Source: a virus
Virus record (IMG/VR): IMGVR_UViG_3300045988_085140
DNA: 64,000 nucleotides
Direction: 5' to 3' (one strand)
This document shows, one piece after another, positions 1 through 64,000 of this stretch. A program made the position numbers and the translations under genes. The notes beneath the pieces are model-generated. The model ran no database searches. It was not told where the DNA came from and was given only the letters and a program-made list of their open reading frames with translations. Within the stretch, counting starts at the first letter, position 1. Each line of letters begins with the position of its first letter.

Positions 1-607
1 ATTTTTTTTCGTAGTGGCAAAAGTCTGGACACCAGCCATCGTTAAGATACTTGGCGATGTTCTGCAACTTGATGAAAGCAGCTACATGTTTTGCCTGAGC
101 CATGCTAGTGCAGTTGTTAAGGTCGTTATAGTTATATTCATCTGAATATAGATAGTTGCTTTTCTTATCACCAAGCCAGTATGTTTTCTTGTCCAAGAAC
201 AACTCCTTGCAAATATCATCATAAGTGATAGGCTTGCCTTCCCCTGCATCAGTAGAATTCTCGTCTCCTTCAATCTTCTGACGAACCATCAACTTACCTT
301 CCTCATCGAAGAAGAACTGGAGGTTATCAGGGATAGGGTACTCTACTGCCGAACCATCAGCAGGAATGCGCAACTTAGATAAGGTTGCCTTTCCGTTATT
401 GATGTTGGTAACGTCCTGATTGCTGATGCCTTCTGCATGAATATCAGGAGTCTCTTCCTCGGCAATCTCTGCCATCTTCTTGGCAATCATGTCTACACCT
501 TTGCCAACGATTGCTCCGAAAAGCATCTGTGCAAATGGTGGTAACTCTGGGGTGCTGTTGAGCTGACGATTACGTCTGTTGTTGCGCTTGTTGTTTCTAC
601 GTTTCAT
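1..607 (-). CDS. hypothetical protein, C-terminus beyond window edge
   Basis: ATG at 607-605 lies 2 nt after the stop of the upstream gene. Hand translation is open down to position 2 (202 codons, MKRRNNKRNNRRNRQLNSTPELPPF...). It is absent from the ORF track only because no stop lies in the window. Confidence 0.55.
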   Translation of the reverse strand, partial: MKRRNNKRNNRRNRQLNSTPELPPFAQMLFGAIVGKGVDMIAKKMAEIAEEETPDIHAEGISNQDVTNINNGKATLSKLRIPADGSAVEYPIPDNLQFFFDEEGKLMVRQKIEGDENSTDAGEGKPITYDDICKELFLDKKTYWLGDKKSNYLYSDEYNYNDLNNCTSMAQAKHVAAFIKLQNIAKYLNDGWCPDFCHYEKK

Positions 608-608
608 A

Positions 609-1046
609 TCAACTATAATTTTGTAAAATGTTATTAAACTCGTCTTCTGTAACACCATCTGCATAGAGTATCGTGAGGATGGTGTCTAAGACTCTACTAT
701 ATACTTCATTGAAGGCTGGCTCATCCATCTTGGCGAAGGAGATAGACTTGGCTCGCTCCAAGAACTTCTGTCCGTTGAGGTCGTAAAGCGGTTCGCTGAA
801 TCCTGATGTTATCAGAAGTTGCTCACGGAATGTGTCTATCGAGCGTAGGTTTATGCGCTGCTGCTCGGTAAGACAATCCCATGCTGCTCTGATAAGGGCG
901 AAGAACTTGCGATGGAACTTCACGTTTCTTGGACGGACGATGTTCGCCTTTACGATGGAATCAACCTTTATCTTTTTCATTTCCTCGTAATCATCATCCG
1001 TGTAGGGGCGAAGACCAGTGGAGGTTCTTACTAGATGAATTTCCAT
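609..1046 (-). CDS. DUF1367-like phage protein
   Basis: 145 aa. RPRNVKFHRKFFALI and SISFAKMDEPAFNEVY match my recollection of DUF1367 phage proteins. Tightly packed in the recombination operon. Confidence 0.55.
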   Translation of the reverse strand: MEIHLVRTSTGLRPYTDDDYEEMKKIKVDSIVKANIVRPRNVKFHRKFFALIRAAWDCLTEQQRINLRSIDTFREQLLITSGFSEPLYDLNGQKFLERAKSISFAKMDEPAFNEVYSRVLDTILTILYADGVTEDEFNNILQNYS

Positions 1047-1056
1047 ACCTTATATA

Positions 1057-1548
1057 TTATTGGTTTGGGGCAGGGAAGGGAAGACCCTGCTGCTGACCAC
1101 CTGCATATTGAGCGTTCTGCTGAATAGGTTGACCGCTTGCATTAACCTGAGGGGGAAAAGTCTGCATCTGCTGCTGAATAGGTGCTGGCTGAGGTGGATA
1201 GTTGGTTGCTTGCTGCTGAGGAACCTGACCTATCTGACTCTGTACCATCTGTCCCTGCTGCTGCCCATTTGGTCTTTCCACCTTCCAGCAGTCTAACTGA
1301 TTGAACCATCGTCCGTCTCTAGACTGATGTGCCTTCAATCCGATGTTGGCGGTGATGATTTCGCCTACCTGAATGCCGAACTGCTGAATCTTGTCAGAAC
1401 CGTAAACTTGGATAACGGCTCTTGAAGGGTACTGCTGGTTCAACTCTTCAATGACATACTCTTGGGAACTCCATTGGGTTCCGTTTTGGGAAGTTCCCAT
1501 TTGAACTTGCCCTGCTGCAATAATTTTACCAGTAAACTTTACGTTCAT
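1057..1548 (-). CDS. DUF3127-type putative ssDNA-binding protein
   Basis: 163 aa. N-terminal OB-like region ending ...DGRWFNQLDCWKVE is typical of Bacteroidota DUF3127, followed by a Q/P-rich tail. Sits beside the exonuclease and Erf. Confidence 0.55.
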   Translation of the reverse strand: MNVKFTGKIIAAGQVQMGTSQNGTQWSSQEYVIEELNQQYPSRAVIQVYGSDKIQQFGIQVGEIITANIGLKAHQSRDGRWFNQLDCWKVERPNGQQQGQMVQSQIGQVPQQQATNYPPQPAPIQQQMQTFPPQVNASGQPIQQNAQYAGGQQQGLPFPAPNQ

Positions 1549-1556
1549 ATCTATAC

Positions 1557-2480
1557 TTAATTAAGTTTGATTCTTATTGATGGCTTGGTGGTCGTTTCCT
1601 TTAGATAGTGCTCGTAGTGGTCAGGCTCCGTGTCCTTGAACAGCTTCGTGTCGAAGGTCTTCTTGGTGGTAGCTGCCACATAAGAGTAAGAACCGATGTT
1701 GGTCTTGATGGATTTCTGCTTGTTGGCTTCCATCATCTTCATCATCTGCTCCTTCAAATCATCCTGCTTGATTTTCAGGGCATCCATACGAGCGGTTATC
1801 AATCTGTACTCCTGCTCTAGTGCTGAGAACTGCTCAGGAACTTCCACCTTATACTGATAGTCTGTATCATCAGCGAGATAAGCGTTGATTAAATCGTCAA
1901 TCTGATAATCTGCTACCCTAGGTAGTGGCTGGAACTTGCTCTGTCCGTTCTTGAACCACATACAAACAATCTCCTTCACCTTCAAGTCAGGATTCTGCTC
2001 CTCGAACCATTTGGCATAGATTGATAGCTGGAGCGATACGTTGTCGTAGTGAAGGGTGGCGGTGGTCTTGTAGTCTACCAGATAGATGTTGCCTTCGCTG
2101 TCGGCAAAGATTCCATCAATGGCAGATGCGAAGTTCTCACCATCTGTAACAAGATACTCGGATGCGACATAGTGTAAACCGAATGAGACTAGCATGCTAT
2201 GGAAGGCTTGAAGCTCTTCTGTAGGGTTCGGGTACTTCTTGATGTCTGCATCGAAGATAGAGCAGAAGGTTTCAAACGTATTGTGGATAAGACCTCCTCG
2301 TTCTGCTGCCTTCATCAATACCGATTCAGGAATGTTCTTGTAGGTGTCGGGGAAGGCTTTCTTGATGAGCGTTCCTGTCACTCCTTTCAGTTCCTTCTCG
2401 CCGAGGAAGTACTGATGAGACTCCTCAATGAATGTAATCTTTGGCACATTCAGAGTGATTTTCTTTGTTGCTGCTGTCAT
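1557..2480 (-). CDS. PD-(D/E)XK (RecB/Cas4-like) exonuclease
   Basis: 307 aa. Signature IDGIF ... LVDYKT ... LQLSIYA (D, D/ExK, QxxxY). Immediately downstream of erf as a recombination pair. Confidence 0.7.
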   Translation of the reverse strand: MTAATKKITLNVPKITFIEESHQYFLGEKELKGVTGTLIKKAFPDTYKNIPESVLMKAAERGGLIHNTFETFCSIFDADIKKYPNPTEELQAFHSMLVSFGLHYVASEYLVTDGENFASAIDGIFADSEGNIYLVDYKTTATLHYDNVSLQLSIYAKWFEEQNPDLKVKEIVCMWFKNGQSKFQPLPRVADYQIDDLINAYLADDTDYQYKVEVPEQFSALEQEYRLITARMDALKIKQDDLKEQMMKMMEANKQKSIKTNIGSYSYVAATTKKTFDTKLFKDTEPDHYEHYLKETTTKPSIRIKLN

Positions 2481-2481
2481 A

Positions 2482-3090
2482 TTATTGTATACCTAATTGT
2501 TTCTTCTTGGCTGATACTGCTTGCATGAACTGAGCGTTAGAGCAGAGCGGCTGGTAATGCTGAATTACCCACAACAGATTGCCCTTACTAACGCATCTGC
2601 TCAGGTAAGCCAATCCTTCGTTCAGGTCGCTCGGGTGGTACTGAGGGGATGCTGACTGCTGGGCGGTTGGCTGCTGAGTCTGTGTCTGTTGCTGCGCTTC
2701 CTGATGCTGCCCATCGTTGGTGGTATCAGAATCAGCATTATCATCAATAGCAAAGAGACCGTTGAGAGCATACTTTCGGGCGTAAGATGAGGATGCTCCA
2801 GTAATCTGACTGCCATCCATACCTTTCTTGCTTTCCTCTTCTCTAGCCCAACCAGTTGTTGTTTCACACTCGCCATTCTCGTTCTTGATTGTAGCAGTTG
2901 CCTTCACGTAGATGCGGTTGCCTATCAAGACTACATCATCGGTGATGATGAGCGTACATTTCTGCTTGGCGAGTAAAGGCTTAACAGCTTCCAAGATGTC
3001 CTCAGCCTTGCGATACTTGTAGCCACCGAATTTATTGAACTGACTCTTCGGGGCTTTGAGTTCCGATTGAATTGCCATAAGTTCTTTCAT
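2482..3090 (-). CDS. erf: ERF-family single-strand annealing protein
   Basis: 202 aa, colinear with P22 Erf as I recall it: FNKFGGYKYRKAEDILEAVKPLL, YVKATATI, GASSSYARKYALNGLFAIDD. Confidence 0.85.
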   Translation of the reverse strand: MKELMAIQSELKAPKSQFNKFGGYKYRKAEDILEAVKPLLAKQKCTLIITDDVVLIGNRIYVKATATIKNENGECETTTGWAREEESKKGMDGSQITGASSSYARKYALNGLFAIDDNADSDTTNDGQHQEAQQQTQTQQPTAQQSASPQYHPSDLNEGLAYLSRCVSKGNLLWVIQHYQPLCSNAQFMQAVSAKKKQLGIQ

Positions 3091-3111
3091 ACCTTATATG
3101 TATTTAAGTTG

Positions 3112-3228
3112 TTATTGATACTTCCATTCATAGTGGCTGCATCTGTAGCCACCATCTGGGTTCTTATTCGGATTGTCACACATGGTCAAGAAGATACAAT
3201 CGTGACAACTGTTTGCTTTATATCTCAT
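3112..3228 (-). CDS. small Cys-rich hypothetical protein (38 aa)
   Basis: Hand-translated MRYKANSCHDCIFLTMCDNPNKNPDGGYRCSHYEWKYQ*. First ORF after the terminator, upstream of erf. Too short for the ORF track. Confidence 0.3.
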   Translation of the reverse strand: MRYKANSCHDCIFLTMCDNPNKNPDGGYRCSHYEWKYQ

Positions 3229-3250
3229 ATTGTATGGTTTGAAATGTTCA

Positions 3251-3285
3251 AATAAAAAACCCCACGGTTCTCACGAATGGTGGGG
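3251..3285 (-). terminator. rho-independent terminator (minus-strand sense)
   Basis: CCCCAC (3260-3265) pairs with GTGGGG (3280-3285) around a 14-nt loop. On the minus strand it is followed by TTTTTTATTT. Confidence 0.6.
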
Positions 3286-3862
3286 AGAATGAATTTTATT
3301 TTAGTTTAACCTGAGCGGTCGCTACCGCATCGCAAATGTAATCTGTATGGTAAATTTTAATATGTCAATATTTGCAATTTCCTTTAGAAAAGGAGGGGCA
3401 GTAAAATGAATATGATAAAAACAGCCACCTCCGTGGAGCGACATCTATACAATCTTGCCGGATGCTGAATCGCTCCTTGGTTCCCTTCTGCATTTATGGA
3501 GGCTTAGGACTCCCAGCACTAGTAATCGCACATATTGTAATATATCTGATTTCTATAAAATAACCAATTATAACTATTGAACCGAATAGAAAAAAGAAAG
3601 CGTGCTGGCTGCATTAGAACCGATTTGTAGTTGTGCGCTCCTACCTTTAGATGCTACCTTATTATATAAGGGTCACGGCATCAGGTCTGCTTCTTCACAA
3701 GTGAACTCCAAGTTTTTCCAAATTCCACCTATCAGGTGTATGTACTCGCTTGCCACTTCCACGTCTAAGCACCATCTGTGGTTAATGATGCTCCTTTTGG
3801 GTACGTGTACCTCTCTAGGAAGGTTTATCCTATCCGATATAAAGCCTTGGAATCGGGCTATA

Positions 3863-3941
3863 TGGGGCGCAAGGTGGGACTCGAACCCACGACCTCGAAG
3901 GCTCATAAACCTTCATACTCTACCAATTGAGTTACTTGCGC
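3863..3941 (-). tRNA. phage tRNA with encoded CCA and an 8-nt anticodon loop (identity unresolved)
   Basis: Reverse complement is GCGCAAG-TA-ACTC-AATTGGTA-GAGT-A-(T)GAAGG-TTTATGAG-CCTTC(G)-AGGTC-GTGGG-TTCGAGT-CCCAC-CTTGCGC-C-CCA. Acceptor, D and T arms are canonical. The anticodon arm is 3 nt too long. Confidence 0.7.
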
Positions 3942-4112
3942 TGGGTAAAAACTTAAAACATGTAAAATTATAACGACTAAAGTTATAGTGGAGACTGGGA
4001 GTAGCAAACTCCAAAAAACCTCTGCTGTTTTCAATGACTGAAAGATTATAAGACTTAACACATTAATAACTTAATACTTAACTATTCTTGTGAGGTTCAA
4101 TCTCCATATATC

Positions 4113-4205
4113 TTACTTGCCTACCTCATTGAAGTAGGAGTGAATTTCCTTAACGGCAACAGCGATAGTGATTACGCTAGCTACCAACATTACATCTGCT
4201 ATCAT
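4113..4205 (-). CDS. small hydrophobic peptide (30 aa)
   Basis: Hand-translated MIADVMLVASVITIAVAVKEIHSYFNEVGK*. Lies 13 nt after the upstream stop. Confidence 0.25.
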   Translation of the reverse strand: MIADVMLVASVITIAVAVKEIHSYFNEVGK

Positions 4206-4217
4206 AAGTTTATCTGT

Positions 4218-4499
4218 TTAATGGGTAAAACAATAGGCTGCTGCCTCTGATTTCAACTCTGCCATGCTCTTTCTGCGGTTCTGAGTCATCCACTCTTCCA
4301 ACTCGCTCTTCTTGAAGTAGAGTCGGTTGACGTTTGGTTTATAGCAAGGAATGATGCGGTTCCTGACGTTCTCTCTCACTCCTCTAACCGTCATGCCAAG
4401 AATGATTGCAGCTTCATTAATGTTGAGCACATTCTTTGCAGCTATGAGCGAATACTGCTCTATGCGGTCTAGCTGCTCCTTAATCTCTTTGTCTATCAT
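4218..4499 (-). CDS. excisionase/AlpA-type helix-turn-helix protein
   Basis: LNINEAAIILGMTVRGVRENVRNRIIPCYKPNVNRLYFKKSELEEWM fits the MerR-like Xis HTH pattern. The table start 4532 is GTG. The ATG at 4499 lies 2 nt after the upstream stop. Confidence 0.6.
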   Translation of the reverse strand: MIDKEIKEQLDRIEQYSLIAAKNVLNINEAAIILGMTVRGVRENVRNRIIPCYKPNVNRLYFKKSELEEWMTQNRRKSMAELKSEAAAYCFTH

Positions 4500-4500
4500 A

Positions 4501-5394
4501 TCAGTTGAATTTGATGGTTTGTTGACTGGCACTAGCTGCCTTGGCTGGCTCTGTTCTACCAGTGCCCTTATCGCTGGGAGTGTTCTCCTGCTCTATCAAG
4601 GGGAGAATGCCCTTCGCTTTGAGTGATTCATATAGGAAGATTCTTCCTTTCGTTGTCCACTCGGTGTTGTACTTCACATCGTGCCGACCATCACTCCTTA
4701 CGATTTCTACTGCTCTGCTGTGAACATATCCACCTTCTAGGAATTGTGCAAATAATATCCATTTACCTCTTACCTTGTGTTGGATTCTCATAGACTCCAA
4801 CTCCTTGTTGAGTCTCATGGCAGTCATGCCGTAGTCCTGAGCAATCTGAGTAACGGTCATGGTGGCATTACTCTGCAAGATTTTGTCGTAGTAGCTAACC
4901 TTAGGCAGCATTTCGGTAATCTTGTTGCCAAGTTCCATGTTCGCCTTGCTGATAGTGAGGATTTGTTCCTGCTGCTTCTTATTTTCCAAAGCTAGCTGCT
5001 GTTTCTCTTCCTCAGCCTTGACCAGAGATTTGAGAGCTTCGAGATAGTTCTGAGGAACGGATGGATTGGATTGTTCAATCTGTCTCTTCATAGCGTTGAA
5101 GGCTTCGATGTATTTCAGTTTGAACTCCATCGCCTTCTTGCCATTGAATCCCATCGCCAGCAGAGTGAAACCATCTTGATTCATAATGAACATAGGATAA
5201 CTCTGTTTGTTCTGCTCGTTGATGTAGGTCGTTTCTTCAAACATCGGGGTCTCGTCGTTTTTAACGATACCCACTTGAAGTATCTTCCTTATCGCTTTGA
5301 GAACATTATCATGAGGTTTCTCAAAGACCTCGGCAACCAGTTTACTATTTGTTAGGGGTTGGTTACCTTCACCTCTATAAACGATTTCATTCAT
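4501..5394 (-). CDS. Rha-family regulator / antirepressor with KilAC-like C-terminal domain
   Basis: N-terminus LTNSKLVAEVFEKPHDNVLKAIRKI ... MNQDGFTLLAMGFNGKKAMEFKLKYIEAFN is Phage_pRha-like. C-terminus MTVTQIAQDYGMTAMRLNKEL ... KGRIFLYE is KilAC-like. Confidence 0.75.
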   Translation of the reverse strand: MNEIVYRGEGNQPLTNSKLVAEVFEKPHDNVLKAIRKILQVGIVKNDETPMFEETTYINEQNKQSYPMFIMNQDGFTLLAMGFNGKKAMEFKLKYIEAFNAMKRQIEQSNPSVPQNYLEALKSLVKAEEEKQQLALENKKQQEQILTISKANMELGNKITEMLPKVSYYDKILQSNATMTVTQIAQDYGMTAMRLNKELESMRIQHKVRGKWILFAQFLEGGYVHSRAVEIVRSDGRHDVKYNTEWTTKGRIFLYESLKAKGILPLIEQENTPSDKGTGRTEPAKAASASQQTIKFN

Positions 5395-5413
5395 ATTGCC
5401 TCCTTTTTTATTA

Positions 5414-5611
5414 TTAAAGGAACACTACCTTGTCTGCCTTAACACCTCCGAACTCATTCAGGGCATCATTCCTGATGTCTTCGGCTTGCTTGCTCTGACT
5501 TCTAAAACCTAGAGCGTTGTAGATGGTTTCCCTTCGGCATCCATATCGCTCAGCAAGTTTTTTACGTCCTTCGGGCGAAACTTTGATAATTTTTATCTTT
5601 TTTGCTTGCAT
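5414..5611 (-). CDS. small Cro-like HTH regulator
   Basis: 65 aa, basic, with LAERYGCRRETIYNALGF. First gene of the leftward operon, divergent from the CI-like gene. Confidence 0.45.
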   Translation of the reverse strand: MQAKKIKIIKVSPEGRKKLAERYGCRRETIYNALGFRSQSKQAEDIRNDALNEFGGVKADKVVFL

Positions 5612-5671
5612 ATCTTAATTTTTTATTGTACTTTTGCTTCTAATAATTAAGCAACTTGTTGTTTACGAGTG

Positions 5672-5679
5672 CAAAGGTA
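5672..5679 (-). promoter_or_regulatory. -7 box TACCTTTG of the leftward (lytic-side) promoter
   Basis: Matches the Bacteroidota TAnnTTTG consensus on the minus strand. Lies ~60 nt upstream of ATG 5611 and directly abuts the inverted repeat. Confidence 0.5.
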
Positions 5680-5682
5680 GTC

Positions 5683-5718
5683 ATTTCTTGCTAATTCGCC
5701 AAATTTTTAGCAAGAAAT
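5683..5718. promoter_or_regulatory. candidate operator: perfect 12-bp inverted repeat
   Basis: ATTTCTTGCTAA (5683-5694) and TTAGCAAGAAAT (5707-5718) with a 12-nt spacer. Lies between the divergent Cro-like and CI-like genes. Confidence 0.5.
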
Positions 5719-5766
5719 TATTAACCGATTATGAATAATTAAGTATGATTTATAAATGTAAAATGT

Positions 5767-6168
5767 ATGGAAGTAACTATTTATCAGCGAATTATGCTAA
5801 TTTTAGAGGACAAGCAAGTATCGGTTAATGCTCTATCAAAGTTAGTCGATATGTCTCAAACTACCCTTAATACTCAGTTGAATGGTGAGCGTACTTTGTC
5901 TGCAAACGTTGTTGCCAAGGTTCTTGTAGCTTATCCTGACGTGTCTGCTGAGTGGTTGATGCGTGGGGTAGGTACTATGTATAGCAACCAAGATGCAGAT
6001 GATTCATCTTATATGGTTGCTGAGACTCCTCATCATGAAGAACCTAAGATAGAAGAGTCTCATCAGGATGATTCCGTCTGGAAGGCGAAGTACGAAGAGT
6101 TAGAGAAACGCTATGACCAGCTATTGTCTATCTTGGGCGGTGGCATGAGACAAGCAAATGTTGGATAA
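5767..6168 (+). CDS. CI-like phage repressor (HTH)
   Basis: 133 aa. VSVNALSKLVDMSQTTLNTQLNG ... VSAEWLMRGVGTMY fits the phage CI-repressor HTH pattern. Divergent arrangement. Confidence 0.7.
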   Translation: MEVTIYQRIMLILEDKQVSVNALSKLVDMSQTTLNTQLNGERTLSANVVAKVLVAYPDVSAEWLMRGVGTMYSNQDADDSSYMVAETPHHEEPKIEESHQDDSVWKAKYEELEKRYDQLLSILGGGMRQANVG

Positions 6169-6184
6169 TTAAAATGTGGTAGGT

Positions 6185-6688
6185 ATGAAGTATTGTGCAT
6201 ATCTTATTGTTCTTTTTACTCTTTGTTCTTGTGGAGACAAATATTTGAGAAAAAGAGTCAATACTTTAGAAAAGGAAGTTGATACCCTTAGAAATGAGAT
6301 AGCCATATACAAGGGAATGGAGAGGGACGTTAGGTCTAGAGATTTAGACGATTTAGTGTTTTATATCTCTTCAAATCCTAAATATTACCATTATTATTCT
6401 GATTGTGCAGGGCTTACGGTTGGAAGTGGTAAGGTTGAATCTATAAGATTAGAAGAAGCTATAGATAAAGGTAAGGTTTCTTGTTCTATTTGTGACGAAA
6501 ATAAGCAAATCTATTATGGTCGCAAAGATGAATCAGAGTCAGTATATATATGTACAGGAGAAACTTCTACCAAGTATCATAGCGACCCTGATTGCCGTGG
6601 TCTCTCTCGCTGCTCAGGAGAAATAGAAGAGGTAAGCGAGGAGGAAGCTGAGGATATGGGCAGAACACCTTGCAAGATATGTTATTAA
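6185..6688 (+). CDS. lipoprotein with two YHxxxDCxGL...CxxC modules
   Basis: Signal plus lipobox LFTLCSC. Repeats are YYHYYSDCAGL..VSCSICDE and KYHSDPDCRGL..TPCKICY. Table start 6176 is GTG; the first ATG is at 6185. Confidence 0.6.
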   Translation: MKYCAYLIVLFTLCSCGDKYLRKRVNTLEKEVDTLRNEIAIYKGMERDVRSRDLDDLVFYISSNPKYYHYYSDCAGLTVGSGKVESIRLEEAIDKGKVSCSICDENKQIYYGRKDESESVYICTGETSTKYHSDPDCRGLSRCSGEIEEVSEEEAEDMGRTPCKICY

Positions 6689-6702
6689 TTAAATTGTGAG
6701 AT

Positions 6703-7128
6703 ATGAAAAAGATTTTATGTTTTATGATGTTTATCTTGCTGCTTGTATCATGTAGCAAGGATTCTGGTGAGGAAGTTGGGCTGACTTCAAACTATATAGA
6801 GGTTGCTGGAGTCAGACATCAGATTGATAAATTCACGATTGAGAACGAAACCTATTTTCGTATAGGCTCCAAGAAGGATGGGACTTATATTTCTTTCGGT
6901 TATACTTGGTACAAAGTACCGATTGGCGAAAAGGTATATTTCGTTGAGACAGACGAGTATTTGGATTATTTTGAGTTGGTGGATAGTTACAGAAAATGCG
7001 ACTTAACAGATGGTTCTTCTGATAGTTTTTACTTAATAAAGAAGAATGGTGATAAGTATATCGTTAATATATATATAGGTTCGTCTAGATATAAGACGAT
7101 TGTACATTATGAAGGAAAAATGATATAA
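6703..7128 (+). CDS. lipoprotein, hypothetical (moron)
   Basis: MKKILCFMMFILLLVSCSKD is a classic Bacteroidota lipoprotein signal. Lies between the repressor and the integrase. Confidence 0.6.
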   Translation: MKKILCFMMFILLLVSCSKDSGEEVGLTSNYIEVAGVRHQIDKFTIENETYFRIGSKKDGTYISFGYTWYKVPIGEKVYFVETDEYLDYFELVDSYRKCDLTDGSSDSFYLIKKNGDKYIVNIYIGSSRYKTIVHYEGKMI

Positions 7129-7132
7129 AGAA

Positions 7133-7164
7133 AAGGCATCGGGAATAAATCTCGGTGCCTTTTC
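7133..7164. terminator. bidirectional terminator hairpin
   Basis: AAGGCATCGGG (7133-7143) pairs with CTCGGTGCCTT (7151-7161), including 2 G-U pairs, then TTT. A-run upstream. Sits between convergent genes. Confidence 0.6.
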
Positions 7165-7166
7165 TG

Positions 7167-8324
7167 TTACTTATCGAAGAACTTATCAATCAGCCCCATC
7201 GCCTCATCCTTCTTCTTATCCACAATCTTAGCATATATCTCAGTAGTGGATATTCGGGAGTGACCGAGTAGCTTGCTGGTGGTGTATATGTCGGCTCCAA
7301 GCGTGAGCATCATGGTGGCGAAGGTGTGCCGAGCGGTATGGAAGGATATATTCTTCTTGATTCCTGCTGCCTTCGCCCATACCTTAATATGATAGTTGAT
7401 GTTTGGCTGCTGGCATAGTTCATAGAATACCAGTTCGTCATCCGTCTTTTCAGGCAACCATTTCATCGCCTCGTTGGATAGCTGATAGCTTACTACTCGC
7501 TGAGTCTTCTCCATCGTTTTGGTCAGGCGGTAGGATGATGTTCCGTCAGTATTCTTCACCTCTTCAATATCGCTCCATTTCAGCTTCCTGATGTCCGAGA
7601 TACGTAGACCCGAAAAACATGAGAACATAAATGCTTGTTTGGTATGCTTGCTGTAGCATTCTGTTGCAGCCAGTTTCTTCACCTCCTCAATATCTAGGTA
7701 TACTCGCTCGCTCTCAGGAGACCCGAACTTATAGCTTGGGTCTATGAGCGATAGGGGATTCATCTGAATGATGCCATCACGGACAGCCTGATTCAGAACC
7801 GTACCAAAGCAAGTAAGGTACACCTTCTTGGTTATTTCGCTGAACGGCTGCCCACCTCTCTTGGTGGCAGTCCTCAGATACTCTATCCACTTCATGCAAA
7901 ACTTCTTGTCTATGTCGACCATCTTGGTAGACTCGCCACAAAACTTCATGATATGCTTCTTCACATTCTCAATGGTCTTGCTGGATTCGTCCGACCTACT
8001 TGCCTTCTGCTTGGCAACCTTCACGATGTCTAGCCATTCTACCAAGCGCATGTTCTTGTTACTGCTGAATACTCCTGCCTTTCGGTTCTTCAAGTCGAGA
8101 ACCCTCTGAGCCTTGATGATATTCGCACTAGCCATCGTCTCAGCATTCTTCGCCCTCGCCTTCGCTCTTTCTCTGCCAACCTCTGGGATGAGGTATAGCT
8201 TTAGAAATTCATAACTCCTCTTTCCGTCCATATAGATGTCCAGATAGATACTCTTGTTTCCGTTGGCAAGTTCCTTGAATCTGATAGTGACTGGCTCCTT
8301 TTCGATTGTTTTCTTCCTTCCCAT
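7167..8324 (-). CDS. int: tyrosine recombinase / phage integrase
   Basis: C-terminus FHTARHTFATMMLTLGADIYTTSKLLGHSRISTTEIYAKI carries the R..H..R..Y catalytic set. Table start 8378 is TTG. The ATG at 8324 (MGRKKTIEKEP) is more likely. Confidence 0.85.
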   Translation of the reverse strand: MGRKKTIEKEPVTIRFKELANGNKSIYLDIYMDGKRSYEFLKLYLIPEVGRERAKARAKNAETMASANIIKAQRVLDLKNRKAGVFSSNKNMRLVEWLDIVKVAKQKASRSDESSKTIENVKKHIMKFCGESTKMVDIDKKFCMKWIEYLRTATKRGGQPFSEITKKVYLTCFGTVLNQAVRDGIIQMNPLSLIDPSYKFGSPESERVYLDIEEVKKLAATECYSKHTKQAFMFSCFSGLRISDIRKLKWSDIEEVKNTDGTSSYRLTKTMEKTQRVVSYQLSNEAMKWLPEKTDDELVFYELCQQPNINYHIKVWAKAAGIKKNISFHTARHTFATMMLTLGADIYTTSKLLGHSRISTTEIYAKIVDKKKDEAMGLIDKFFDK

Positions 8325-8385
8325 AAGCCTACATTTATTAATCTGCTGCAAAGATAAGCAATTTTTTGTTACTCGCAAATTTTCG

Positions 8386-8402
8386 GTAACAAAATAGTAA
8401 CA
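8386..8402 (+). repeat. 17-bp direct repeat copy 1 (candidate integrase arm site)
   Basis: GTAACAAAATAGTAACA is identical to 8632-8648. A partial copy GTAACAAAATA lies at 8695-8705 and an inverted TTTTGTTAC at 8364-8372. Confidence 0.45.
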
Positions 8403-8631
8403 AAACTACAACATATCTATTGTATACCTACCTGTCATGTATTATACGGATAATTATTTTTTCGTATAAATAAAATGTTGATAACCAAGCAGGTAGGTGT
8501 ATAATAGATATACAAAAGGAGTACTTTCACAAGCACTCCTTCTCATATTATACAAAAACATTATGAATGCTTATTTGAACCTTGTAACCTATTGATAGTC
8601 AATACTATTAGAAATGGTCTGTTTTTATCGA

Positions 8632-8648
8632 GTAACAAAATAGTAACA
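8632..8648 (+). repeat. 17-bp direct repeat copy 2
   Basis: GTAACAAAATAGTAACA, a perfect match to 8386-8402. Lies in the 600-bp AT-rich non-coding region next to int. Confidence 0.45.
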
Positions 8649-8830
8649 TAAAAGAGTTAAAGAAACTAAATCGCTTGTTTTGCTCGCTACAAAGGTAACA
8701 AAATAAACTTGAATGCCCAATATACTTTAACCTACTTTAACTTTGTAATCATTTGTATATCTACTGCACACCAAGCGTATACCTAAAATCTGAATATCTT
8801 ACAGATTAACGAATTACATATTTTTTCACA

Positions 8831-8862
8831 TTTGGTAGTTTCAAAAATTATTTCTATCTTTG
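8831..8862 (+). promoter_or_regulatory. Bacteroidota-type promoter (TTTG -33 / TATCTTTG -7)
   Basis: TTTG at 8831-8834 and TATCTTTG at 8855-8862 with a 20-nt spacer. Upstream of the 8981 operon. Confidence 0.55.
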
Positions 8863-8980
8863 CATCGTCAATGTTGCAGATTGGCTGGATAAAGTAGTCC
8901 TCCTTTCAAGGCGTAAGCCTACAAGATATGAGTCCCTTAGTTCTTGCTGCAACCAAGACTTTAGGACTCTTTTTTATGTT

Positions 8981-9784
8981 ATGCAGTATATAAATGTAAC
9001 CATAGAACTTTTGAAAGCATACTCTTCAAGTAAGAGCATGAAGGAACTTCTTGCTGTTGCTATTTGGATAAAGATGCAGCATAGCAATTCTGTAATGTGG
9101 AATGTTACGGAATACAAATTGAGGAAAGGATTACATATTGGTAAACCAAAAGCAGAAAGACTTATTCAAGACATGAAAGATGATGCTTTGTTTTCGGTAG
9201 ACGGAAACAAGGTTATTGTCTCTTCGTTCCGTGACAATACGATAAAGTGGACTCGAAAGGGTCGTGAGTATCGTGGTGCTATGGTATGTAAGTTTGAGGT
9301 AAAAGATTATACCTTGAAGGAATTATTCAATCTTATAAACGAGAAACTTTTTGAATTTCAGATTTGTGCTGCCGAGCATAAGGACTGTTGTATGAAAGCA
9401 CCTGAGGGTGAAAAGGTCGGTGCCAAAGGTAAAGCTATCACAATAAAGCAATTTCAGAAGGCTCTCAATACAAGTAGTAGTTCTGTTTCGAGAATAAAGA
9501 AAAGACTTATTGCCAGTGGTAAGATTAATTCTACTCTTGCCGAGAAACATTCCTTTGACATCAGGAATGAGGAAGAAACGAAGAGAACTTTGTTGAGAAC
9601 GAGAAAATCCAAGGCAGACTTTATTGTCGGCACTCTTGGATTTGTAGTCCTTGCTTGTACTTACTCTATCGCTAATAGGGCGGTGACCGATGGATTCAGG
9701 CATCTTATCTATGGCAAGCAGAGTGAAAAGGTTATTCAGAGAGACATGAGTATTGGAGGAATCCCTGACGGATTTTTCTGTTAA
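8981..9784 (+). CDS. hypothetical protein, possible winged-helix DNA-binding
   Basis: 267 aa. ITIKQFQKALNTSSSSVSRIKKRLIASGKI looks HTH-like. First gene of the accessory operon. Confidence 0.5.
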   Translation: MQYINVTIELLKAYSSSKSMKELLAVAIWIKMQHSNSVMWNVTEYKLRKGLHIGKPKAERLIQDMKDDALFSVDGNKVIVSSFRDNTIKWTRKGREYRGAMVCKFEVKDYTLKELFNLINEKLFEFQICAAEHKDCCMKAPEGEKVGAKGKAITIKQFQKALNTSSSSVSRIKKRLIASGKINSTLAEKHSFDIRNEEETKRTLLRTRKSKADFIVGTLGFVVLACTYSIANRAVTDGFRHLIYGKQSEKVIQRDMSIGGIPDGFFC

Positions 9785-9792
9785 TTGCTTAG

Positions 9793-10554
9793 ATGTTTGT
9801 TTTGGTAACCTACATTGAAAGAAAGAAAATATATAATAAACAATTAGTTATGGATAAACCTACTTATGAGAAGTTCAAGAGATATTGTATATCGAAGAAC
9901 TATGGAACAGATGAGTACATCAAGAGTCTTTATGATTATCTTGATGAAAGGAAGTGGAAGAAGGCAAATGGAGTGGAACCAGTAAACTGGATGATTCTCA
10001 CAGATGCTAACTTTGGTGTGTTCAACGCTAAAGGTAAATTCTCTAGAGCAATCAGAGAAAAATTGGCTGAAAAGTCGGAAAATTTCGACCCAGTTGAGCC
10101 ATTTCCTGATAATGGCATGAACTATGTGGCTTATACGGATGGAAGTTGTGACAACCGTTCCAAGTATAAGGCAGGAGGTTCTGCTTACATCGTATTGAAG
10201 GATGGAGAGATTGTCAAGATGAAGAATCATGGCAGACTACAGACAACAAACAATCGTATGGAATTGCTTGCTATCATTAGTGCAGCTAAGTCTTGTCCAG
10301 ATGGTGCTTATCTTGATATTTATACGGATAGCCAGTACTGCATACTTGTGTTGGGGAAGAGTACTCCACCAATGAAGAATCCTGACCTCTATGAGTTGTA
10401 CAAGAAATGCTCTGCTCATTTGGCAGGAGTTCGTTTTCACTGGGTGAAAGGTCACAATGGTGACAAGTACAACGAAATGGTTGATAGCTTGGCTTATGGC
10501 GCATATTGCGACATTTGTGAACAATATAACATCGAGAAATCGAAAAGACATTAA
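9793..10554 (+). CDS. rnhA: RNase HI with ~110-aa N-terminal extension
   Basis: YTDGSC ... NNRMELLAI ... IYTDSQY ... KGHNGDKYNEMVDSLA gives the canonical D-E-D-(H)-D RNase H set. Confidence 0.8.
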   Translation: MFVLVTYIERKKIYNKQLVMDKPTYEKFKRYCISKNYGTDEYIKSLYDYLDERKWKKANGVEPVNWMILTDANFGVFNAKGKFSRAIREKLAEKSENFDPVEPFPDNGMNYVAYTDGSCDNRSKYKAGGSAYIVLKDGEIVKMKNHGRLQTTNNRMELLAIISAAKSCPDGAYLDIYTDSQYCILVLGKSTPPMKNPDLYELYKKCSAHLAGVRFHWVKGHNGDKYNEMVDSLAYGAYCDICEQYNIEKSKRH

Positions 10555-10565
10555 AATTTTGGCTT

Positions 10566-10946
10566 ATGGAACTTGATATGTTGATTAGAAGTGCCCTGAG
10601 TGATGCCCAGTGGTTAATTGCTAAGGGTGGCACGGATAGGGCAGAAGTCCTGAATCGTGTGCTGGGTAAGATTGATAATGTCCTGAAAGAACTGGATGGG
10701 GTAGAACTCATTGGCCTCAACAAGGTGTGGCATCAGGCGAAAGATGTTATGCCACCAAGAATTTATGGCGGCAATCATGCAGACTTGCTGTGTGTGCATC
10801 AGTTCAAGCCTACTTCTCATCCTCATCTTACTCACGAAGAGAACTGCCCTGAGTTTGAGGAGTATCTTAAAGCGAGTCCGAATGACTGGTGGTGTAGAAC
10901 TGGGGATTTGTTGAAGAAGGAACATCGTGAACTTTATTGGAGATAG
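10566..10946 (+). CDS. hypothetical protein
   Basis: 126-aa ORF with an ATG start, in the operon. No motif recognised. Confidence 0.5.
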   Translation: MELDMLIRSALSDAQWLIAKGGTDRAEVLNRVLGKIDNVLKELDGVELIGLNKVWHQAKDVMPPRIYGGNHADLLCVHQFKPTSHPHLTHEENCPEFEEYLKASPNDWWCRTGDLLKKEHRELYWR

Positions 10947-10971
10947 ATATATTAATTTAAATTATTTAATT

Positions 10972-11541
10972 ATGTGTGAAAAAACAAGTAGTATGTCAAT
11001 GTATATTGGCACAAAAGTAGTTATGGCAATGCCTATGACTATGACAGAAGCACAGAAGGTGCTAGGTAGAGAAATTAAGCCAGCAACCGTTGAGGAAGAT
11101 GGCTACTTAGTAGGGTATAAGAACGGATATACGTCTTGGTCTCCTAAGAGTGTGTTTGATGATGCTTATCGTAAACTTGTCGGAATGGATTTTGGTAAGG
11201 TTATTGAGGCATTGAAGTCTGGTCTTGCGGTAAGACGCAAGGGATGGAATGGCAAAGGTATGTTTGTAGTCAAACAGATTCCTTCTCATATTGAAGGCGG
11301 CATCATTCCTACGATGCAGTCGCTGCCTCAGTCAGCTAAGGATATTCTGCTGAGCCGTGAGAATGCGCACATTGATTATACCAATCAGATGTTGATTATC
11401 AATCCTGATGGTCGTGCAGATTCTTGGGTTCCTTCTTCATCTGATGTTTTTGCTGAGGACTGGGAGCTTGTTGTAACCGAAGATGGTTGGGATTCTTTCC
11501 CTAATTGTGCAGTTCCTTCTGATTCTCCTATTGAAGATTAG
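10972..11541 (+). CDS. DUF2829-domain protein (family of Thoeris inhibitor Tad2)
   Basis: FGKVIEALKSGLAVRRKGWNGKGMFVV ... PDGRADSWVPSSSDVFAEDWELV matches the DUF2829 pattern. Also has the N-terminal GYLVGYKNGYTSWSPKSVFDDAY module. Table start 10927 is GTG; ATGs lie at 10972 and 10993. Confidence 0.65.
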   Translation: MCEKTSSMSMYIGTKVVMAMPMTMTEAQKVLGREIKPATVEEDGYLVGYKNGYTSWSPKSVFDDAYRKLVGMDFGKVIEALKSGLAVRRKGWNGKGMFVVKQIPSHIEGGIIPTMQSLPQSAKDILLSRENAHIDYTNQMLIINPDGRADSWVPSSSDVFAEDWELVVTEDGWDSFPNCAVPSDSPIED

Positions 11542-11543
11542 TA

Positions 11544-11825
11544 ATGACTAGTTCATCTGCTGAATACTACAGAACGCACCCATCAGCTAGGGCACGGAAG
11601 GCTTCCTACGATACTAATTTCGAGTCTTCTCCTGCTCAGAAGGCTAAGCGTAGGGAGTTGGCTCGTTACAACGCTGCCCACGATAAGAAGTATGGGGCAG
11701 CTTCTCGCAAGGGTATGGATGCTAGCCATACGAAATCAGGAATTAGGTATAAACCATCATCGGTGAATCGTGGTTCCAAGACGGATATGGCTGGGGATAG
11801 AAGAGCGAGAGGTGGTCGCTGTTAG
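11544..11825 (+). CDS. small basic hypothetical protein
   Basis: 93 aa, R/K-rich, ATG start 3 nt after the previous stop. Confidence 0.5.
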   Translation: MTSSSAEYYRTHPSARARKASYDTNFESSPAQKAKRRELARYNAAHDKKYGAASRKGMDASHTKSGIRYKPSSVNRGSKTDMAGDRRARGGRC

Positions 11826-11837
11826 TGAATAAAAAAG

Positions 11838-11865
11838 AATAGGGAGTGCTCACGCATTCCCTATT
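11838..11865. terminator. bidirectional terminator hairpin
   Basis: AATAGGGAGTGC pairs with GCATTCCCTATT (12 bp, one G-U) around loop TCAC. Flanked by an A-run upstream and a weak T-run downstream. Sits between convergent genes. Confidence 0.55.
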
Positions 11866-11942
11866 TCGTTATCCTAACAATCTTAAAACCTATAAACCAA
11901 AAACCTATGAAAAAAACAAACGTTCTTCTTATGAATTATATT

Positions 11943-12251
11943 TTATCCTTCCTCTTCTGACATCTGTCTCAACTTCTCGGTGAGGGCATTGTGAACCTCA
12001 CGCTTATCGTCAAGAGTGACGGTCTGTAGCTTAGGGCAGTTAAACTCTAGTATCTTGATGAAAGTTGATACCTTGTCCTTCGGCTCACACTTATACCATG
12101 CAGCCATGAAGTCTTCCCAAGCCTCTCTAGAAAAGTCAGCACACAACTCACGAAACTCCTTTGTGATAGGAGACTCGTAACCTTTCTGTTTACCTCCAGT
12201 CTTTGCTCTACCTTTCTCGAACTGACCTTTTGTATTTCTATCTGCTGCCAT
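11943..12251 (-). CDS. small basic protein, possibly DNA-binding / small-terminase-like
   Basis: MAADRNTKGQFEKGRAKTGGKQKG has a K/G-rich N-terminus. The table start 12293 would place the -7 box inside the ORF, so ATG 12251 is preferred. Has its own motif promoter. Confidence 0.45.
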   Translation of the reverse strand: MAADRNTKGQFEKGRAKTGGKQKGYESPITKEFRELCADFSREAWEDFMAAWYKCEPKDKVSTFIKILEFNCPKLQTVTLDDKREVHNALTEKLRQMSEEEG

Positions 12252-12270
12252 TGTCTTAACTATTTTGGTG

Positions 12271-12313
12271 CAAAGATAGTAATTTGTTGGCAAACGGAAA
12301 CTTTATCCGTTAA
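12271..12313 (-). promoter_or_regulatory. late-type promoter: TTAACGGATAA element + 24 nt + TATCTTTG
   Basis: On the minus strand GGATAA is at 12308-12303 and the -7 box at 12278-12271. The gap is exactly 24 nt. Confidence 0.6.
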
Positions 12314-12326
12314 CTTACCACCTAAA

Positions 12327-12369
12327 TAAACGGATAAAATACGAATCTCGGATGGTATCTGTATCTTTG
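12327..12369 (+). promoter_or_regulatory. late-type promoter: TAAACGGATAAAA + 24 nt + TATCTTTG
   Basis: GGATAA at 12332-12337 and TATCTTTG at 12362-12369. Mirror partner of the minus-strand promoter. Drives the operon that includes the giant ORF. Confidence 0.6.
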
Positions 12370-12400
12370 TACCATTATTAATAATTAAATTTTCATATAT

Positions 12401-13060
12401 ATGATAGGTGCATTAATAGGTGCTGGGCTTGGGCTTGCAAGCAGTATTGCTGGCGGTATAGCTAACCGCAAGGCGAGACGTAAGCAGGAGCAGATGATTG
12501 CCCAGCAACAGAGAGAAAATCAGGCATGGTATGACAGAACATACAATACCGACCCGACCAAGCGTGCTGATACGGTTCGCTTGCTCACACAGATGCAGGA
12601 GCAGATTAAGAACCGCAACAAGGCTGCCAAGGGTAGACAAGCGGTAATGGGCGGTACGGATGATTCCACTACTGCGGTGAAGGAGGCAAACAACAAGACT
12701 CTTGCTGATACTACCTCACAGATTGTAGCTGCAAATGATGCCCGAAAGGATAACATCGAGCAGCAGTATATGAACAGAAAGAATCAGTTGCAGAACCAGC
12801 AGATGGGTATGGAAGCTGAGAAGGCTGCTGATACTGCCAATGCGGTTGCAGGTGTGGCTGGTACAGCTGCAAACATCGCTGCATCACTTGATAGTGGTGC
12901 TGGTAAGAGTAAGGTGGCTCGTCCTAACGTGGAAATGCCTACCGATGCAGAAATGGCTAAGTTGGATGCAAAGGTGGGTGCGGCTCCTACCCAGCAGCAA
13001 GTAGTGAATGATTTGAACAATATGATTGGTGACAATGCGCCAAAGAAGATTAAAGCATAG
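12401..13060 (+). CDS. Gly-zipper membrane-anchored protein (putative internal/ejection protein)
   Basis: N-terminus MIGALIGAGLGLASSIAGGIANRKARRK, then a Q/N/A-rich region. First gene of the giant-ORF operon. Confidence 0.5.
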   Translation: MIGALIGAGLGLASSIAGGIANRKARRKQEQMIAQQQRENQAWYDRTYNTDPTKRADTVRLLTQMQEQIKNRNKAAKGRQAVMGGTDDSTTAVKEANNKTLADTTSQIVAANDARKDNIEQQYMNRKNQLQNQQMGMEAEKAADTANAVAGVAGTAANIAASLDSGAGKSKVARPNVEMPTDAEMAKLDAKVGAAPTQQQVVNDLNNMIGDNAPKKIKA

Positions 13061-13063
13061 CCT

Positions 13064-14251
13064 ATGAAAGCATCAGATATGTTACGAAACAACAATGGCT
13101 TGAAGACTACACAGAGTGTGCTCAACAAGCAGCAGAGTGGGGTGGATGCCGCTCAGAAGGTGGCACAGACTCAGGCTCCAGTCTTCACCCAGCAGCAACT
13201 TGATGCGGCTGGAAAGAAGGTTGACCAGATGAATGCTGCTACTCCCACCGATGATGCTATGAAGGCGGCTAGGGCTAAGACTATCGCTACACAGCAAGCC
13301 ATCGCCAATGGGGTGGACGTGAATCAGGGAGTGCCTAGTGATGAGGAGGATAAACCATCTGTCCCTATCGTGAAGAAGGAAGAGCCTAAACCTCAGCCTA
13401 AGCAGTTGTCTTATGCTGATATGTATAAGATGCTGAATCCTGAACTGAATGAGACTGCTGATCAGAAGGCGAACCGAGAGAAGAAGGAACGTACCAAGGC
13501 TCGTATCGCAGCTCTGGGTGATGGTCTCCGTGCGCTATCCAATATCTACTTTGCTACAAAAGGTGCAAAGGTGGTACACAATCCTGAGTCGGATATGACT
13601 AAGGCGGTGAATAAACGCAAGGCATATATGGATGAGCAGAGAGAAAAGAATCGGGCATTATGGCTGGCTGGGTATCAGAGGGCACTCGCTCTTGATGAGG
13701 AAAAAAGAAAGAATAACCTGACTCTCGCTGAACTGGTGAGGTATCACGATATGCAGAACGAAATCAACAAGGTGAAGAATGGCCAAGGGCAGCAGAGAAT
13801 TGACCAAGGTAACAGAAGACTTGAACTTAGTGAGTTGAAATATACCAATGATGCCGAGTATAAGGATAATCAGTTGAAGATTAAGAAGATGCTTGCTGAT
13901 GGTCAGATAAGCCATTGGGCTGCTCAGGATGCACTTGCTAGACTGCGAGAAGGACGAATTTCTAATAAGGCTCAGAAATCTTCTGGCGGTAATCAAACTA
14001 CTGCTGGTTATTGGTATGAGTACTACGACCTGATGGACACTCCTGAGGGGCAGAAGAAGATTAATGAACTTAAAAGAAAGTTGAGAATCAAGAATGTTAC
14101 TCAGACTAACGTGAGATATATTATGGATAGATTGAAAGGAAGAAGTAGTTCTGCTGGAGGTGGTAAACCGTCTGGTGGCGGCAAGCATACAACACATAAG
14201 GCTGGCGGTTCTTCGGCTGGTGGCAAGAAGAAGACTGGCGTAAAATGGTAA
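13064..14251 (+). CDS. coiled-coil K/Q-rich protein with Gly-rich basic tail
   Basis: 395 aa. C-terminus SSAGGGKPSGGGKHTTHKAGGSSAGGKKKTGVKW. Lies between the Gly-zipper protein and the giant ORF. Confidence 0.5.
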   Translation: MKASDMLRNNNGLKTTQSVLNKQQSGVDAAQKVAQTQAPVFTQQQLDAAGKKVDQMNAATPTDDAMKAARAKTIATQQAIANGVDVNQGVPSDEEDKPSVPIVKKEEPKPQPKQLSYADMYKMLNPELNETADQKANREKKERTKARIAALGDGLRALSNIYFATKGAKVVHNPESDMTKAVNKRKAYMDEQREKNRALWLAGYQRALALDEEKRKNNLTLAELVRYHDMQNEINKVKNGQGQQRIDQGNRRLELSELKYTNDAEYKDNQLKIKKMLADGQISHWAAQDALARLREGRISNKAQKSSGGNQTTAGYWYEYYDLMDTPEGQKKINELKRKLRIKNVTQTNVRYIMDRLKGRSSSAGGGKPSGGGKHTTHKAGGSSAGGKKKTGVKW

Positions 14252-14291
14252 CAGAATTGGTAACAAGAATTTGGTAACAAACATATATATC

Positions 14292-17200
14292 ATGGCAGAA
14301 AGACCATTATACACTTTATACAAGAATCTGAAAGCACAGAACTATGATGTGCCTGATGATTACAATAAGTTTGAGAGTGCTCTGACAAGAGACGGAAAAG
14401 GTGGTGCGGATAACAGACATGCTATCTACGAGAACTTGAAGGCTCAGAACTTTGATGTTCCATCAACTTATGAGCGTTTTTACTCTGCACTCTTTGAACC
14501 ACGTAGTAAGACTTCATCTAGAGCGAAGGGCGGTAGTGTTCCTATGAGTGCTGCTGACCGTGCTCGTTTCTCTGCTGGGGCAGCAGCTATCTCGGCTAGT
14601 GCTCAGCAGACAATGAACAATGCTGGCAGATACAACAGACTGAAACAACGCAAGCAGAAACAGCAGAAGGATTTCGGTCGTGTGAACTTGGGTACACATC
14701 AGACTCCTTATGGTGGTGATGCAAACAATGTTGTGAAGGATGATTTTGCTTACAATCCTGAGACTGGCAAGACTGGCGCATACGTTACATCGGACAATGA
14801 GAATGTTTATTCTCTTCCTGAAGCTGAGCAGAAACAAGCTATTCTTGACCAGCAAAACAATGCATATCAGGAAGCGGTAGATACTGGTGAGATACCATCT
14901 GCCTTTGATGTTCGTGACAAGAAAGGTAACTATGACTTGCAGGATAACATCGGCAAGAATGGAACCTACCTTACTGAGGAAGGTGCTCAAAAGCAGTTTG
15001 ACAAGAAATTGGCTGATGCCTATGCCCGAAAGAAGGAGATTGAAGCTCTTATCGCTGAGGATAATCGCCAACACGGAAATCCTTTGCTCTCTTATGGTGC
15101 TAGTATCGGTGCAAGTAACGGAAGAACTGCTGAGCAGAGTGACTATAGAAATAAGTTGGCAACCTCTCTTTCTCTGGTTACTGAGCAGATTGGAGCGCTT
15201 GAAGCGGTGAAACAATATCCTACAAGTAGCTGGGGTGAGGATGCCTTGAAGGCTCTTGACAATACTGCATTTACTGCAAAAACATGGGATTTCGGTCTGA
15301 CTGACTTCGCTATCATGGGGCAGATGGAACGTATCAAGACAAAGATGGATAACAATATTCCTCTCTCTGGTTCTGATAAGATGCTCCTGAAGAGTAAACT
15401 TGGTGCGGATGCTGCTACGGCTATCGAAGATGAGAAGATGGGTAACGTCTATCGTTGGACGAAAATTGCAGGGAAGAGTCTCCCATTTATGGCTGACTTC
15501 TTCCTGACTGGCGGTTATGGTGGTATTACCAAGGGCATCAGTCGTGGAGCCTTGAAATTTGCTGCTAAACGTGGCATGGGCAAGGTGAGTGCTGCCATCT
15601 TGAAGAATACTGGTATCGTGGCTGGCGATGTTATCGGCTCGTATGCAATGGCTGGAACTGAGCAAGCGTTGAAGACTGGTGCTGACATCATGCAGCGACA
15701 TCTTGGTAATCTGTATCAGGATGAGAAGGGTGATTATAAGTTTGGTACTTTCGATGAGAATGGAAATCTTCTGCATGAGGGTGGTGAGTCTATTGGTACT
15801 GCTCTCTATAAGGGTATGACCTCTGCTATGGTAGAGAACTATACAGAAAAACTTTTCGGTCACAACTATGGTATCAAGAAGGGTGCTGTCAACTTCATGG
15901 AGAAACATGGTATGAATGCTTCTGCTGAGTTCTTCAAGAATATCGGCAAGAGTGGATGGTACACCAATTCCAAGAAGTGGATGGAGAAGTTCGGTATCAA
16001 TGGTTTCGCTGAGGAAGTGATGGAGGAGGAAATTGGTATTCCTCTTCATGCCCTGCTGGATGGTGAAGGTAAGGTGAGCGACCTTCTTGATGCTAAGCAG
16101 CAACTCGACATCATCGGTGGTATGGCTATCTCGGTCGGTTCTATGTATGCGATGGGTGCTGGCTCCCGACCAGTAAAAGGTATCTACAATCGTGCTCAGT
16201 ACTACCGATTCCGCAACAAGGTGAACGTGGCTGATAGTGATGCAGAGAACCTTATGGGCGATAACTGGGCAGACATCAAGGATAAGATAGACAACGCAAC
16301 TAATGAGCAGATGGGTAGTGTGCTGGCTGATATTCTCAGACAGAGAGATACCATGACCAAGGAACAGATTAATGCTGCTGTTAACTATGGTGTAAACCTG
16401 ATGAAGATGCGTGGCTACAATATTGCCAAGACTGCTGAAATGAATGCCAAGGAGATTACCAACGAACCAACAACACCTGAGGAGCAGCATCAGGCAGATA
16501 TTGACAACGCTTATTCTGAGGGGCATGATGCTGATGATGCAGATAAGCATGATATTCAGATTCAGCAGGAAGACCAGATGAAGACTCTTGCAGCAGCATT
16601 GGGTATCTCTGAGCAGCAGTTATCAGCCATGAGCGATGAGGAACTGGAATCCCTGACTGGGCAGGATGATAAACTTGACCAAGCTATCTATGACTACCAG
16701 TTGTCTTCTGCCCGATACCAAGGTGTGGTTGATGATGCACAAGATAAGGTTGACCTCGCTGCACATCAGGCAGAACAGAGAGTTGATATGTACACAGACC
16801 AGAGTCGTGGTTCTGTTCGTAACGCTACTATCAAAGCATCAGGCGGCTTGGAAGACTATGGTGTATATATTATCAGTGGTAATATTGCTACTCATGATGA
16901 TGGCTCCATTGATGTAAGCAATAGCGATGATATGATTCTCTATTATGACCCGACAACCAATAGCGTTGAACATGCTGATGCGTTGATGGTCGCTGAACTG
17001 GGTGAAGAACTACCTGCTGATGATGTGAAGGCTCAGGCGGTATCTGATGCTAAAGAGAATGCTATCAAGGAAGTGGCTGGCATCATTGATGGAACCGTTG
17101 AAGTTGGCTCCCAGTTCAATGTGACTGATACTGATGGTACTGAACATACCTATGAAGTGTTGGCTGACTATGGTGATGGTACTGCTGCTATTTCTATAGA

Positions 17201-20200
17201 TGGTAACGTGGTGGAGAATCCTTATTCGCTTGCAGACTTGCAGCAGATGAAAGACTTGGAAGACCAGAAGAGACTGGAAGCTGCCAAGGCTGAGCGTGAG
17301 CAGATGGAGAAAGAACGTGCTGCTCAGCAGAATCAGGAGACTGAGCAGACTCAACCTTCATTTGACTTCAATCAGATTCTCAATGATAATGGTAACGTGG
17401 TGCTCGTTGATGTGCTCGACAAGGATGGTAATACCAAATACCCTGACTCTAGATTATTCCTTATCCGTGATGCTGGTGCTAAAGCTAAGGTAGTTGAGTT
17501 GAAGAGTGATGGTACTCTTGTTCCTCATGCTGTGAACAAAGAAGATGTGGCTACAATCTCTTCTATGTCGCTCGATGAATACAAACAAGCTATGCCTGAA
17601 TCCTCAATGATTGAGGATAATAGTGGAGAGAATAGAGGTGAGATAGAGGTGGAAGCTCCGACAATAGAGGGCGAGGTCGCGGCTCCTGTTAATGAGGTCG
17701 CGGCTCCTGAATCTGCTGAGACTCCTGCAACTGAGCAGACTCCTGCTGCTCCTGCCATTACTCTTGAAGATGGAACCATCGTGCCTATGCTGGAGGATGG
17801 CAATCCTGACTTCTCGAAGCTGACTGCCGCACAGACTGCTGAGCTATATGATAATCAGTTTGGTGAGGATGCAGATAGTATCGTATCTGGATATGTGTCT
17901 GATGCAAAGAAGGCACTCGACAAGGCTAGCAACATGACCGTGAAGGGCAAGACTTTCGTGGAACAGAAGGCTGCTAAGGATGCCAAGGAGAAGGCTATTG
18001 CTGATGCTAAGGCGGCTTATGACTCTGCTATCGCTATCCGTGATGCTTATAATGAGCGACAACTTGCCAAGGTGGAAGATACTGCTGAGGGTAGAAAGGA
18101 ACTCATTGAGAAGGCAAGAAGAAAGTTCGCTCGCTTGAAGAGTGCGGTGAAGGATGATGCTGAGGCGGTGGCTCAAATCTATAAGGAGACGGTTGGAACT
18201 CTGCTGCATCGTCTGTATGATGGTACTGGCATTGACGTGACAGATACGATTCCGCTTACTGCCGAGGAGTATGTGGCTAGTAACCTCGGTGCTCACTCTC
18301 TCAACTATGAGGGAACAGAGACAAGTAAGGGCGTTAAGCAGGAGACTGGATTGAGTAGAGAAGACTTTGCCAAGACTCAGTTGCTCGCTGCTGATGGCAA
18401 TGGAACTACTATTGATGAGCTCGTTCATAGTCTGTGGGAGAATCGTCCATCCAACCTTGAATCACTAGACACTCAGGATATTCGTAATGCTCTTATCAGT
18501 GTACTCAATAGCGGTTTCAAGGCATCGGAAGCAAGGAATTTTGTTGAAAATATTCGCATTGCTCAGGCAGAGAACATACTTGAAGAGCAGAAACGTGCTC
18601 AGGAGAATGCAGCCTATGCTGAGCAGCACAAGGCTGAGCAAGAGGCCGAGTTGAAGGCGAAGTCGGATGAAAAGGCTGAGTTGAAGGCGAAGTCAGAAGC
18701 GAAGTCGGATAATGAATCGGATAATAAATCTGATGATTTGTCTAATGAAACGGATAATGATAAGATAAATGACAATATAAATGATAATATAAATGTTCCT
18801 GAGGATGCTACTGATGAGAATCCTTTAGGCGCAGAGCGTGATGAATCTGACCTTCCTTTCTCTACCAAGGAGAATGGCAAGCAGCAGACAACTGCCGAGC
18901 GTGCTGCTGACGTAGAGAAGAATAAGGTGGATGATATGAAGGTCGTTGACAATATCGTGGGCGAGAAGACTCGCAAGGCTTTCGAGAGACTGGCTAAGAT
19001 GATGGGTGCTAACATTCAATGGCAGTACTCAGACAAGTTGGGTAACGGCTGGATTCAGGAGACTACGGATGCCGATGGCAACGTTCATCGTACAATTTTC
19101 ATCACTCTTGACTCTTCTATCACGGAAGGTGCTCAGTTTATCTTCGGTCACGAAATGACTCACCAAATCAAGAACCTGAACCCTGCTGCATACAATGAGT
19201 TGACTCAGCTTGTGCTTGATACCTATGGCTCTGATGCCTTCGACAAGGCGGTAGATGAGACTATGCAGAGATATTCCGATGCAGGATTCTCTGGACGTGC
19301 TAGAGATTACTATGCTGAGGAGGTTGTTGCTGATGCGGTAGGCGAAATGATTCGTGACCTCAACTTGGCTCATACTCTCGCCATGAAGATGTCTCATCCT
19401 CTGCTCGCTGCTATCCATGAGATATTACAGAAGATTAAGTTGGCATTCTTTGGTACTGAGTATAGCGATGTGACCAAGAACATCATCCGCTCCATTGAAC
19501 AAGCATACGTGAAGACTGCCAATGGTCAGGTGACAAACTCCGAGACTGGCGAAGATGTTTCATTCTCTCTACGTCAAAAGCCTGAACCTAAGAAGAAGGG
19601 TATCGGATATAAGGTATTTGTGCTAAAGGATGGTAAACTCTATCCTCCGATGGTAGCGAACCCTGACGGTGCAGAAACCCCAGTCGGTGTGTGGCTCGAT
19701 GCTGATGCGGCTCCTATTGCTGGAGAAAGCAAGACTGGCAGACCTCAGGTTAAGCAGGGCGGTAAGGGAACACAAGGGGGTAGCGGTAAGCTAGCCTATA
19801 GACCAGGCTGGCATCTTGGTGTCGTGCCTTACGCTATCCAGTTCAATCGCAAGGATGCTGAGGGCAACAAGACTCTCTTCCCAAAGAACTTCGTTTTCGC
19901 TGAGGTGGAGTATGCTGCTGATGTAGATTATCAGGAGGAAGCTCGCCAAGAGGGTATCAATCCATCGGGCAAGTATCAGCATTCATTGGCTGGCTTGAAA
20001 CATCTGCCTACTGATGGATATTATATGTATCGTACCAACCCGAACCCTGAGACTGACCCTTGGGTGATTACTGGTGCGATGAAGGTGAACCGTATCTTGA
20101 CCAGAGCAGAGCAAGCGGAACTTGTGAAGAACGCTGGTCGTGAACCTCAGCAGATTCAGGAGGGCGATATTGTTACTGATGATGTCGTGAACAGCATCAA

Positions 20201-23200
20201 TCAGGAGATAGCTGATGCTCCTAAGTTCTCGTTGAAGGATAATCAGGAGAATCCTCTGAATCAGGATGGTACTTTGAAACTGGATAAGATTAAGTCCGTT
20301 GATGAATTGACGGATGAAGACTTCACTAGTGCCTTTCGTAATGTAGAGCTTCCTGCTATACCAAAGAATGTGGATGCTGCTATAGGGGCAAACGGAAAGC
20401 CTATTGTTATCAAGAAGAATATTTTTGAGAAGAATTGGAATGCTCACAAGTTTACTCCTGCTGAAAGCAAAAAGGTATTGAATGATGCTTTATACAATAC
20501 TGATTTAGTAAGGCACACACAGCCAACAAAGAAGCCTAACCATTGGGTTGCAATCAAGTTGGATGATAAAAGTCCTATCACCGTGTTGGAAGTAAACGAC
20601 AACAAGAATAATGTTGAAGTTGTTGGTTGGTATACACTTGATGAAAGAAATCTTGGGAGAATAAAAAGACAAGCTGAACGAAATGGCGGCGAACTCATTA
20701 TGTTAACTCCTAAAGATGATAAGGTGGAAAGCCTTTCCACTCCTCCGCTCAGCTCTGCTGCAAATATAATCAATTCTTTTGAAACTACCAAGGAAAATGG
20801 CGAAAAAGTTGATGTTGAGGGCACAAAATTCTCATTGAAAGATGAAGAATACCTGAAAGCGGTGGAAGATGGCAATATGGAAAAGGCTCAGAAGATGGTG
20901 AATGAAGCTGCTGATGCTGCTGGCTATTCTACAGATTCCAGCTATCAAGGTACATCTGCCTTCAATGGTGCTGCACCTTGGGGTAATGGTTACTTCTTGA
21001 CAAAGGACGAACGCAAGGAGGCATGGGATAATGGCGAGTTTGAAGGTGAATCAACTCTTGGTGATTATATCAATGATGATATTGATGGCGGCAACTTGGA
21101 GGAGTTGACTAATGCCGCATCTTATCGTGCAGCTGACCCTATGCGTAAGGAGGCTATTGATAACGTTCGTAATGCTATTCAGAAGAAAGCTAAGACTATT
21201 ACAATGTATCGTAGTGTTCCTTCTGATGTGAAGGAAGGTTCTTTCCGAAATGGTGACTGGGTTACTCCAAGTCGTGCTTATGCTGTTGATAATGCAAAAT
21301 TGCATGGATGGGGTGACGATTACAACATCATCGAACAAAAAGTTCCTGTTGATGATGTGTGGTTTGATGGCAACGATATTGCAGAATGGGGCTATGGTCG
21401 TGAGGAAGATTATATCAATGATACAGACTTCGCCTATAAGAACAGCAAGAACAACAAAAAGTTGCTTGATGCCGTTACCTATGATGATAATGGTAATGTG
21501 ATTCCTTTGTCTCAGAGATTCAATGAGAAGAATAAGGATGTGCGTTTCTCTTTGAAGGATGAAAAAACTCTTGCAGGAGTGCATAACATTACTGAGGAGA
21601 AACTGAGAAAGGCTTTGAAGCTGGGTGGCTTTGCCAATCCTTCTTTAGCTGTAATTGATACCAACAAGACTGGTCACGACAACTTTGGAGAGATTTCCTT
21701 CATCGCTCCTTCTGCCCTTTTGGATAAGCGTACTGGCAATACTGGTGGTACATGGATAACTGATGCCTATACTCAGCGTTATCCTTCCGTAGAGCGAGAA
21801 ATGAGCGAAAAGGGGTATCGGAAGTTTGAAGACTGGGTTGATAGCCTTGATTACCCAAGTGGAGCTAAGGCTGAGATTGAGAGACAGGCAAAGGATGCCC
21901 TAAGTGACAATAATGCTCCTGCTTGGGAGTTGATGTACTTGAAGGAAAAGGGTATTGATATTAAGGAGTATGATTCAAGAATTGATTATCGCTGGAAAGA
22001 GATTATCAGTGACCATCCTACTGCCGAGGATATTTTGAATAGTATGAAGACTGACCCTGAACTGAATGAAAAGGTTACAAGTCTGGCTAAGCATGCCATC
22101 ATCCATCCTACTTGGGAAAAGGTTTCTTTGGAGGTGAGAAGAAAGATGTATAAGGAGACTGGCGTTAAGGCTAGCCCTATCAATCCACAAGTAAGAAAAC
22201 AGACTAAGGAAATCTTTGAGCGTGACTATGCGCCAACCTTGCTTAACAAGGACGGCAGTCCAAGAAAAAAAGATGTGAAGAAGGTTGTTGAGGATATTGT
22301 GAAGGAACATAAAGATACCAAGAAGTATGACTTCTATCTGTCTAAGGTGAAGGCTAGTAATTACGTCAACAAGAATGGTCTTTATGATGATTACATCAGA
22401 TGGCAGGAGAACAAACTGGATGAGTTCGGAACGAAGAACCGTATCTTCCGTGGCTATACTAGGGATGGTTCCCGAAAGTATGTGCCTGAGACTCTTGAAA
22501 ATGTTTCAAAGGCTATGAGGGAAGAAGCAGATGGGCAGACCAATGGAAGCGAATATACCTCGTTTGGTAGCTTTATCGCAAAGTTGGCTAGTCGTGTTGA
22601 TTCTACAGACGAAATGCGTGCCAACAAGGATAAGTTGTCTTCTAATAAGGATAAGGAAGAATTTTACGAGAAATGGAGTGATGTTTATTATGACCTTGCC
22701 AAGTTCTTGTATAATGATGTGTTCTATGGTGAGCAGAGACTTCACGATATTGTATTGCAGTCTGACCCTAAGAAGTATGCCAAGAAAGAATATGGCATTA
22801 CCCTTACTCCTACCTTCATGAAGAAACTGGATGCCTTGAAGAATGCAGTACAGACAGAGTTGAAGAGTGCGTACTTTGAGACTAAGTACAACAGACCTCT
22901 CCGTCTAAACGAGTTTGCTGCTGCTGTGGTTCCTGATAACTTGGGCAAAGATGTACGCAAGGGTATAGAGAATGCTGGCTTACCAATGTATGACTACGAC
23001 CCGAATAAGGAAGGTGACCGCAGTCGTGCTTTCAATGAAGCTATCAATAGTAGCGACAATATCCGGTTCTCTCTCGCTGGTGTGCGTGGTGCGGCTGCTG
23101 CTGACAAGGCAGAGGAGCGTAATGCTCGTATGGATAATCTCTCCGTGGCTCGCAAGATGGAAGAAGAGAAGAAAGATGCCAAGGCTATCAAGATGGCTAC

Positions 23201-26200
23201 TGGATGGGAGCGTGGTGCTGATGGCAAGTGGAGATACGAAATGCCTGATGCCAAGATAAAGGACACGATGGACGTAGGCGGTGGACACATCGTTAAGCGT
23301 TACGAGGATGATATGCTCTGGAATGGCGGCAAACTATTTGATGTGATTGATGCACCTGAATTATTTAAGGCTTATCCTCAGTTGAAGGGTGTTCGTATTG
23401 ATACGGATGCCATTATGAACGATATGCCTTCACATGGTGAATATGATTCAAAAACCAACACCATAACCATTCATGCTGATGAGTTGAAATATATGAATGA
23501 CATATTGAATCACGAGATTCAGCATGCTATTCAAGGTATTGAGGGATTTGCCACTGGAGGTAGTCCTACAACTATTAGAGGTGAAGTCAAGAAGAGGTTT
23601 AATGAGGTCACAAAACAGATTAAGCAGCTACGAGCAGAAGGTAAGGAAGATGAGGCGAAGGCTCTCATAGAGAAGAACAGAGGTCTTTATGATGCCTACA
23701 TGAAGAATGATGATTTCAATAGCTACAAGTCACTTGCTGGCGAGGTGGAGGCAAGAAATGTGCAGGAAAGAATGAACATGACTCCTGAGGAGAGAAGAAA
23801 AACTCTCGCTGAATCTACTGAGGACGTGGCTCGTAAAGACCAGATTTTCTTGGGTGTGGGTGATGTGTCCTTCTCCCTCCGTGATATGGCTGACGGAAAG
23901 GAGAGTGGGGCGGCAGATATGGCTGAGGATTTGAAGAGTCTGAACACTCCTGATGAGGTGGATGATGCTATCAAGACTGCTATTGAGGATATGCCGAGCG
24001 GCTGGAAGATGGCTAACAAGAAGATGATTCATATTGCTCAGGCTCTGGGCGAGAATCGCAAGGCAGAGATTGCTGGCGAGGAACCTAAATTCTCCCTGAA
24101 GGATGGCACTCTCATTAAGGCTGGAACATACTTTAGCGGTGGCGGTCTTGTTGAGGAAGGCTTGAAGGGTATCATCGACCCAGTGGTGGCAGTGGAGTAT
24201 GATGAGAAGATAAGCGGCGTATATCGCAACAATTTCGGGCAGCACATCGTTACTGCTGATGTTCGTGATGTTGACCCTAAGGAGTTGGTTAAGCAGATAG
24301 ATGGCGAGGTGGAGTACTTCCATGCCAGCCCAGTCTGCAAGAACTACTCTCAGGCAAAGAGTAACCATGCTGAGGTGGAACTTGACAAGGAGACTGCTGC
24401 TAGTACTGCCGAGTTTATCAATGCTATTAAGCCAAAGGTTGTGACCATTGAGAACGTGAAGGGATATAAGGATTCCGAAGCGATGAAGACTATCACCGAT
24501 GCTCTGGATGCCAACGGCTATACTTGGGATGCAGATGTGTATAATGCTGCTGACTATGGCGGCTACACAAACCGAGAGAGATTGATTGTCCGTGCGGTTC
24601 GTGATGGTAAACTTCCTGCCAAGCCTGAGAAGATGGCACGCAAGAGCGGATGGTATGAAGCTGTGGCTGATATTATCCCGACCTTGACAGAGAAGAAGAA
24701 TGGTGTGGCTCCTTGGATGGATATTCGCTTGAAGGCTGATGGCATTGACTGGAGAAACATTGACAAGCCATTGTATGTGATGGGTAGTGCCTATGCTGAC
24801 GGCAAGGTCCCTCATGCCTTCGCTGATGAACTGCTGCCAACACTCAGAACGAAGAGTGGTGATGTGATTGTGATGCCTGATGGTAAGGTATATCGTGCCA
24901 TGGGAAGAGTGCTCGCAAGAGTATCAGGAGTGAGCGATGATTACAAGATGCCATTCTCCGAGAACCTGAGCCATATCATCATCGGCAACGGAATCCCTAC
25001 CCAGTTGACGGAACATGTGATTGCTCCTCTGCTTACTGGCTCTGACCCTAAGTTTAGCATCCGTACCTATCATGGTACTGGTGCTAGCTTTGACAAGTTC
25101 GATTTCAGCCACATGGGTGAAGGCGAAGGTTCACAAGCATTTGGATGGGGTGGTTATGTTACTAACTCTAAGGATATTGCTGAGGACTACACAAGACGTG
25201 CCAAGATAAGGAAAGATAATGACGGTTTTGAATTTGTGACAGATATGTCTGCCAATAACAAAGATATGGTAAGACAATATATCTATAAATATAAAGATGT
25301 AAACAAGGGATTGGATGCTATGAGAAAAGACCTTTCTTCTGCTCTAGAAATGTTCCCTGATGATGATGATTTAAAGGAACTTAGCAATATTCTTGCAAAG
25401 AAGAATGAGGAAATAGCTGTTCCTGATAATATTGCTTATCTTTATGATGTGGATATTCCTGATGATAATGGAGATTATCTTGACTGGGAGAATAAACTGA
25501 AAAAATCTCATTTGAATAAGGTAAATAAGGAGTTGGTTAGAATAGGCAAGGAGCCTATTGAGACCATTTATCCAAGTCGTGTTGATGGTAAGGTAAGAGG
25601 TCAAGACTTGTATGATGAACTTTCCTCTATGCTTGGTTCTAAAGAAGCAGCTAGTAAGTTGTTAAGTGATGCTGGCTTTGTTGGAATCAAGTACCCTGCT
25701 GGAACCATTTATGGCGGTGCAGAGGAAGGCGATTACAACTATGTGATATTCGATGAGACCAATGCCAATATCGTGGGTAATACCCGATTCTCCTTGCGCT
25801 ATGACCAGTTTGAGCACGACCTGAACCAGTGGAAGAAGGATAATAATCTGCCAAAGGATGCTCAGAGGCCAACCATCCCACAACGCAACGCTGGTGAGAG
25901 TGCCGTTGACTTCCTGAGGAGAGTGGACGAGTACCGCAAACAGATGGCTCTGTGGAAGACTGCTCCAACCTACGAGCAGCATCTTCTAAGTGATGATACT
26001 GCCCTTGGAGAGTTCAACCGAGAGTTGCAGCGTGGTTCTGTTCTGAAACGTATCGCCTTCCAAGATAGTATGCTGGCTATCCGCAAGGCTCAGGAAGCTA
26101 TCATGAAGGAAGTGGGTGTTGACCGTCTGAACATGGCTGAGGATGCCTATACTGCCGAGAACCGCAGTCACGGCAAGGGAAAGAACGAGTTTGAGGAATA

Positions 26201-29200
26201 CAATAATGAGTTCTTGCAGCCATTGAGAAAGGCTTATCATCAGATGAAGAAGATACTGGGTGACAGCTATGATAATGTCCGTATCTACATGATGGCTAAG
26301 CATGGCTTGGAGCGTGATTCTCAGATGGCTTTCAAAAAGTCTCTGGAAGCTGACTATGAGGACGTGGCTCAGAGAAGTGCAGCATATAAGGCTTACAAAG
26401 GCGATATGAACCGTATCATCAATGATAGCGACTTGGAGTTTGGTAGAGTAGACTTCACTACTTGGAGACAGAGAGACAATGCACTCAGGGCGAAATATTC
26501 TCCATCTTATATGAACTATCGCTACGACAAGAATGGTATTGCCTACGATTACTCAGGTTTGTCTGCTCTCTTTGACGGCTCAGACTTTGAGGAAGCTGCC
26601 TACAAACTGGTAAAGGATATTGAGGATAAGTATGTAACCGAGACTCACAACCTCTGGGATGCAACGAATGCGGCTACCAAGAAGATTCTCCGTGATGGCT
26701 ATAAGGCTGGCATGATGAGCAAAGATACTTATCAGTATGTGCGTGATATGTATAGCCATTATATTCCTCTCCGTGGCTGGTATGGCACTACTGCCGACCA
26801 AGTATGGGACTATATTGGTGGTGGAAAGGGTGCGTTCAATCAGACCTTGAAGAAGGCACACGGACGAACCTCTATCGCTGATGACCCTATCGCCTACATC
26901 GAGAATATGGCAGAGAGTGGAATCCTGCTGAACAACAAGAACTGGGTGAAACAACACCTGATGCTCTTGGCTCAGAATCATCCAACTTCCCTGCTGACCC
27001 TGAGCAAGGCTTGGTATGTGAAGAGTACGGATGCCAACGGCAACGAGGAGTGGATTCCTGCTACACCTCAGATTACTTCTCAGATGGATAGCAATCAGGT
27101 GAAGGCTGCCATTGATGCTTTCGAGAAGAAGATGGAGCAGATGGCTCAGGCTGGCGATGCTACTCAGAAGAGAGACGGATTGAACATAGCCTATCCTCAG
27201 ACTCACAGCGAGGAGAGAGAACATGAGGTGCGAGTGATGAAGGATGGCGAGGAATATGTTATCTATGTGAATGGTGACCCTCAGTTGGCTCAGGCGATGA
27301 ATAATACCAGAGCACACCGAGTAAGAGAGATTCAGAGCGGTAAACTTGATAGGGCTGCTGCTTGGTTGGGCAGAAAGATGGCTGCTGCCTATACCAGTCT
27401 TTCACCTCTCTTCATTCCTTCCAACTACTTCCGAGACCTGACCATGACGCTGGCATCTACAGCTATCCGTGAGGATGCAAAGTACAACTATCTGCTCAGA
27501 AAGAATCTGGCTACCTCTTGGAATCTCGGATTCATGCTGAGAGATTTTCAGAACGGAAAGTTGAGAGATAAGGTAAACAACGGAAACGCTACACCAAAGG
27601 AACAGATGTTCTATGACTTCATGATGAATGGTGGTGAAACTGGCTTTGTCTCTTCGCTTGACGTGGAAGACTTGAAGAAGAAATTCAAGAACGACTTGAA
27701 GGATTTGGATAGATGGAAGGCGAACCCAGTAAAGGTAGGACATACCATTATGGATAGCATTGAGTTCCTGAACAGAGCAATTGAGGATAGTAACCGATTT
27801 GCGGTTTACATGACCTCCATTCAATATGGGCGTTCTATTGATGAGGCTGTGAATGATGCCAAGAATGTAACATTGAACTTCAACCGCAAGGGTACTGGCG
27901 AATATGGCTGGCAGATGATTAGAAACCTCTATCTCTTCATCAACCCAGCAGTACAGAGTTTGCAGACTTTGGGTGCGCTTGCTAAGCATCATCCATTCAA
28001 GTTCACGGCTGTTACTGCATCGTGGTTGGCGAGTGGTGTACTGGTTCCTATCGTTAACGCTGCCCTGATGAGTATGTTGGGTGGTGATGATGATAAGGAT
28101 AAGTACTGGCAGTTCACCAAGTGGGATAGAAGAAACAACCTGATTATGTGGGTTCCGTTTACTCATGAGTATGTGAAGATTCCGCTTGCTCAGGAGTTCC
28201 GTGCCTTCTATGGAATAGGCGATATGATTGCATCTAAGATGATGGGTGGCGAGTTGGCTGAGGAAAGTTGGAGCCAGTATGCAGAAGATTTGCTCGGTCA
28301 GGTAGTGGATATGCTTCCGCTTGACCCTACTGGCTATGATGGCAATATTGCTGTCAGTCTGATGCCGAATGCTATTCGACCAGTCTTTGAGTTGGCTTTC
28401 AATGTTGACTTCACTGGCAAGCCATTATTCAAGGACACAGAGTACAACAAGTATGACCCTAACTTTACCAAGGCATACGTGGGCACTCCTGATTGGTTGG
28501 TTCGTGCATCAAGGATGGTTAACTCAATCGGAAACGACTATCCAGATGTGCAGCAGAACAGCATTGATGCTTTCGGTGACCCAAGATACAATCTGAATAA
28601 CCCTGCTGTGGTTGACCATGTATTGTCTTCTTATCTCGGTGGTGCTTACACCATGGGCAGTCAGGTGCTCGGTTTGCTTACCAAGTCGCTCAATGACCCG
28701 AAGGAAATTAAGGTGGCTGATATTCCATTATTCAGTAAGTTCGTCAGCAATCCTGATGATAGACCGGTTACTAAGAAACAAGGTGATGAGTTCTGGAATA
28801 TGAAGGAGAACCACGACCGTGCAGCCAATACCCTGAGCAAGTTGAAGAAACAAGCTAAGGTGGATGGCGATTACTCAATGCTGGAGCGGTTCTACGGCTC
28901 AGAGGAGTATAAGAAGTACAAGCAGGATGATGTGAAGGTGAAGAAGTATGAGGAAGACAAGAAGAAGGAACGTGCTGAGGAGAGTGGGGAGGAGTATAGA
29001 CCTCACAAGTTGAATGCCGAGGATATATACAAGGCTCATGCTACTCCGAAGGATGATTTCGAGGACTTGAAGCTGAAACAACTCTACACCAAACTGAACG
29101 GATTCAAGACTTCCTATGACCTCTTGGTTGATACGGCTCCTAGTCAGAGCGATGGCTACTACAACAACAACAAGGCTGCCATTGATGCCATTGACGAGAT

Positions 29201-29378
29201 TTCCCTTGACAAGCAGGAGATTTCCGAGTTGAAGAAAGGTTTCTTGGATGATGGCAAGGATGCCTACAACGCTGAGGACATGAAGCAGATTCGTGACCTG
29301 AGAAAGAAGATTCTTTCCGTGCTGGAGAAGGCTAACAAGGTAGTTGTGGCTAACCAGAAGGCAAAGGCTAAGAAGTAA
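14292..29378 (+). CDS. giant polyvalent (multi-effector) virion-type protein, ~5028 aa
   Basis: Single uninterrupted frame. Table start 14271 is TTG; the first ATG is at 14292. Contains HEMTH (19149-19163), HEIQH (23511-23525), a complete C5-MTase motif set (24105-25052), Gly-rich hydrophobic segments and acidic low-complexity linkers. Confidence 0.85.
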   Translation: MAERPLYTLYKNLKAQNYDVPDDYNKFESALTRDGKGGADNRHAIYENLKAQNFDVPSTYERFYSALFEPRSKTSSRAKGGSVPMSAADRARFSAGAAAISASAQQTMNNAGRYNRLKQRKQKQQKDFGRVNLGTHQTPYGGDANNVVKDDFAYNPETGKTGAYVTSDNENVYSLPEAEQKQAILDQQNNAYQEAVDTGEIPSAFDVRDKKGNYDLQDNIGKNGTYLTEEGAQKQFDKKLADAYARKKEIEALIAEDNRQHGNPLLSYGASIGASNGRTAEQSDYRNKLATSLSLVTEQIGALEAVKQYPTSSWGEDALKALDNTAFTAKTWDFGLTDFAIMGQMERIKTKMDNNIPLSGSDKMLLKSKLGADAATAIEDEKMGNVYRWTKIAGKSLPFMADFFLTGGYGGITKGISRGALKFAAKRGMGKVSAAILKNTGIVAGDVIGSYAMAGTEQALKTGADIMQRHLGNLYQDEKGDYKFGTFDENGNLLHEGGESIGTALYKGMTSAMVENYTEKLFGHNYGIKKGAVNFMEKHGMNASAEFFKNIGKSGWYTNSKKWMEKFGINGFAEEVMEEEIGIPLHALLDGEGKVSDLLDAKQQLDIIGGMAISVGSMYAMGAGSRPVKGIYNRAQYYRFRNKVNVADSDAENLMGDNWADIKDKIDNATNEQMGSVLADILRQRDTMTKEQINAAVNYGVNLMKMRGYNIAKTAEMNAKEITNEPTTPEEQHQADIDNAYSEGHDADDADKHDIQIQQEDQMKTLAAALGISEQQLSAMSDEELESLTGQDDKLDQAIYDYQLSSARYQGVVDDAQDKVDLAAHQAEQRVDMYTDQSRGSVRNATIKASGGLEDYGVYIISGNIATHDDGSIDVSNSDDMILYYDPTTNSVEHADALMVAELGEELPADDVKAQAVSDAKENAIKEVAGIIDGTVEVGSQFNVTDTDGTEHTYEVLADYGDGTAAISIDGNVVENPYSLADLQQMKDLEDQKRLEAAKAEREQMEKERAAQQNQETEQTQPSFDFNQILNDNGNVVLVDVLDKDGNTKYPDSRLFLIRDAGAKAKVVELKSDGTLVPHAVNKEDVATISSMSLDEYKQAMPESSMIEDNSGENRGEIEVEAPTIEGEVAAPVNEVAAPESAETPATEQTPAAPAITLEDGTIVPMLEDGNPDFSKLTAAQTAELYDNQFGEDADSIVSGYVSDAKKALDKASNMTVKGKTFVEQKAAKDAKEKAIADAKAAYDSAIAIRDAYNERQLAKVEDTAEGRKELIEKARRKFARLKSAVKDDAEAVAQIYKETVGTLLHRLYDGTGIDVTDTIPLTAEEYVASNLGAHSLNYEGTETSKGVKQETGLSREDFAKTQLLAADGNGTTIDELVHSLWENRPSNLESLDTQDIRNALISVLNSGFKASEARNFVENIRIAQAENILEEQKRAQENAAYAEQHKAEQEAELKAKSDEKAELKAKSEAKSDNESDNKSDDLSNETDNDKINDNINDNINVPEDATDENPLGAERDESDLPFSTKENGKQQTTAERAADVEKNKVDDMKVVDNIVGEKTRKAFERLAKMMGANIQWQYSDKLGNGWIQETTDADGNVHRTIFITLDSSITEGAQFIFGHEMTHQIKNLNPAAYNELTQLVLDTYGSDAFDKAVDETMQRYSDAGFSGRARDYYAEEVVADAVGEMIRDLNLAHTLAMKMSHPLLAAIHEILQKIKLAFFGTEYSDVTKNIIRSIEQAYVKTANGQVTNSETGEDVSFSLRQKPEPKKKGIGYKVFVLKDGKLYPPMVANPDGAETPVGVWLDADAAPIAGESKTGRPQVKQGGKGTQGGSGKLAYRPGWHLGVVPYAIQFNRKDAEGNKTLFPKNFVFAEVEYAADVDYQEEARQEGINPSGKYQHSLAGLKHLPTDGYYMYRTNPNPETDPWVITGAMKVNRILTRAEQAELVKNAGREPQQIQEGDIVTDDVVNSINQEIADAPKFSLKDNQENPLNQDGTLKLDKIKSVDELTDEDFTSAFRNVELPAIPKNVDAAIGANGKPIVIKKNIFEKNWNAHKFTPAESKKVLNDALYNTDLVRHTQPTKKPNHWVAIKLDDKSPITVLEVNDNKNNVEVVGWYTLDERNLGRIKRQAERNGGELIMLTPKDDKVESLSTPPLSSAANIINSFETTKENGEKVDVEGTKFSLKDEEYLKAVEDGNMEKAQKMVNEAADAAGYSTDSSYQGTSAFNGAAPWGNGYFLTKDERKEAWDNGEFEGESTLGDYINDDIDGGNLEELTNAASYRAADPMRKEAIDNVRNAIQKKAKTITMYRSVPSDVKEGSFRNGDWVTPSRAYAVDNAKLHGWGDDYNIIEQKVPVDDVWFDGNDIAEWGYGREEDYINDTDFAYKNSKNNKKLLDAVTYDDNGNVIPLSQRFNEKNKDVRFSLKDEKTLAGVHNITEEKLRKALKLGGFANPSLAVIDTNKTGHDNFGEISFIAPSALLDKRTGNTGGTWITDAYTQRYPSVEREMSEKGYRKFEDWVDSLDYPSGAKAEIERQAKDALSDNNAPAWELMYLKEKGIDIKEYDSRIDYRWKEIISDHPTAEDILNSMKTDPELNEKVTSLAKHAIIHPTWEKVSLEVRRKMYKETGVKASPINPQVRKQTKEIFERDYAPTLLNKDGSPRKKDVKKVVEDIVKEHKDTKKYDFYLSKVKASNYVNKNGLYDDYIRWQENKLDEFGTKNRIFRGYTRDGSRKYVPETLENVSKAMREEADGQTNGSEYTSFGSFIAKLASRVDSTDEMRANKDKLSSNKDKEEFYEKWSDVYYDLAKFLYNDVFYGEQRLHDIVLQSDPKKYAKKEYGITLTPTFMKKLDALKNAVQTELKSAYFETKYNRPLRLNEFAAAVVPDNLGKDVRKGIENAGLPMYDYDPNKEGDRSRAFNEAINSSDNIRFSLAGVRGAAAADKAEERNARMDNLSVARKMEEEKKDAKAIKMATGWERGADGKWRYEMPDAKIKDTMDVGGGHIVKRYEDDMLWNGGKLFDVIDAPELFKAYPQLKGVRIDTDAIMNDMPSHGEYDSKTNTITIHADELKYMNDILNHEIQHAIQGIEGFATGGSPTTIRGEVKKRFNEVTKQIKQLRAEGKEDEAKALIEKNRGLYDAYMKNDDFNSYKSLAGEVEARNVQERMNMTPEERRKTLAESTEDVARKDQIFLGVGDVSFSLRDMADGKESGAADMAEDLKSLNTPDEVDDAIKTAIEDMPSGWKMANKKMIHIAQALGENRKAEIAGEEPKFSLKDGTLIKAGTYFSGGGLVEEGLKGIIDPVVAVEYDEKISGVYRNNFGQHIVTADVRDVDPKELVKQIDGEVEYFHASPVCKNYSQAKSNHAEVELDKETAASTAEFINAIKPKVVTIENVKGYKDSEAMKTITDALDANGYTWDADVYNAADYGGYTNRERLIVRAVRDGKLPAKPEKMARKSGWYEAVADIIPTLTEKKNGVAPWMDIRLKADGIDWRNIDKPLYVMGSAYADGKVPHAFADELLPTLRTKSGDVIVMPDGKVYRAMGRVLARVSGVSDDYKMPFSENLSHIIIGNGIPTQLTEHVIAPLLTGSDPKFSIRTYHGTGASFDKFDFSHMGEGEGSQAFGWGGYVTNSKDIAEDYTRRAKIRKDNDGFEFVTDMSANNKDMVRQYIYKYKDVNKGLDAMRKDLSSALEMFPDDDDLKELSNILAKKNEEIAVPDNIAYLYDVDIPDDNGDYLDWENKLKKSHLNKVNKELVRIGKEPIETIYPSRVDGKVRGQDLYDELSSMLGSKEAASKLLSDAGFVGIKYPAGTIYGGAEEGDYNYVIFDETNANIVGNTRFSLRYDQFEHDLNQWKKDNNLPKDAQRPTIPQRNAGESAVDFLRRVDEYRKQMALWKTAPTYEQHLLSDDTALGEFNRELQRGSVLKRIAFQDSMLAIRKAQEAIMKEVGVDRLNMAEDAYTAENRSHGKGKNEFEEYNNEFLQPLRKAYHQMKKILGDSYDNVRIYMMAKHGLERDSQMAFKKSLEADYEDVAQRSAAYKAYKGDMNRIINDSDLEFGRVDFTTWRQRDNALRAKYSPSYMNYRYDKNGIAYDYSGLSALFDGSDFEEAAYKLVKDIEDKYVTETHNLWDATNAATKKILRDGYKAGMMSKDTYQYVRDMYSHYIPLRGWYGTTADQVWDYIGGGKGAFNQTLKKAHGRTSIADDPIAYIENMAESGILLNNKNWVKQHLMLLAQNHPTSLLTLSKAWYVKSTDANGNEEWIPATPQITSQMDSNQVKAAIDAFEKKMEQMAQAGDATQKRDGLNIAYPQTHSEEREHEVRVMKDGEEYVIYVNGDPQLAQAMNNTRAHRVREIQSGKLDRAAAWLGRKMAAAYTSLSPLFIPSNYFRDLTMTLASTAIREDAKYNYLLRKNLATSWNLGFMLRDFQNGKLRDKVNNGNATPKEQMFYDFMMNGGETGFVSSLDVEDLKKKFKNDLKDLDRWKANPVKVGHTIMDSIEFLNRAIEDSNRFAVYMTSIQYGRSIDEAVNDAKNVTLNFNRKGTGEYGWQMIRNLYLFINPAVQSLQTLGALAKHHPFKFTAVTASWLASGVLVPIVNAALMSMLGGDDDKDKYWQFTKWDRRNNLIMWVPFTHEYVKIPLAQEFRAFYGIGDMIASKMMGGELAEESWSQYAEDLLGQVVDMLPLDPTGYDGNIAVSLMPNAIRPVFELAFNVDFTGKPLFKDTEYNKYDPNFTKAYVGTPDWLVRASRMVNSIGNDYPDVQQNSIDAFGDPRYNLNNPAVVDHVLSSYLGGAYTMGSQVLGLLTKSLNDPKEIKVADIPLFSKFVSNPDDRPVTKKQGDEFWNMKENHDRAANTLSKLKKQAKVDGDYSMLERFYGSEEYKKYKQDDVKVKKYEEDKKKERAEESGEEYRPHKLNAEDIYKAHATPKDDFEDLKLKQLYTKLNGFKTSYDLLVDTAPSQSDGYYNNNKAAIDAIDEISLDKQEISELKKGFLDDGKDAYNAEDMKQIRDLRKKILSVLEKANKVVVANQKAKAKK
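18648..18795 (+). repeat. low-complexity coding repeats (AELKAKS x2, NDNI x2)
   Basis: GAGTTGAAGGCGAAGTC occurs at 18648-18664 and 18678-18694, followed by a D/N/K/S-rich tract. A similar 16-nt repeat GAGGTCGCGGCTCCTG occurs at 17673-17688 and 17694-17709. Confidence 0.7.
18930..19562 (+). other. zincin-like HExxH module 1 inside the giant ORF
   Basis: ...TIFITLDSSITEGAQFIFGHEMTHQIKN...YAEEVVADAVGEM. Bounded upstream by the D/N/K/S low-complexity linker and downstream by the first FSLR motif. Confidence 0.5.
23079..23870 (+). other. zincin-like HExxH module 2 inside the giant ORF
   Basis: ATGWERGADGKWRYEMPD ... ILNHEIQHAIQGIEGFA ... SLAGEVEARNVQER. Lies between FSLA (23067) and FSLR (23871). 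Confidence 0.5.
24105..25052 (+). other. C5-cytosine DNA methyltransferase module inside the giant ORF
   Basis: YFSGGGL (motif I), VAVEYD (II), HASPVCKNYS (IV, Cys codon 24336-24338), TIENVKG (VI), TNRERLIVRA (VIII), IIGNGIP (X). Confidence 0.75.
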
Positions 29379-29391
29379 TACATATATGACT

Positions 29392-29422
29392 ATCCCCTGA
29401 AAGTGCTATGCTTTCGGGGGAT
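29392..29422 (+). terminator. hairpin terminator after the giant ORF
   Basis: ATCCCCTGAAAG pairs with CTTTCGGGGGAT (12 bp, one G-U) around a 7-nt loop. The T-run is weak. Confidence 0.45.
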
Positions 29423-29622
29423 AATTGCTTTCAATCTGAAACTTTTTACCCCTTTTTCTTGTGTGAATCTATCAATCTGTAAGTATTTACAAGGTTTAAC
29501 TTTTAAAGTTGTGTACAAATGTAGCTATTTCCTAATTTATTATTATATTTGCCACCTCTAAGATTTTTTATTAAATAAGTAAAAGAACCTCAATCATATA
29601 AACTTTTAGAAAACAATGGCTT

Positions 29623-30105
29623 ATGAGAAAAGAAGAAGACGAAGACCAACGGGTCAGGAATTTGTTTAGAGAGATAACTAAGTTACTCCCTGAACGCAGC
29701 AAGATTAAGACGGACTTGCTTTATTTCAAGTATGCGCCTATATTGGTCATGCTTTTCAGATGGTATAGTGTATCTCAGTTCTACGACAGCAAGATGGAGA
29801 TAACGCTGTGGTATGAAGAGAACGAGGAACCTATCTGGTTCTTCTACTTCATCACTTACATTCTTTACCCGATTTCTCTTTGGAAAGGTCAGGTACTGCA
29901 CAGATTGTGCGTGGAGTGGAGAATACCGCTCTTATATGCAGCAGGAGTCAACGTAATACACATCATGTTCGGCTCTATCGTTATCACAAACAATATGTAC
30001 TATTGTGATATGTTCCTGATTACAATCATTTTAATTTTATATACTTATGTCGCAATTAGTAAATTACAGCATCATCGAAGCTGGACTTCGTGCTCTCGCA
30101 GATAA
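29623..30105 (+). CDS. multi-pass membrane protein, hypothetical
   Basis: 160 aa with several hydrophobic segments (IWFFYFITYILYPISLW, MFLITIILILYTYVAI). In an AT-rich island after the giant ORF. Confidence 0.4.
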   Translation: MRKEEDEDQRVRNLFREITKLLPERSKIKTDLLYFKYAPILVMLFRWYSVSQFYDSKMEITLWYEENEEPIWFFYFITYILYPISLWKGQVLHRLCVEWRIPLLYAAGVNVIHIMFGSIVITNNMYYCDMFLITIILILYTYVAISKLQHHRSWTSCSRR

Positions 30106-30418
30106 GGCACATGAATCAGCAGTTGCCCAAGCAGAGGGCAAGCCTATCCCTTGCGGTCTGTCTGAAGGAGATATGGAACTTGTGGAACTTCTTACTGCCA
30201 TGATGAATGATACACAAGCCAACAAGGGATGGTGCGCTCACGAAATGGGCAAGTCTATCTCATCCTTCGAGAAGTATGTTCACGATGGCAAGATACCCGA
30301 AGGCATCCATGACCAGTTCGGGCATGAAAAGAAGTGGAATAAGTCGCTCATCCGATACTTTGCCAACAAGAAGGCTTTCTTCCGCAAGCTATCACGAAAG
30401 TATGGAATAAACCTCTAG
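30047..30418 (+). CDS. hypothetical protein, possible HTH regulator
   Basis: 123 aa. GWCAHEMGKSISSFEKYVHDGKIPEG looks HTH-like. Overlaps the previous ORF by 59 nt. Confidence 0.4.
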   Translation: MSQLVNYSIIEAGLRALADKAHESAVAQAEGKPIPCGLSEGDMELVELLTAMMNDTQANKGWCAHEMGKSISSFEKYVHDGKIPEGIHDQFGHEKKWNKSLIRYFANKKAFFRKLSRKYGINL

Positions 30419-30562
30419 AAGTAGCTACACATTTTATATATATAGGAGAGACCCAATCGCCCCTCCTGTATATTTATGACCTTTTCCGTAACCATAAATC
30501 TTTGCTCATCAAACACTTATATAATCTTTTACGAGTTTATCTATCTCTATCCATATTATTCG

Positions 30563-30570
30563 TATCTTTG
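30563..30570 (+). promoter_or_regulatory. -7 box TATCTTTG
   Basis: Consensus TAnnTTTG ~60 nt upstream of ATG 30629. No GGATAA element is present. Confidence 0.45.
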
Positions 30571-30628
30571 TGCTCGTAACGTTACGTAGTATTAATAAAT
30601 TAATGTTTAACAAAAGATTCAGGATAAT

Positions 30629-31573
30629 ATGGAAAGTAAAACGTATGTATTCGGAAATGAAGGCTCCACATCTAACAATGGGATGCTCGGTCTTCTTGCG
30701 CCTCTGCTCCAGAAGCAGGGTGTTGACCCAAATGTCCTTCTTGCCATGAAGGGAAACAATGGTTTCGGTGGCGAAGGTGGATGGTTCATGTGGGTAATCT
30801 TCCTTTTCTTCCTCATGGGCTGGGGAGGTAACGGCTGGGGAGGTTTCGGCAATAATGGTCGTGGTGGTCTCGCTAACGAGATTAACAATGATTATGGTCG
30901 TGGTCTCCTGATGGATGCCATCGGTGGCAACCGCAATGCACTCAGCAATTTGGCTACCCAGTTGAACTGCACCGAAGGTCAGATTCAGAGTGCCATTTCT
31001 GCCTTGATCTCTCAGGTTCAGAGTGTAGGTAATCAGGTGGGTATGAGCGGTATGCAGACTATCAATGCCTTGCAGCAGGGTAATATGCAGATTGCTCAAC
31101 AGATTGCCAACTGCTGCTGCGAGAACCGCATGGCTATCTGCCAGCAGACTGGAACCTTGCAGAATGCCATCAACAATGTAGCTAATGGTCAGGAGCGTGG
31201 CTTCGCCAATGTAGCTTACGAGACTCAGAGACAAACTTGTGACTTGCACAACGCTATCAAGGATAGCACTCAGACCATCGTTGACGGACAAAAGCAAGCT
31301 GAAATGAGAGAGTTACAGAACAAGATTGATGCTCTTCGTGAAGAGAACAGCACCTTCAAGTCTTCTGCTATGACCTCTCAGATTGTGGGTCAGGCTGTGG
31401 CTCCTATCAATCAGGTATTGGCTGGCTTGCAGAACGAGGTGGCTGGTATCAAGTGTAAGTTGCCTGAGACCATTACTACTCCTTATAGCCCATTTACTGC
31501 GGTTCCTAACTGCGTGGCTTATCAGGCTGGCTTGTATGGTTTGAATGCTGCTAACAACGGATTCTGGGGTTAA
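30629..31573 (+). CDS. Gly/Trp-rich membrane-anchored Q/N-rich protein (virion or envelope-acting)
   Basis: 314 aa. GGEGGWFMWVIFLFFLMGWGGNGWGGFGNNGRGG, then Q/N-rich heptad-like repeats with QIANCCCENRMAICQQ. Ends NNGFWG. Confidence 0.6.
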   Translation: MESKTYVFGNEGSTSNNGMLGLLAPLLQKQGVDPNVLLAMKGNNGFGGEGGWFMWVIFLFFLMGWGGNGWGGFGNNGRGGLANEINNDYGRGLLMDAIGGNRNALSNLATQLNCTEGQIQSAISALISQVQSVGNQVGMSGMQTINALQQGNMQIAQQIANCCCENRMAICQQTGTLQNAINNVANGQERGFANVAYETQRQTCDLHNAIKDSTQTIVDGQKQAEMRELQNKIDALREENSTFKSSAMTSQIVGQAVAPINQVLAGLQNEVAGIKCKLPETITTPYSPFTAVPNCVAYQAGLYGLNAANNGFWG

Positions 31574-31588
31574 AGAAAGGAGGCTGCT

Positions 31589-31933
31589 ATGTTTTGGTTA
31601 AGACCATATACAAGGGTGAATCGTAATGGTTCGGCAGCTATCGCTTCTACGGGCGTGGTTGTGAACACCAACAATGTTGTTTTCTCGTTCAAAAACCACG
31701 CCTTCCTGAATGCCAGCTACAGAGGAACGATTTTCGTAAACCTGATGCAGGCTATTCCGACTGGAACGACTGGTACGCTGCCTATCCTTTTCGAGACCAA
31801 CGGAAGTACTCAGGCTGTGACCAAGTATAATGGCGCACCATTGACGGTTGCAGACGTGCAGGGAACTGGTGTTTATCAGTTCTGGTTTGAGAGAGATACT
31901 AACACCCTACAGATGATGTCGGGTATTGTTTAA
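31589..31933 (+). CDS. hypothetical small beta-rich protein
   Basis: 114 aa. AGGAGG lies 8 nt upstream of the ATG. In the operon. Confidence 0.55.
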   Translation: MFWLRPYTRVNRNGSAAIASTGVVVNTNNVVFSFKNHAFLNASYRGTIFVNLMQAIPTGTTGTLPILFETNGSTQAVTKYNGAPLTVADVQGTGVYQFWFERDTNTLQMMSGIV

Positions 31934-31960
31934 CAAGAATAGATAATAGGAGATTACATT

Positions 31961-32461
31961 ATGTTTCAAGGTTTAAGAACTAACTCTTTGTTCTATGTCC
32001 TAGACAAGGGCGAGAACCCGAACTTGCGAATCGGTCAGGTGGTTTCAGTAAGCAATCCTCAGACGAAATATCCTACCTTTAACAACGGCTTTACTCCTCA
32101 GCCTATGGAGACCGTAGTGGACGTGAAGGTGAAGCTGGGTGACGAGGAAGTGGATTTCAAGCAACTGCCAGCAAACGGACAGATAGCGAACGACAAGAAC
32201 CTTGTGGTTAGCGACAATAAGGATGCCATGAGTACTGAGGTGGATGCCATGCTGAGGCAATCCAAGGCGATACTGGAGAGCGTAGATTACAACAAGAGGG
32301 TAGTAGAATCTTGTGAGGGAATGCTACAGAAACTCAACCCACAGATAGCCAAGGAGAAGGAACAGACCGAGAAAATCAATAAACTGGAAGGTAAAGTTTC
32401 AGGAATTGAGGGCAAGATTGACAAGATGATGGGATGGCTTCAACAGACCATGAGCAAGTAA
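31961..32461 (+). CDS. hypothetical protein with C-terminal coiled coil
   Basis: 166-aa ORF with an ATG start, in the operon. Confidence 0.55.
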   Translation: MFQGLRTNSLFYVLDKGENPNLRIGQVVSVSNPQTKYPTFNNGFTPQPMETVVDVKVKLGDEEVDFKQLPANGQIANDKNLVVSDNKDAMSTEVDAMLRQSKAILESVDYNKRVVESCEGMLQKLNPQIAKEKEQTEKINKLEGKVSGIEGKIDKMMGWLQQTMSK

Positions 32462-32493
32462 TCTCCTATCTATTCACTTAAAATCATAAGATT

Positions 32494-32775
32494 ATGGTAA
32501 TGATTGAGATTACAGAAGATAAGTTCGATGATTTGTATGACAACATCGAGTCTATGCTTGGTTTTGGCAGCAAGGCTATGTCTTGTCTGAAAAAGATGAA
32601 GCAGGAGCGTATGGGTGAGCGTATGCCTGATTATCGTGACGATTGGAGAAGAGAACGTGAGGAACGTGAAGAGCGTGAGAACAGACGTAGATTCAACAAC
32701 GTGAACGATGATTGGAACTACCCGAACCGCTATGGTGAAAGAGGTGGTGGCGGCTACAATGGTGGCGGTCGCTAG
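32494..32775 (+). CDS. hypothetical R/E-rich protein with Gly-rich tail
   Basis: 93 aa. DDWRREREEREERENRRRF...GERGGGGYNGGGR. Confidence 0.5.
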   Translation: MVMIEITEDKFDDLYDNIESMLGFGSKAMSCLKKMKQERMGERMPDYRDDWRREREEREERENRRRFNNVNDDWNYPNRYGERGGGGYNGGGR

Positions 32776-32812
32776 TGTTTAACTTGGGAGTTTTGGTAGC
32801 GACATTTATGTC

Positions 32813-33271
32813 GTGACCAGACTCCCTTTAATATTCAGTAATATGGGAAAATGCAGAATGCCATTGGATATGTATGACCTCAAACCTGAGGGAATGGTTT
32901 CTTATCTCAGATACAATGGCTATCATTTCAGCAAGAAGATGTGCGAGTGGGCGGTGAGCCTGATGTATAAGTATGACCCTTCCTCCAAGCGTGATGTAAG
33001 TGTCTCGTTTTGGGATAAGGAGAAGGTGGATGCCTTGCTGCTTGGTCAGGGTGTAGAGGTGAAGAATAAGATAGGCTACGACCATGTATATGTGGCGAAT
33101 ATGGCGAGGGCTGACTTCTACAAGTCTTCCATCAAGGATGAGGAGCAACTAGCCCAGTTTATCAAGGATATGGTGGATGATGCCGACCAGAAGGATGGTT
33201 TTATCTTTAACAGATTTTATGCCGACTGCTGCCATAATGGTGTACCTATTCCTTGGGAAGATGTGTTATGA
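32813..33271 (+). CDS. hypothetical protein
   Basis: 152-aa ORF. Table start is GTG. In-frame ATGs at 32843 and 32858 are plausible real starts. Confidence 0.5.
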   Translation: MTRLPLIFSNMGKCRMPLDMYDLKPEGMVSYLRYNGYHFSKKMCEWAVSLMYKYDPSSKRDVSVSFWDKEKVDALLLGQGVEVKNKIGYDHVYVANMARADFYKSSIKDEEQLAQFIKDMVDDADQKDGFIFNRFYADCCHNGVPIPWEDVL

Positions 33272-33648
33272 TGAGAAGAGTGATACAGCTTCCGAAGTAC
33301 GATTGGAGCATAGTATGTTTCATAGGTTATCAGCCGCCTGATGCCAATGAGATATGCCATGCTCTTTCGGATATTGGCTGCAACGGAAATCCGTTATCGG
33401 AAGCTTACGAACATCTAACCAAGGAGAGTGTGGATAGGGGGCTTACCTATTCCAACCTATCAGAAAGAAGGAGTGTTCTTGCCATTGGGGAGTGTGAATC
33501 TGATGGCAGCATCATCAACACCATCGGTCATGAGCTTCTTCATGTGGTAGCGCATATCTGTGAGCAGGATGGAATAGATATGCTTAGCGAGGAACCATGC
33601 TATATGATGGGGAGTTTATGTGAGAAGTTCTTCAAGGTGTATGATTAA
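33268..33648 (+). CDS. small HExxH (zincin-like) protein
   Basis: TIGHELLHVVAHICEQDG. The ATG at 33268 overlaps the previous stop (ATGA). Table start 33253 is TTG. Confidence 0.5.
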   Translation: MMRRVIQLPKYDWSIVCFIGYQPPDANEICHALSDIGCNGNPLSEAYEHLTKESVDRGLTYSNLSERRSVLAIGECESDGSIINTIGHELLHVVAHICEQDGIDMLSEEPCYMMGSLCEKFFKVYD

Positions 33649-33674
33649 TGTTGTTTTTACTTGGTGCATAAGAA

Positions 33675-33700
33675 AAGGGTGAATCTTTCGACTCACCCTT
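33675..33700. terminator. bidirectional terminator
   Basis: AAGGGTGA pairs with TCACCCTT around a 10-nt loop, followed by TATTTTT, with an A-run upstream. Sits between convergent operons. Confidence 0.6.
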
Positions 33701-33726
33701 TATTTTTAATATTTCATTTATAACCT

Positions 33727-34983
33727 TTAGGAAAGCTGAGTACCATCCATGTTTACCCATGAAGAGCCATCCCATATAATTAACTTTCCTAAAGAGGTGT
33801 CTTTAAAAATATAACCTATCTGTACACCTGATGGTCTTTCTTCTGTTGTACCTTTTTTCTTGGCGTCAGCCGGATTTCCATTTGCATCTATCCATTTTCC
33901 ATTTCCATTACTCCATATTGGCATTTGTAAAGTTTTATCAAAATACATATAACCAGCCAAAGCATCAGAAGGTCTATTCTCTGTAAGACAAGCATTATTT
34001 GATACCTCTAAAAGATAATAGTTATCTTTGTCTTTTCTGCCATAACAAAAAATAAGACGTCCAGGTAAATTTTTAAATGCATAAAAGCAATTAGTTCTTC
34101 CATACTTCTTAATATCATCTAAACTAGAAATATAAACTATATTTTCTAAATGGTATGGAATAACATATACTAGAGTTTGCTTATGATTCACTTCATCTTT
34201 ACTCCATAAAAGGAAATAATAATTCCCATAAACATTATTTATATCTCTAGTACCTTCGTGATAAAATGCTATTGTTATTGGTTGTACTGCATCTGTCAAA
34301 TCATATCCTATATTGTCAATATATGGTATATCTTTTTTATTAGCATCAATAGCTTGTGTTACATATCCATTGCTTTGGTCGATGTATAAATACTTAATAT
34401 TTTTAGTATAAAACGTAAATGATTTTACAAATCCAGAACCTATACTTACAATTGCGTTATTACCATTATAAGGAATAATACAAGGTGTATTCAAGCTCTT
34501 GTAATCGTTTTGATAATGTTGTCCCTTAATTACTTGAACATTTTCTTTTAAAACCTCTTTTGGGTCAAAATAAAAATTATTTTGAACTTGATATGAAGTT
34601 TCGTTAGAAAATACAAGAACTTTACACCCAACACATTGTGTCATATAGATACCATACTCACGCTTGCCATCTTCAGTTTGCTCATAACCAATAACAAGTG
34701 TAAATGGTTTTCCAAAAAGATGCACATTACTATAGATGATTTTCCATTCATAGTCTTTATTTATCTTATAATCACTACTATTATTATATGCCCCGACCTG
34801 TAATAGTGTAGCATCTGAATTTATTGAAATACCTTCAGTAGTATATGTATTATTGTGACCAGTTAGTACTAAAATAGAAAATGTTGATAATGGACCTGTT
34901 ATTGAAAATAGTTTCAAATATTTTGTTCCATCATCAGCAGCACTAACTGAATTAACCATAAATGATTGTATCGCTGATTCCAT
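33727..34983 (-). CDS. tail fibre / receptor-binding protein (AT-rich)
   Basis: 418 aa. The C-terminus carries two copies of a Bacteroides-phage fibre-tip-like motif: YMYFDKTLQMPIWSNGNGKWIDANG and GYIFKDTSLGKLIIWDGSSWVNMDG. Confidence 0.6.
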   Translation of the reverse strand: MESAIQSFMVNSVSAADDGTKYLKLFSITGPLSTFSILVLTGHNNTYTTEGISINSDATLLQVGAYNNSSDYKINKDYEWKIIYSNVHLFGKPFTLVIGYEQTEDGKREYGIYMTQCVGCKVLVFSNETSYQVQNNFYFDPKEVLKENVQVIKGQHYQNDYKSLNTPCIIPYNGNNAIVSIGSGFVKSFTFYTKNIKYLYIDQSNGYVTQAIDANKKDIPYIDNIGYDLTDAVQPITIAFYHEGTRDINNVYGNYYFLLWSKDEVNHKQTLVYVIPYHLENIVYISSLDDIKKYGRTNCFYAFKNLPGRLIFCYGRKDKDNYYLLEVSNNACLTENRPSDALAGYMYFDKTLQMPIWSNGNGKWIDANGNPADAKKKGTTEERPSGVQIGYIFKDTSLGKLIIWDGSSWVNMDGTQLS

Positions 34984-34987
34984 ATTA

Positions 34988-36667
34988 TTAAATATTTAAA
35001 AAATAATTATATAAGGAGTCTAATGCTCCTTTAGAAAAGTTACTATAATAATCTCTATATTTACCAAAACATTCTATATACCACATACAAATATCTTTAA
35101 TTCCATTTGTTTTGGCAGCATAGAATACAGTATCAAAGAAGCATTTTGTGAATATAAAATCCTTATCAATATTTATTGTTTCGAATTTGTTTCCAATTTG
35201 ATAATCAACAGGATTTAAAGAATTTTCATAGAATGGCATACATCCTGCTTCTGTAAAAGTTAATTCTTTATTATAAAGAGAATAACCATTAAAATAATTT
35301 TCTGCACGAGTTTTTAATACATTATCAAAAGTAGTCCTTTCCTTCAAATACGGTATTTTAGGATAATAATTTTTACCAATTATGTCAAGTTCATCTAATA
35401 ATATTTTATTTATTATTGATGGTGAATAATTGGTTGAAACACCTACTTTTTTCCCATAGCTATGTACTATATTAGCTATACTTACAAGTATACTTGCATC
35501 TTCTTGTTTAGAAACATTAGTTGTATTTTCATTTGATATATAAACATGTTTTATGCTCTGATATTTTTCAATTAGAGGAATAACATTTTTTATAAACAAA
35601 GAAACATAATTACTTCTATTCTTCTCTGTTATACTTGTATGAAGTTTTATATCTGTTATATTTATTTTATATTTTTCTATTAGTCTAATTTGCTCGTCAA
35701 TAGGAAGAGAATTATTAGAAACCACCCACTGAAAATCATTGAAACCTAAATTCCTTGCAGGCTCTAAAAGTTGGACAATATTAGTTTCGTTATTAACAAA
35801 TGCTAAATTTGTATAGAAATGCAATGAACGATTTATTATATCTAACTTTGTAGTAGCTTCTTTTCCATCTATAAAGCATTTTCCAACAAACTCAATATTA
35901 CTAAAGTTTTTCTTTGTACATCTTTCCAAATCAATTTTGAACGATGCTAGTCTTCCATTCCTCAACATACCCCCTTCAAACTTCAAGATACAATTATCAG
36001 GAATGATAATCTCATTACCATCTAAATCAAAGTCATACCGAATCTCATAGATAGTATTAGACTGATTCATCATAATTGGCATTAGGATATTTCGAAGCTC
36101 CTTCTTAGTACTATCAGTAATTGAACATGACGCACCAGTGCTAACTGCACTAAAAGATGATGGTGAGGAGACGTCACCACCAAACTTGCGAGTAATATTA
36201 ATCGTTGAAGCATCTTTTGATACTTCATACTCTGTCATGGTTGCAGAAAGTTTTGCGGCAATCTTGTCAGCAACTTTATCCGTTGTGGTATCTGTTGATG
36301 CTACGACATCTACGTGGTTTTCTATACCATTGATGATGAAAGATATGTAACCATCTGATGTTGGAACAGATGATACTACTATTTTTGTTACAGCAAGAGA
36401 GACTGGTTTGATATTCTTACGTAGAATCTTGTAGCCCTTACCGCTGAAATTCTGAGGGGAATAGGAACGGTCGGCAAATTTTGTCACAGAACGTCCGTTA
36501 TCATCGAATGACCTAGTAAGGTCTTCTTCGTCAACGGGAGATAGAGAAGAAACCTCTTGGTTGATTTCCTCCTGCATCTTGCCTAGTTTCTTGTCATATA
36601 TATTATCTGAATTTGCTAACCTTTTGTCTTTTCTTGAAGATTCTAGCGTACTACCTAATTTTACCAT
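34988..36667 (-). CDS. tailspike-like protein with probable glycan-degrading C-terminal domain
   Basis: 559 aa. N-terminus FADRSYSPQNFSGKGYKILRKNI ... IYEIRYDFDLDGNEIIIPDNCILKFEGGMLRNG resembles phage tailspike/pectate-lyase-like proteins. The C-terminal half is AT-rich. Confidence 0.55.
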   Translation of the reverse strand: MVKLGSTLESSRKDKRLANSDNIYDKKLGKMQEEINQEVSSLSPVDEEDLTRSFDDNGRSVTKFADRSYSPQNFSGKGYKILRKNIKPVSLAVTKIVVSSVPTSDGYISFIINGIENHVDVVASTDTTTDKVADKIAAKLSATMTEYEVSKDASTINITRKFGGDVSSPSSFSAVSTGASCSITDSTKKELRNILMPIMMNQSNTIYEIRYDFDLDGNEIIIPDNCILKFEGGMLRNGRLASFKIDLERCTKKNFSNIEFVGKCFIDGKEATTKLDIINRSLHFYTNLAFVNNETNIVQLLEPARNLGFNDFQWVVSNNSLPIDEQIRLIEKYKINITDIKLHTSITEKNRSNYVSLFIKNVIPLIEKYQSIKHVYISNENTTNVSKQEDASILVSIANIVHSYGKKVGVSTNYSPSIINKILLDELDIIGKNYYPKIPYLKERTTFDNVLKTRAENYFNGYSLYNKELTFTEAGCMPFYENSLNPVDYQIGNKFETINIDKDFIFTKCFFDTVFYAAKTNGIKDICMWYIECFGKYRDYYSNFSKGALDSLYNYFLNI

Positions 36668-36669
36668 AT

Positions 36670-37671
36670 TTATTTAGCTTTTATTGTATAAGTATTGTCA
36701 CCAGCAATAAGTGGGTCTGAATTATAATAATATAATGCACCAATAATCGTTTCGTGGAAATCAGCTTCTATGTTTCCTTGAATGAATTGTAATGGAGTGT
36801 CTGAAATAAACCAAACTACATCGTTTTCATCTGTTGTAGTAACCGTTATCGTCTGATTGACCAAAGAAGTATTACTTCCGTTCAGTACAGATAGGTCTAA
36901 TTCGTTTGCATCTGATAAAGATGATGCACCATACATATTCTTTGCACCGATTGTAACAAAAGCAGTTGCTTTATATATTTTTCCGTTCATCGTGACTATG
37001 ATATGGAAAGCGTATGAACCTACTTGTGAACGTGAAACATTGGCTGACGTATCTGTTGTCTTAGGTTCAATGACATTACTTCCGTCAATAATCTTAATAT
37101 TGTCGGGAATAGTATCAATACCATTCTTCCTAATTTGCCATGAGAGTTTAATGGTGTGTTCTGTTCCATCATAAGCAATAACAGAAGGTGACGCTTCCAG
37201 ATATACATTTGTATCGTCCACATCAGCATCATTCTGATTGTTCAGTTCTATCCAGTACTTCGCATTGTACATACCTCCCATTTCACCCTCTACGATACCG
37301 AGAGGAATATGTGACTTTCCATTTCGCTCCACGATACGGAAAAGGCGGTGCTCGATGCTACAGATGTCGTTTCCGTTGTACTTGCCACGAATGGTAATGC
37401 CATATAACCCTTCCTCTAGAAATGGTGGGAACTTGACACAAATATCACTCGGCTCTACTTCACTATTATTTGTTCCGCTCTGAACAAAAGGCATTTTTGC
37501 TACACACTCTCCAAAGGCATCAGTAAGGTGTACTTCTAGATTACTGATGGCAGCCACGTCAATATCTTCCAACATCTGCTTATTCTTGCTGATGTAGGCT
37601 TTCTGAAGCTTGATGAAAAGGTCGAAGCTGTTACCTTTAACAATCTTATAAATATCCATATACGTATACAT
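36670..37671 (-). CDS. tail-associated structural protein (Ig-like?)
   Basis: 333 aa. First gene of the minus-strand fibre cassette, behind a motif promoter. Confidence 0.5.
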   Translation of the reverse strand: MYTYMDIYKIVKGNSFDLFIKLQKAYISKNKQMLEDIDVAAISNLEVHLTDAFGECVAKMPFVQSGTNNSEVEPSDICVKFPPFLEEGLYGITIRGKYNGNDICSIEHRLFRIVERNGKSHIPLGIVEGEMGGMYNAKYWIELNNQNDADVDDTNVYLEASPSVIAYDGTEHTIKLSWQIRKNGIDTIPDNIKIIDGSNVIEPKTTDTSANVSRSQVGSYAFHIIVTMNGKIYKATAFVTIGAKNMYGASSLSDANELDLSVLNGSNTSLVNQTITVTTTDENDVVWFISDTPLQFIQGNIEADFHETIIGALYYYNSDPLIAGDNTYTIKAK

Positions 37672-37684
37672 TATTAATAATAGA

Positions 37685-37727
37685 CAAAGATAGGCAGAAA
37701 TTTCTCCACCTATCTTTTATCCGTTTA
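37685..37727 (-). promoter_or_regulatory. late-type promoter: TAAACGGATAAAA + 24 nt + TATCTTTG
   Basis: On the minus strand GGATAA is at 37722-37717 and the -7 box at 37692-37685. ATG at 37671. Confidence 0.6.
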
Positions 37728-37744
37728 TTTAGGGCAGAAAAATT

Positions 37745-38050
37745 TTAGATTAAGCCCTTCCATCTGAGAAATTTGCGCTTTCGGCTGCGCTTTCCCTTCT
37801 CACTCTTGCAGTTGGTATGGTAGACACAATCCTTGAAGAGGTCTCTGACCTTCATGTCGCTGTCTACCAGTTTGGTTTTCTTGAATGCCTCGAAGAGTGA
37901 GCGATTCATAATCATGAGGTTGCCCTTCTGCGTAGGAAGAACATAGAAGATTTCACCATTGTTCTTCTTAGATGCGTAGTCTGCCTTAGCCGTAGCTTGG
38001 CGGTACATAATTTCGCACTTGATGCGCTTAAAAATCTTTGTTACTTTCAT
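37745..38050 (-). CDS. hypothetical basic protein
   Basis: 101-aa ORF downstream of terL with an ATG start. Confidence 0.5.
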   Translation of the reverse strand: MKVTKIFKRIKCEIMYRQATAKADYASKKNNGEIFYVLPTQKGNLMIMNRSLFEAFKKTKLVDSDMKVRDLFKDCVYHTNCKSEKGKRSRKRKFLRWKGLI

Positions 38051-38074
38051 AATCGTAATTATTATTGTTTGAAA

Positions 38075-40219
38075 CTATATGATGGTTGCTGCCGAAACAG
38101 AAACCTTTCTTCTCATTACTCTTGCCTGAATGGAAATCATCTTAGGCATTTCCATTTCATTGAAACAGATGTGGAGTCCGATGGCTCTAGTCATGAGCAA
38201 ATCATCGTGCTTTCCGTCTGCTGCCTCGTATACGGTTCCGTTCTTCTCGTATGTGAGATATTCATCTAAGCATCTATCGTCTCGCTCTACATAGAGTTGT
38301 TCACGGATAACCTGAACCAATACTGAGATAACCATTGGCTTGGTTGCCACGTTGGTATGGAATCCGTACTTCACTGGAACCTTATTCTTGATGTCTGATT
38401 CACTCTGCTTGCGTGCATAGAGGTTGTCGTATACGTCCTTGATTTGATTCAGGATGAACTCAGACTGGTCACCACCTTCCAAGATGTGCTCCTTGTCTTT
38501 CGTCTCCAAGGTGTTGGATTCAATCACCAACAGAGCATCGTTGTAGTATTTGGCTATCTGAGCCGCCTTCCATGCCAGCAAGTCCATATCAATATGCCCA
38601 TACCATTGGGCTACCACATACGGCTTGCCACCTTCCATCATCCAATAGCGGTCGAAGACACAGATAACAGACCAGTCGGCATTCTTGCTACGTCCACCAA
38701 TATCCACTACGACCAGATAGCGGTTTATCACCTTGCAATCATCAAAGGTCTCAGGCTTGCTCCATATCCACAACTGCCCCTGCTTGTCTTCACAGAATCG
38801 GACATTCTGCATACACTTCTTGCCCTTGTAGCCATCACCATAAACATCACCGATGAACTTAGGTGCTCGGCATCCCTTGCGGAACTTGTCAACCTTGTCT
38901 TCGGCAAACACCTTGGCTCCTGAATGCTTGAATGCTTCAATATCATCGGTAGGGTAGCCAGCAGCCATATCGGCATGGTCGGTGAACTTCCTGCGCTCGG
39001 CAATATACCAGTTGATGGCTTCGAGTGGAGCACCAAGCGTCCATAACTTCCAAAGATAGGTGCATGGCTCCTCTCGGTCGGACATCGTATTGGTATTGTT
39101 GCGGTTCTCATATAGCCATTTGGCAAACTCTACCTTCTGTTTCTTGCTTTCAAATTCAAGATGATACATATCGTATATCTCGTACCAAGGAACAAAGAAT
39201 GGCTCAAACTGAGATTCACCTTTGACTGCTGCAAGCCACTCCTTATGGAAGAAGTTACCAGTACCATTGGCGGTGGATTCATAGGCAATCATCGTGTATG
39301 GTCGATACAAGATACCATTTGTTGCATTCTGTACTACCTCCTCAGGAGATTTACCATCTGTCTTTTTCCACAAACCCACCTCGGAAAGGTGTACCAAGTT
39401 GTAGTCTTCACCATTGGCTGACAATGGTCGTTCCATGGAACCCACCTTAATTTTGCAGAATCGCTGAGGAACCTTCTTTACGTTGCCTGATGTTCCCACT
39501 CCAACAAACTTCGGCTCGTTCTCAGAGAATGCTTCTCCCATTTCGTAGAGAAACTTGGTCGGGAAGTTTTTCAGAGCTTCCTCGAACATACCACGGATGG
39601 TCTCTGCTGTGTCCTTGACCTGAGCCACGATGAGCGAGTTGAGACCCTTCTGCCACATGAGTTGCAGCCAGAGGAAGTACATCTGGATAACCGTAGAACC
39701 TCCCCATTGTCGGGCTTTCAGCAGGATGAGACGGATAGGGCGATTCTTCTTTCTTCGCTCCTCCAGCCACCTGAGCAGTCTGCGCTGCGGTCTTCTGAGC
39801 ACAAAACGGAAGGGGAGACCTCCACCTTTCGGCTTGATATAGATGAATGTGGCGAAGAAGAAGAAAGGGTCGTGTTTCATCCTGATGCGAGTGAACTGCT
39901 CCACCAGTTGCTCCATTTCTTCCTCTAGATTGTACGGCTCGTCTATATCCTTGTGCAGTTCCTCGATTACAGCCTTGCAACTACCAAACTCGATGAGCAT
40001 CTTGACGAGCGGAATCTTCTTCATGGAAACTGGAAGCTGCTGTCTCTGAATCGGGAAATCAGGAAGGAAGAGCAGGAATCGCTTATCTCCACAACCTTCA
40101 CCCTTGATAGGATTGAAAGGTGTGTTGATTTCCTTGATTCGTTTCTCGTTCTCTTTCAGGATGCCCAGTACATGTTTGTCTACAGCATCAGTCAGTTTGG
40201 CGGTTACTTGTCTTGGCAT
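38075..40219 (-). CDS. terL: terminase large subunit
   Basis: Walker-A-like LLKARQWGGSTV. C-terminal RNase-H-like nuclease motifs VVVDIGGRSKNADWS and DGKHDDLLMTRAIG. Table start 40291 is TTG; the ATG at 40219 (MPRQVTAKL) is preferred. Confidence 0.85.
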   Translation of the reverse strand: MPRQVTAKLTDAVDKHVLGILKENEKRIKEINTPFNPIKGEGCGDKRFLLFLPDFPIQRQQLPVSMKKIPLVKMLIEFGSCKAVIEELHKDIDEPYNLEEEMEQLVEQFTRIRMKHDPFFFFATFIYIKPKGGGLPFRFVLRRPQRRLLRWLEERRKKNRPIRLILLKARQWGGSTVIQMYFLWLQLMWQKGLNSLIVAQVKDTAETIRGMFEEALKNFPTKFLYEMGEAFSENEPKFVGVGTSGNVKKVPQRFCKIKVGSMERPLSANGEDYNLVHLSEVGLWKKTDGKSPEEVVQNATNGILYRPYTMIAYESTANGTGNFFHKEWLAAVKGESQFEPFFVPWYEIYDMYHLEFESKKQKVEFAKWLYENRNNTNTMSDREEPCTYLWKLWTLGAPLEAINWYIAERRKFTDHADMAAGYPTDDIEAFKHSGAKVFAEDKVDKFRKGCRAPKFIGDVYGDGYKGKKCMQNVRFCEDKQGQLWIWSKPETFDDCKVINRYLVVVDIGGRSKNADWSVICVFDRYWMMEGGKPYVVAQWYGHIDMDLLAWKAAQIAKYYNDALLVIESNTLETKDKEHILEGGDQSEFILNQIKDVYDNLYARKQSESDIKNKVPVKYGFHTNVATKPMVISVLVQVIREQLYVERDDRCLDEYLTYEKNGTVYEAADGKHDDLLMTRAIGLHICFNEMEMPKMISIQARVMRRKVSVSAATII

Positions 40220-40683
40220 AGCGGTGCATTTAGATAACCCCACAACAGACCAAGTACATAGCAATAGATGTGGACTCCAACTGCCATGCAAGGGAAGAAG
40301 ATTCCAACACAGATATATAGGAGAATGGTGAGATTGTATCTTACCTTATTCTCCACGTATGGGGCGATAAAGCCCATGTAAGCATAGATAAATCCGCTGA
40401 GACCGATGATTGGTAGGGGAGAGGTGAATGGATAGCTGATGGCTATGAGATAGAATGCCACCAAGTGACCGATGCCACAAGGGATGGCTCGGTAGCATTG
40501 ATGGAAGACATATAGGTTGATGGCTGCATGAAAGATATTCTGATGAAAGAAAGGGTAGCTTAGTCGGTTCTGAATAGAACAATCGTCAAAGAGACCCATG
40601 CCATCATATCCAAGAAAAGTGATACACATTATTATAATGTACCCAGCATAAAGCGCAATCTTCTCTTTCGTCTCTCGTAGCAT
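40204..40683 (-). CDS. rhomboid-family intramembrane serine protease homologue
   Basis: 159 aa with ~6 hydrophobic helices. FHAAIN (HxxxN), IGLSGFIYAYMGF (GxSG, very like GlpG GLSGVVYALMGY) and VGVHIYCYVLGLLWG (H..G...G). Confidence 0.7.
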   Translation of the reverse strand: MLRETKEKIALYAGYIIIMCITFLGYDGMGLFDDCSIQNRLSYPFFHQNIFHAAINLYVFHQCYRAIPCGIGHLVAFYLIAISYPFTSPLPIIGLSGFIYAYMGFIAPYVENKVRYNLTILLYICVGIFFPCMAVGVHIYCYVLGLLWGYLNAPLCQDK

Positions 40684-41087
40684 CTTTGCTTCTCCTCCTT
40701 TCTCACCCTGCTAAGAATTACGTGTATGCTTTGAGGAGTCAAATAGAAACTGGGTGCTTTTTCAGCACATACACGTTTGATAATATCCATATTACTGAGA
40801 TATGGCTCATTACTCTTATGAATCTGGAATCGTCTGAAAATCTCCTGATACATTTCCTTTCGGGTAGGAATCATGTTATCAAGAGGTTTTCCTTTCAGTA
40901 AGTCTAATATGACTATATAAGCACGGTCTTCTGAAACCCAAAATCTTCTGCTCGGAGATTGGGCTAGCTTTTCCTCAATCTCTGAGAGTCTGATATTGTC
41001 TCTTACATTAATAATTTCTTTGTAAGCCCTCAATAAATCAGCATCACGTTCCTCTATAAAATAGCATCGTGAATCCTTATATTTCAT
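40632..41087 (-). CDS. hypothetical protein, candidate small terminase by position
   Basis: 151 aa with a basic C-terminus RKEEKQRCYERRKRRLRF. First gene of the packaging operon. Positional evidence only. Confidence 0.35.
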   Translation of the reverse strand: MKYKDSRCYFIEERDADLLRAYKEIINVRDNIRLSEIEEKLAQSPSRRFWVSEDRAYIVILDLLKGKPLDNMIPTRKEMYQEIFRRFQIHKSNEPYLSNMDIIKRVCAEKAPSFYLTPQSIHVILSRVRKEEKQRCYERRKRRLRFMLGTL

Positions 41088-41098
41088 ATCTGACCCTG

Positions 41099-41106
41099 CA
41101 AATATA
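41099..41106 (-). promoter_or_regulatory. -7 box TATATTTG of the packaging operon
   Basis: Consensus TAnnTTTG on the minus strand, 12 nt upstream of ATG 41087. A degenerate AATCGGATGC lies 21 nt further upstream. Confidence 0.45.
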
Positions 41107-41145
41107 CAAAAAAGTATTGAATTAGTCGCATCCGATTAGATTAAA

Positions 41146-41188
41146 TTAACGGATAAAAGATGAAAATCGGAAAAAAGCATTAATTTTG
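41146..41188 (+). promoter_or_regulatory. late-type promoter: TTAACGGATAAAA + 24 nt + TAATTTTG
   Basis: GGATAA at 41151-41156 and the -7 box at 41181-41188. Drives the scaffold-capsid-portal operon. Confidence 0.6.
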
Positions 41189-41219
41189 GGCATTGATTTA
41201 TAACTATACACATATATAT

Positions 41220-42035
41220 ATGGACGAAAATACAAATATTGAGCAGAATGCTGGTGCTACAAAACAGCAAGATACCAAGACCAAGAGAGACTTGGCTTTG
41301 GAGCGTTTGAAGACCCGCCACCCTGATACGGAGTATGCGGATGATGAAGCTATGTATGGAGCCATCAACGATGATTATGATGCTGACCAGAAGGCTTTGC
41401 AGGGTTATAAGGATAATGAAAAGGCGATGGGCGATTGGCTGGGTAGTGACCCTGAGGCGGCTACCTTCCTTCAAGCGATGAAGGCTGGCAAGAGTCCTTA
41501 CGCTGAGTTGATTCGTACTCATGGCGAGGATGCCATTGATTACTATTCAGACCCTGACAATGCGGATGAGATTGCATCGGCTCAGTCGGAGTTCTTGCAG
41601 AATGCTGCCAACGGCAAGAAATTGCAGGAGGAGTATGACAAGAACATGCCTTCCAGTTATGAGGTGTTCGACAAGTTGGAAGAGAAGTATGGAGAGGAAG
41701 CTGTGAACGATGCTATCGACCAGTGCTTTCAGACAATGCGCAATGTGGTGACTGGCAAGTTTACAGAGGAAATGATTACTGCTTTTATCAAGGCTAAGAA
41801 CCATGATACCGATGTGGCTGATGCAGCCCATGAAGGTGAGGTTCGTGGCAAGAACAGCAAGCACGTCAAGAATCTTGAACTGAGAAAGAAGGGCGATGGT
41901 ACTGCTGACCTTGATTCTGCCAATGCAGAGACCAAGCAGACGGATAACCAGCCTGACTTTGGTGCAGTAGGAAGAGCAGCACGTAGGGGTAACATCTGGG
42001 AGCGTGGCAACGAGAAGAGAACACGCATTAGATAA
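41220..42035 (+). CDS. scaffolding-like protein
   Basis: Acidic, helical, no Cys, directly upstream of the capsid gene. Table start 41193 (TTG) falls within about 5 nt of the -7 box (41181-41188), at or upstream of the expected transcription start. ATG at 41220 (MDENTNIEQ). Confidence 0.5.
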   Translation: MDENTNIEQNAGATKQQDTKTKRDLALERLKTRHPDTEYADDEAMYGAINDDYDADQKALQGYKDNEKAMGDWLGSDPEAATFLQAMKAGKSPYAELIRTHGEDAIDYYSDPDNADEIASAQSEFLQNAANGKKLQEEYDKNMPSSYEVFDKLEEKYGEEAVNDAIDQCFQTMRNVVTGKFTEEMITAFIKAKNHDTDVADAAHEGEVRGKNSKHVKNLELRKKGDGTADLDSANAETKQTDNQPDFGAVGRAARRGNIWERGNEKRTRIR

Positions 42036-42086
42036 TTCGACAATGTGAAAAGATAATATATAATGTTTAATTAATTTAGGATAACA

Positions 42087-43625
42087 ATGAAGAAAAGTAC
42101 ATTTAATCGGCTGCTTTCCGTCTTCCTGATGGTTATGGCAGTTATTTTTGGAGTGAATGGTCAGGTTATCATGGCTGAGGCGGCTCTGCCTGATGGCGGT
42201 ACGACCGAGAGTGGTCATGCTGCTGAGGCAGGTGGGGCTGCTGCTGCCGATGATGCTGGCAATGGCGGTGCGGCTCGTCAGGATGATGGTATCGCTACTG
42301 AGGGAAAAGGTCGTGAGCACTTTAACGAGAATGGTACTGAGTTCTATGAGAACGACATCAACGACAAGATTACCAAGATTCGTCCGATGGCTACTCCAGT
42401 TGACCAGATTTCACGCTATGCGACAACCAAGTCTGCTAGTTCGTTTGTAGTTGAGTATTGGAGTATCGGTACACGCCCTATCAAGACAACCGTCAAGGAG
42501 GCGACCGTGGAGAGTACTGGTACATCTATGGTATTGAAGGTAGAAGACCCTGAAATGTTTACGCTGGATGATACCATCCGAGTGGTAGGTGTTAAGGCGA
42601 TTACCAATTATGAAGGTAAGGCTTATACAGACCTTACCGATGAGCCTACTCCAGACTTGGAACTTTGCGTTTGCGGTAAGGACACAGAGGGTTTCCCAAT
42701 CGTGTTTGCCGTAAACGGTAAGTTGGTAAAGAAACAGGCTATCGGTATTCCTGCCTTGAAGAATGGTCAGAAACTTATCCGTATGGCTAAGAGTTGCGGT
42801 GAGTTGGACGTACAGACTGGTCGTTTCAACAACCTTCCAGATTCTGATATTCAGTACTGCCAGAACTTCATGATTCAGGTTGAGGAGAGTACCTTCAACA
42901 AGATTGCTGCTAAGAGAGTAGATTGGGACTTCTCAGACATTGAGGAGGATAGCATCTACGATATGCGCCTTGCGATGGAGGGTACTTATCTCTTCGGTGA
43001 TATGGCTTGTATCAAACATACTACCAAGAACAACTCTGCCCAGTGGTTTACCAAGGGTATTTGGTGGATGGCTGGTAAGGATATTGAGGTAGGTCATGTT
43101 GCTACTGCTGACGATATTAAGAAGGGCTACGGCAAGAATGAACGAGTGATTACTGATTTGGAATTGGTTGACATTTCAAAGGACTTGTTTGTTGGTACTG
43201 GTATCGGCAACAAGCGCAAGGTGATTATCGCTGGTTCTGCCTTCGTGAGTGCATTCAGTAAGATTGACTCTGACAAGTTCCGCTTGAAGGACACCGTAGA
43301 GGTTTGGAATTTGAAGTTCAAGAGTTGGGAGACTGACTTCGGTGAGGTACTGATGATTCACTCTGAGTTGTTTGACCTCTTTGATATGAGTGATTGCGGC
43401 TTCGCCCTTGACCCTGAGTTCTTGGTTAAGCGAGTACACTTGTCTTGGACTCGAAACGTGCTCGACTTGAAGAAGGCTGGCATCCGTAACACCGATGCAG
43501 TAGTTATTCAGGAGGTAGCTTGTCTGTACTTGAAGTACCCTAAGGCACACGCTCGTATGCGCCTTGCTGCGGTTTCTGCAACAGATAGCCCTTCTGATAC
43601 AGAGGTAACCAAGGCTGCTGCCTAA
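42087..43625 (+). CDS. major capsid protein (HK97-fold type) with long N-terminal extension
   Basis: 512 aa, between the scaffold-like gene and a strong terminator. ITKIRPMATPVDQISRY...VVEYWSIGTRP resembles phage MCP N-arm regions. Confidence 0.65.
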   Translation: MKKSTFNRLLSVFLMVMAVIFGVNGQVIMAEAALPDGGTTESGHAAEAGGAAAADDAGNGGAARQDDGIATEGKGREHFNENGTEFYENDINDKITKIRPMATPVDQISRYATTKSASSFVVEYWSIGTRPIKTTVKEATVESTGTSMVLKVEDPEMFTLDDTIRVVGVKAITNYEGKAYTDLTDEPTPDLELCVCGKDTEGFPIVFAVNGKLVKKQAIGIPALKNGQKLIRMAKSCGELDVQTGRFNNLPDSDIQYCQNFMIQVEESTFNKIAAKRVDWDFSDIEEDSIYDMRLAMEGTYLFGDMACIKHTTKNNSAQWFTKGIWWMAGKDIEVGHVATADDIKKGYGKNERVITDLELVDISKDLFVGTGIGNKRKVIIAGSAFVSAFSKIDSDKFRLKDTVEVWNLKFKSWETDFGEVLMIHSELFDLFDMSDCGFALDPEFLVKRVHLSWTRNVLDLKKAGIRNTDAVVIQEVACLYLKYPKAHARMRLAAVSATDSPSDTEVTKAAA

Positions 43626-43661
43626 AAGCAGGTAGAATTGCAAATTATTCATTAAATAGTG

Positions 43662-43693
43662 AGGGGTGTGGGCACTAGCCCCATCCCTTTTTT
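43662..43693 (+). terminator. rho-independent terminator after the capsid gene
   Basis: AGGGGTGTGGGC pairs with GCCCCATCCCT (one bulge), followed by TTTTTT. Confidence 0.65.
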
Positions 43694-43722
43694 AGTAACA
43701 CTTATATAAATAAGGTATAATC

Positions 43723-44130
43723 ATGTTTAATAAATATCAAGCAGGTACTGATTTGGCATTCAGCGTTATTGTAGGTGATGAGCGAATGCGTATTGTTTTT
43801 GAGGGTAAGACCATGGGAAGTAGTGTCTATATGACAAGAGACCCGAAGGTACAGAAGGCTATCGAGTCTCATTATTGGTTCAACGACAAGTTCTTCTTGG
43901 TGGAGAGTGTTGACGAGAAGAAGGAAGCTGCGGAAGCCAAGAAGAAGGCTGCTGCCAAGGCAAAGAAGAAAGTGGCTGACGAGAAGAAGACCCACGTAGT
44001 GACAGACGTTGAGGATGCCAAGGACTATCTGGCTGAGACCTATGGTGTGAGCCGTTCCAAGATGAAGACCAAGGAAGACATCTTGGCGATTGCTAAAGAA
44101 AATGGTGTTGAACTAGAAGGTTTAGAGTAA
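43723..44130 (+). CDS. hypothetical head-associated protein with K/A-rich linker
   Basis: 135 aa. EKKEAAEAKKKAAAKAKKKVADEKK is a histone-H1-like tract, followed by a HeH-like C-terminus KEDILAIAKENGVEL. Confidence 0.5.
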   Translation: MFNKYQAGTDLAFSVIVGDERMRIVFEGKTMGSSVYMTRDPKVQKAIESHYWFNDKFFLVESVDEKKEAAEAKKKAAAKAKKKVADEKKTHVVTDVEDAKDYLAETYGVSRSKMKTKEDILAIAKENGVELEGLE

Positions 44131-44780
44131 TGGTAGAATATGCTGTATCTGATTTAGTGAAAGAGGTGAAGGTGCTCTTGGATAGAAACCAAGAGTCTGC
44201 TGGCTTGCTGGCTCCTGACGATTCTGATACACTCTCGCAAGCAGAACTTATTGAGAGTAAAATCGTAGATGCAGCAAGAATCATTCTTTCGGATGCTCCT
44301 GAGGTGGAAGGTACTTCGTGTAAGAATGCTGTAACGTGGACGGATAGCAACGGCTATTACGTGGGTAAGATGGTTTTGCCTACCGATATGCTGAGAATAC
44401 TTTCTGTGAAGGCAGAAGGCTGGAACCGTCCTGCTGAAATCATTTCAGAGAGTGATGATGCCTACAAGTATCAGAACTGCAAATATGGAGTTAGGGGAAA
44501 TCCTGAGCGACCGATTGCGGCTATCGTGCATACGGCTAACGGCAAGAGTATCGAACTATATACCAGCACAAAGCAGGATGCTACGTTGGCATTCATCTAC
44601 GTTCAGGTTCCATCTATCACTACCGAACAGAAAATCAGTCTGCCTTCCGTCCTGAAAGATTCCATCTTATACATGGCTGGCTATCTTACTTGTATCAGCC
44701 TTGGCGATACCGATACTGCAAGCGGATTCCTTGGAGTGGCTAGAAAGTTGGCACATATTGTTGAACCTACAACATCATAA
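44130..44780 (+). CDS. hypothetical head/connector protein
   Basis: 216 aa. TAATG overlap with the previous gene. Lies between the capsid and portal genes. Confidence 0.5.
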   Translation: MVEYAVSDLVKEVKVLLDRNQESAGLLAPDDSDTLSQAELIESKIVDAARIILSDAPEVEGTSCKNAVTWTDSNGYYVGKMVLPTDMLRILSVKAEGWNRPAEIISESDDAYKYQNCKYGVRGNPERPIAAIVHTANGKSIELYTSTKQDATLAFIYVQVPSITTEQKISLPSVLKDSILYMAGYLTCISLGDTDTASGFLGVARKLAHIVEPTTS

Positions 44781-44783
44781 ATT

Positions 44784-46820
44784 ATGGCAAAGAAGAAAGA
44801 TGAAACCAAACTGCTATCGTTGAGTAGGGTACTTGACAAGGAAGAACTGGATAGCGTGAAGGCATCCAAGAACCGATTTGACAAGCCTTACGAGCGTGCC
44901 TTCTCTATCTTGCTGGAGGCTCAACGATACTATAACAACATGGATAACTTCCGAAAGCGAAGACTGAGAAACAAGCGATACTGCTATGGAGACCAGTGGG
45001 GCGATACCATTGAGTTCAAAAGCAAGTGTGGCTTTACTAAGCGTATCAGAGAGGAAGACTATATCCGTGAGCAGGGTAGCGAACCATTGAAGAACAACCT
45101 TATCAGAAGATTGGTGAAGAATGTACTGGGTGTATATCGCTCCCAGAGCAAGGAACCAACATGCAACGCTAGAGATAAGGATGAAAAGCGATATGGCGAG
45201 ACCATGAGCGTGGTGCTGCAATGTAACCGACAACTGAACCGAGAGACGGAACTGGATGCACGAACCATGGAAGAGTTCCTGATAAGCGGTGCTGCTATCT
45301 ATAAGAAAAAGTATGGATGGCGAAGAGGTAGGTTGGATTGTTGGACGGACTACGTGAACCCGAACAATTTCTTCATAGACAACAATATGATGGATTTCCG
45401 TGGTTGGGACGTGAGTTGCTTGGGTGAGGTACATGACATTACCATCGGCAACGTACTGAGAGAGTTTGCCAAGTCTCCTGCTGAAGCTAGGAAGTTGAAG
45501 GAAATATACCGGTTAGCGGCTAACCGAGATTTCGTGATTGCAGACTGCACTCAGCGATTCGGTGAGTTCGACCCTAAGACTATCGACTTTATGAATCCTG
45601 CCAACCCTTCGCTCTGCCGAGTGATTGAGGTTTGGCGCAAGGAGAGTAAGCCAAGGTACCGATGCCACGACTACAACAATGGCGATGATTTCAAGATTGA
45701 TATTGAGGATAAGGCTGATATTGTAGATGCAGAGAACAGAGACAGAATCAGACGAGGTATGGCTGCTGGCATGCTGGAAGAGGATATTCCTCTGATTGAT
45801 GCCGAGTGGTTTATGGATGATTACTGGCATTTCTACTATCTTTCTCCTTTCGGTGATATTCTGAGAGAAGGCGAGACCCCTTATGCTCATGGTGAGCATC
45901 CGTACTGCTTTAAGTTCTATCCGTTCATTGATGGTGAGATACACAGCTTCGTGGAAGATGTGATAGACCAGCAGAGATACGTGAACCGACTTATCACGAT
46001 GTATGACTTCATCATGAGGGCGAGTGCCAAGGGTGTGCTGCTCTGTCCTGAGGATTGTCTTCCTGATGATATGAGTTGGGATGATTTCTGCGATGAGTGG
46101 AGTAGATTCAATGGTGTGGTGAGATACAAGCCAAACAAGAGCGGTCAGGTTCCTCAGCAAGTGGTGAATAACTCTACGAACATCGGTATCGGTGATTTGC
46201 TCAGCTATCAGTTGAAGTTCTTTGAGGATATATCGGGAGTGAACGGAGCATTGCAAGGTAAACCAGGAGTATCAGGTACGAGCGGTTCGCTCTATGCACA
46301 GCAGACACAGAATGCTACCATGTCGCTGCTTGATATATTGGAGACATTCAGCCAGTTCATCATTGATGGTGCTTACAAGACCGTGAAGAATATGCAGCAG
46401 TACTATGACGTGGCTCGTAACTTCAATATCGTGGGTAGGGCAGGACAGATTGTACACTACGACCCTAAGAAGATACGAGACGTTGAGTTTGACATCAACA
46501 TCACGGAAAGTACGGCTACTCCTGTATACAGACAGATGGCAAATGAGTTCCTTATGACCTTATGGCAGAATCAGGCTATCACGCTGGAGCAGTTGTTGCA
46601 AGTAGGAGATTTCCCATTTGGAGAGGAGTTGTTGCAATCGGTTGCATCCAACCAGCAAGCCATTCAGAATGGTGAGACTCCACAAGGATTCTCTCCTCAG
46701 CTTCAAGCCCAAGTTGCTCAGGCATCACAGAGCAATCCGAAGGCTCAGGCGATGTTGCAGCAGATGATGAGCGGTCAGGGAGTGAGTCCTGACGGACAGA
46801 ACCCACCGCTTGCTGCTTAG
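44784..46820 (+). CDS. portal protein
   Basis: 678 aa in the head module. RYCYGDQWGD and overall size fit, and the Q-rich C-terminal tail is portal-like. Assignment by position and general resemblance. Confidence 0.65.
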   Translation: MAKKKDETKLLSLSRVLDKEELDSVKASKNRFDKPYERAFSILLEAQRYYNNMDNFRKRRLRNKRYCYGDQWGDTIEFKSKCGFTKRIREEDYIREQGSEPLKNNLIRRLVKNVLGVYRSQSKEPTCNARDKDEKRYGETMSVVLQCNRQLNRETELDARTMEEFLISGAAIYKKKYGWRRGRLDCWTDYVNPNNFFIDNNMMDFRGWDVSCLGEVHDITIGNVLREFAKSPAEARKLKEIYRLAANRDFVIADCTQRFGEFDPKTIDFMNPANPSLCRVIEVWRKESKPRYRCHDYNNGDDFKIDIEDKADIVDAENRDRIRRGMAAGMLEEDIPLIDAEWFMDDYWHFYYLSPFGDILREGETPYAHGEHPYCFKFYPFIDGEIHSFVEDVIDQQRYVNRLITMYDFIMRASAKGVLLCPEDCLPDDMSWDDFCDEWSRFNGVVRYKPNKSGQVPQQVVNNSTNIGIGDLLSYQLKFFEDISGVNGALQGKPGVSGTSGSLYAQQTQNATMSLLDILETFSQFIIDGAYKTVKNMQQYYDVARNFNIVGRAGQIVHYDPKKIRDVEFDINITESTATPVYRQMANEFLMTLWQNQAITLEQLLQVGDFPFGEELLQSVASNQQAIQNGETPQGFSPQLQAQVAQASQSNPKAQAMLQQMMSGQGVSPDGQNPPLAA

Positions 46821-46850
46821 TTTATAACTTATAGTTAATAGTTTATAGTT

Positions 46851-47072
46851 ATGATTGCAGACAAACCAAGTGACAAGGAATGGTATGGCAATGGGAAACC
46901 TGATGCCAGCCAAGGTGGCAACCCGAATGGTGGTGTTGCTTCAGAGACCCAAGGTAGGGAGAATAAGCCAGAACTTTACGAGAATGACGTTATCGGAAAG
47001 GTGGCGAAACGCAAGAAAAGCGACATCTGGACGAGGGGTGGAGAGAAGAGAACCAGATTTAAGGACGAATAA
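46851..47072 (+). CDS. small basic protein sharing motifs with the MCP N-arm and the scaffold C-terminus
   Basis: 73 aa. SETQGRENKPELYENDVIGKVAK resembles MCP ATEGKGRE..EFYENDINDKITK. DIWTRGGEKRTRF resembles scaffold NIWERGNEKRTRI. Confidence 0.55.
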   Translation: MIADKPSDKEWYGNGKPDASQGGNPNGGVASETQGRENKPELYENDVIGKVAKRKKSDIWTRGGEKRTRFKDE

Positions 47073-47167
47073 AGAAAGGAGGTGTTTTTATCGTAACTGT
47101 ATTTGTCTGATATTCAGATAGCTACAGAAATATCTACGAGTTTATGGTGCTGCGTTTAAGATATTCG

Positions 47168-47175
47168 TATCTTTG
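47168..47175 (+). promoter_or_regulatory. -7 box TATCTTTG
   Basis: Consensus box 30 nt upstream of ATG 47206. No GGATAA element is present. Confidence 0.45.
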
Positions 47176-47205
47176 CAACATCATAAACTTTTAATTTGTA
47201 TAGGT

Positions 47206-47691
47206 ATGAATTTCGTAGATTTCGTAGAAAAGTATCAGCAGGAAATGGCTCCTGAACAGATGTTGGCTATAGCTAAGGCAGTCGGCAAGTATCTCTCATG
47301 CAAGTTGAGCGATGTGGAGGAGCATCATCTTTGTGCGATGGTGTATGGTGTGTTGAGCGAAGAGCATTTTGATAAGCACTTTGCCGATGATGCTATCAGC
47401 AAGATGTGGTATGAGGATGCTGACGGAACCAAGCACATGGCTCCCTTCTTCTCGGACGATGAGATAAGAGAAGCCTTTGACAAGCATCAGGATGATATTT
47501 CTGACTATACCATCTATGACTTGGCGGTAACTATGAATCTGCTGAGGAGTGACCATCATCTTCTGCTGGAGCGATATAGCAATGATGCAGAGGAGTTGAA
47601 GGAAATGGTGGTTTTGATGGCTATCGAGTATCTGCAAGACCCTGACTGCTTGCATCCTACCAGCAAAATATGGCACACAATAAACGGATAA
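47206..47691 (+). CDS. hypothetical protein
   Basis: 161 aa from the ATG (MNFVDFVEKYQ). Table start 47173 is a TTG inside the -7 box. The stop codon is part of the next promoter element (AAC GGA TAA). Confidence 0.55.
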   Translation: MNFVDFVEKYQQEMAPEQMLAIAKAVGKYLSCKLSDVEEHHLCAMVYGVLSEEHFDKHFADDAISKMWYEDADGTKHMAPFFSDDEIREAFDKHQDDISDYTIYDLAVTMNLLRSDHHLLLERYSNDAEELKEMVVLMAIEYLQDPDCLHPTSKIWHTING

Positions 47692-47723
47692 AGTAACTAA
47701 TTGGGAATCATTTCTTATCTTTG
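47681..47723 (+). promoter_or_regulatory. late-type promoter: TAAACGGATAAAG + 24 nt + TATCTTTG
   Basis: GGATAA at 47686-47691 and the -7 box at 47716-47723. Drives the lysis cassette. Confidence 0.6.
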
Positions 47724-47753
47724 CATATTATTAATAATATATAAATATAAGAT

Positions 47754-48017
47754 ATGACTCCAAATGTACGTGAAGGATTGCAATATGGTGCAGCTATAGG
47801 AATGCTAGTGAGTGGTGTTGTACTCACCTTCCTATCATTCTTTCTCGACAATTATGTGGTGTCTGATGGTGTGCTGTGGTATGTCAGTCAGACATTGGTT
47901 TACTCTGGAGCAATATTCGGGGTAAACGTTTATTTCAAGACAAAACTAGGCAACTTTGAGAGCAAGGTGAAGGATGAACTCGCAAGTATGCTGAAACAAG
48001 TGAAGGAGGGCAAGTAA
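47754..48017 (+). CDS. holin (two TM segments)
   Basis: 87 aa with two hydrophobic helices and a charged C-terminus. Immediately upstream of the endolysin. Confidence 0.65.
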   Translation: MTPNVREGLQYGAAIGMLVSGVVLTFLSFFLDNYVVSDGVLWYVSQTLVYSGAIFGVNVYFKTKLGNFESKVKDELASMLKQVKEGK

Positions 48018-48018
48018 T

Positions 48019-48567
48019 ATGAAGGTAACAAGAGAACAGATTTTGGCTATTATGCCGAATGCCAAGGATAAGATGGATGCGTTTCTTCCTTATATCAATG
48101 GCTATGCTGAGGTGTTCCATATTGATACTCCTAAGCGAATGGCTCATTTCTTGGCTCAAATTGCACATGAAAGTGGTGAACTGAGATACACCAAGGAACT
48201 CGGCAACAAGGACTACTTCCATAGGTATGATGTGGGCAAGTTGAAGAACATGCTCGGCAACCTTAAAGATGGTGATGGCTACAAGTATCGGGGTAGGGGA
48301 TTGATTCAGATTACTGGCAGAGCCAACTATCAGGCTTATCAGAACAGCAAGTATTGCACTGGTGACATCATGGAGAATCCTCAGTTGCTGGAGCTTCCGC
48401 TAGGAGCAACGAAGAGTGCTATGTGGTGGTGGTGGAAACATGACCTGAACAAACTGGCTGATAGTGATAGTTTCGTGGCTATTACCAAGACAATCAATGG
48501 TGGAACCAACGGCTTGAAATCAAGACGAAAGTTTCTTACAAGAGCAAAGAAGGTCTTTAATGTTTAG
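48019..48567 (+). CDS. endolysin, GH19 chitinase-like muramidase
   Basis: MAHFLAQIAHESGELRYTKE ... YRGRGLIQITGRANY is a hallmark of GH19-type phage lysins. Confidence 0.85.
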   Translation: MKVTREQILAIMPNAKDKMDAFLPYINGYAEVFHIDTPKRMAHFLAQIAHESGELRYTKELGNKDYFHRYDVGKLKNMLGNLKDGDGYKYRGRGLIQITGRANYQAYQNSKYCTGDIMENPQLLELPLGATKSAMWWWWKHDLNKLADSDSFVAITKTINGGTNGLKSRRKFLTRAKKVFNV

Positions 48568-48570
48568 CCT

Positions 48571-49038
48571 ATGAAAGTAAAATGGTACGATACTGATTTT
48601 TGGCAAGTAGCACTCTACGTGATTGGTATCTTGCTGGTGGCTTTTCTTCTGTCGGGATGCAAGACAAAATACGTCCCGATGGAAAAAGTTATATGTCGGG
48701 ACGTAGTAAAACACGATACGCTGCATACTTCTGACAGCGTTTTTGTGCGTGATTCCATCTTTCTCAGACAGAAGGGAGATACTTGCTTTCTTGACCGATG
48801 GCATGAGAAGAGCATTTATAAAAATGTGTATAAGGTGAAGGTGGATTCCTTCCTGAAAAGAGATTCCATCCCAGTTCCCTACCCAGTTGAAAAACAACTC
48901 TCCAAGTGGGAGCAGTTTCAGTTGAAATATGCAGTATGGTCATTTTTGGCACTCTGCATGCTGTTAATCGTATTAGGCTATAAACTCTATAAAAAGATAA
49001 AGAATGGCAAATTTCACATTGACAATCACGAAAAGTGA
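48571..49038 (+). CDS. unimolecular-spanin-like lipoprotein
   Basis: N-terminal lipobox LLSGC plus a C-terminal TM segment WSFLALCMLLIVLGYKLY. Directly after the endolysin. Confidence 0.55.
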   Translation: MKVKWYDTDFWQVALYVIGILLVAFLLSGCKTKYVPMEKVICRDVVKHDTLHTSDSVFVRDSIFLRQKGDTCFLDRWHEKSIYKNVYKVKVDSFLKRDSIPVPYPVEKQLSKWEQFQLKYAVWSFLALCMLLIVLGYKLYKKIKNGKFHIDNHEK

Positions 49039-49453
49039 CATCTATGAGGAGGTGGCAAAGACTACTGCCTACATAGGAGGAAAGAACTTGGATAAAAACG
49101 GAAAAAGTCTGTATGACCAAGTGTTTGTGACGGAAGCTGATAGAGAAATGCTGGAAGGCTTTTGGGAAGATTCCATTGATGATGTTTCCGTAGCCTTGGA
49201 GAGTATTCTTGTATGGAAGAAGTGTGACTCAGGCAGCAACGAGGTCTTTGGTCTGAGAGTAAGCAGCCTTTTTAATGAGAGTTTATTTAAGACCTTAGAA
49301 TCAACGGTTTTTAGTTATGTAGTCAACAAAATAGTAGCAGAATGGTGCTCAGTAGTCTATAAAGATAAGGTGGAAGATTATCTCTCCAAGGCAAACGTTT
49401 TGCTGCTAAAGATTGACGCAATCATTTATACACGTAAAAGACCAACAAGATAG
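49004..49453 (+). CDS. hypothetical protein
   Basis: 149-aa ORF with an ATG start. Overlaps the spanin-like gene by 35 nt. Confidence 0.5.
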   Translation: MANFTLTITKSDIYEEVAKTTAYIGGKNLDKNGKSLYDQVFVTEADREMLEGFWEDSIDDVSVALESILVWKKCDSGSNEVFGLRVSSLFNESLFKTLESTVFSYVVNKIVAEWCSVVYKDKVEDYLSKANVLLLKIDAIIYTRKRPTR

Positions 49454-49464
49454 GAGGATAGGAT

Positions 49465-50013
49465 ATGAGGTATTGTAATAAAGGATATAAAGTGATGATA
49501 GAGTTGGAAAAGAATGAGTTGGTATATGACATCAAGAATACTGCTTTTTCTTTTGCTGATTCTTATTCCAAGCAGAAAGGTATAGATGCAAAACAATTAA
49601 AGAATGTGTTTGACGTATCAGAGGAAGGAAACCGAGATAAGTTAGCAAGGATTCTAGACTCAGCAGTAGAGGATTGCAGAGAAATGCTTTTCCGTTTCAC
49701 CAAGGTGGAAATGCTCGGTGGCGGCTTTGATTCCAACGAGTGGGAAGAGTGTATAGGTTCGCCTACCAACGAGGAGGATGCCTACTACTTGGCGATGAGG
49801 ATGCCGCAAGGTTTTTCTAAGACAAGTGTACATACCATGACCGTCTACTTGCATGACTATATCGTGAACCAATGCCTTTATGAATGGTTAATGATTGTGT
49901 TTCCTGATGGTGCTGATAGATTCTGGGCACTGGCTGAGGATAAGAAACAGAAGATTAAGGATGCAAGCAACCGCTCGGCTGTTAGAGCAAGAATCGCTTT
50001 GCATCCATTTTAA
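49465..50013 (+). CDS. hypothetical protein
   Basis: 182-aa ORF with GGAGGA upstream of the ATG. Confidence 0.5.
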   Translation: MRYCNKGYKVMIELEKNELVYDIKNTAFSFADSYSKQKGIDAKQLKNVFDVSEEGNRDKLARILDSAVEDCREMLFRFTKVEMLGGGFDSNEWEECIGSPTNEEDAYYLAMRMPQGFSKTSVHTMTVYLHDYIVNQCLYEWLMIVFPDGADRFWALAEDKKQKIKDASNRSAVRARIALHPF

Positions 50014-50043
50014 ATGATTAGTCGTTTAAGGCTAAGATAAAGC

Positions 50044-50086
50044 AAGGGAAGCTATCCATCACGGACTGCTTCCCTTTATTTTTTAT
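50044..50086. terminator. rho-independent terminator between convergent operons
   Basis: AAGGGAAGC (50044-50052) pairs with GCTTCCCTT (50068-50076), followed by TATTTTTT. Confidence 0.65.
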
Positions 50087-50111
50087 ATAGCAAAAAAATA
50101 TTTATCTAAGT

Positions 50112-50954
50112 TTATGTTCCACTAGACGTGGACTCCTGCTTGGTAGTTACCGAACCAGTAACAGCAGCATTAATATTGATACTCTCAGGCAAGGTCTTGA
50201 CATTTACGTCTGTAGCAGCCAGCTTCAATCCGTTCTTCTGCTGGTCGGCATACTGATTCTTATCCTGAGCGATAAAGTTGTTGATAGCTGTAGCTATGTT
50301 GTAGAGCAGTTTATCGGTGTCGCTGCTGAGAGAATCAGAATCAACTGATGCGTACTTGTTGTTCTCAACGGTTGCCGATGTTGTCTCCTTCTCACGATAA
50401 AGAACAGCCTGATTGATGAACTCCTGAGCAAACAAGAATGACTTGCTTACAAGTTGCTTAATCTTGGTGTTGTCTATATTGAGCGGATTTTCATACTTCT
50501 GTAGCATAGCCTGCAAGCAACTTGCGGCTACTTCTTCTCTAGGCTGTAGGGTAGCGATTGAGAAGATTTCCTCTTCTTTGCCGCTTTCCTCTGTTCCACC
50601 TGTCTCTGATGCGGTAGATATTCCGTATTTAGGGAATGGGCGAGCATTTGATGTTCCATCAGATGAGGTTTCTCTGACGAGTTTAGTGCCAGTTGTTTTT
50701 GTGATGTTGGAGTCTACAATATAGGCAACACCTACTTTAGTTTTATTCAGATTATAGAGATTTCCGTCTGAGTCGAAATAGAACAACTGGTATAAGTTGT
50801 TGTTGAATATCACATATCCCATGTACATATTTGTACCTAAAGGATAAATGTTGATACATGTGGATAGAACTATCTTGTCATCTATTTTCGTTCCCAAGGA
50901 TGCACCTTGCTCAACCTTGTATTTATCGAAGTCGGTTAATGTATATTCTGCCAT
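50112..50954 (-). CDS. virion structural protein, hypothetical
   Basis: 280 aa, downstream of the 973-aa structural gene. S/T-rich C-terminus. Confidence 0.5.
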   Translation of the reverse strand: MAEYTLTDFDKYKVEQGASLGTKIDDKIVLSTCINIYPLGTNMYMGYVIFNNNLYQLFYFDSDGNLYNLNKTKVGVAYIVDSNITKTTGTKLVRETSSDGTSNARPFPKYGISTASETGGTEESGKEEEIFSIATLQPREEVAASCLQAMLQKYENPLNIDNTKIKQLVSKSFLFAQEFINQAVLYREKETTSATVENNKYASVDSDSLSSDTDKLLYNIATAINNFIAQDKNQYADQQKNGLKLAATDVNVKTLPESININAAVTGSVTTKQESTSSGT

Positions 50955-50956
50955 AA

Positions 50957-53878
50957 TTATCTGAGTTTATTTTGTAATCTTGTTTGGAATTCTGTAGATA
51001 GTGCGCTGATAGATTCTTTTGGGGCAAGATTGCCCATAAGCGCAAGCCTGAAATATTTGTATGGCGAACCGACAAGGTTTCTGAGATACATATTTACAGA
51101 AGAACCAACGTAATACCAATTAGCTAAATCATTACTTCCAAACAGAACCGTTTCACACTTTCCTGCCTGAATGCTGCTGAAATATCCTCTTGTAATGCAA
51201 TCGAACATGGTCTTATAGGCATCCTGACCAAGCGTTAAAGGACGGCTAGATAGGAAGAATGGAACATTCTCTGTTGGCTCCTTCACATACACATCGAGTA
51301 TGTTTCCTGCTTTGTCTGTAGCGTATGACTCTGGATATATGTTTACTCGCTTGTTGAAGACATTGTGCATGGTTCCCCACATCTTGCTTTTCAAAGAGTA
51401 AACGTAAGCATAAGTATAGTTTGGGTTGAACACTATGATACGGCTATCGTAATAGTCGTAAATCATATCAGCTTCTTCGAGATACTTACGGAAACGGACA
51501 TACTTCACATCTGACTCAGGAATATTACCTAGTGCAAGGAGTTTATTCGGATAGGTCTTATCCTTTGTTGAATGTGAATAAATGGATAGAAAATCGAAAG
51601 GATAATCATCCAGTACATCGGTAAGACAAACAGACTCTCTTCCTTGCTGCATCATGATTCCTCGCTCTGTCGGGAACAGAACTGCATCATCAATCTGCAA
51701 AATGCCTTTAGGGTTGGAGCAAATTTCACGTAAAGCTGGTTGTCGTGACTGATATGTTCCTGTATCAGTCAACATGACTACCCATACACCTTCATCGGTG
51801 AATGCGTATATTGGAGCATCACCAAATTGACCTTCGCTGATTGGTCGGGTGTTGGCGGCTAGTGCGCTGATGATAGAAGAACCTACCTGAACAGAATTTG
51901 CTGCTGGGAATACCAAAGGATTCTCGGCTTCGCTAACCTTTATGACGTTTGGATGCTGTGTGATATATTTTTGGCTCACGACATTACTTAAAGCAGCATC
52001 GTATTCTTCCTTGGTTATCTCTGTGAAGTCACCTGTATCTATTGGTGTGTTGTCCCAATAATATGAAGATGAAATGACCGTTCCACCTTGATTTCCAAAA
52101 CTACCACCTCCATTACTTCCTGCTCTCGTTGTTCCACCTGATGAATCCTTTTTAAGGAGTTTATGGCGGTATATTTGCATGAAAGCAGGAAGACCAGCAT
52201 CATCGTGATATAGGTACATGTAATCAGACAACTCAGCTTTTTCTTCTTCTGTAGGCGCATCAACTCTTCCTCCAAAACCTTGATTATCCAAAGAACCAGA
52301 AGATTGTCTATCAACTGCGATAGGAGTGGTACGATTCTTACTGATATTGATATAGTAAGACATACCGAATGTATCGGAAGGCTTTAAACTTACCCTCTTG
52401 GAATAATACTTGTCATACTTCGGTAAGTGAAAATAGATAGTCATTGCCGTAGCAAGCGTGTTGGGATATGCCAAGATAGGGCAGATAGGATATTGCAGTT
52501 TCCCCTTGTGGTATATATCTCGTTTGATGCTATTTTCGCTGATGCTTACCTTGAAGACTGCATCGCAAATATAATCGGTGGTAGCGGTGCTACTAGTTGC
52601 AACATCTACATACTCATTTAGGCATAGCTGTGCATTTGAAATTTTTCTCTTGGAGAAAATATCTGTATCGAAAGCATTATAGATGGTCTTCTTTACGTTT
52701 CCTATATGCAATCGGTTGTTGTATGTTATAGAGCACTTGCCTCCAAAAGTGTCTCGCTTGAAGTCTGCCAAAGAAATACTTTCTCCTGTCTGTAAAACTC
52801 GTTTGAGTTGTATATCTGTGCCTAGCTTTTCCTTGCTGATACTGGCACTTAGATAGAAGGATTTGTTTTCAAACGACTGATAAATATCTTCCTCTGACAA
52901 ATATTGGAAGGCATCACAATTCACACCTGATGCCATTTTGTTATTCCAAAGAAAACAATTATTTCGTGAAATACCTCTAGTTCTTTTTTCTGTATCAATA
53001 AAAGATTCAGGCTGGGACAGATAAACATCTACACCAAGAATAAGGTCTTCCAAGCCTTCGGGTATATCCATGCTGACATTTATGGTGTGGGTGTGAAGAC
53101 TTGTGCTTGTGCCTACAGATTTCTTTTCCTGATACCAGATAAACTTATTGAATGATGTTTCAGGCGCAAGGATGAATGGATTTGATATATTTATGTGTGA
53201 GGTTCCATCATATAACTTGATAGCCAATACTCCAAAAACTGTATATTTGAAGTACTCCTTGCCTTTTTCGTTTAGTCGTTTGTTGATAAGTGAATCAAAT
53301 GCGTTGAATATGATAGATGCGCCTTTGAGAGAAGTATCTACGTTATTATTAAAGTGTCTGTTCGTCTCAAAAGCATTATCCCAATCATCGCCAAGGTTGA
53401 TTGATACATCACATTTATCAGACTTAACATTGGTGATTGTTGCACTATATCTAAGTGAAGAAAGGTCGAAACTTGTGTAGTTGCTACCTTTCCAATATGC
53501 GTACATTGTTTTCTCGTCACCTATGAAACATAAGATATTGCCAACTGCTGTGACGGCATTGACGTGGAATCCGTTGAGGTTGATGGTGTTCTTGGTTCCG
53601 TCTCCACTTTTCTCTAGCCAGTACCAAGTATCATCTGATTTACGGATGATGTAGTGAGAGTGAATCGTTTCATCGTGTGTTACCTTATGAACCAGTTCTA
53701 TTGTGTCTCCTGAATCCAGCGTGATGTTCTGCTCTACTACTACTGGCTGGTGAATAGGGTGGAGTGCCCCATCCTCGTTGATGAGGTTGAGGCAGGTTGC
53801 CAACTCCCCATCCTGACAATCGTAGTCGGATGGAGAGTGGGTAAGCCCTTTGAGTATTACTTCTTGTCTTGTTGCCAT
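50957..53878 (-). CDS. large virion structural protein (tail/nozzle-type)
   Basis: 973 aa. N-terminus LKGLTHSPSDYDCQDGELATCLNLINEDGALHPI resembles podovirus tail-tube/stabilisation proteins. Assignment mostly by size and context. Confidence 0.5.
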   Translation of the reverse strand: MATRQEVILKGLTHSPSDYDCQDGELATCLNLINEDGALHPIHQPVVVEQNITLDSGDTIELVHKVTHDETIHSHYIIRKSDDTWYWLEKSGDGTKNTINLNGFHVNAVTAVGNILCFIGDEKTMYAYWKGSNYTSFDLSSLRYSATITNVKSDKCDVSINLGDDWDNAFETNRHFNNNVDTSLKGASIIFNAFDSLINKRLNEKGKEYFKYTVFGVLAIKLYDGTSHINISNPFILAPETSFNKFIWYQEKKSVGTSTSLHTHTINVSMDIPEGLEDLILGVDVYLSQPESFIDTEKRTRGISRNNCFLWNNKMASGVNCDAFQYLSEEDIYQSFENKSFYLSASISKEKLGTDIQLKRVLQTGESISLADFKRDTFGGKCSITYNNRLHIGNVKKTIYNAFDTDIFSKRKISNAQLCLNEYVDVATSSTATTDYICDAVFKVSISENSIKRDIYHKGKLQYPICPILAYPNTLATAMTIYFHLPKYDKYYSKRVSLKPSDTFGMSYYINISKNRTTPIAVDRQSSGSLDNQGFGGRVDAPTEEEKAELSDYMYLYHDDAGLPAFMQIYRHKLLKKDSSGGTTRAGSNGGGSFGNQGGTVISSSYYWDNTPIDTGDFTEITKEEYDAALSNVVSQKYITQHPNVIKVSEAENPLVFPAANSVQVGSSIISALAANTRPISEGQFGDAPIYAFTDEGVWVVMLTDTGTYQSRQPALREICSNPKGILQIDDAVLFPTERGIMMQQGRESVCLTDVLDDYPFDFLSIYSHSTKDKTYPNKLLALGNIPESDVKYVRFRKYLEEADMIYDYYDSRIIVFNPNYTYAYVYSLKSKMWGTMHNVFNKRVNIYPESYATDKAGNILDVYVKEPTENVPFFLSSRPLTLGQDAYKTMFDCITRGYFSSIQAGKCETVLFGSNDLANWYYVGSSVNMYLRNLVGSPYKYFRLALMGNLAPKESISALSTEFQTRLQNKLR

Positions 53879-54300
53879 GTGCTCGAATTTAAGTTTGGTC
53901 GCATGATTTCATAAAAAGGTTCGCCTTTGGCTGACTTGCGTGGGATGCAAGTCAGGCGAACCATTCTGTTGAGAGGAAGGTTGTACTCATCAAGGATGGC
54001 GGTGATGGAAGGGTAGTCACTTCTGAAACCTACCTTCTTATGCTCCTGATTGAACTGAAGCTGAGCGAAGGCGGTGTTGGCTTTGCGAAGTTCTTCCCAG
54101 TCCTCACGCATGCAGAATCCGTATGTACCTCTTTCAGATAACCTGAACACGAAGATGGAATTGTCTGTTCGCTCCTTCTGCATGATGTGGTCGTAGATGC
54201 CCTTGGAGAGCGTGACCGAATTGGCTCTTCCGTCCAGTACCACAAAATCGTTGCGGTGTCTGAAACCATTGACTTTATCTATTAAATACTTGAATTTCAT
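53857..54300 (-). CDS. hypothetical protein, first gene of the leftward structural operon
   Basis: 147 aa with an ATG 5 nt downstream of the -7 box region. Overlaps the next gene by 22 nt. Confidence 0.5.
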   Translation of the reverse strand: MKFKYLIDKVNGFRHRNDFVVLDGRANSVTLSKGIYDHIMQKERTDNSIFVFRLSERGTYGFCMREDWEELRKANTAFAQLQFNQEHKKVGFRSDYPSITAILDEYNLPLNRMVRLTCIPRKSAKGEPFYEIMRPNLNSSTWQQDKK

Positions 54301-54304
54301 GTTG

Positions 54305-54347
54305 CAAATATAATATGAAAAGTGATAAAATGGATATTATCCGTTAA
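54305..54347 (-). promoter_or_regulatory. late-type promoter: TTAACGGATAAT + 24 nt + TATATTTG
   Basis: On the minus strand GGATAA is at 54342-54337 and the -7 box at 54312-54305. The element contains the stop of the upstream gene (AAC GGA TAA). Confidence 0.6.
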
Positions 54348-54600
54348 CTTTGTCTTTCCGCTTGGGTCTACCATTGCGGTTGCCATACTTGGTGATGATG
54401 GCAGATGCTCGCTCTGAGCGGTAACAGCCACATGATTTGGTTCGTCCGTCACGAAGAGCAGCACCTAGAACCGTACAACCTCTGCCACAATCACATTTGC
54501 ATATCCAGAACGCACCATGCTGGTGGTTCTCTTTATCAGATTTTCGGCAGACGAGTAATCTGCCGAAACGCTGTCCAGTAAGGTCTATCAACTTTCCCAT
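54337..54600 (-). CDS. zinc-ribbon protein (LxGxRFGRLxV...WxCxCDCG...SCGC family)
   Basis: MGKLIDLTGQRFGRLLVCRK...FWICKCDCGRGCTV...TKSCGCYRSE. The ATG at 54600 directly follows the upstream stop; the table start is further upstream. Confidence 0.55.
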   Translation of the reverse strand: MGKLIDLTGQRFGRLLVCRKSDKENHQHGAFWICKCDCGRGCTVLGAALRDGRTKSCGCYRSERASAIITKYGNRNGRPKRKDKVNG

Positions 54601-54601
54601 A

Positions 54602-54898
54602 CTACTTCTCTGCCATTTTCTTTGCCTCTTCAACTGATACTGGCTTTCCGCTAAGAGGAATGCGGAAGTCGAACTTAGAACGGAAACCATAATAGCCTAC
54701 GAAATCGAAGCTCTGTTTCATACGCTCGTCTGTGGTGATGTACTTCTTGTAAGCCTTCACCTCCTTCTCTGAGCGGTAGATGGTAGAGTTGACGAAGTAG
54801 GAACTGGTTCCCTTGTTAGCGATAACTGCAATAAAGAACTGCTTACCAAGGAACTTTTCCTTGATACGCTGAATGATTGAAATTTTCTTTGTATTCAT
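54602..54898 (-). CDS. hypothetical protein
   Basis: 98-aa ORF with an ATG start. Confidence 0.5.
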   Translation of the reverse strand: MNTKKISIIQRIKEKFLGKQFFIAVIANKGTSSYFVNSTIYRSEKEVKAYKKYITTDERMKQSFDFVGYYGFRSKFDFRIPLSGKPVSVEEAKKMAEK

Positions 54899-54952
54899 AT
54901 ATAAAATTTGATTAATTATTAAGAAGAATGCAGATAGGCTGCACTCTTAAAA

Positions 54953-55144
54953 CTATTCGATTCCACAAGATACGATACCATCTTCTTTGTTGATACCTCG
55001 GAAGTGCTCGCATCGCTGGCAAGCAAGGCTACCTACATATAGTATTTCGTTGGTGTACTTGCCTTGGATGCCGAATGGGCAGGGAGTTATGTACTCGAAG
55101 TGCCCACCGACATATTCGTTAACGATATATTTAGGATTCTTCAT
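54953..55144 (-). CDS. small Cys-containing protein
   Basis: 63 aa. ATGA overlap with the ThyX-like stop. Confidence 0.5.
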   Translation of the reverse strand: MKNPKYIVNEYVGGHFEYITPCPFGIQGKYTNEILYVGSLACQRCEHFRGINKEDGIVSCGIE

Positions 55145-55713
55145 TGGTTGCTTTGGTATGTTTCAAGATTTTTGTAGAATTTTCTTATGATGGGAAACAT
55201 GCTTATCTTATCTCTGCCACATGATTTCGGCTCAGTGCAGAAACCTCTATAAACACATTGAGGAACACAAGCGGATGCAAGCAAAGGTTCAATTCGTGCC
55301 ACCTCGTCAAGAACCTTATACCACACCTCTCTCGTCTCCTCGGATGCCTTGTTGCAGAGTCTCAACTTCGAGATATTGATAATCTCCTGAGCATTGAGGG
55401 ATAGCTGCAAGTTGACCAAATCATCCTGACGCATATCGTGACGTGATACCTTGGAGCCAGTAATATCTGGTCGTGATGTGGAGACGAATGGCTGTGCATG
55501 AACATGGCGAACAAAGTGATTGCTCACCCAATATGGTATGCCATACATCTTAATATCGAACTCCAATTCTCTGAGCGGTGAATGCTCGCTGAGAATCATC
55601 TGTTTCTTAAACTCATCGCTAGGCTCATGTCCCAGCGGTTCCTTACCTTGTGTGAACCGAGCAGCATCCACAACTCGCTGCCAGTCCGTTACTCTTTTGA
55701 TTTCTATTTTCAT
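55141..55713 (-). CDS. thyX: ThyX-like (flavin-dependent thymidylate synthase fold), divergent active-site motif
   Basis: VVDAARFTQGKE, LSEHSPLRELEFDIKMYGIPYWVSNHFVRH and NAQEIINISKLRLCNKAS parallel ThyX blocks. RHRx7S is replaced by RHVHAQPFVSTSR. Confidence 0.6.
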   Translation of the reverse strand: MKIEIKRVTDWQRVVDAARFTQGKEPLGHEPSDEFKKQMILSEHSPLRELEFDIKMYGIPYWVSNHFVRHVHAQPFVSTSRPDITGSKVSRHDMRQDDLVNLQLSLNAQEIINISKLRLCNKASEETREVWYKVLDEVARIEPLLASACVPQCVYRGFCTEPKSCGRDKISMFPIIRKFYKNLETYQSNQ

Positions 55714-55808
55714 AATCTATTTTACTTTCGTGAATAATATCCTATTATAAACCCTATAGCAGTCGTACAAGAAAAAAGAAAAATGTCAAATAACAATTCA
55801 GCCATAAG

Positions 55809-56177
55809 CTATTCCTCCTTTCCGCTATCCACATCATTCTCTCCAAGAATATCTTTGATTTCCTTTTCGATGAACTCATCAGAAGCTAGTTCCTTAAGAA
55901 GTTCATCTATATCAGGTAACTTTGCATCAACTCCGTCTTCTTGATTTTTGGAGGCAACATATTCCTTTAGTGCTTTTACCCATGAACTATTAGCCATATC
56001 TGCCAATGAATCCTTTTTGCTTTCATAGGCTTTCTTCAACTCTCCGTTGTCACGGAAATATCTGAGCACTTCCGTCAAAGAGAGAATAAAGTTCTTTTCA
56101 GCAATCGGGTTACTCTTTGCCTCTTCCAGTTTTAGCATCAGGAAGAGTAATGATGCATGTAATTTTGTTTTGTCCAT
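55809..56177 (-). CDS. acidic hypothetical protein
   Basis: 122-aa ORF. Confidence 0.5.
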   Translation of the reverse strand: MDKTKLHASLLFLMLKLEEAKSNPIAEKNFILSLTEVLRYFRDNGELKKAYESKKDSLADMANSSWVKALKEYVASKNQEDGVDAKLPDIDELLKELASDEFIEKEIKDILGENDVDSGKEE

Positions 56178-56179
56178 AA

Positions 56180-56461
56180 CTATTCTTCGTTACATAAAGT
56201 TTCTACTACCTTTGTTCTTGTGGTTTTTGTTGCAGGGTCATATTCGTTATGAATAGCTTTTGCCACACCTTTTTTGTTGGTAAAATAAACAACTCTGCCA
56301 CCATCATAGAAACGATATACGGTTATACCATCCACAACAAAAAGCTTCTCTACTTTAATTTCATTAATAGAGTCTGATGTTGGAACATTAATTCCTTTGT
56401 TCTCGTTGCAAGAAACGAGCAGGAATATAACCGATACAAATAATAATATAATCTTCTTCAT
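56180..56461 (-). CDS. small lipoprotein
   Basis: MKKIILLFVSVIFLLVSCNENKG (lipobox). Confidence 0.55.
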   Translation of the reverse strand: MKKIILLFVSVIFLLVSCNENKGINVPTSDSINEIKVEKLFVVDGITVYRFYDGGRVVYFTNKKGVAKAIHNEYDPATKTTRTKVVETLCNEE

Positions 56462-56464
56462 ACG

Positions 56465-56821
56465 CTACTTCTTTTTATCCAGCCATTGCATAACATTATA
56501 ATAGGAAACATCTTTATACGACCTTAATGTTACATCAAAATTGCCATCTTTAAAATAATCAGATAAATCACCTCTCCAATAACCATTTATGAGTTTCTCT
56601 CGTATGATACTTGCAGTTTCATTAATACAACGCTTAATGAGTTTCTGCTGCTCCGCATTCTTGTTGTAATGAAGAAGCGAACATGATGCTCGTTTGAGCC
56701 ATTTCCACCACTTTGATTTGAACTTCTTTACTTCTATCCTTTCGGGAAGTTCCTCTCTTTTCGTGTGCATATCAATGAGCTTGTTATACTCTTCTATGCT
56801 AATTGTTATTTGTCTTTCCAT
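56465..56821 (-). CDS. hypothetical protein
   Basis: 118-aa ORF. Confidence 0.5.
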   Translation of the reverse strand: MERQITISIEEYNKLIDMHTKREELPERIEVKKFKSKWWKWLKRASCSLLHYNKNAEQQKLIKRCINETASIIREKLINGYWRGDLSDYFKDGNFDVTLRSYKDVSYYNVMQWLDKKK

Positions 56822-56824
56822 AAG

Positions 56825-57016
56825 CTATTCTTCTTTAAGTTCTACTGTCTCATCTTTCCAAGATAATTCTCTTCCGATGAGTTTTTTAATGCTACCTTTA
56901 GGTATTTCTATACATTTGCAAGAACCATAATCGTCTATTCAGCTATATACAGATTTGTGAGGCTCTGTTTCAAATATAAGTTCTGTACCAAAACTATTAA
57001 CACATACCCATGCCAT
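56825..57016 (-). pseudogene. small early gene interrupted by in-frame TGA (codon 26 of 63)
   Basis: MAWVCVNSFGTELIFETEPHKSVYS*IDDYGSCKCIEIPKGSIKKLIGRELSWKDETVELKEE*. TGA at 56941-56939. GGAGGA precedes the ATG. Confidence 0.5.
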
Positions 57017-57018
57017 AT

Positions 57019-57165
57019 CTATTCCTCCTTATCTTTTATTTTCTTAATCTCATTGTATAATTCCATAAGTTGCTTCTTGTCAACCCATACATCTTTGTCG
57101 GGGTCAATGAAGAAACCATATATAGAATACAATTCACCCTTGTCGTGTTTGTGTATTTGAATCAT
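57019..57165 (-). CDS. small hypothetical protein (48 aa)
   Basis: Hand-translated MIQIHKHDKGELYSIYGFFIDPDKDVWVDKKQLMELYNEIKKIKDKEE*. GGAGGA lies upstream. Confidence 0.4.
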   Translation of the reverse strand: MIQIHKHDKGELYSIYGFFIDPDKDVWVDKKQLMELYNEIKKIKDKEE

Positions 57166-57168
57166 AAT

Positions 57169-57561
57169 CTATTCCTCCGTTTTTACACCGAAAGGAGTAC
57201 CGTCAACAAAGGTGAAATCTTCAAACACTTCCTTAAAAGTACATGTACCCTCATCATAAACTTCGACAAAACTTCTTGAATCTACTTTTTCAATAACGAA
57301 TGCACTACCATTTCTGTCTTTTACCCACCCAAACGGCTGATGCTTTTGCATTTCATTCCAGCATTCTTCTGCGTCCTTGAATGGACGGAACTTTGGTTCT
57401 GGCTTAATTCGGAACTTGAAATTTTTAATCATTCCAATAGGAAAATCTGTAACTTCTCTCCATGCTTTACTTACATCAGTAATACTAGAAAATTCGATAA
57501 TCCTTCCTTCGCCAAACGCCTTAATAAATGGCGATAACTCTGCTGCTTCTTTACGATTCAT
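57169..57561 (-). CDS. hypothetical protein
   Basis: 130 aa from the ATG at 57561 (MNRKEAAELSP). Table start 57567 is TTG. Confidence 0.5.
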   Translation of the reverse strand: MNRKEAAELSPFIKAFGEGRIIEFSSITDVSKAWREVTDFPIGMIKNFKFRIKPEPKFRPFKDAEECWNEMQKHQPFGWVKDRNGSAFVIEKVDSRSFVEVYDEGTCTFKEVFEDFTFVDGTPFGVKTEE

Positions 57562-57563
57562 AA

Positions 57564-57701
57564 TCAATCCTCCAATTCTTTAAGTGCATCCTCAATATTG
57601 CCCATTGCCTTCCAAAGAAGGTTATGCTGAGTAGCACCACCTTTATTGTACTCGTCAAGCTGACTGTATGCTTGACTTAATAATTCCTTAATCTTACTCA
57701 T
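57564..57701 (-). CDS. small helical protein (45 aa)
   Basis: MSKIKELLSQAYSQLDEYNKGGATQHNLLWKAMGNIEDALKELED*. ATGA overlap with the upstream ORF. Confidence 0.4.
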   Translation of the reverse strand: MSKIKELLSQAYSQLDEYNKGGATQHNLLWKAMGNIEDALKELED

Positions 57702-57829
57702 CGCTTATCCTCCTTTTTTCTGTTTCTTTCTATATGCTTTAATTGCGTAATACTTATGTTGCCATATCGTTTATACATACCTTGGAGATATACAATATAG
57801 CCAGCTAATGTTATTTTACTTGCATCCAT
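57698..57829 (-). CDS. small basic protein (43 aa)
   Basis: MDASKITLAGYIVYLQGMYKRYGNISITQLKHIERNRKKEDKR*. Confidence 0.35.
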   Translation of the reverse strand: MDASKITLAGYIVYLQGMYKRYGNISITQLKHIERNRKKEDKR

Positions 57830-57841
57830 ATTCTCTTCTTT

Positions 57842-58003
57842 TTAATCTTTGCTCTCAAGAGCAAGTCCAATTAGAAATAATCCAGAACCTAGAACAATAG
57901 TGCCAAGTTCCCAACATACCGAAAATAGTGCATAAAATAAAGCAAAAAATACTAAAAAAGCACCAACTATTTCACATAAATAAGCCAATTTCTTTATATT
58001 CAT
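57842..58003 (-). CDS. small membrane protein (53 aa, two TM segments)
   Basis: MNIKKLAYLCEIVGAFLVFFALFYALFSVCWELGTIVLGSGLFLIGLALESKD*. Confidence 0.4.
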   Translation of the reverse strand: MNIKKLAYLCEIVGAFLVFFALFYALFSVCWELGTIVLGSGLFLIGLALESKD

Positions 58004-58018
58004 ATTCTCTTCTTTTTA

Positions 58019-58042
58019 CCCTCTCCCTTTTACAGGAGAGGG
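58019..58042. other. GC-rich intergenic hairpin without U-run
   Basis: CCCTCTCC pairs with GGAGAGGG around an 8-nt loop, between 58050..58277 and the 53-aa gene. The leader AAAAAGAAGAGAATATG downstream is repeated at 57829-57845. Confidence 0.4.
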
Positions 58043-58049
58043 TGGTTAG

Positions 58050-58277
58050 TTACTTCTCAGGCATTGCGTCACCATTCAACAAGCCCATATCTGTCAAACG
58101 AGCAGTTAAAGCGAGGTAGTACTTCTTCATACCTAACGACTGCTCATTCATCAATTTAAACTGATAGTCCCCAACTTTCTCACGGAAGCCATCTTTAGCT
58201 AAAGCTGCATTCAACTTTAGCCAACGGTCTTTCAACTCACTATGCTCATCGAGCATTCTTTTCTGATAATCTTCCAT
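58050..58277 (-). CDS. hypothetical helical protein
   Basis: 75-aa ORF. Confidence 0.5.
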   Translation of the reverse strand: MEDYQKRMLDEHSELKDRWLKLNAALAKDGFREKVGDYQFKLMNEQSLGMKKYYLALTARLTDMGLLNGDAMPEK

Positions 58278-58282
58278 ATTAA

Positions 58283-58429
58283 TTATATTTTAGAATGAAT
58301 ATTACTATTTCTATCAATTTCTGCTGGGTCATAACACCCATCTATTCTACACTTTTGCCCTTGCACAGAATATTTACATCTAATATTCTCAAAAACAGGA
58401 CAAGGTGGGTTCTTTCTTTGTTTACCCAT
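58283..58429 (-). CDS. small Cys-rich protein (48 aa)
   Basis: MGKQRKNPPCPVFENIRCKYSVQGQKCRIDGCYDPAEIDRNSNIHSKI*. Confidence 0.35.
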   Translation of the reverse strand: MGKQRKNPPCPVFENIRCKYSVQGQKCRIDGCYDPAEIDRNSNIHSKI

Positions 58430-58460
58430 ATTACTTATATTTATATCCTTTGCAGGATGG

Positions 58461-58613
58461 TTAATAAATCACAACACAATCATCAAATACTGATATACTA
58501 TCAACATTCATGGGGTTCCCATTCTCTTGTGTACCATGAGAATATGGGAAGTTGACTTCCATAGTCTTATCCTCTACCTTTGATAATTCGTTAATTAATT
58601 CTTCTACTGTCAT
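58461..58613 (-). CDS. small hypothetical protein (50 aa)
   Basis: MTVEELINELSKVEDKTMEVNFPYSHGTQENGNPMNVDSISVFDDCVVIY*. Confidence 0.35.
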   Translation of the reverse strand: MTVEELINELSKVEDKTMEVNFPYSHGTQENGNPMNVDSISVFDDCVVIY

Positions 58614-58638
58614 ATTCTATCTATTATGCCCGAAGGCG

Positions 58639-58875
58639 TTAATCACCATATTTATATAATTCTCCTTCACCACTTGAATCATACCCACAACAAGGACAAA
58701 CCCATCCATCTATTATAACGGATTTTTTACACTTAGGGCATAAGCCTCTGACTTTATTAAAACTTTCTAAAGCATATTGGCAAGCTTTCAAATACTCTAA
58801 TTCATCTTCGTCAGCTTGATTATCAATAAGTGCATTATATTCATCCTTATCTAAAACTACAACTTCTAATGCCAT
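58639..58875 (-). CDS. zinc-ribbon protein
   Basis: 78 aa. CPKCKKSVIIDGWVCPCCGYD. Confidence 0.5.
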   Translation of the reverse strand: MALEVVVLDKDEYNALIDNQADEDELEYLKACQYALESFNKVRGLCPKCKKSVIIDGWVCPCCGYDSSGEGELYKYGD

Positions 58876-58876
58876 A

Positions 58877-59257
58877 CTACACCTCCATTTCTGAGTTAAG
58901 TCCTAGACCGAAAAGAAGATGTTGTAAATCAGAAACATTTTCTACAGCTCTTAACCATACAATAGAATTATTTACTACTTTATAAGCAACATAATTAGTA
59001 CTACTTTCACAAAGTCTTATATGATAAGAATCATTAAAATAACCATCTTTATTCTTTTTCCATCCATTCTTCTCCAGAATCTCAGGAGTAAGAGGAATTG
59101 GTTTTATAGCATCCTCTCTAATCCAACCACATTCTCCATCTCTATAATAGAATAATTTAGTACCTTTTAAATAAGAACTTGTAATTCTTATTATTTCTTT
59201 TTTGTGGTTATACACAATATCTCCTGGTATATACTTAGGATTAAAATTTATTACCAT
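58877..59257 (-). CDS. hypothetical protein
   Basis: 126-aa ORF. Confidence 0.5.
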   Translation of the reverse strand: MVINFNPKYIPGDIVYNHKKEIIRITSSYLKGTKLFYYRDGECGWIREDAIKPIPLTPEILEKNGWKKNKDGYFNDSYHIRLCESSTNYVAYKVVNNSIVWLRAVENVSDLQHLLFGLGLNSEMEV

Positions 59258-59258
59258 A

Positions 59259-59492
59259 CTACTTTCCTTTTAAATGTTTGTACTTCTTTATGGCATCCTT
59301 CTTAGAAGCTGCCATAATCTTAACACCCTTGATGGTGAACTCATGCTATGCCTTTGGCTGGCACTTCTGCTTGTCAGACGGAATATTGCCTTTCGGAATA
59401 GCTAACGGTGTACCTCCAAAACACGCAGCGAAGTCACCTATTAGATAATCTAATTCAGTTTGCATTCCAATCATTGATAACAATCCATTCAT
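59259..59492 (-). pseudogene. small early gene interrupted by in-frame TAG (codon 49 of 77)
   Basis: MNGLLSMIGMQTELDYLIGDFAACFGGTPLAIPKGNIPSDKQKCQPKA*HEFTIKGVKIMAASKKDAIKKYKHLKGK*. TAG at 59348-59346. Confidence 0.45.
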
Positions 59493-59497
59493 ACGCT

Positions 59498-59698
59498 TTA
59501 CTCCTTAACTTCTTTGAATATTACATGTTTTCCGTCAGAACGTTCTTCAGGTTCACACAGAAATCCATCACCCCAACCATTATAGGTCGGGTTATAGCAT
59601 GTATCATCATAGCCAAAGAAGCAATCATCACAGCCATTACAAACATCCTGCTCAATAACTTCAAGTGTTACTTTTTCTCCAACTTTAAGTTCTTCCAT
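59498..59698 (-). CDS. Cys-rich small protein, paralogue A
   Basis: MEELKVGEKVTLEVIEQDVCNGCDDCFF...RSDGKHVIFKEVKE. Paralogous to 61149..61334. Confidence 0.55.
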   Translation of the reverse strand: MEELKVGEKVTLEVIEQDVCNGCDDCFFGYDDTCYNPTYNGWGDGFLCEPEERSDGKHVIFKEVKE

Positions 59699-59700
59699 AA

Positions 59701-59862
59701 TCAAAACGCTATTCTAAAATCCTTGCCTTTCAAAGTAGGTCTCTTTTGGAGGACGAACTTCTCTAAATCTTCAAAATCTATCGGGAAGAGCGCACAATAT
59801 TTATACTTTAATGTGCAGATGAATCTTCCGTTGAGCATTATATCAAATACAAATGTTTTCAT
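59701..59862 (-). CDS. small hypothetical protein (53 aa)
   Basis: MKTFVFDIMLNGRFICTLKYKYCALFPIDFEDLEKFVLQKRPTLKGKDFRIAF*. ATGA overlap with the upstream stop and AGGAGG upstream. Confidence 0.4.
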   Translation of the reverse strand: MKTFVFDIMLNGRFICTLKYKYCALFPIDFEDLEKFVLQKRPTLKGKDFRIAF

Positions 59863-60248
59863 TGTTCACCTCCTTCCTTTGGAAGTAAATCACTAATATA
59901 GAGCCAGCTAATAATATCATAATTAGTTCCAATATATTTGAAATCGTAATCATACCATCCAAAATCGTGAAAAGATGATTGTTCTATTCTTTCTTCATCT
60001 TGAAACATCCCATGATTATGATGATAAACAACTCTTACCAAGCATGTTCTATTTTTATCAGGCTTTTCACTAGCAGGATGCCATAAATTCTTCAAGAACT
60101 CATTGATAGCCCACTTAGCACCTTCTTTGAAGCTATCTTTGCCCCTAAGACAAATCATTTCTTCCTCAACCTCGCCACTATTGTATCTAGCATACTCTGT
60201 CTCAATATGCTTATTAGCAGCTTCTTCTATTTTCTTATCGTCTATCAT
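59859..60248 (-). CDS. hypothetical protein
   Basis: 129-aa ORF. Confidence 0.5.
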   Translation of the reverse strand: MIDDKKIEEAANKHIETEYARYNSGEVEEEMICLRGKDSFKEGAKWAINEFLKNLWHPASEKPDKNRTCLVRVVYHHNHGMFQDEERIEQSSFHDFGWYDYDFKYIGTNYDIISWLYISDLLPKEGGEQ

Positions 60249-60250
60249 AA

Positions 60251-60436
60251 TTATCTTCCTTTCTTACTATTTTTATCCAATACCTCTTTAATCTCGAAAT
60301 ATTGAGCCTTTATAAATTTTTCCATCTCTAACTTAGTTATTCTACCAATAACTGAAATAGACCCATCCCTTACAGATACTGAGAAATAATCAGTATTGAT
60401 AAAACTAATGTTAACATCTATGCTTTCATCATTCAT
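60251..60436 (-). CDS. hypothetical protein
   Basis: 61-aa ORF with GGAGGA upstream. Confidence 0.45.
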   Translation of the reverse strand: MNDESIDVNISFINTDYFSVSVRDGSISVIGRITKLEMEKFIKAQYFEIKEVLDKNSKKGR

Positions 60437-60454
60437 ACCTAGTCCTCCATATCT

Positions 60455-61147
60455 TTATTCTTTGCCTAAAAGTTCTTCGTTGCCTATGTAAGGAATGCAC
60501 TCCATGAAGGCAGCACCGCCAACCATTATATGAGCACCTTCTTTATTCTGATAGGCATACTGGAAGAGATTATAAACCTTCATATTGTAGCAAGCTGTGC
60601 TTTTGCAGAGGACATAATCTAATGGCTTGAACTCTGGCTGAGTCTTCTCAATTTCCAAGGTCTCCATGTTCAACTTGCCACCCAGTCTTTTCTCTATTTT
60701 GTGGATATATTCCTGAGCGTCTTCTTTGTTTGCTTTGTTGAACTCAGATGTTTGCATGTAGTTTTCATTCTCTTCAAAGTTATTTATGTTACCCTCATTT
60801 TCCAATAGATAATTCTTACCATGGAAAGTTTTGTAGGTATCATCTTCAAACCCTTCGAAGATAATATGTACACTTCCATCTTTGTGAACTAGGATGTCTC
60901 CTTTCTTCCAACCGAACTTAGACCAGTCTTGCATTTCCTTTGATGGGAATAGCAGTATTTCTGATTCTTTATAAGCTGTATATCTACCATTATATAGAAA
61001 ATCATTTGTTGTGGAATGATGCAGTACATTTATATCATTTCTTGCACCTATATGTGAAAAATATACATCACCATACAAAGGCGAATATAACTTTGTATTT
61101 ACTGGCTTATCCTTTAGAATTTCCGCTACATTAATCTTTGTCTCCAT
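60455..61147 (-). CDS. hypothetical protein
   Basis: 230-aa ORF. Confidence 0.5.
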   Translation of the reverse strand: METKINVAEILKDKPVNTKLYSPLYGDVYFSHIGARNDINVLHHSTTNDFLYNGRYTAYKESEILLFPSKEMQDWSKFGWKKGDILVHKDGSVHIIFEGFEDDTYKTFHGKNYLLENEGNINNFEENENYMQTSEFNKANKEDAQEYIHKIEKRLGGKLNMETLEIEKTQPEFKPLDYVLCKSTACYNMKVYNLFQYAYQNKEGAHIMVGGAAFMECIPYIGNEELLGKE

Positions 61148-61148
61148 A

Positions 61149-61334
61149 TCACTTCACTCTTTTAAATTGAACATTTTTTCCGTCTTTTCTGTCGATTGCG
61201 GCACAACAAATATCTTTGCAGATATTTTCATAAATATTGCTGCTTATCTCGTCAAAGAAGCAACCATTACATTCTTCTGTCTCGCTTTCAACCACCTTTA
61301 AGGTGATTTCTGAGCCAATAGGTAAATCTTCCAT
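61149..61334 (-). CDS. Cys-rich small protein, paralogue B
   Basis: MEDLPIGSEITLKVVESETEECNGCFF...RKDGKNVQFKRVK. Table start 61358 is GTG. The ATG at 61334 follows the upstream stop. Confidence 0.55.
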   Translation of the reverse strand: MEDLPIGSEITLKVVESETEECNGCFFDEISSNIYENICKDICCAAIDRKDGKNVQFKRVK

Positions 61335-61336
61335 AA

Positions 61337-61537
61337 TTAATTCCTCATTATGTGACACTTAACAACCTTGTTTACTGCAAGAGGTTGCGATTTGTTAAAA
61401 TTCTCGATGATATTGCGTTCCATCTGCTCAGGGAAGATGGGTTTGGTGGGCTTTGGAATGTAGATGGTAACTTGTAGCTTGCTGCCATCACTAAAAGTCA
61501 TTAAGCACCTTCTTGAAATCTGTTCTATTCCAAACAT
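61337..61537 (-). CDS. hypothetical protein
   Basis: 66-aa ORF with AGGAGG upstream. Confidence 0.45.
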   Translation of the reverse strand: MFGIEQISRRCLMTFSDGSKLQVTIYIPKPTKPIFPEQMERNIIENFNKSQPLAVNKVVKCHIMRN

Positions 61538-61549
61538 AATTTTATCCTC

Positions 61550-62167
61550 CTAATATTTGCATCCGTGAAGATACGGACGTGATTCGTTATACTTCATTTT
61601 TAACTTGATGTACTCCATCAGGTCGATATTGTGATTGTGGGCGATTGCGAATACCCTCATGAGTATATCCTGAAGGGTATCTGATACAAACCAACTGCAA
61701 GACTCATTATCAACAAACCTACTAAAGTGTCCGTTGAGTCGGTACAAATCTTTTGCGATACTGCCTTTATTGATTGTGTTTTGAACCTTATATTGAATTT
61801 TGGCAACTTCATATTTGTCAGCAAGGCTAGAATCGCTTTTTAGTTTAATCAGCATATTGCTTTTCATCCATCCCAAGAGAGATAAGATACGAATGGCAAT
61901 ATCAGCGAACTCGGATTCAACCGTTCCTTCAAGAGCGTTCTTGTAGGCGGTAGGAATATCTCTGCCCATCTGAATCTCGCTCTCATAGTCTTCGATACTT
62001 CCGTGACGATTTTTGCGGTCTGCCTGAACAGCTTCTGCCATTTCTGTGATGATGAGCATCAATGCGGTTTCTATTTCTGTGCTCTCATTATAAAAACCAT
62101 GCTTGTAGGCATTCTCAAAAGCATCTCCTGCTAAGGATGCCAGTTCTTTCTGCGTTATAATTTTCAT
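61550..62167 (-). CDS. MazG-like all-alpha nucleotide pyrophosphohydrolase
   Basis: ALMLIITEMAEAVQADRK ... SEFADIAIRILSLLGW fits the ExxE...ExxD helical pattern of the MazG/NTP-PPase family. Confidence 0.5.
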   Translation of the reverse strand: MKIITQKELASLAGDAFENAYKHGFYNESTEIETALMLIITEMAEAVQADRKNRHGSIEDYESEIQMGRDIPTAYKNALEGTVESEFADIAIRILSLLGWMKSNMLIKLKSDSSLADKYEVAKIQYKVQNTINKGSIAKDLYRLNGHFSRFVDNESCSWFVSDTLQDILMRVFAIAHNHNIDLMEYIKLKMKYNESRPYLHGCKY

Positions 62168-62182
62168 ATTGTTCTTGATTTA

Positions 62183-62395
62183 TTATTTTCTGATAGTGAA
62201 TGCCATATCGTTGATGGTTCTGCACCAGTTTATCTTGCCTTCTGCGCATAACTCGTTGAGGGTTTGATAAGGATGCTGGAATCCTCTGTTGATGATTTCG
62301 GCTGTGAGGACGTGGGGCGGCACGATGTGGGCAGCTTCACGCTCTGCCTGAATCTCTGCGATGATGGCTAGGATTTTTTCTTTCTCTGTCTTCAT
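62183..62395 (-). CDS. hypothetical protein
   Basis: 70-aa ORF. Confidence 0.45.
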   Translation of the reverse strand: MKTEKEKILAIIAEIQAEREAAHIVPPHVLTAEIINRGFQHPYQTLNELCAEGKINWCRTINDMAFTIRK

Positions 62396-62609
62396 TTGGC
62401 GAAGGTAAAAATGAGACGTGTGTGACTTCGGACTGGAACATTAATAGTTCCCACATTCCGTTCAAGTCTTGTTGATACCACAAGCCATCGTGCATTGTTC
62501 CGATGATTGGGTTGCCTTTGTACCATATTACCATGGTCTTGTGGGTAAACATGGCTTTATGCGCTTTGCTGATACGCTTGCCTATCTTGATATATCCAAA
62601 AATATCCAT
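62337..62609 (-). CDS. hypothetical protein
   Basis: 90-aa ORF. Overlaps the next ORF by 59 nt. Confidence 0.4.
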   Translation of the reverse strand: MDIFGYIKIGKRISKAHKAMFTHKTMVIWYKGNPIIGTMHDGLWYQQDLNGMWELLMFQSEVTHVSFLPSPNEDRERKNPSHHRRDSGRA

Positions 62610-62612
62610 AAG

Positions 62613-64000
62613 CTAGAAGAGTGATAGCTGACCAGTCTTGTCGTGGTAGTGATTCCCTGAAGGGAATATCAGTTCCTCGAACATGGCGGTCAGGCAGTTG
62701 GTTACTATTGAATTTCCTGCTAGGGCATAGAGTTTGCTCTTGCTGATAATGAGTTGACCAGACTTCTCCTTGCTCAGGAGTTTGTCTATGTCAGCTTCGT
62801 GTACTCACATCAGTCGGAAACAATCTCTTGGAGTGTACTTTCTGATTTGGATGGAGTATTTCTTTCCGTTTGGTGCGGTGTGAATGATTTCTTTGTTCAT
62901 GATTGTTACGAATGTCATGTTTGCAGTATCAATGGTTGTCTTGATGGTAGGGGAGATACCTTGCATTACAGATTGGTTGTAGATGTCGAGAACTTGCCCC
63001 CCATATCAGGCTTGACCTTCCCTGATAGGAGTAGGGATTTCATACGTTTTCCTCCAGTTATCATATCTCTTTTACAATTAAGAATAGTGGGATGCAGTTA
63101 CCTCCGTGACCCATAGCAGAATTGAGAGTAGGGGAGATTCCCTTGGTGGAGTAGACTCTGGTCTGCTGCTCTATCCTGCCTTTGATTTGGAGGTTTGCTA
63201 GCTTTATAATTTTGTCGCACATTATAATTTCTTGATGATTAAAACTGCGTTGGCTGCTCTGCCATCGTTATGTATATAGTTGGCAAAACCAGCCTTATAA
63301 TAACTTGTACGGATGGTTCTACTTAAACCATCTACGTCTGAGTTGATGAGGAGTTTTCTGCTTGTAACTTTTTGATTATCAGTACCCCCCCCTAGGGAAA
63401 TGGTCAACACCAAGAAGATTGGCTATGCTGATTCCTGCGCTAAACGATGATGTGATGGTTGGTGAGCATCCATCAGCAGTTTTCGGTATTGCTATCTTCG
63501 GGGTAGAGTTTTTCGATTGATTCATTGATGTCTGCTTTGGTGAGATACTTTTCGAGAAGGGGCTGGGATAGGAAATATTCGGGAGATACGTTGTCTTCCA
63601 AGATGTCCTCAACCGTTGTCTCTAGTTTAATGGGAGAAGGGAAGTGATACTCTGGGTTCGGCTCGTCTTCTGTGCGTAGGATGGAGATAACGAAGATGCG
63701 CTCACGATTCTGAGGGATTCCGTAATCTTTTGCATTCAGTACCTTGTAGAAGGAGGTGTAACCAAAGGAGTCGAGGTCTTTGAGGTATTGGAAGAAGTAC
63801 TTCCTCATCTTATCTGTGAGTAGACCTTTCACGTTCTCTAGCATAACGTATTTTGGTTTCTTGACTGCCAGCATTCTCTTCTCCTGAAAGATAAGGGATG
63901 AGCGTGTGCCGCTTCCTTCCTCTGCTCCTTGGCGAAGTCCTGCATTGGAGAAATCTTGGCAAGGTGAAGACCATGATATGAAGTCGAAGTCGGGAACCTC
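62613..64000 (-). pseudogene. multi-TRD C5-cytosine DNA methyltransferase, fragmented (N-terminus beyond window)
   Basis: Motifs occur in order across five or more frames. SPCQDFSNAG / ENVKGL / QNRERIF are in 63473-64000. Three TRD-like pieces are CSPTITSS, TRVYSTKGISPTLNSAMGHGGN and QGISPTIKTT. RKYTPRDCFRLM-TGA-V comes next, then AGNSIVTN. Confidence 0.75.

Follow-up and report, generated by a model that had tools for sequence, protein, structure and literature searches.

The stretch of viral DNA analysed here (the window; 64,000 nt, IMG/VR record IMGVR_UViG_3300045988_085140) carries a packaging region in which a short ORF, predicted to encode a rhomboid intramembrane protease, lies between a small-terminase candidate and the large terminase gene terL (Table 1). 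An earlier note on this DNA, made from the sequence alone, had described the ORF, without its strand, as a six-helix protein with the three rhomboid hallmarks, and this description was borne out. The HxxxN motif reads F51-H52-A-A-I-N56, the GxSG motif I93-G94-L-S96-G97-FIYAYMGF, and the TM6 His motif V135-G-V-H138-IYCYVLGLLWG. Read in the DNA, Ser96 is encoded at 40396-40398 (AGC) and His138 at 40270-40272 (CAC), and the predicted oxyanion residues His52 and Asn56 at 40528-40530 and 40516-40518, respectively.

Table 1. Positions of the packaging operon, its boundaries and the two candidate phage substrates in the window
Feature	Coordinates	Strand	Basis
Gly-zipper protein, 219 aa, candidate substrate	12401..13060	+	sequence; conserved in BS-TP4, BF1-TP2
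Intrinsic-terminator-like hairpin, 14-bp stem, closing the operon	37686..37717	-	terminator search
Conserved 101-aa ORF, last of four operon genes	37745..38050	-	ORF
Large terminase subunit, terL	38075..40219	-	714 aa from ATG 40219; phrog_2 terL match 2e-17
Mini-rhomboid intramembrane serine protease (predicted)	40204..40683	-	ORF, ATG start, 159 aa
Upstream basic protein, 151 aa, small-terminase candidate	40632..41087	-	position only; phrog_27246 match
Divergent intergenic region	41088..41192	.	gene layout: minus-strand packaging operon versus plus-strand scaffold/capsid/portal operon
Major capsid protein (SU10/HK97-type), 512 aa	42087..43625	+	Pfam SU10_MCP 7.8e-28, residues 82-491

The reading frames of this region are interlocked. 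As previously noted, the rhomboid ORF shares 52 nt with the upstream ORF and 16 nt with terL, the latter provided that terL starts at ATG 40219; with the longest ORF, from TTG 40291, the overlap would be 88 nt. The 16-nt overlap was seen again in independently called genes on related contigs. Relative to outgroup terLs, terL has an N-terminal extension of ~160 aa: in tblastn searches, the annotated terLs of Vibrio, Roseobacter and Stx phages match it from residue ~160 onward. A gene of ~100 aa also follows terL in L003, L007, L095 and BS-TP4, and the single strong terminator of the region lies downstream of this fourth gene. Because the ORFs overlap and an internal terminator is absent, we infer co-translation of the rhomboid with the packaging genes. 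That the terS-like gene, the rhomboid, terL and the 101-aa ORF form one late operon with overlapping frames is strongly supported; the intergenic region upstream is presumed to hold the late promoter, and the rhomboid would then be co-expressed late with the rest of the operon.

The protein encoded upstream of the rhomboid contains an internal repeat (PSRRFWVSEDRAYIVI / APSFYLTPQSIHVIL). It is a small-terminase candidate by position and is conserved upstream of the rhomboid in all loci; no match was obtained in Pfam, NCBIfam or, by profile search, the PDB, and the family that it matches, phrog_27246 (1e-35), is of unknown function. In one lineage (P0124; 9 contigs, at least 4 sequencing runs), this protein is fused in-frame to the rhomboid N-terminus, which suggests a physical partnership with the protease at the cytoplasmic face. 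An indel in that lineage accounts for the fusion better than a programmed frameshift within the 52-nt overlap, which we rejected: there is no conserved slippery heptamer across relatives, and the rhomboid has its own ATG, preceded by a purine-rich stretch.

A predicted rhomboid protease conserved in Bacteroidales phages

Single-sequence searches with the window protein yield borderline matches: Pfam Rhomboid (PF01694) scores 14.4 bits (E = 0.045), under its gathering score of 22.6, and H. influenzae GlpG is found at E = 0.06. Across the family, PF01694 matches 35 of 39 relatives (best, 1.5e-8), and precomputed matches to it exist for many members of the BS-TP4 clade. The 39-sequence family profile retrieves H. 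influenzae GlpG from the PDB at 1.6e-7 and E. coli GlpG at about 5e-4, with the catalytic Ser and His of the family aligned to those of GlpG.

The AlphaFold check proposed in the earlier note returned a predicted rhomboid fold. The AF2 model built from a 90-sequence alignment (pLDDT 90.6, pTM 0.86) supersedes one built from 37 close sequences, in which TM6 had a pLDDT of 73 and superposition was poor. It places helices at residues 2-22, 50-66, 71-82, 96-109, 113-129 and 135-152, with an additional L1 helix at 37-45, so that Ser96 opens TM4 and His138 lies within TM6. The best 14 Foldseek matches in the PDB are E. coli GlpG (probability 1.0, TM 0.53-0.67, rmsd 4.3-5.5 Å) and the best 16 are GlpG or iRhom1; Der1 comes next and the remainder is noise. 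Furthermore, BFVD models of proteins from Podoviridae sp. ctzXp5 and ctsfx1 match the model at TM 0.70-0.76.

The predicted cytoplasmic loops and tails, delimited by the AF2 helices, hold 7 of the 8 Lys/Arg residues, and a cytoplasmic N-terminus is also supported by the natural in-frame fusion of a soluble protein at that end. Six transmembrane helices, cytoplasmic N- and C-ends and a truncated L1 loop are strongly supported predictions, as is the opening of the Ser96-His138 dyad, together with His52 and Asn56, toward the periplasmic side of the host's inner membrane, in its outer leaflet. In the window protein, L1 spans only ~25 residues and has no Trp (QNRLSY) where the WR motif is expected; R40 is kept in 123 of 147 rhomboid sequences, and W-W-x-R is present in some relatives. 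G145 is kept in 133 of 147, and Cys141, itself nearly invariant, stands in for the first Gly of the AHxxGxxxG-type motif.

Other protease or pseudoprotease families fit poorly. Inactive rhomboid-like proteins of the iRhom or Derlin kind lack the catalytic Ser and/or His, whereas here both Ser96 and His138 are kept without exception. Rhombosortase gave no NCBIfam match at E<=1, and the sole motif-bearing candidate for a GlyGly-CTERM substrate has its signal at the N-terminus rather than the C-terminus. Nor did Pfam or PHROG searches match the rhomboid to the prohead protease families (S78, U9, S49/ClpP-like).

Six residues (H47, H52, N56, G94, S96 and H138) do not vary at all among 90 homologues, nor among 146 of 146 full-length representatives of 50%-identity clusters. 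Among 77 copies of the rhomboid, all intact and representing 69 nucleotide alleles, pN/pS is 0.18, and the codons of N56, G94, S96 and G97 vary synonymously. This marks the ORF as a genuine gene kept by purifying selection. Homologues fall into 667 clusters at 50% identity, and the 90%-identity cluster comprises 3,702 sequences.

The gene was found in all related phages checked, and its placement beside terL, for which the earlier note had proposed a survey, is kept in every one of them. The order terS-like/rhomboid/terL recurs in the three cultured Bacteroides phages BS-TP4, BKO1-TP3 and BF1-TP2, in metagenomic loci down to ~23% rhomboid identity, and, as prophages, in genomes of Segatella (S. 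copri), Prevotella, Alloprevotella and Butyricimonas. The single locus recovered for the divergent mini-rhomboid P0229 has identical synteny; single-protein scans found no loci for P0186, P0159 and P0264. Sequence divergence is greater in the rhomboid (27-35% identity) than in the major capsid protein (MCP; 43-63%) or terL (46-58%). At least one carrier is common: a survey of 930 viromes from healthy donors in China recorded BS-TP4 in 31% of them (PMC12694917). From its constant placement, the gene is strongly supported as a core gene of a family of temperate podovirus-like Bacteroidales phages rather than an accessory moron and, being fixed in the most conserved operon of tailed phages, must matter to the phage. 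Taken together, the motifs, the family profile, the structural model, the selection and the synteny lead us to conclude, with a probability of roughly 0.85-0.9, that the gene encodes a catalytically competent, unusually small rhomboid-type protease and is a core gene of the four-gene late operon.

The earlier remark that no characterised phage rhomboid is known holds insofar as we found no functional study in the literature on phage rhomboids, but annotated phage rhomboids do exist. GenBank labels BS-TP4 gp8 and BF1-TP2 gp59 as rhomboid, UniProt does so for several family proteins, and gut-virome MAG proteins, including Podoviridae, are named 'Rhomboid family' or 'GlpG-like'; BKO1-TP3 gp50, a true family member, is mislabelled 'glycoside hydrolase'. 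The source paper of the Bacteroides phage rhomboid genes does not mention the gene. Outside the family, a rhomboid membrane protein (gp93, 175 aa) appears in the gene table of Stenotrophomonas phage DLP3, with hypothetical genes around it and homologues of PIG-L, WcaG and WecE a few genes away, and not by the terminase; DLP5 also has an annotated one.

Candidate substrates and alternative roles

We propose that the rhomboid would act late in infection on a phage protein with an N-terminal membrane anchor, which it would clip or free during virion morphogenesis. To this class of substrate we tentatively give slightly less than even odds. Among N-terminally anchored phage proteins, two match the rhomboid in depth of conservation, the MCP and the Gly-zipper protein, and in a BLASTP comparison of the window with BF1-TP2 no shared protein other than these two and the rhomboid itself has hydrophobic segments.

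The MCP has an N-terminal extension of ~80 aa; SU10, its relative at the Pfam level, has neither this extension nor a rhomboid. Residues 1-33 (42087-42185) resemble a signal or anchor, with MKKSTFNR followed by a hydrophobic core (Kyte-Doolittle hydropathy 2.15 over residues 12-30) and G-V-N-G-Q-V-I-M-A-E-A, and an acidic Gly/Ala-rich linker lies beyond. The segment is kept in 120 of 120 homologues and in all 78 loci with the MCP N-terminus on the contig; among 156 sequences the motif has Ala without exception, Val at -3 in 139 and Ala at +2 in 135. The rhomboid and the MCP anchor co-occur in 76 of 76 loci where the contig permits the comparison, a phylogenetically non-independent association of two family-wide traits; a search for a close outgroup without one of them found none, the nearest terLs having <=~27% identity and unrelated gene order, which left the distant SU10 as the sole comparison. 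The MCP finds only the three Bacteroides phages by tblastn, even at E = 1, and nothing in the PDB as a single sequence or a profile.

Rhomboid cleavage sites follow a rule of hydrophobic P4, small P1 and hydrophobic P2' residues (PMC2941825). The MCP segment, K/R-rich, then hydrophobic and then G-x-x-x-V-Φ-M-A-x-A, fits this rule and equally the AxA of Sec signal peptidase; the A-x-A motif may be nothing more than a site for signal peptidase I. Searches of the morphogenesis genes of the window detected no further protease family. The positive-inside rule predicts an N-in orientation of the MCP N-terminus (type II or Sec-signal), and therefore a cut at the periplasmic face would strand the capsid domain across the membrane, which argues against the MCP as substrate; bacterial rhomboids favour type I or III substrates (PMC7232013). 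All things considered, we regard the MCP as a possible substrate, though an unlikely one.

A soluble MCP isoform initiated at Met29 was also considered and rejected: this Met is L, V, I or T in deeper clades, an AT-rich leader precedes the first ATG in all relatives, and synonymous changes occur in the anchor-coding region.

If the MCP were cleaved, the anchor would hold capsid subunits or nascent procapsids at the inner membrane until the rhomboid, made alongside the terminase, cut it at the V-Φ-M-A↓x-A site; the cut would free capsids for packaging and tie head assembly to terminase supply. Such a morphogenetic protease, acting on a capsid precursor with a cleavable N-terminal membrane anchor, seems to us rather improbable.

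The Gly-zipper protein, already proposed as a possible substrate in the earlier note, stays a good candidate, and its conservation extends to both BS-TP4 and BF1-TP2. Its N-terminal transmembrane segment (MIGALIGAGLGLASSIAGGIA) is followed by NRKARRK, which gives a predicted N-out/C-in topology (type III, TatA-like). Together with an N-terminus of the form (hydrophobic)-x-G-[AS]↓[LAV]-[IV], this topology would resemble the AarA-TatA paradigm. The protein has a weak holin PHROG match (7.9e-4), its gene lies directly upstream of that of a giant polyvalent protein, and it is probably a virion or ejection protein. Cleavage near the helix N-terminus would take off few residues, which counts against it. 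As the actual substrate, the Gly-zipper protein is a long shot, if a reasonable one.

Alternatively, the protease might target a host inner-membrane protein conserved across Bacteroidales, such as a membrane-anchored abortive-infection or defence effector set off by late proteins like the terminase, the portal or the capsid, a component of quality control or transport, or a protein on which superinfection depends; we consider this doubtful but worth serious attention. Known bacterial rhomboids act on the cellular proteins TatA, MgtE and orphan respiratory subunits, the faster divergence of the rhomboid relative to its neighbours is compatible with an arms race, and co-expression with terL would make a counter-defence available just as its trigger appears. 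However, the phages infect several host families, so the target would have to be widely conserved in the face of a diverging enzyme; moreover, the gene is locked by overlaps into the packaging operon rather than placed among early or moron genes, and its fusion to the upstream protein points to a partnership internal to the phage.

A non-proteolytic role, in which the rhomboid is a membrane anchor or adaptor that holds the terS-like protein at the inner membrane, and with it the initiation of packaging or the assembly of procapsids, would accommodate the natural fusion and the tight frame overlap, and the rhomboid YqgP is reported to serve as both adaptor and protease. A rhomboid fold is nevertheless unnecessary for a pure anchor and, because the full catalytic set (H52, N56, G94, S96 and H138) is invariant in all 146 representatives and maintained through synonymous changes, dispensable catalysis would be unexpected. 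We consider such a role quite unlikely.

Still less credible is control of lysis timing through a holin, antiholin or spanin, even though lysis-cassette proteins are late membrane proteins and the window (47754..49038) encodes a holin-like 87-aa protein, a GH19 endolysin and a spanin-like protein with a lipobox and a C-terminal TM. The rhomboid gene lies ~7 kb from this cassette, in the packaging operon, and no conservation of the lysis proteins was detected when the window phage was compared with BF1-TP2; the BS-TP4 endolysin is an amidase, whereas the rhomboid is constant in presence and position. Because lysis cassettes vary between members in this way, the holin and spanin, which the earlier note had listed as substrates, are disfavoured. 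Finally, the idea that there is no functional protease gene at all, merely a chance ORF, a pseudoprotease or a decaying host-rhomboid remnant, draws on the sub-threshold Pfam score, a length below that of characterised rhomboids and an L1 without the WR-motif Trp, and is very hard to reconcile with the low pN/pS, the uniformly intact copies, the many homologous clusters, the invariant catalytic residues and the high-confidence predicted fold.

To our knowledge, the physiological roles of bacterial rhomboid proteases are largely unknown, and here an abundant family of temperate gut phages carries a rhomboid as a fixed core gene. At 159 aa, it may approach the minimal functional core, which would lend it to studies of structure and mechanism. 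Cleavage of the capsid protein would amount to a new mode of capsid maturation, in which an intramembrane protease would for the first time be shown to act in virion assembly and an HK97-type capsid precursor to be anchored in a membrane; cleavage of a host defence protein would make the rhomboid a new class of anti-defence enzyme. With three cultured relatives whose hosts are Bacteroides and two named phage candidates, the question is testable.

Comparison with known systems

The closest characterised counterpart is GlpG of E. coli and H. influenzae (MEROPS S54, PF01694), the archetype of rhomboid protease structure and the best PDB match both by profile (1.6e-7) and by fold (TM 0.6-0.67). 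The H. influenzae protein has ~192 aa, and that of E. coli a core of ~180 aa plus a cytoplasmic domain. GlpG and the phage protein share a six-TM core, the TM2 HxxxN, G-L-S-G-x-x-Y-A-x-M-G at the start of TM4, a TM6 His with a conserved Gly 7 residues on, and, by prediction for the phage protein, the N-in/C-in topology. Identity is ~20%, and the phage protein differs from GlpG in its shortened L1, L4 and L5 loops, in Cys141 at the position of GlpG G257, in the missing WR-motif Trp of the window protein, and in being phage-encoded within a terminase operon.

In Providencia stuartii, the rhomboid AarA cuts the type III protein TatA at a P4/P1/P2' motif and so shortens its brief periplasmic N-terminus (PMC2941825). 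The Gly-zipper protein is unrelated to TatA; its predicted topology is nevertheless the same, and its N-terminal sequence would be compatible with such a cut. The phage rhomboid belongs to a distinct, divergent clade. In the rhombosortase/GlyGly-CTERM system of Vibrio and Shewanella, a dedicated rhomboid is paired with a tripartite signal (Gly-rich motif, hydrophobic helix, basic cluster), of which the MCP N-terminus, with its basic cluster, helix and small-residue motif, resembles the mirror image. Unlike in that system, the signal here is N-terminal, and the substrate would be a capsid protein assembled in the cytoplasm.

HK97 gp4 and T4 gp21 are prohead proteases, and the host protease Prp trims the capsid and scaffold proteins of staphylococcal phage 80alpha. 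These enzymes remove an N-terminal extension of HK97-fold capsid proteins, and the MCP of the window has such an extension. None of them is homologous to the rhomboid, and the known prohead proteases are soluble and act inside the procapsid. Any part of the rhomboid in maturation would be one of analogy, and there would be no precedent for a membrane-embedded protease that cuts a capsid protein.

Identity and fold of the mini-rhomboid

The 159-aa protein encoded in the packaging operon is a real rhomboid protease. Taken alone, it gives only borderline scores, with E=0.045 against the Pfam Rhomboid model (under the gathering score) and E=0.06 against H. influenzae GlpG, and in both alignments the HxxxN, GLSG and TM6 His motifs are correctly paired. 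The identity is nevertheless settled by evidence at the family level. The first search recovered 68 homologues and a profile search 511; when 1.84 billion cluster representatives were searched exhaustively by profile, 667 clusters emerged (277 below 1e-10), nearly all with lengths of 145-190 aa. A 39-sequence family profile matched the PDB entries for H. influenzae GlpG (1.6e-7) and E. coli GlpG (~5e-4), and 35 of the 39 members individually matched Pfam Rhomboid. Furthermore, H47, H52, N56, G94, S96 and H138 are invariant both in a 90-sequence alignment and in all 146 full-length representatives.

The AlphaFold model obtained with a shallow alignment was mediocre, and the 90-sequence alignment was used instead (pLDDT 90.6, pTM 0.86). 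The resulting model has the predicted rhomboid fold, with six TM helices, a short L1 helix and TM4 starting exactly at Ser96. When this model was compared with the PDB library using Foldseek, the first 14 matches were to E. coli GlpG (probability 1.0, TM 0.53-0.67), followed by iRhom1 and Der1, and all later matches were noise. The earlier note had proposed a rhomboid homologue on the strength of three quoted motifs, all of which are found in the protein, and had called for structure prediction; its proposal is borne out by the invariant residues, the GlpG profile match and the Foldseek matches. The charge distribution predicts the canonical topology, with both termini in the cytoplasm and the active site facing the periplasm: the two tails and the loops TM2-3 and TM4-5 together contain 7 of the 8 Lys and Arg residues. 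The protein is very probably catalytically active. It represents a distinct, phage-specific mini-clade that is fixed in the terminase operon.

The packaging operon and its genomic setting

The window represents an essentially complete genome of a temperate phage; its main features are collected in the table.

Features of the window and of the related fusion locus
Feature	Position	Strand	Remarks
Three small ORFs	6176-7128; 56180-56461	+; -	lipoprotein-type signals (…LCSCG, …LVSCS, …LVSCN)
Integrase	7167..8378		
Gly-zipper protein	12401..13060	+	219 aa
Polyvalent protein	14271-29378	+	giant 5,035-aa ORF; LPD13, PBECR5 nuclease, C5 DNA methylase, ART-PolyVal, LPD23, LPD38
Two large ORFs under low-GC island	33727..34983; 34988..36667	-	downstream of packaging operon; one weak GH113 match
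Terminator-like hairpin	37717..37686		14-bp stem
Packaging operon		-	terS-like gene, rhomboid, terL, 101-aa ORF
terL	38075-40219	-	714 aa
Rhomboid ORF	40204..40683	-	ATG start, 159 aa
Rhomboid His138 codon	40270-40272	-	CAC
Rhomboid Ser96 codon	40396-40398	-	AGC
Rhomboid codon 89	40417-40419	-	Pro in window allele
Upstream terS-like ORF	40632..41087	-	151 aa
MCP N-terminal extension	42087-42330	+	in gene 42087..43625, an HK97/SU10-type MCP; Sec-signal- or TM-anchor-like; SU10 MCP without extension
Lysis cassette, compact	47754-49038	+	87-aa holin-like protein, GH19-type endolysin, 155-aa spanin-like protein
SU10-type capsid protein, SU10-type adaptor, P22-type portal			present in window
P0124 fusion locus	L095:1980-2858		also L096, L097, L098

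The catalytic codons could be read directly in the DNA, and the overlaps described in the earlier note were reproduced: the rhomboid ORF shares 52 nt with the upstream ORF, and 16 nt with terL if ATG 40219 is the terL start. The longest terL ORF starts at TTG 40291, yet the 16-nt overlap is repeated on related contigs with independent gene calls. Programmed frameshifting in the 52-nt overlap was considered as a side idea and rejected. The terminator-like hairpin directly follows the four-gene operon, and no comparable hairpin was found inside it.

The same arrangement of the terS-like gene, rhomboid and terL is kept in the cultured Bacteroides phages BS-TP4, BKO1-TP3 and BF1-TP2, on metagenomic contigs with rhomboids only 23-40% identical to that of the window, and in prophages or contigs from Segatella copri HDE04, Prevotella, Alloprevotella, Butyricimonas and Bacteroidaceae. 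The hosts of the cultured phages are B. salyersiae BG8 for BS-TP4, B. koreensis HM3 for BKO1-TP3 and B. fragilis BL19 for BF1-TP2. Among 80 diverse IMG/VR loci recovered via the major capsid protein (MCP), 76 share it, the 4 exceptions being contig truncations. Because the arrangement recurs in every relative examined, which answers the check on conservation beside terL proposed earlier, the rhomboid is a core gene of this phage family rather than a moron.

Several other features of the genome deserve mention. In terL, an N-terminal region of ~160 aa has no counterpart in outgroup terLs, to which the tblastn matches begin at residue ~160. The counterparts of the polyvalent protein are ~5,390 aa long in BS-TP4 and ~3,630 aa in BF1-TP2. 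A sharp low-GC island (34000-36000; GC 0.27 vs ~0.44 elsewhere) resembles a tail-fibre or receptor-binding module that is exchanged horizontally, and the three small ORFs with lipoprotein-type signals are probably morons of the lysogenic-conversion or surface-lipoprotein kind.

Candidate substrates and proposed role

The most likely role of the rhomboid, to which we assign a probability of roughly 0.45, is late processing: the enzyme would act late in infection on a phage-encoded, membrane-anchored virion protein. For the substrate question, we asked which membrane-anchored proteins are as deeply conserved as the rhomboid itself, comparing the window phage with BF1-TP2, the most divergent cultured relative. 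Among proteins with hydrophobic segments, BLASTP found only the rhomboid, the MCP and the Gly-zipper protein to be shared. No other protease families were detected in the morphogenesis genes.

The N-terminus of the Gly-zipper protein, MIGALIGAGLGLASSIAGGIA, is followed by NRKARRK, and the sequence predicts an N-out/C-in (type III) topology, which is the one preferred by bacterial rhomboids (PMC7232013). Moreover, the first residues of this protein and of its BS-TP4 and BF1-TP2 homologues match the rhomboid recognition rule of a hydrophobic P4, a small P1 and a hydrophobic P2' (PMC2941825).

The MCP carries an N-terminal extension of ~80 aa relative to both the Pfam SU10_MCP model, matched over residues 82-491, and the SU10 capsid protein. 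The extension opens with a K/R-rich portion, followed by a strongly hydrophobic segment of 13-20 aa, a stretch of small residues and finally a linker that is acidic, rich in Gly and Ala and variable in length. The segment was found in all 120 database homologues among the matches listed and in every locus with the N-terminus on the contig; in the window's own population it is nearly invariant, whereas the linker varies. Alignment of 156 distinct N-termini gave the motif G-[AV]-[SN]-[SG]-x-V-Φ-M-A-[END]-A, with the central Ala in 156/156, Val at -3 from it in 139 and Ala at +2 in 135. This pattern is as compatible with an AxA site for signal peptidase as with recognition by a rhomboid. An internal start at Met29 was considered as a side idea and rejected.

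We do not claim the MCP as a substrate, for three reasons. First, the association between rhomboid and anchor lacks phylogenetic independence: no close outgroup without one or the other feature was found, and the distant SU10 is the sole case without both. Second, the positive-inside rule predicts an N-in anchor, so that a cut at the periplasmic face would strand the capsid domain on the membrane's wrong side; Strisovsky et al. (PMC2941825) point out that type II proteins are able to loop back into the rhomboid active site, yet the compartment problem would persist. Third, host signal peptidase is the obvious alternative. The anchor is thus a striking, unexplained co-conserved feature, a membrane-targeting signal on a capsid protein, and the MCP stands with the Gly-zipper protein as one of two named candidate substrates.

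Next in rank is action on a host target, also raised in the earlier note, which we regard as possible but clearly less probable than late processing of a virion protein.

The upstream 151-aa protein has no identifiable family in the databases; the small terminase proposed earlier is indeed adjacent to the rhomboid, but its terS identity is a positional guess. The protein is internally repetitive, with SPSRRFWVSEDRAYIVIL / KAPSFYLTPQSIHVILS recalling tandem helix-turn-helix units, and a very basic C-terminus follows this repeat. In one lineage it is fused in-frame to the rhomboid as P0124 (292 aa), identical on 9 contigs, the four retrieved coming from four different SRA runs. This fusion supports a cytoplasmic rhomboid N-terminus and suggests that the two proteins act together; a mainly adaptor role appears improbable.

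Control of lysis is more doubtful still. The earlier note had suggested the holin or the spanin as a target, but these are disfavoured as conserved substrates because the lysis proteins of the window phage are not shared with BF1-TP2 (BLASTP) and the BS-TP4 endolysin is of a different type. The spanin-like protein of the window, with a lipobox (LLSGC) and a C-terminal TM segment, resembles a unimolecular spanin.

That the gene is non-functional is hardly credible: among the best 80 of 275 relatives from a terL scan of IMG/VR (all ≥97% terL identity), the ORF is intact in 77/77 full-length copies, which comprise 69 nucleotide alleles and 42 protein variants (pN/pS ~0.18), with synonymous changes in the Asn56, Gly94, Ser96 and Gly97 codons and no catalytic-residue replacement seen. 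Residue 89, in the TM3-TM4 loop immediately ahead of the catalytic turn, is Pro in the window allele vs Ser in all 77 close relatives.

Previous annotation and other phage rhomboids

As a database label, the identification is not new: BS-TP4 gp8 and BF1-TP2 gp59 already bear it, and gut-virome MAGs include proteins designated 'Rhomboid family' or 'GlpG-like protein'. PHROGs v4 contains no family for the window rhomboid. Public misannotations occur as well: the BKO1-TP3 homologue is named 'glycoside hydrolase', and each of the three cultured relatives (GenBank PQ571277, PQ571269, PQ571263) has its terL labelled 'tail spike protein'. The paper describing the Bacteroides phages makes no mention of the rhomboid gene, and full-text literature searches turned up no study of how any phage rhomboid functions. 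The earlier remark that no characterised phage rhomboid is known agrees with these searches as regards function but does not extend to labels.

Taken together, the fold and the label were already known. What is new is where the gene lies, that it is universal in a prevalent family of gut phages, how small the protein is and its candidate connection with capsid maturation, all of which can be tested in cultured systems. A 175-aa rhomboid is also listed for Stenotrophomonas phage DLP3, in a genomic context unlike that of the window.
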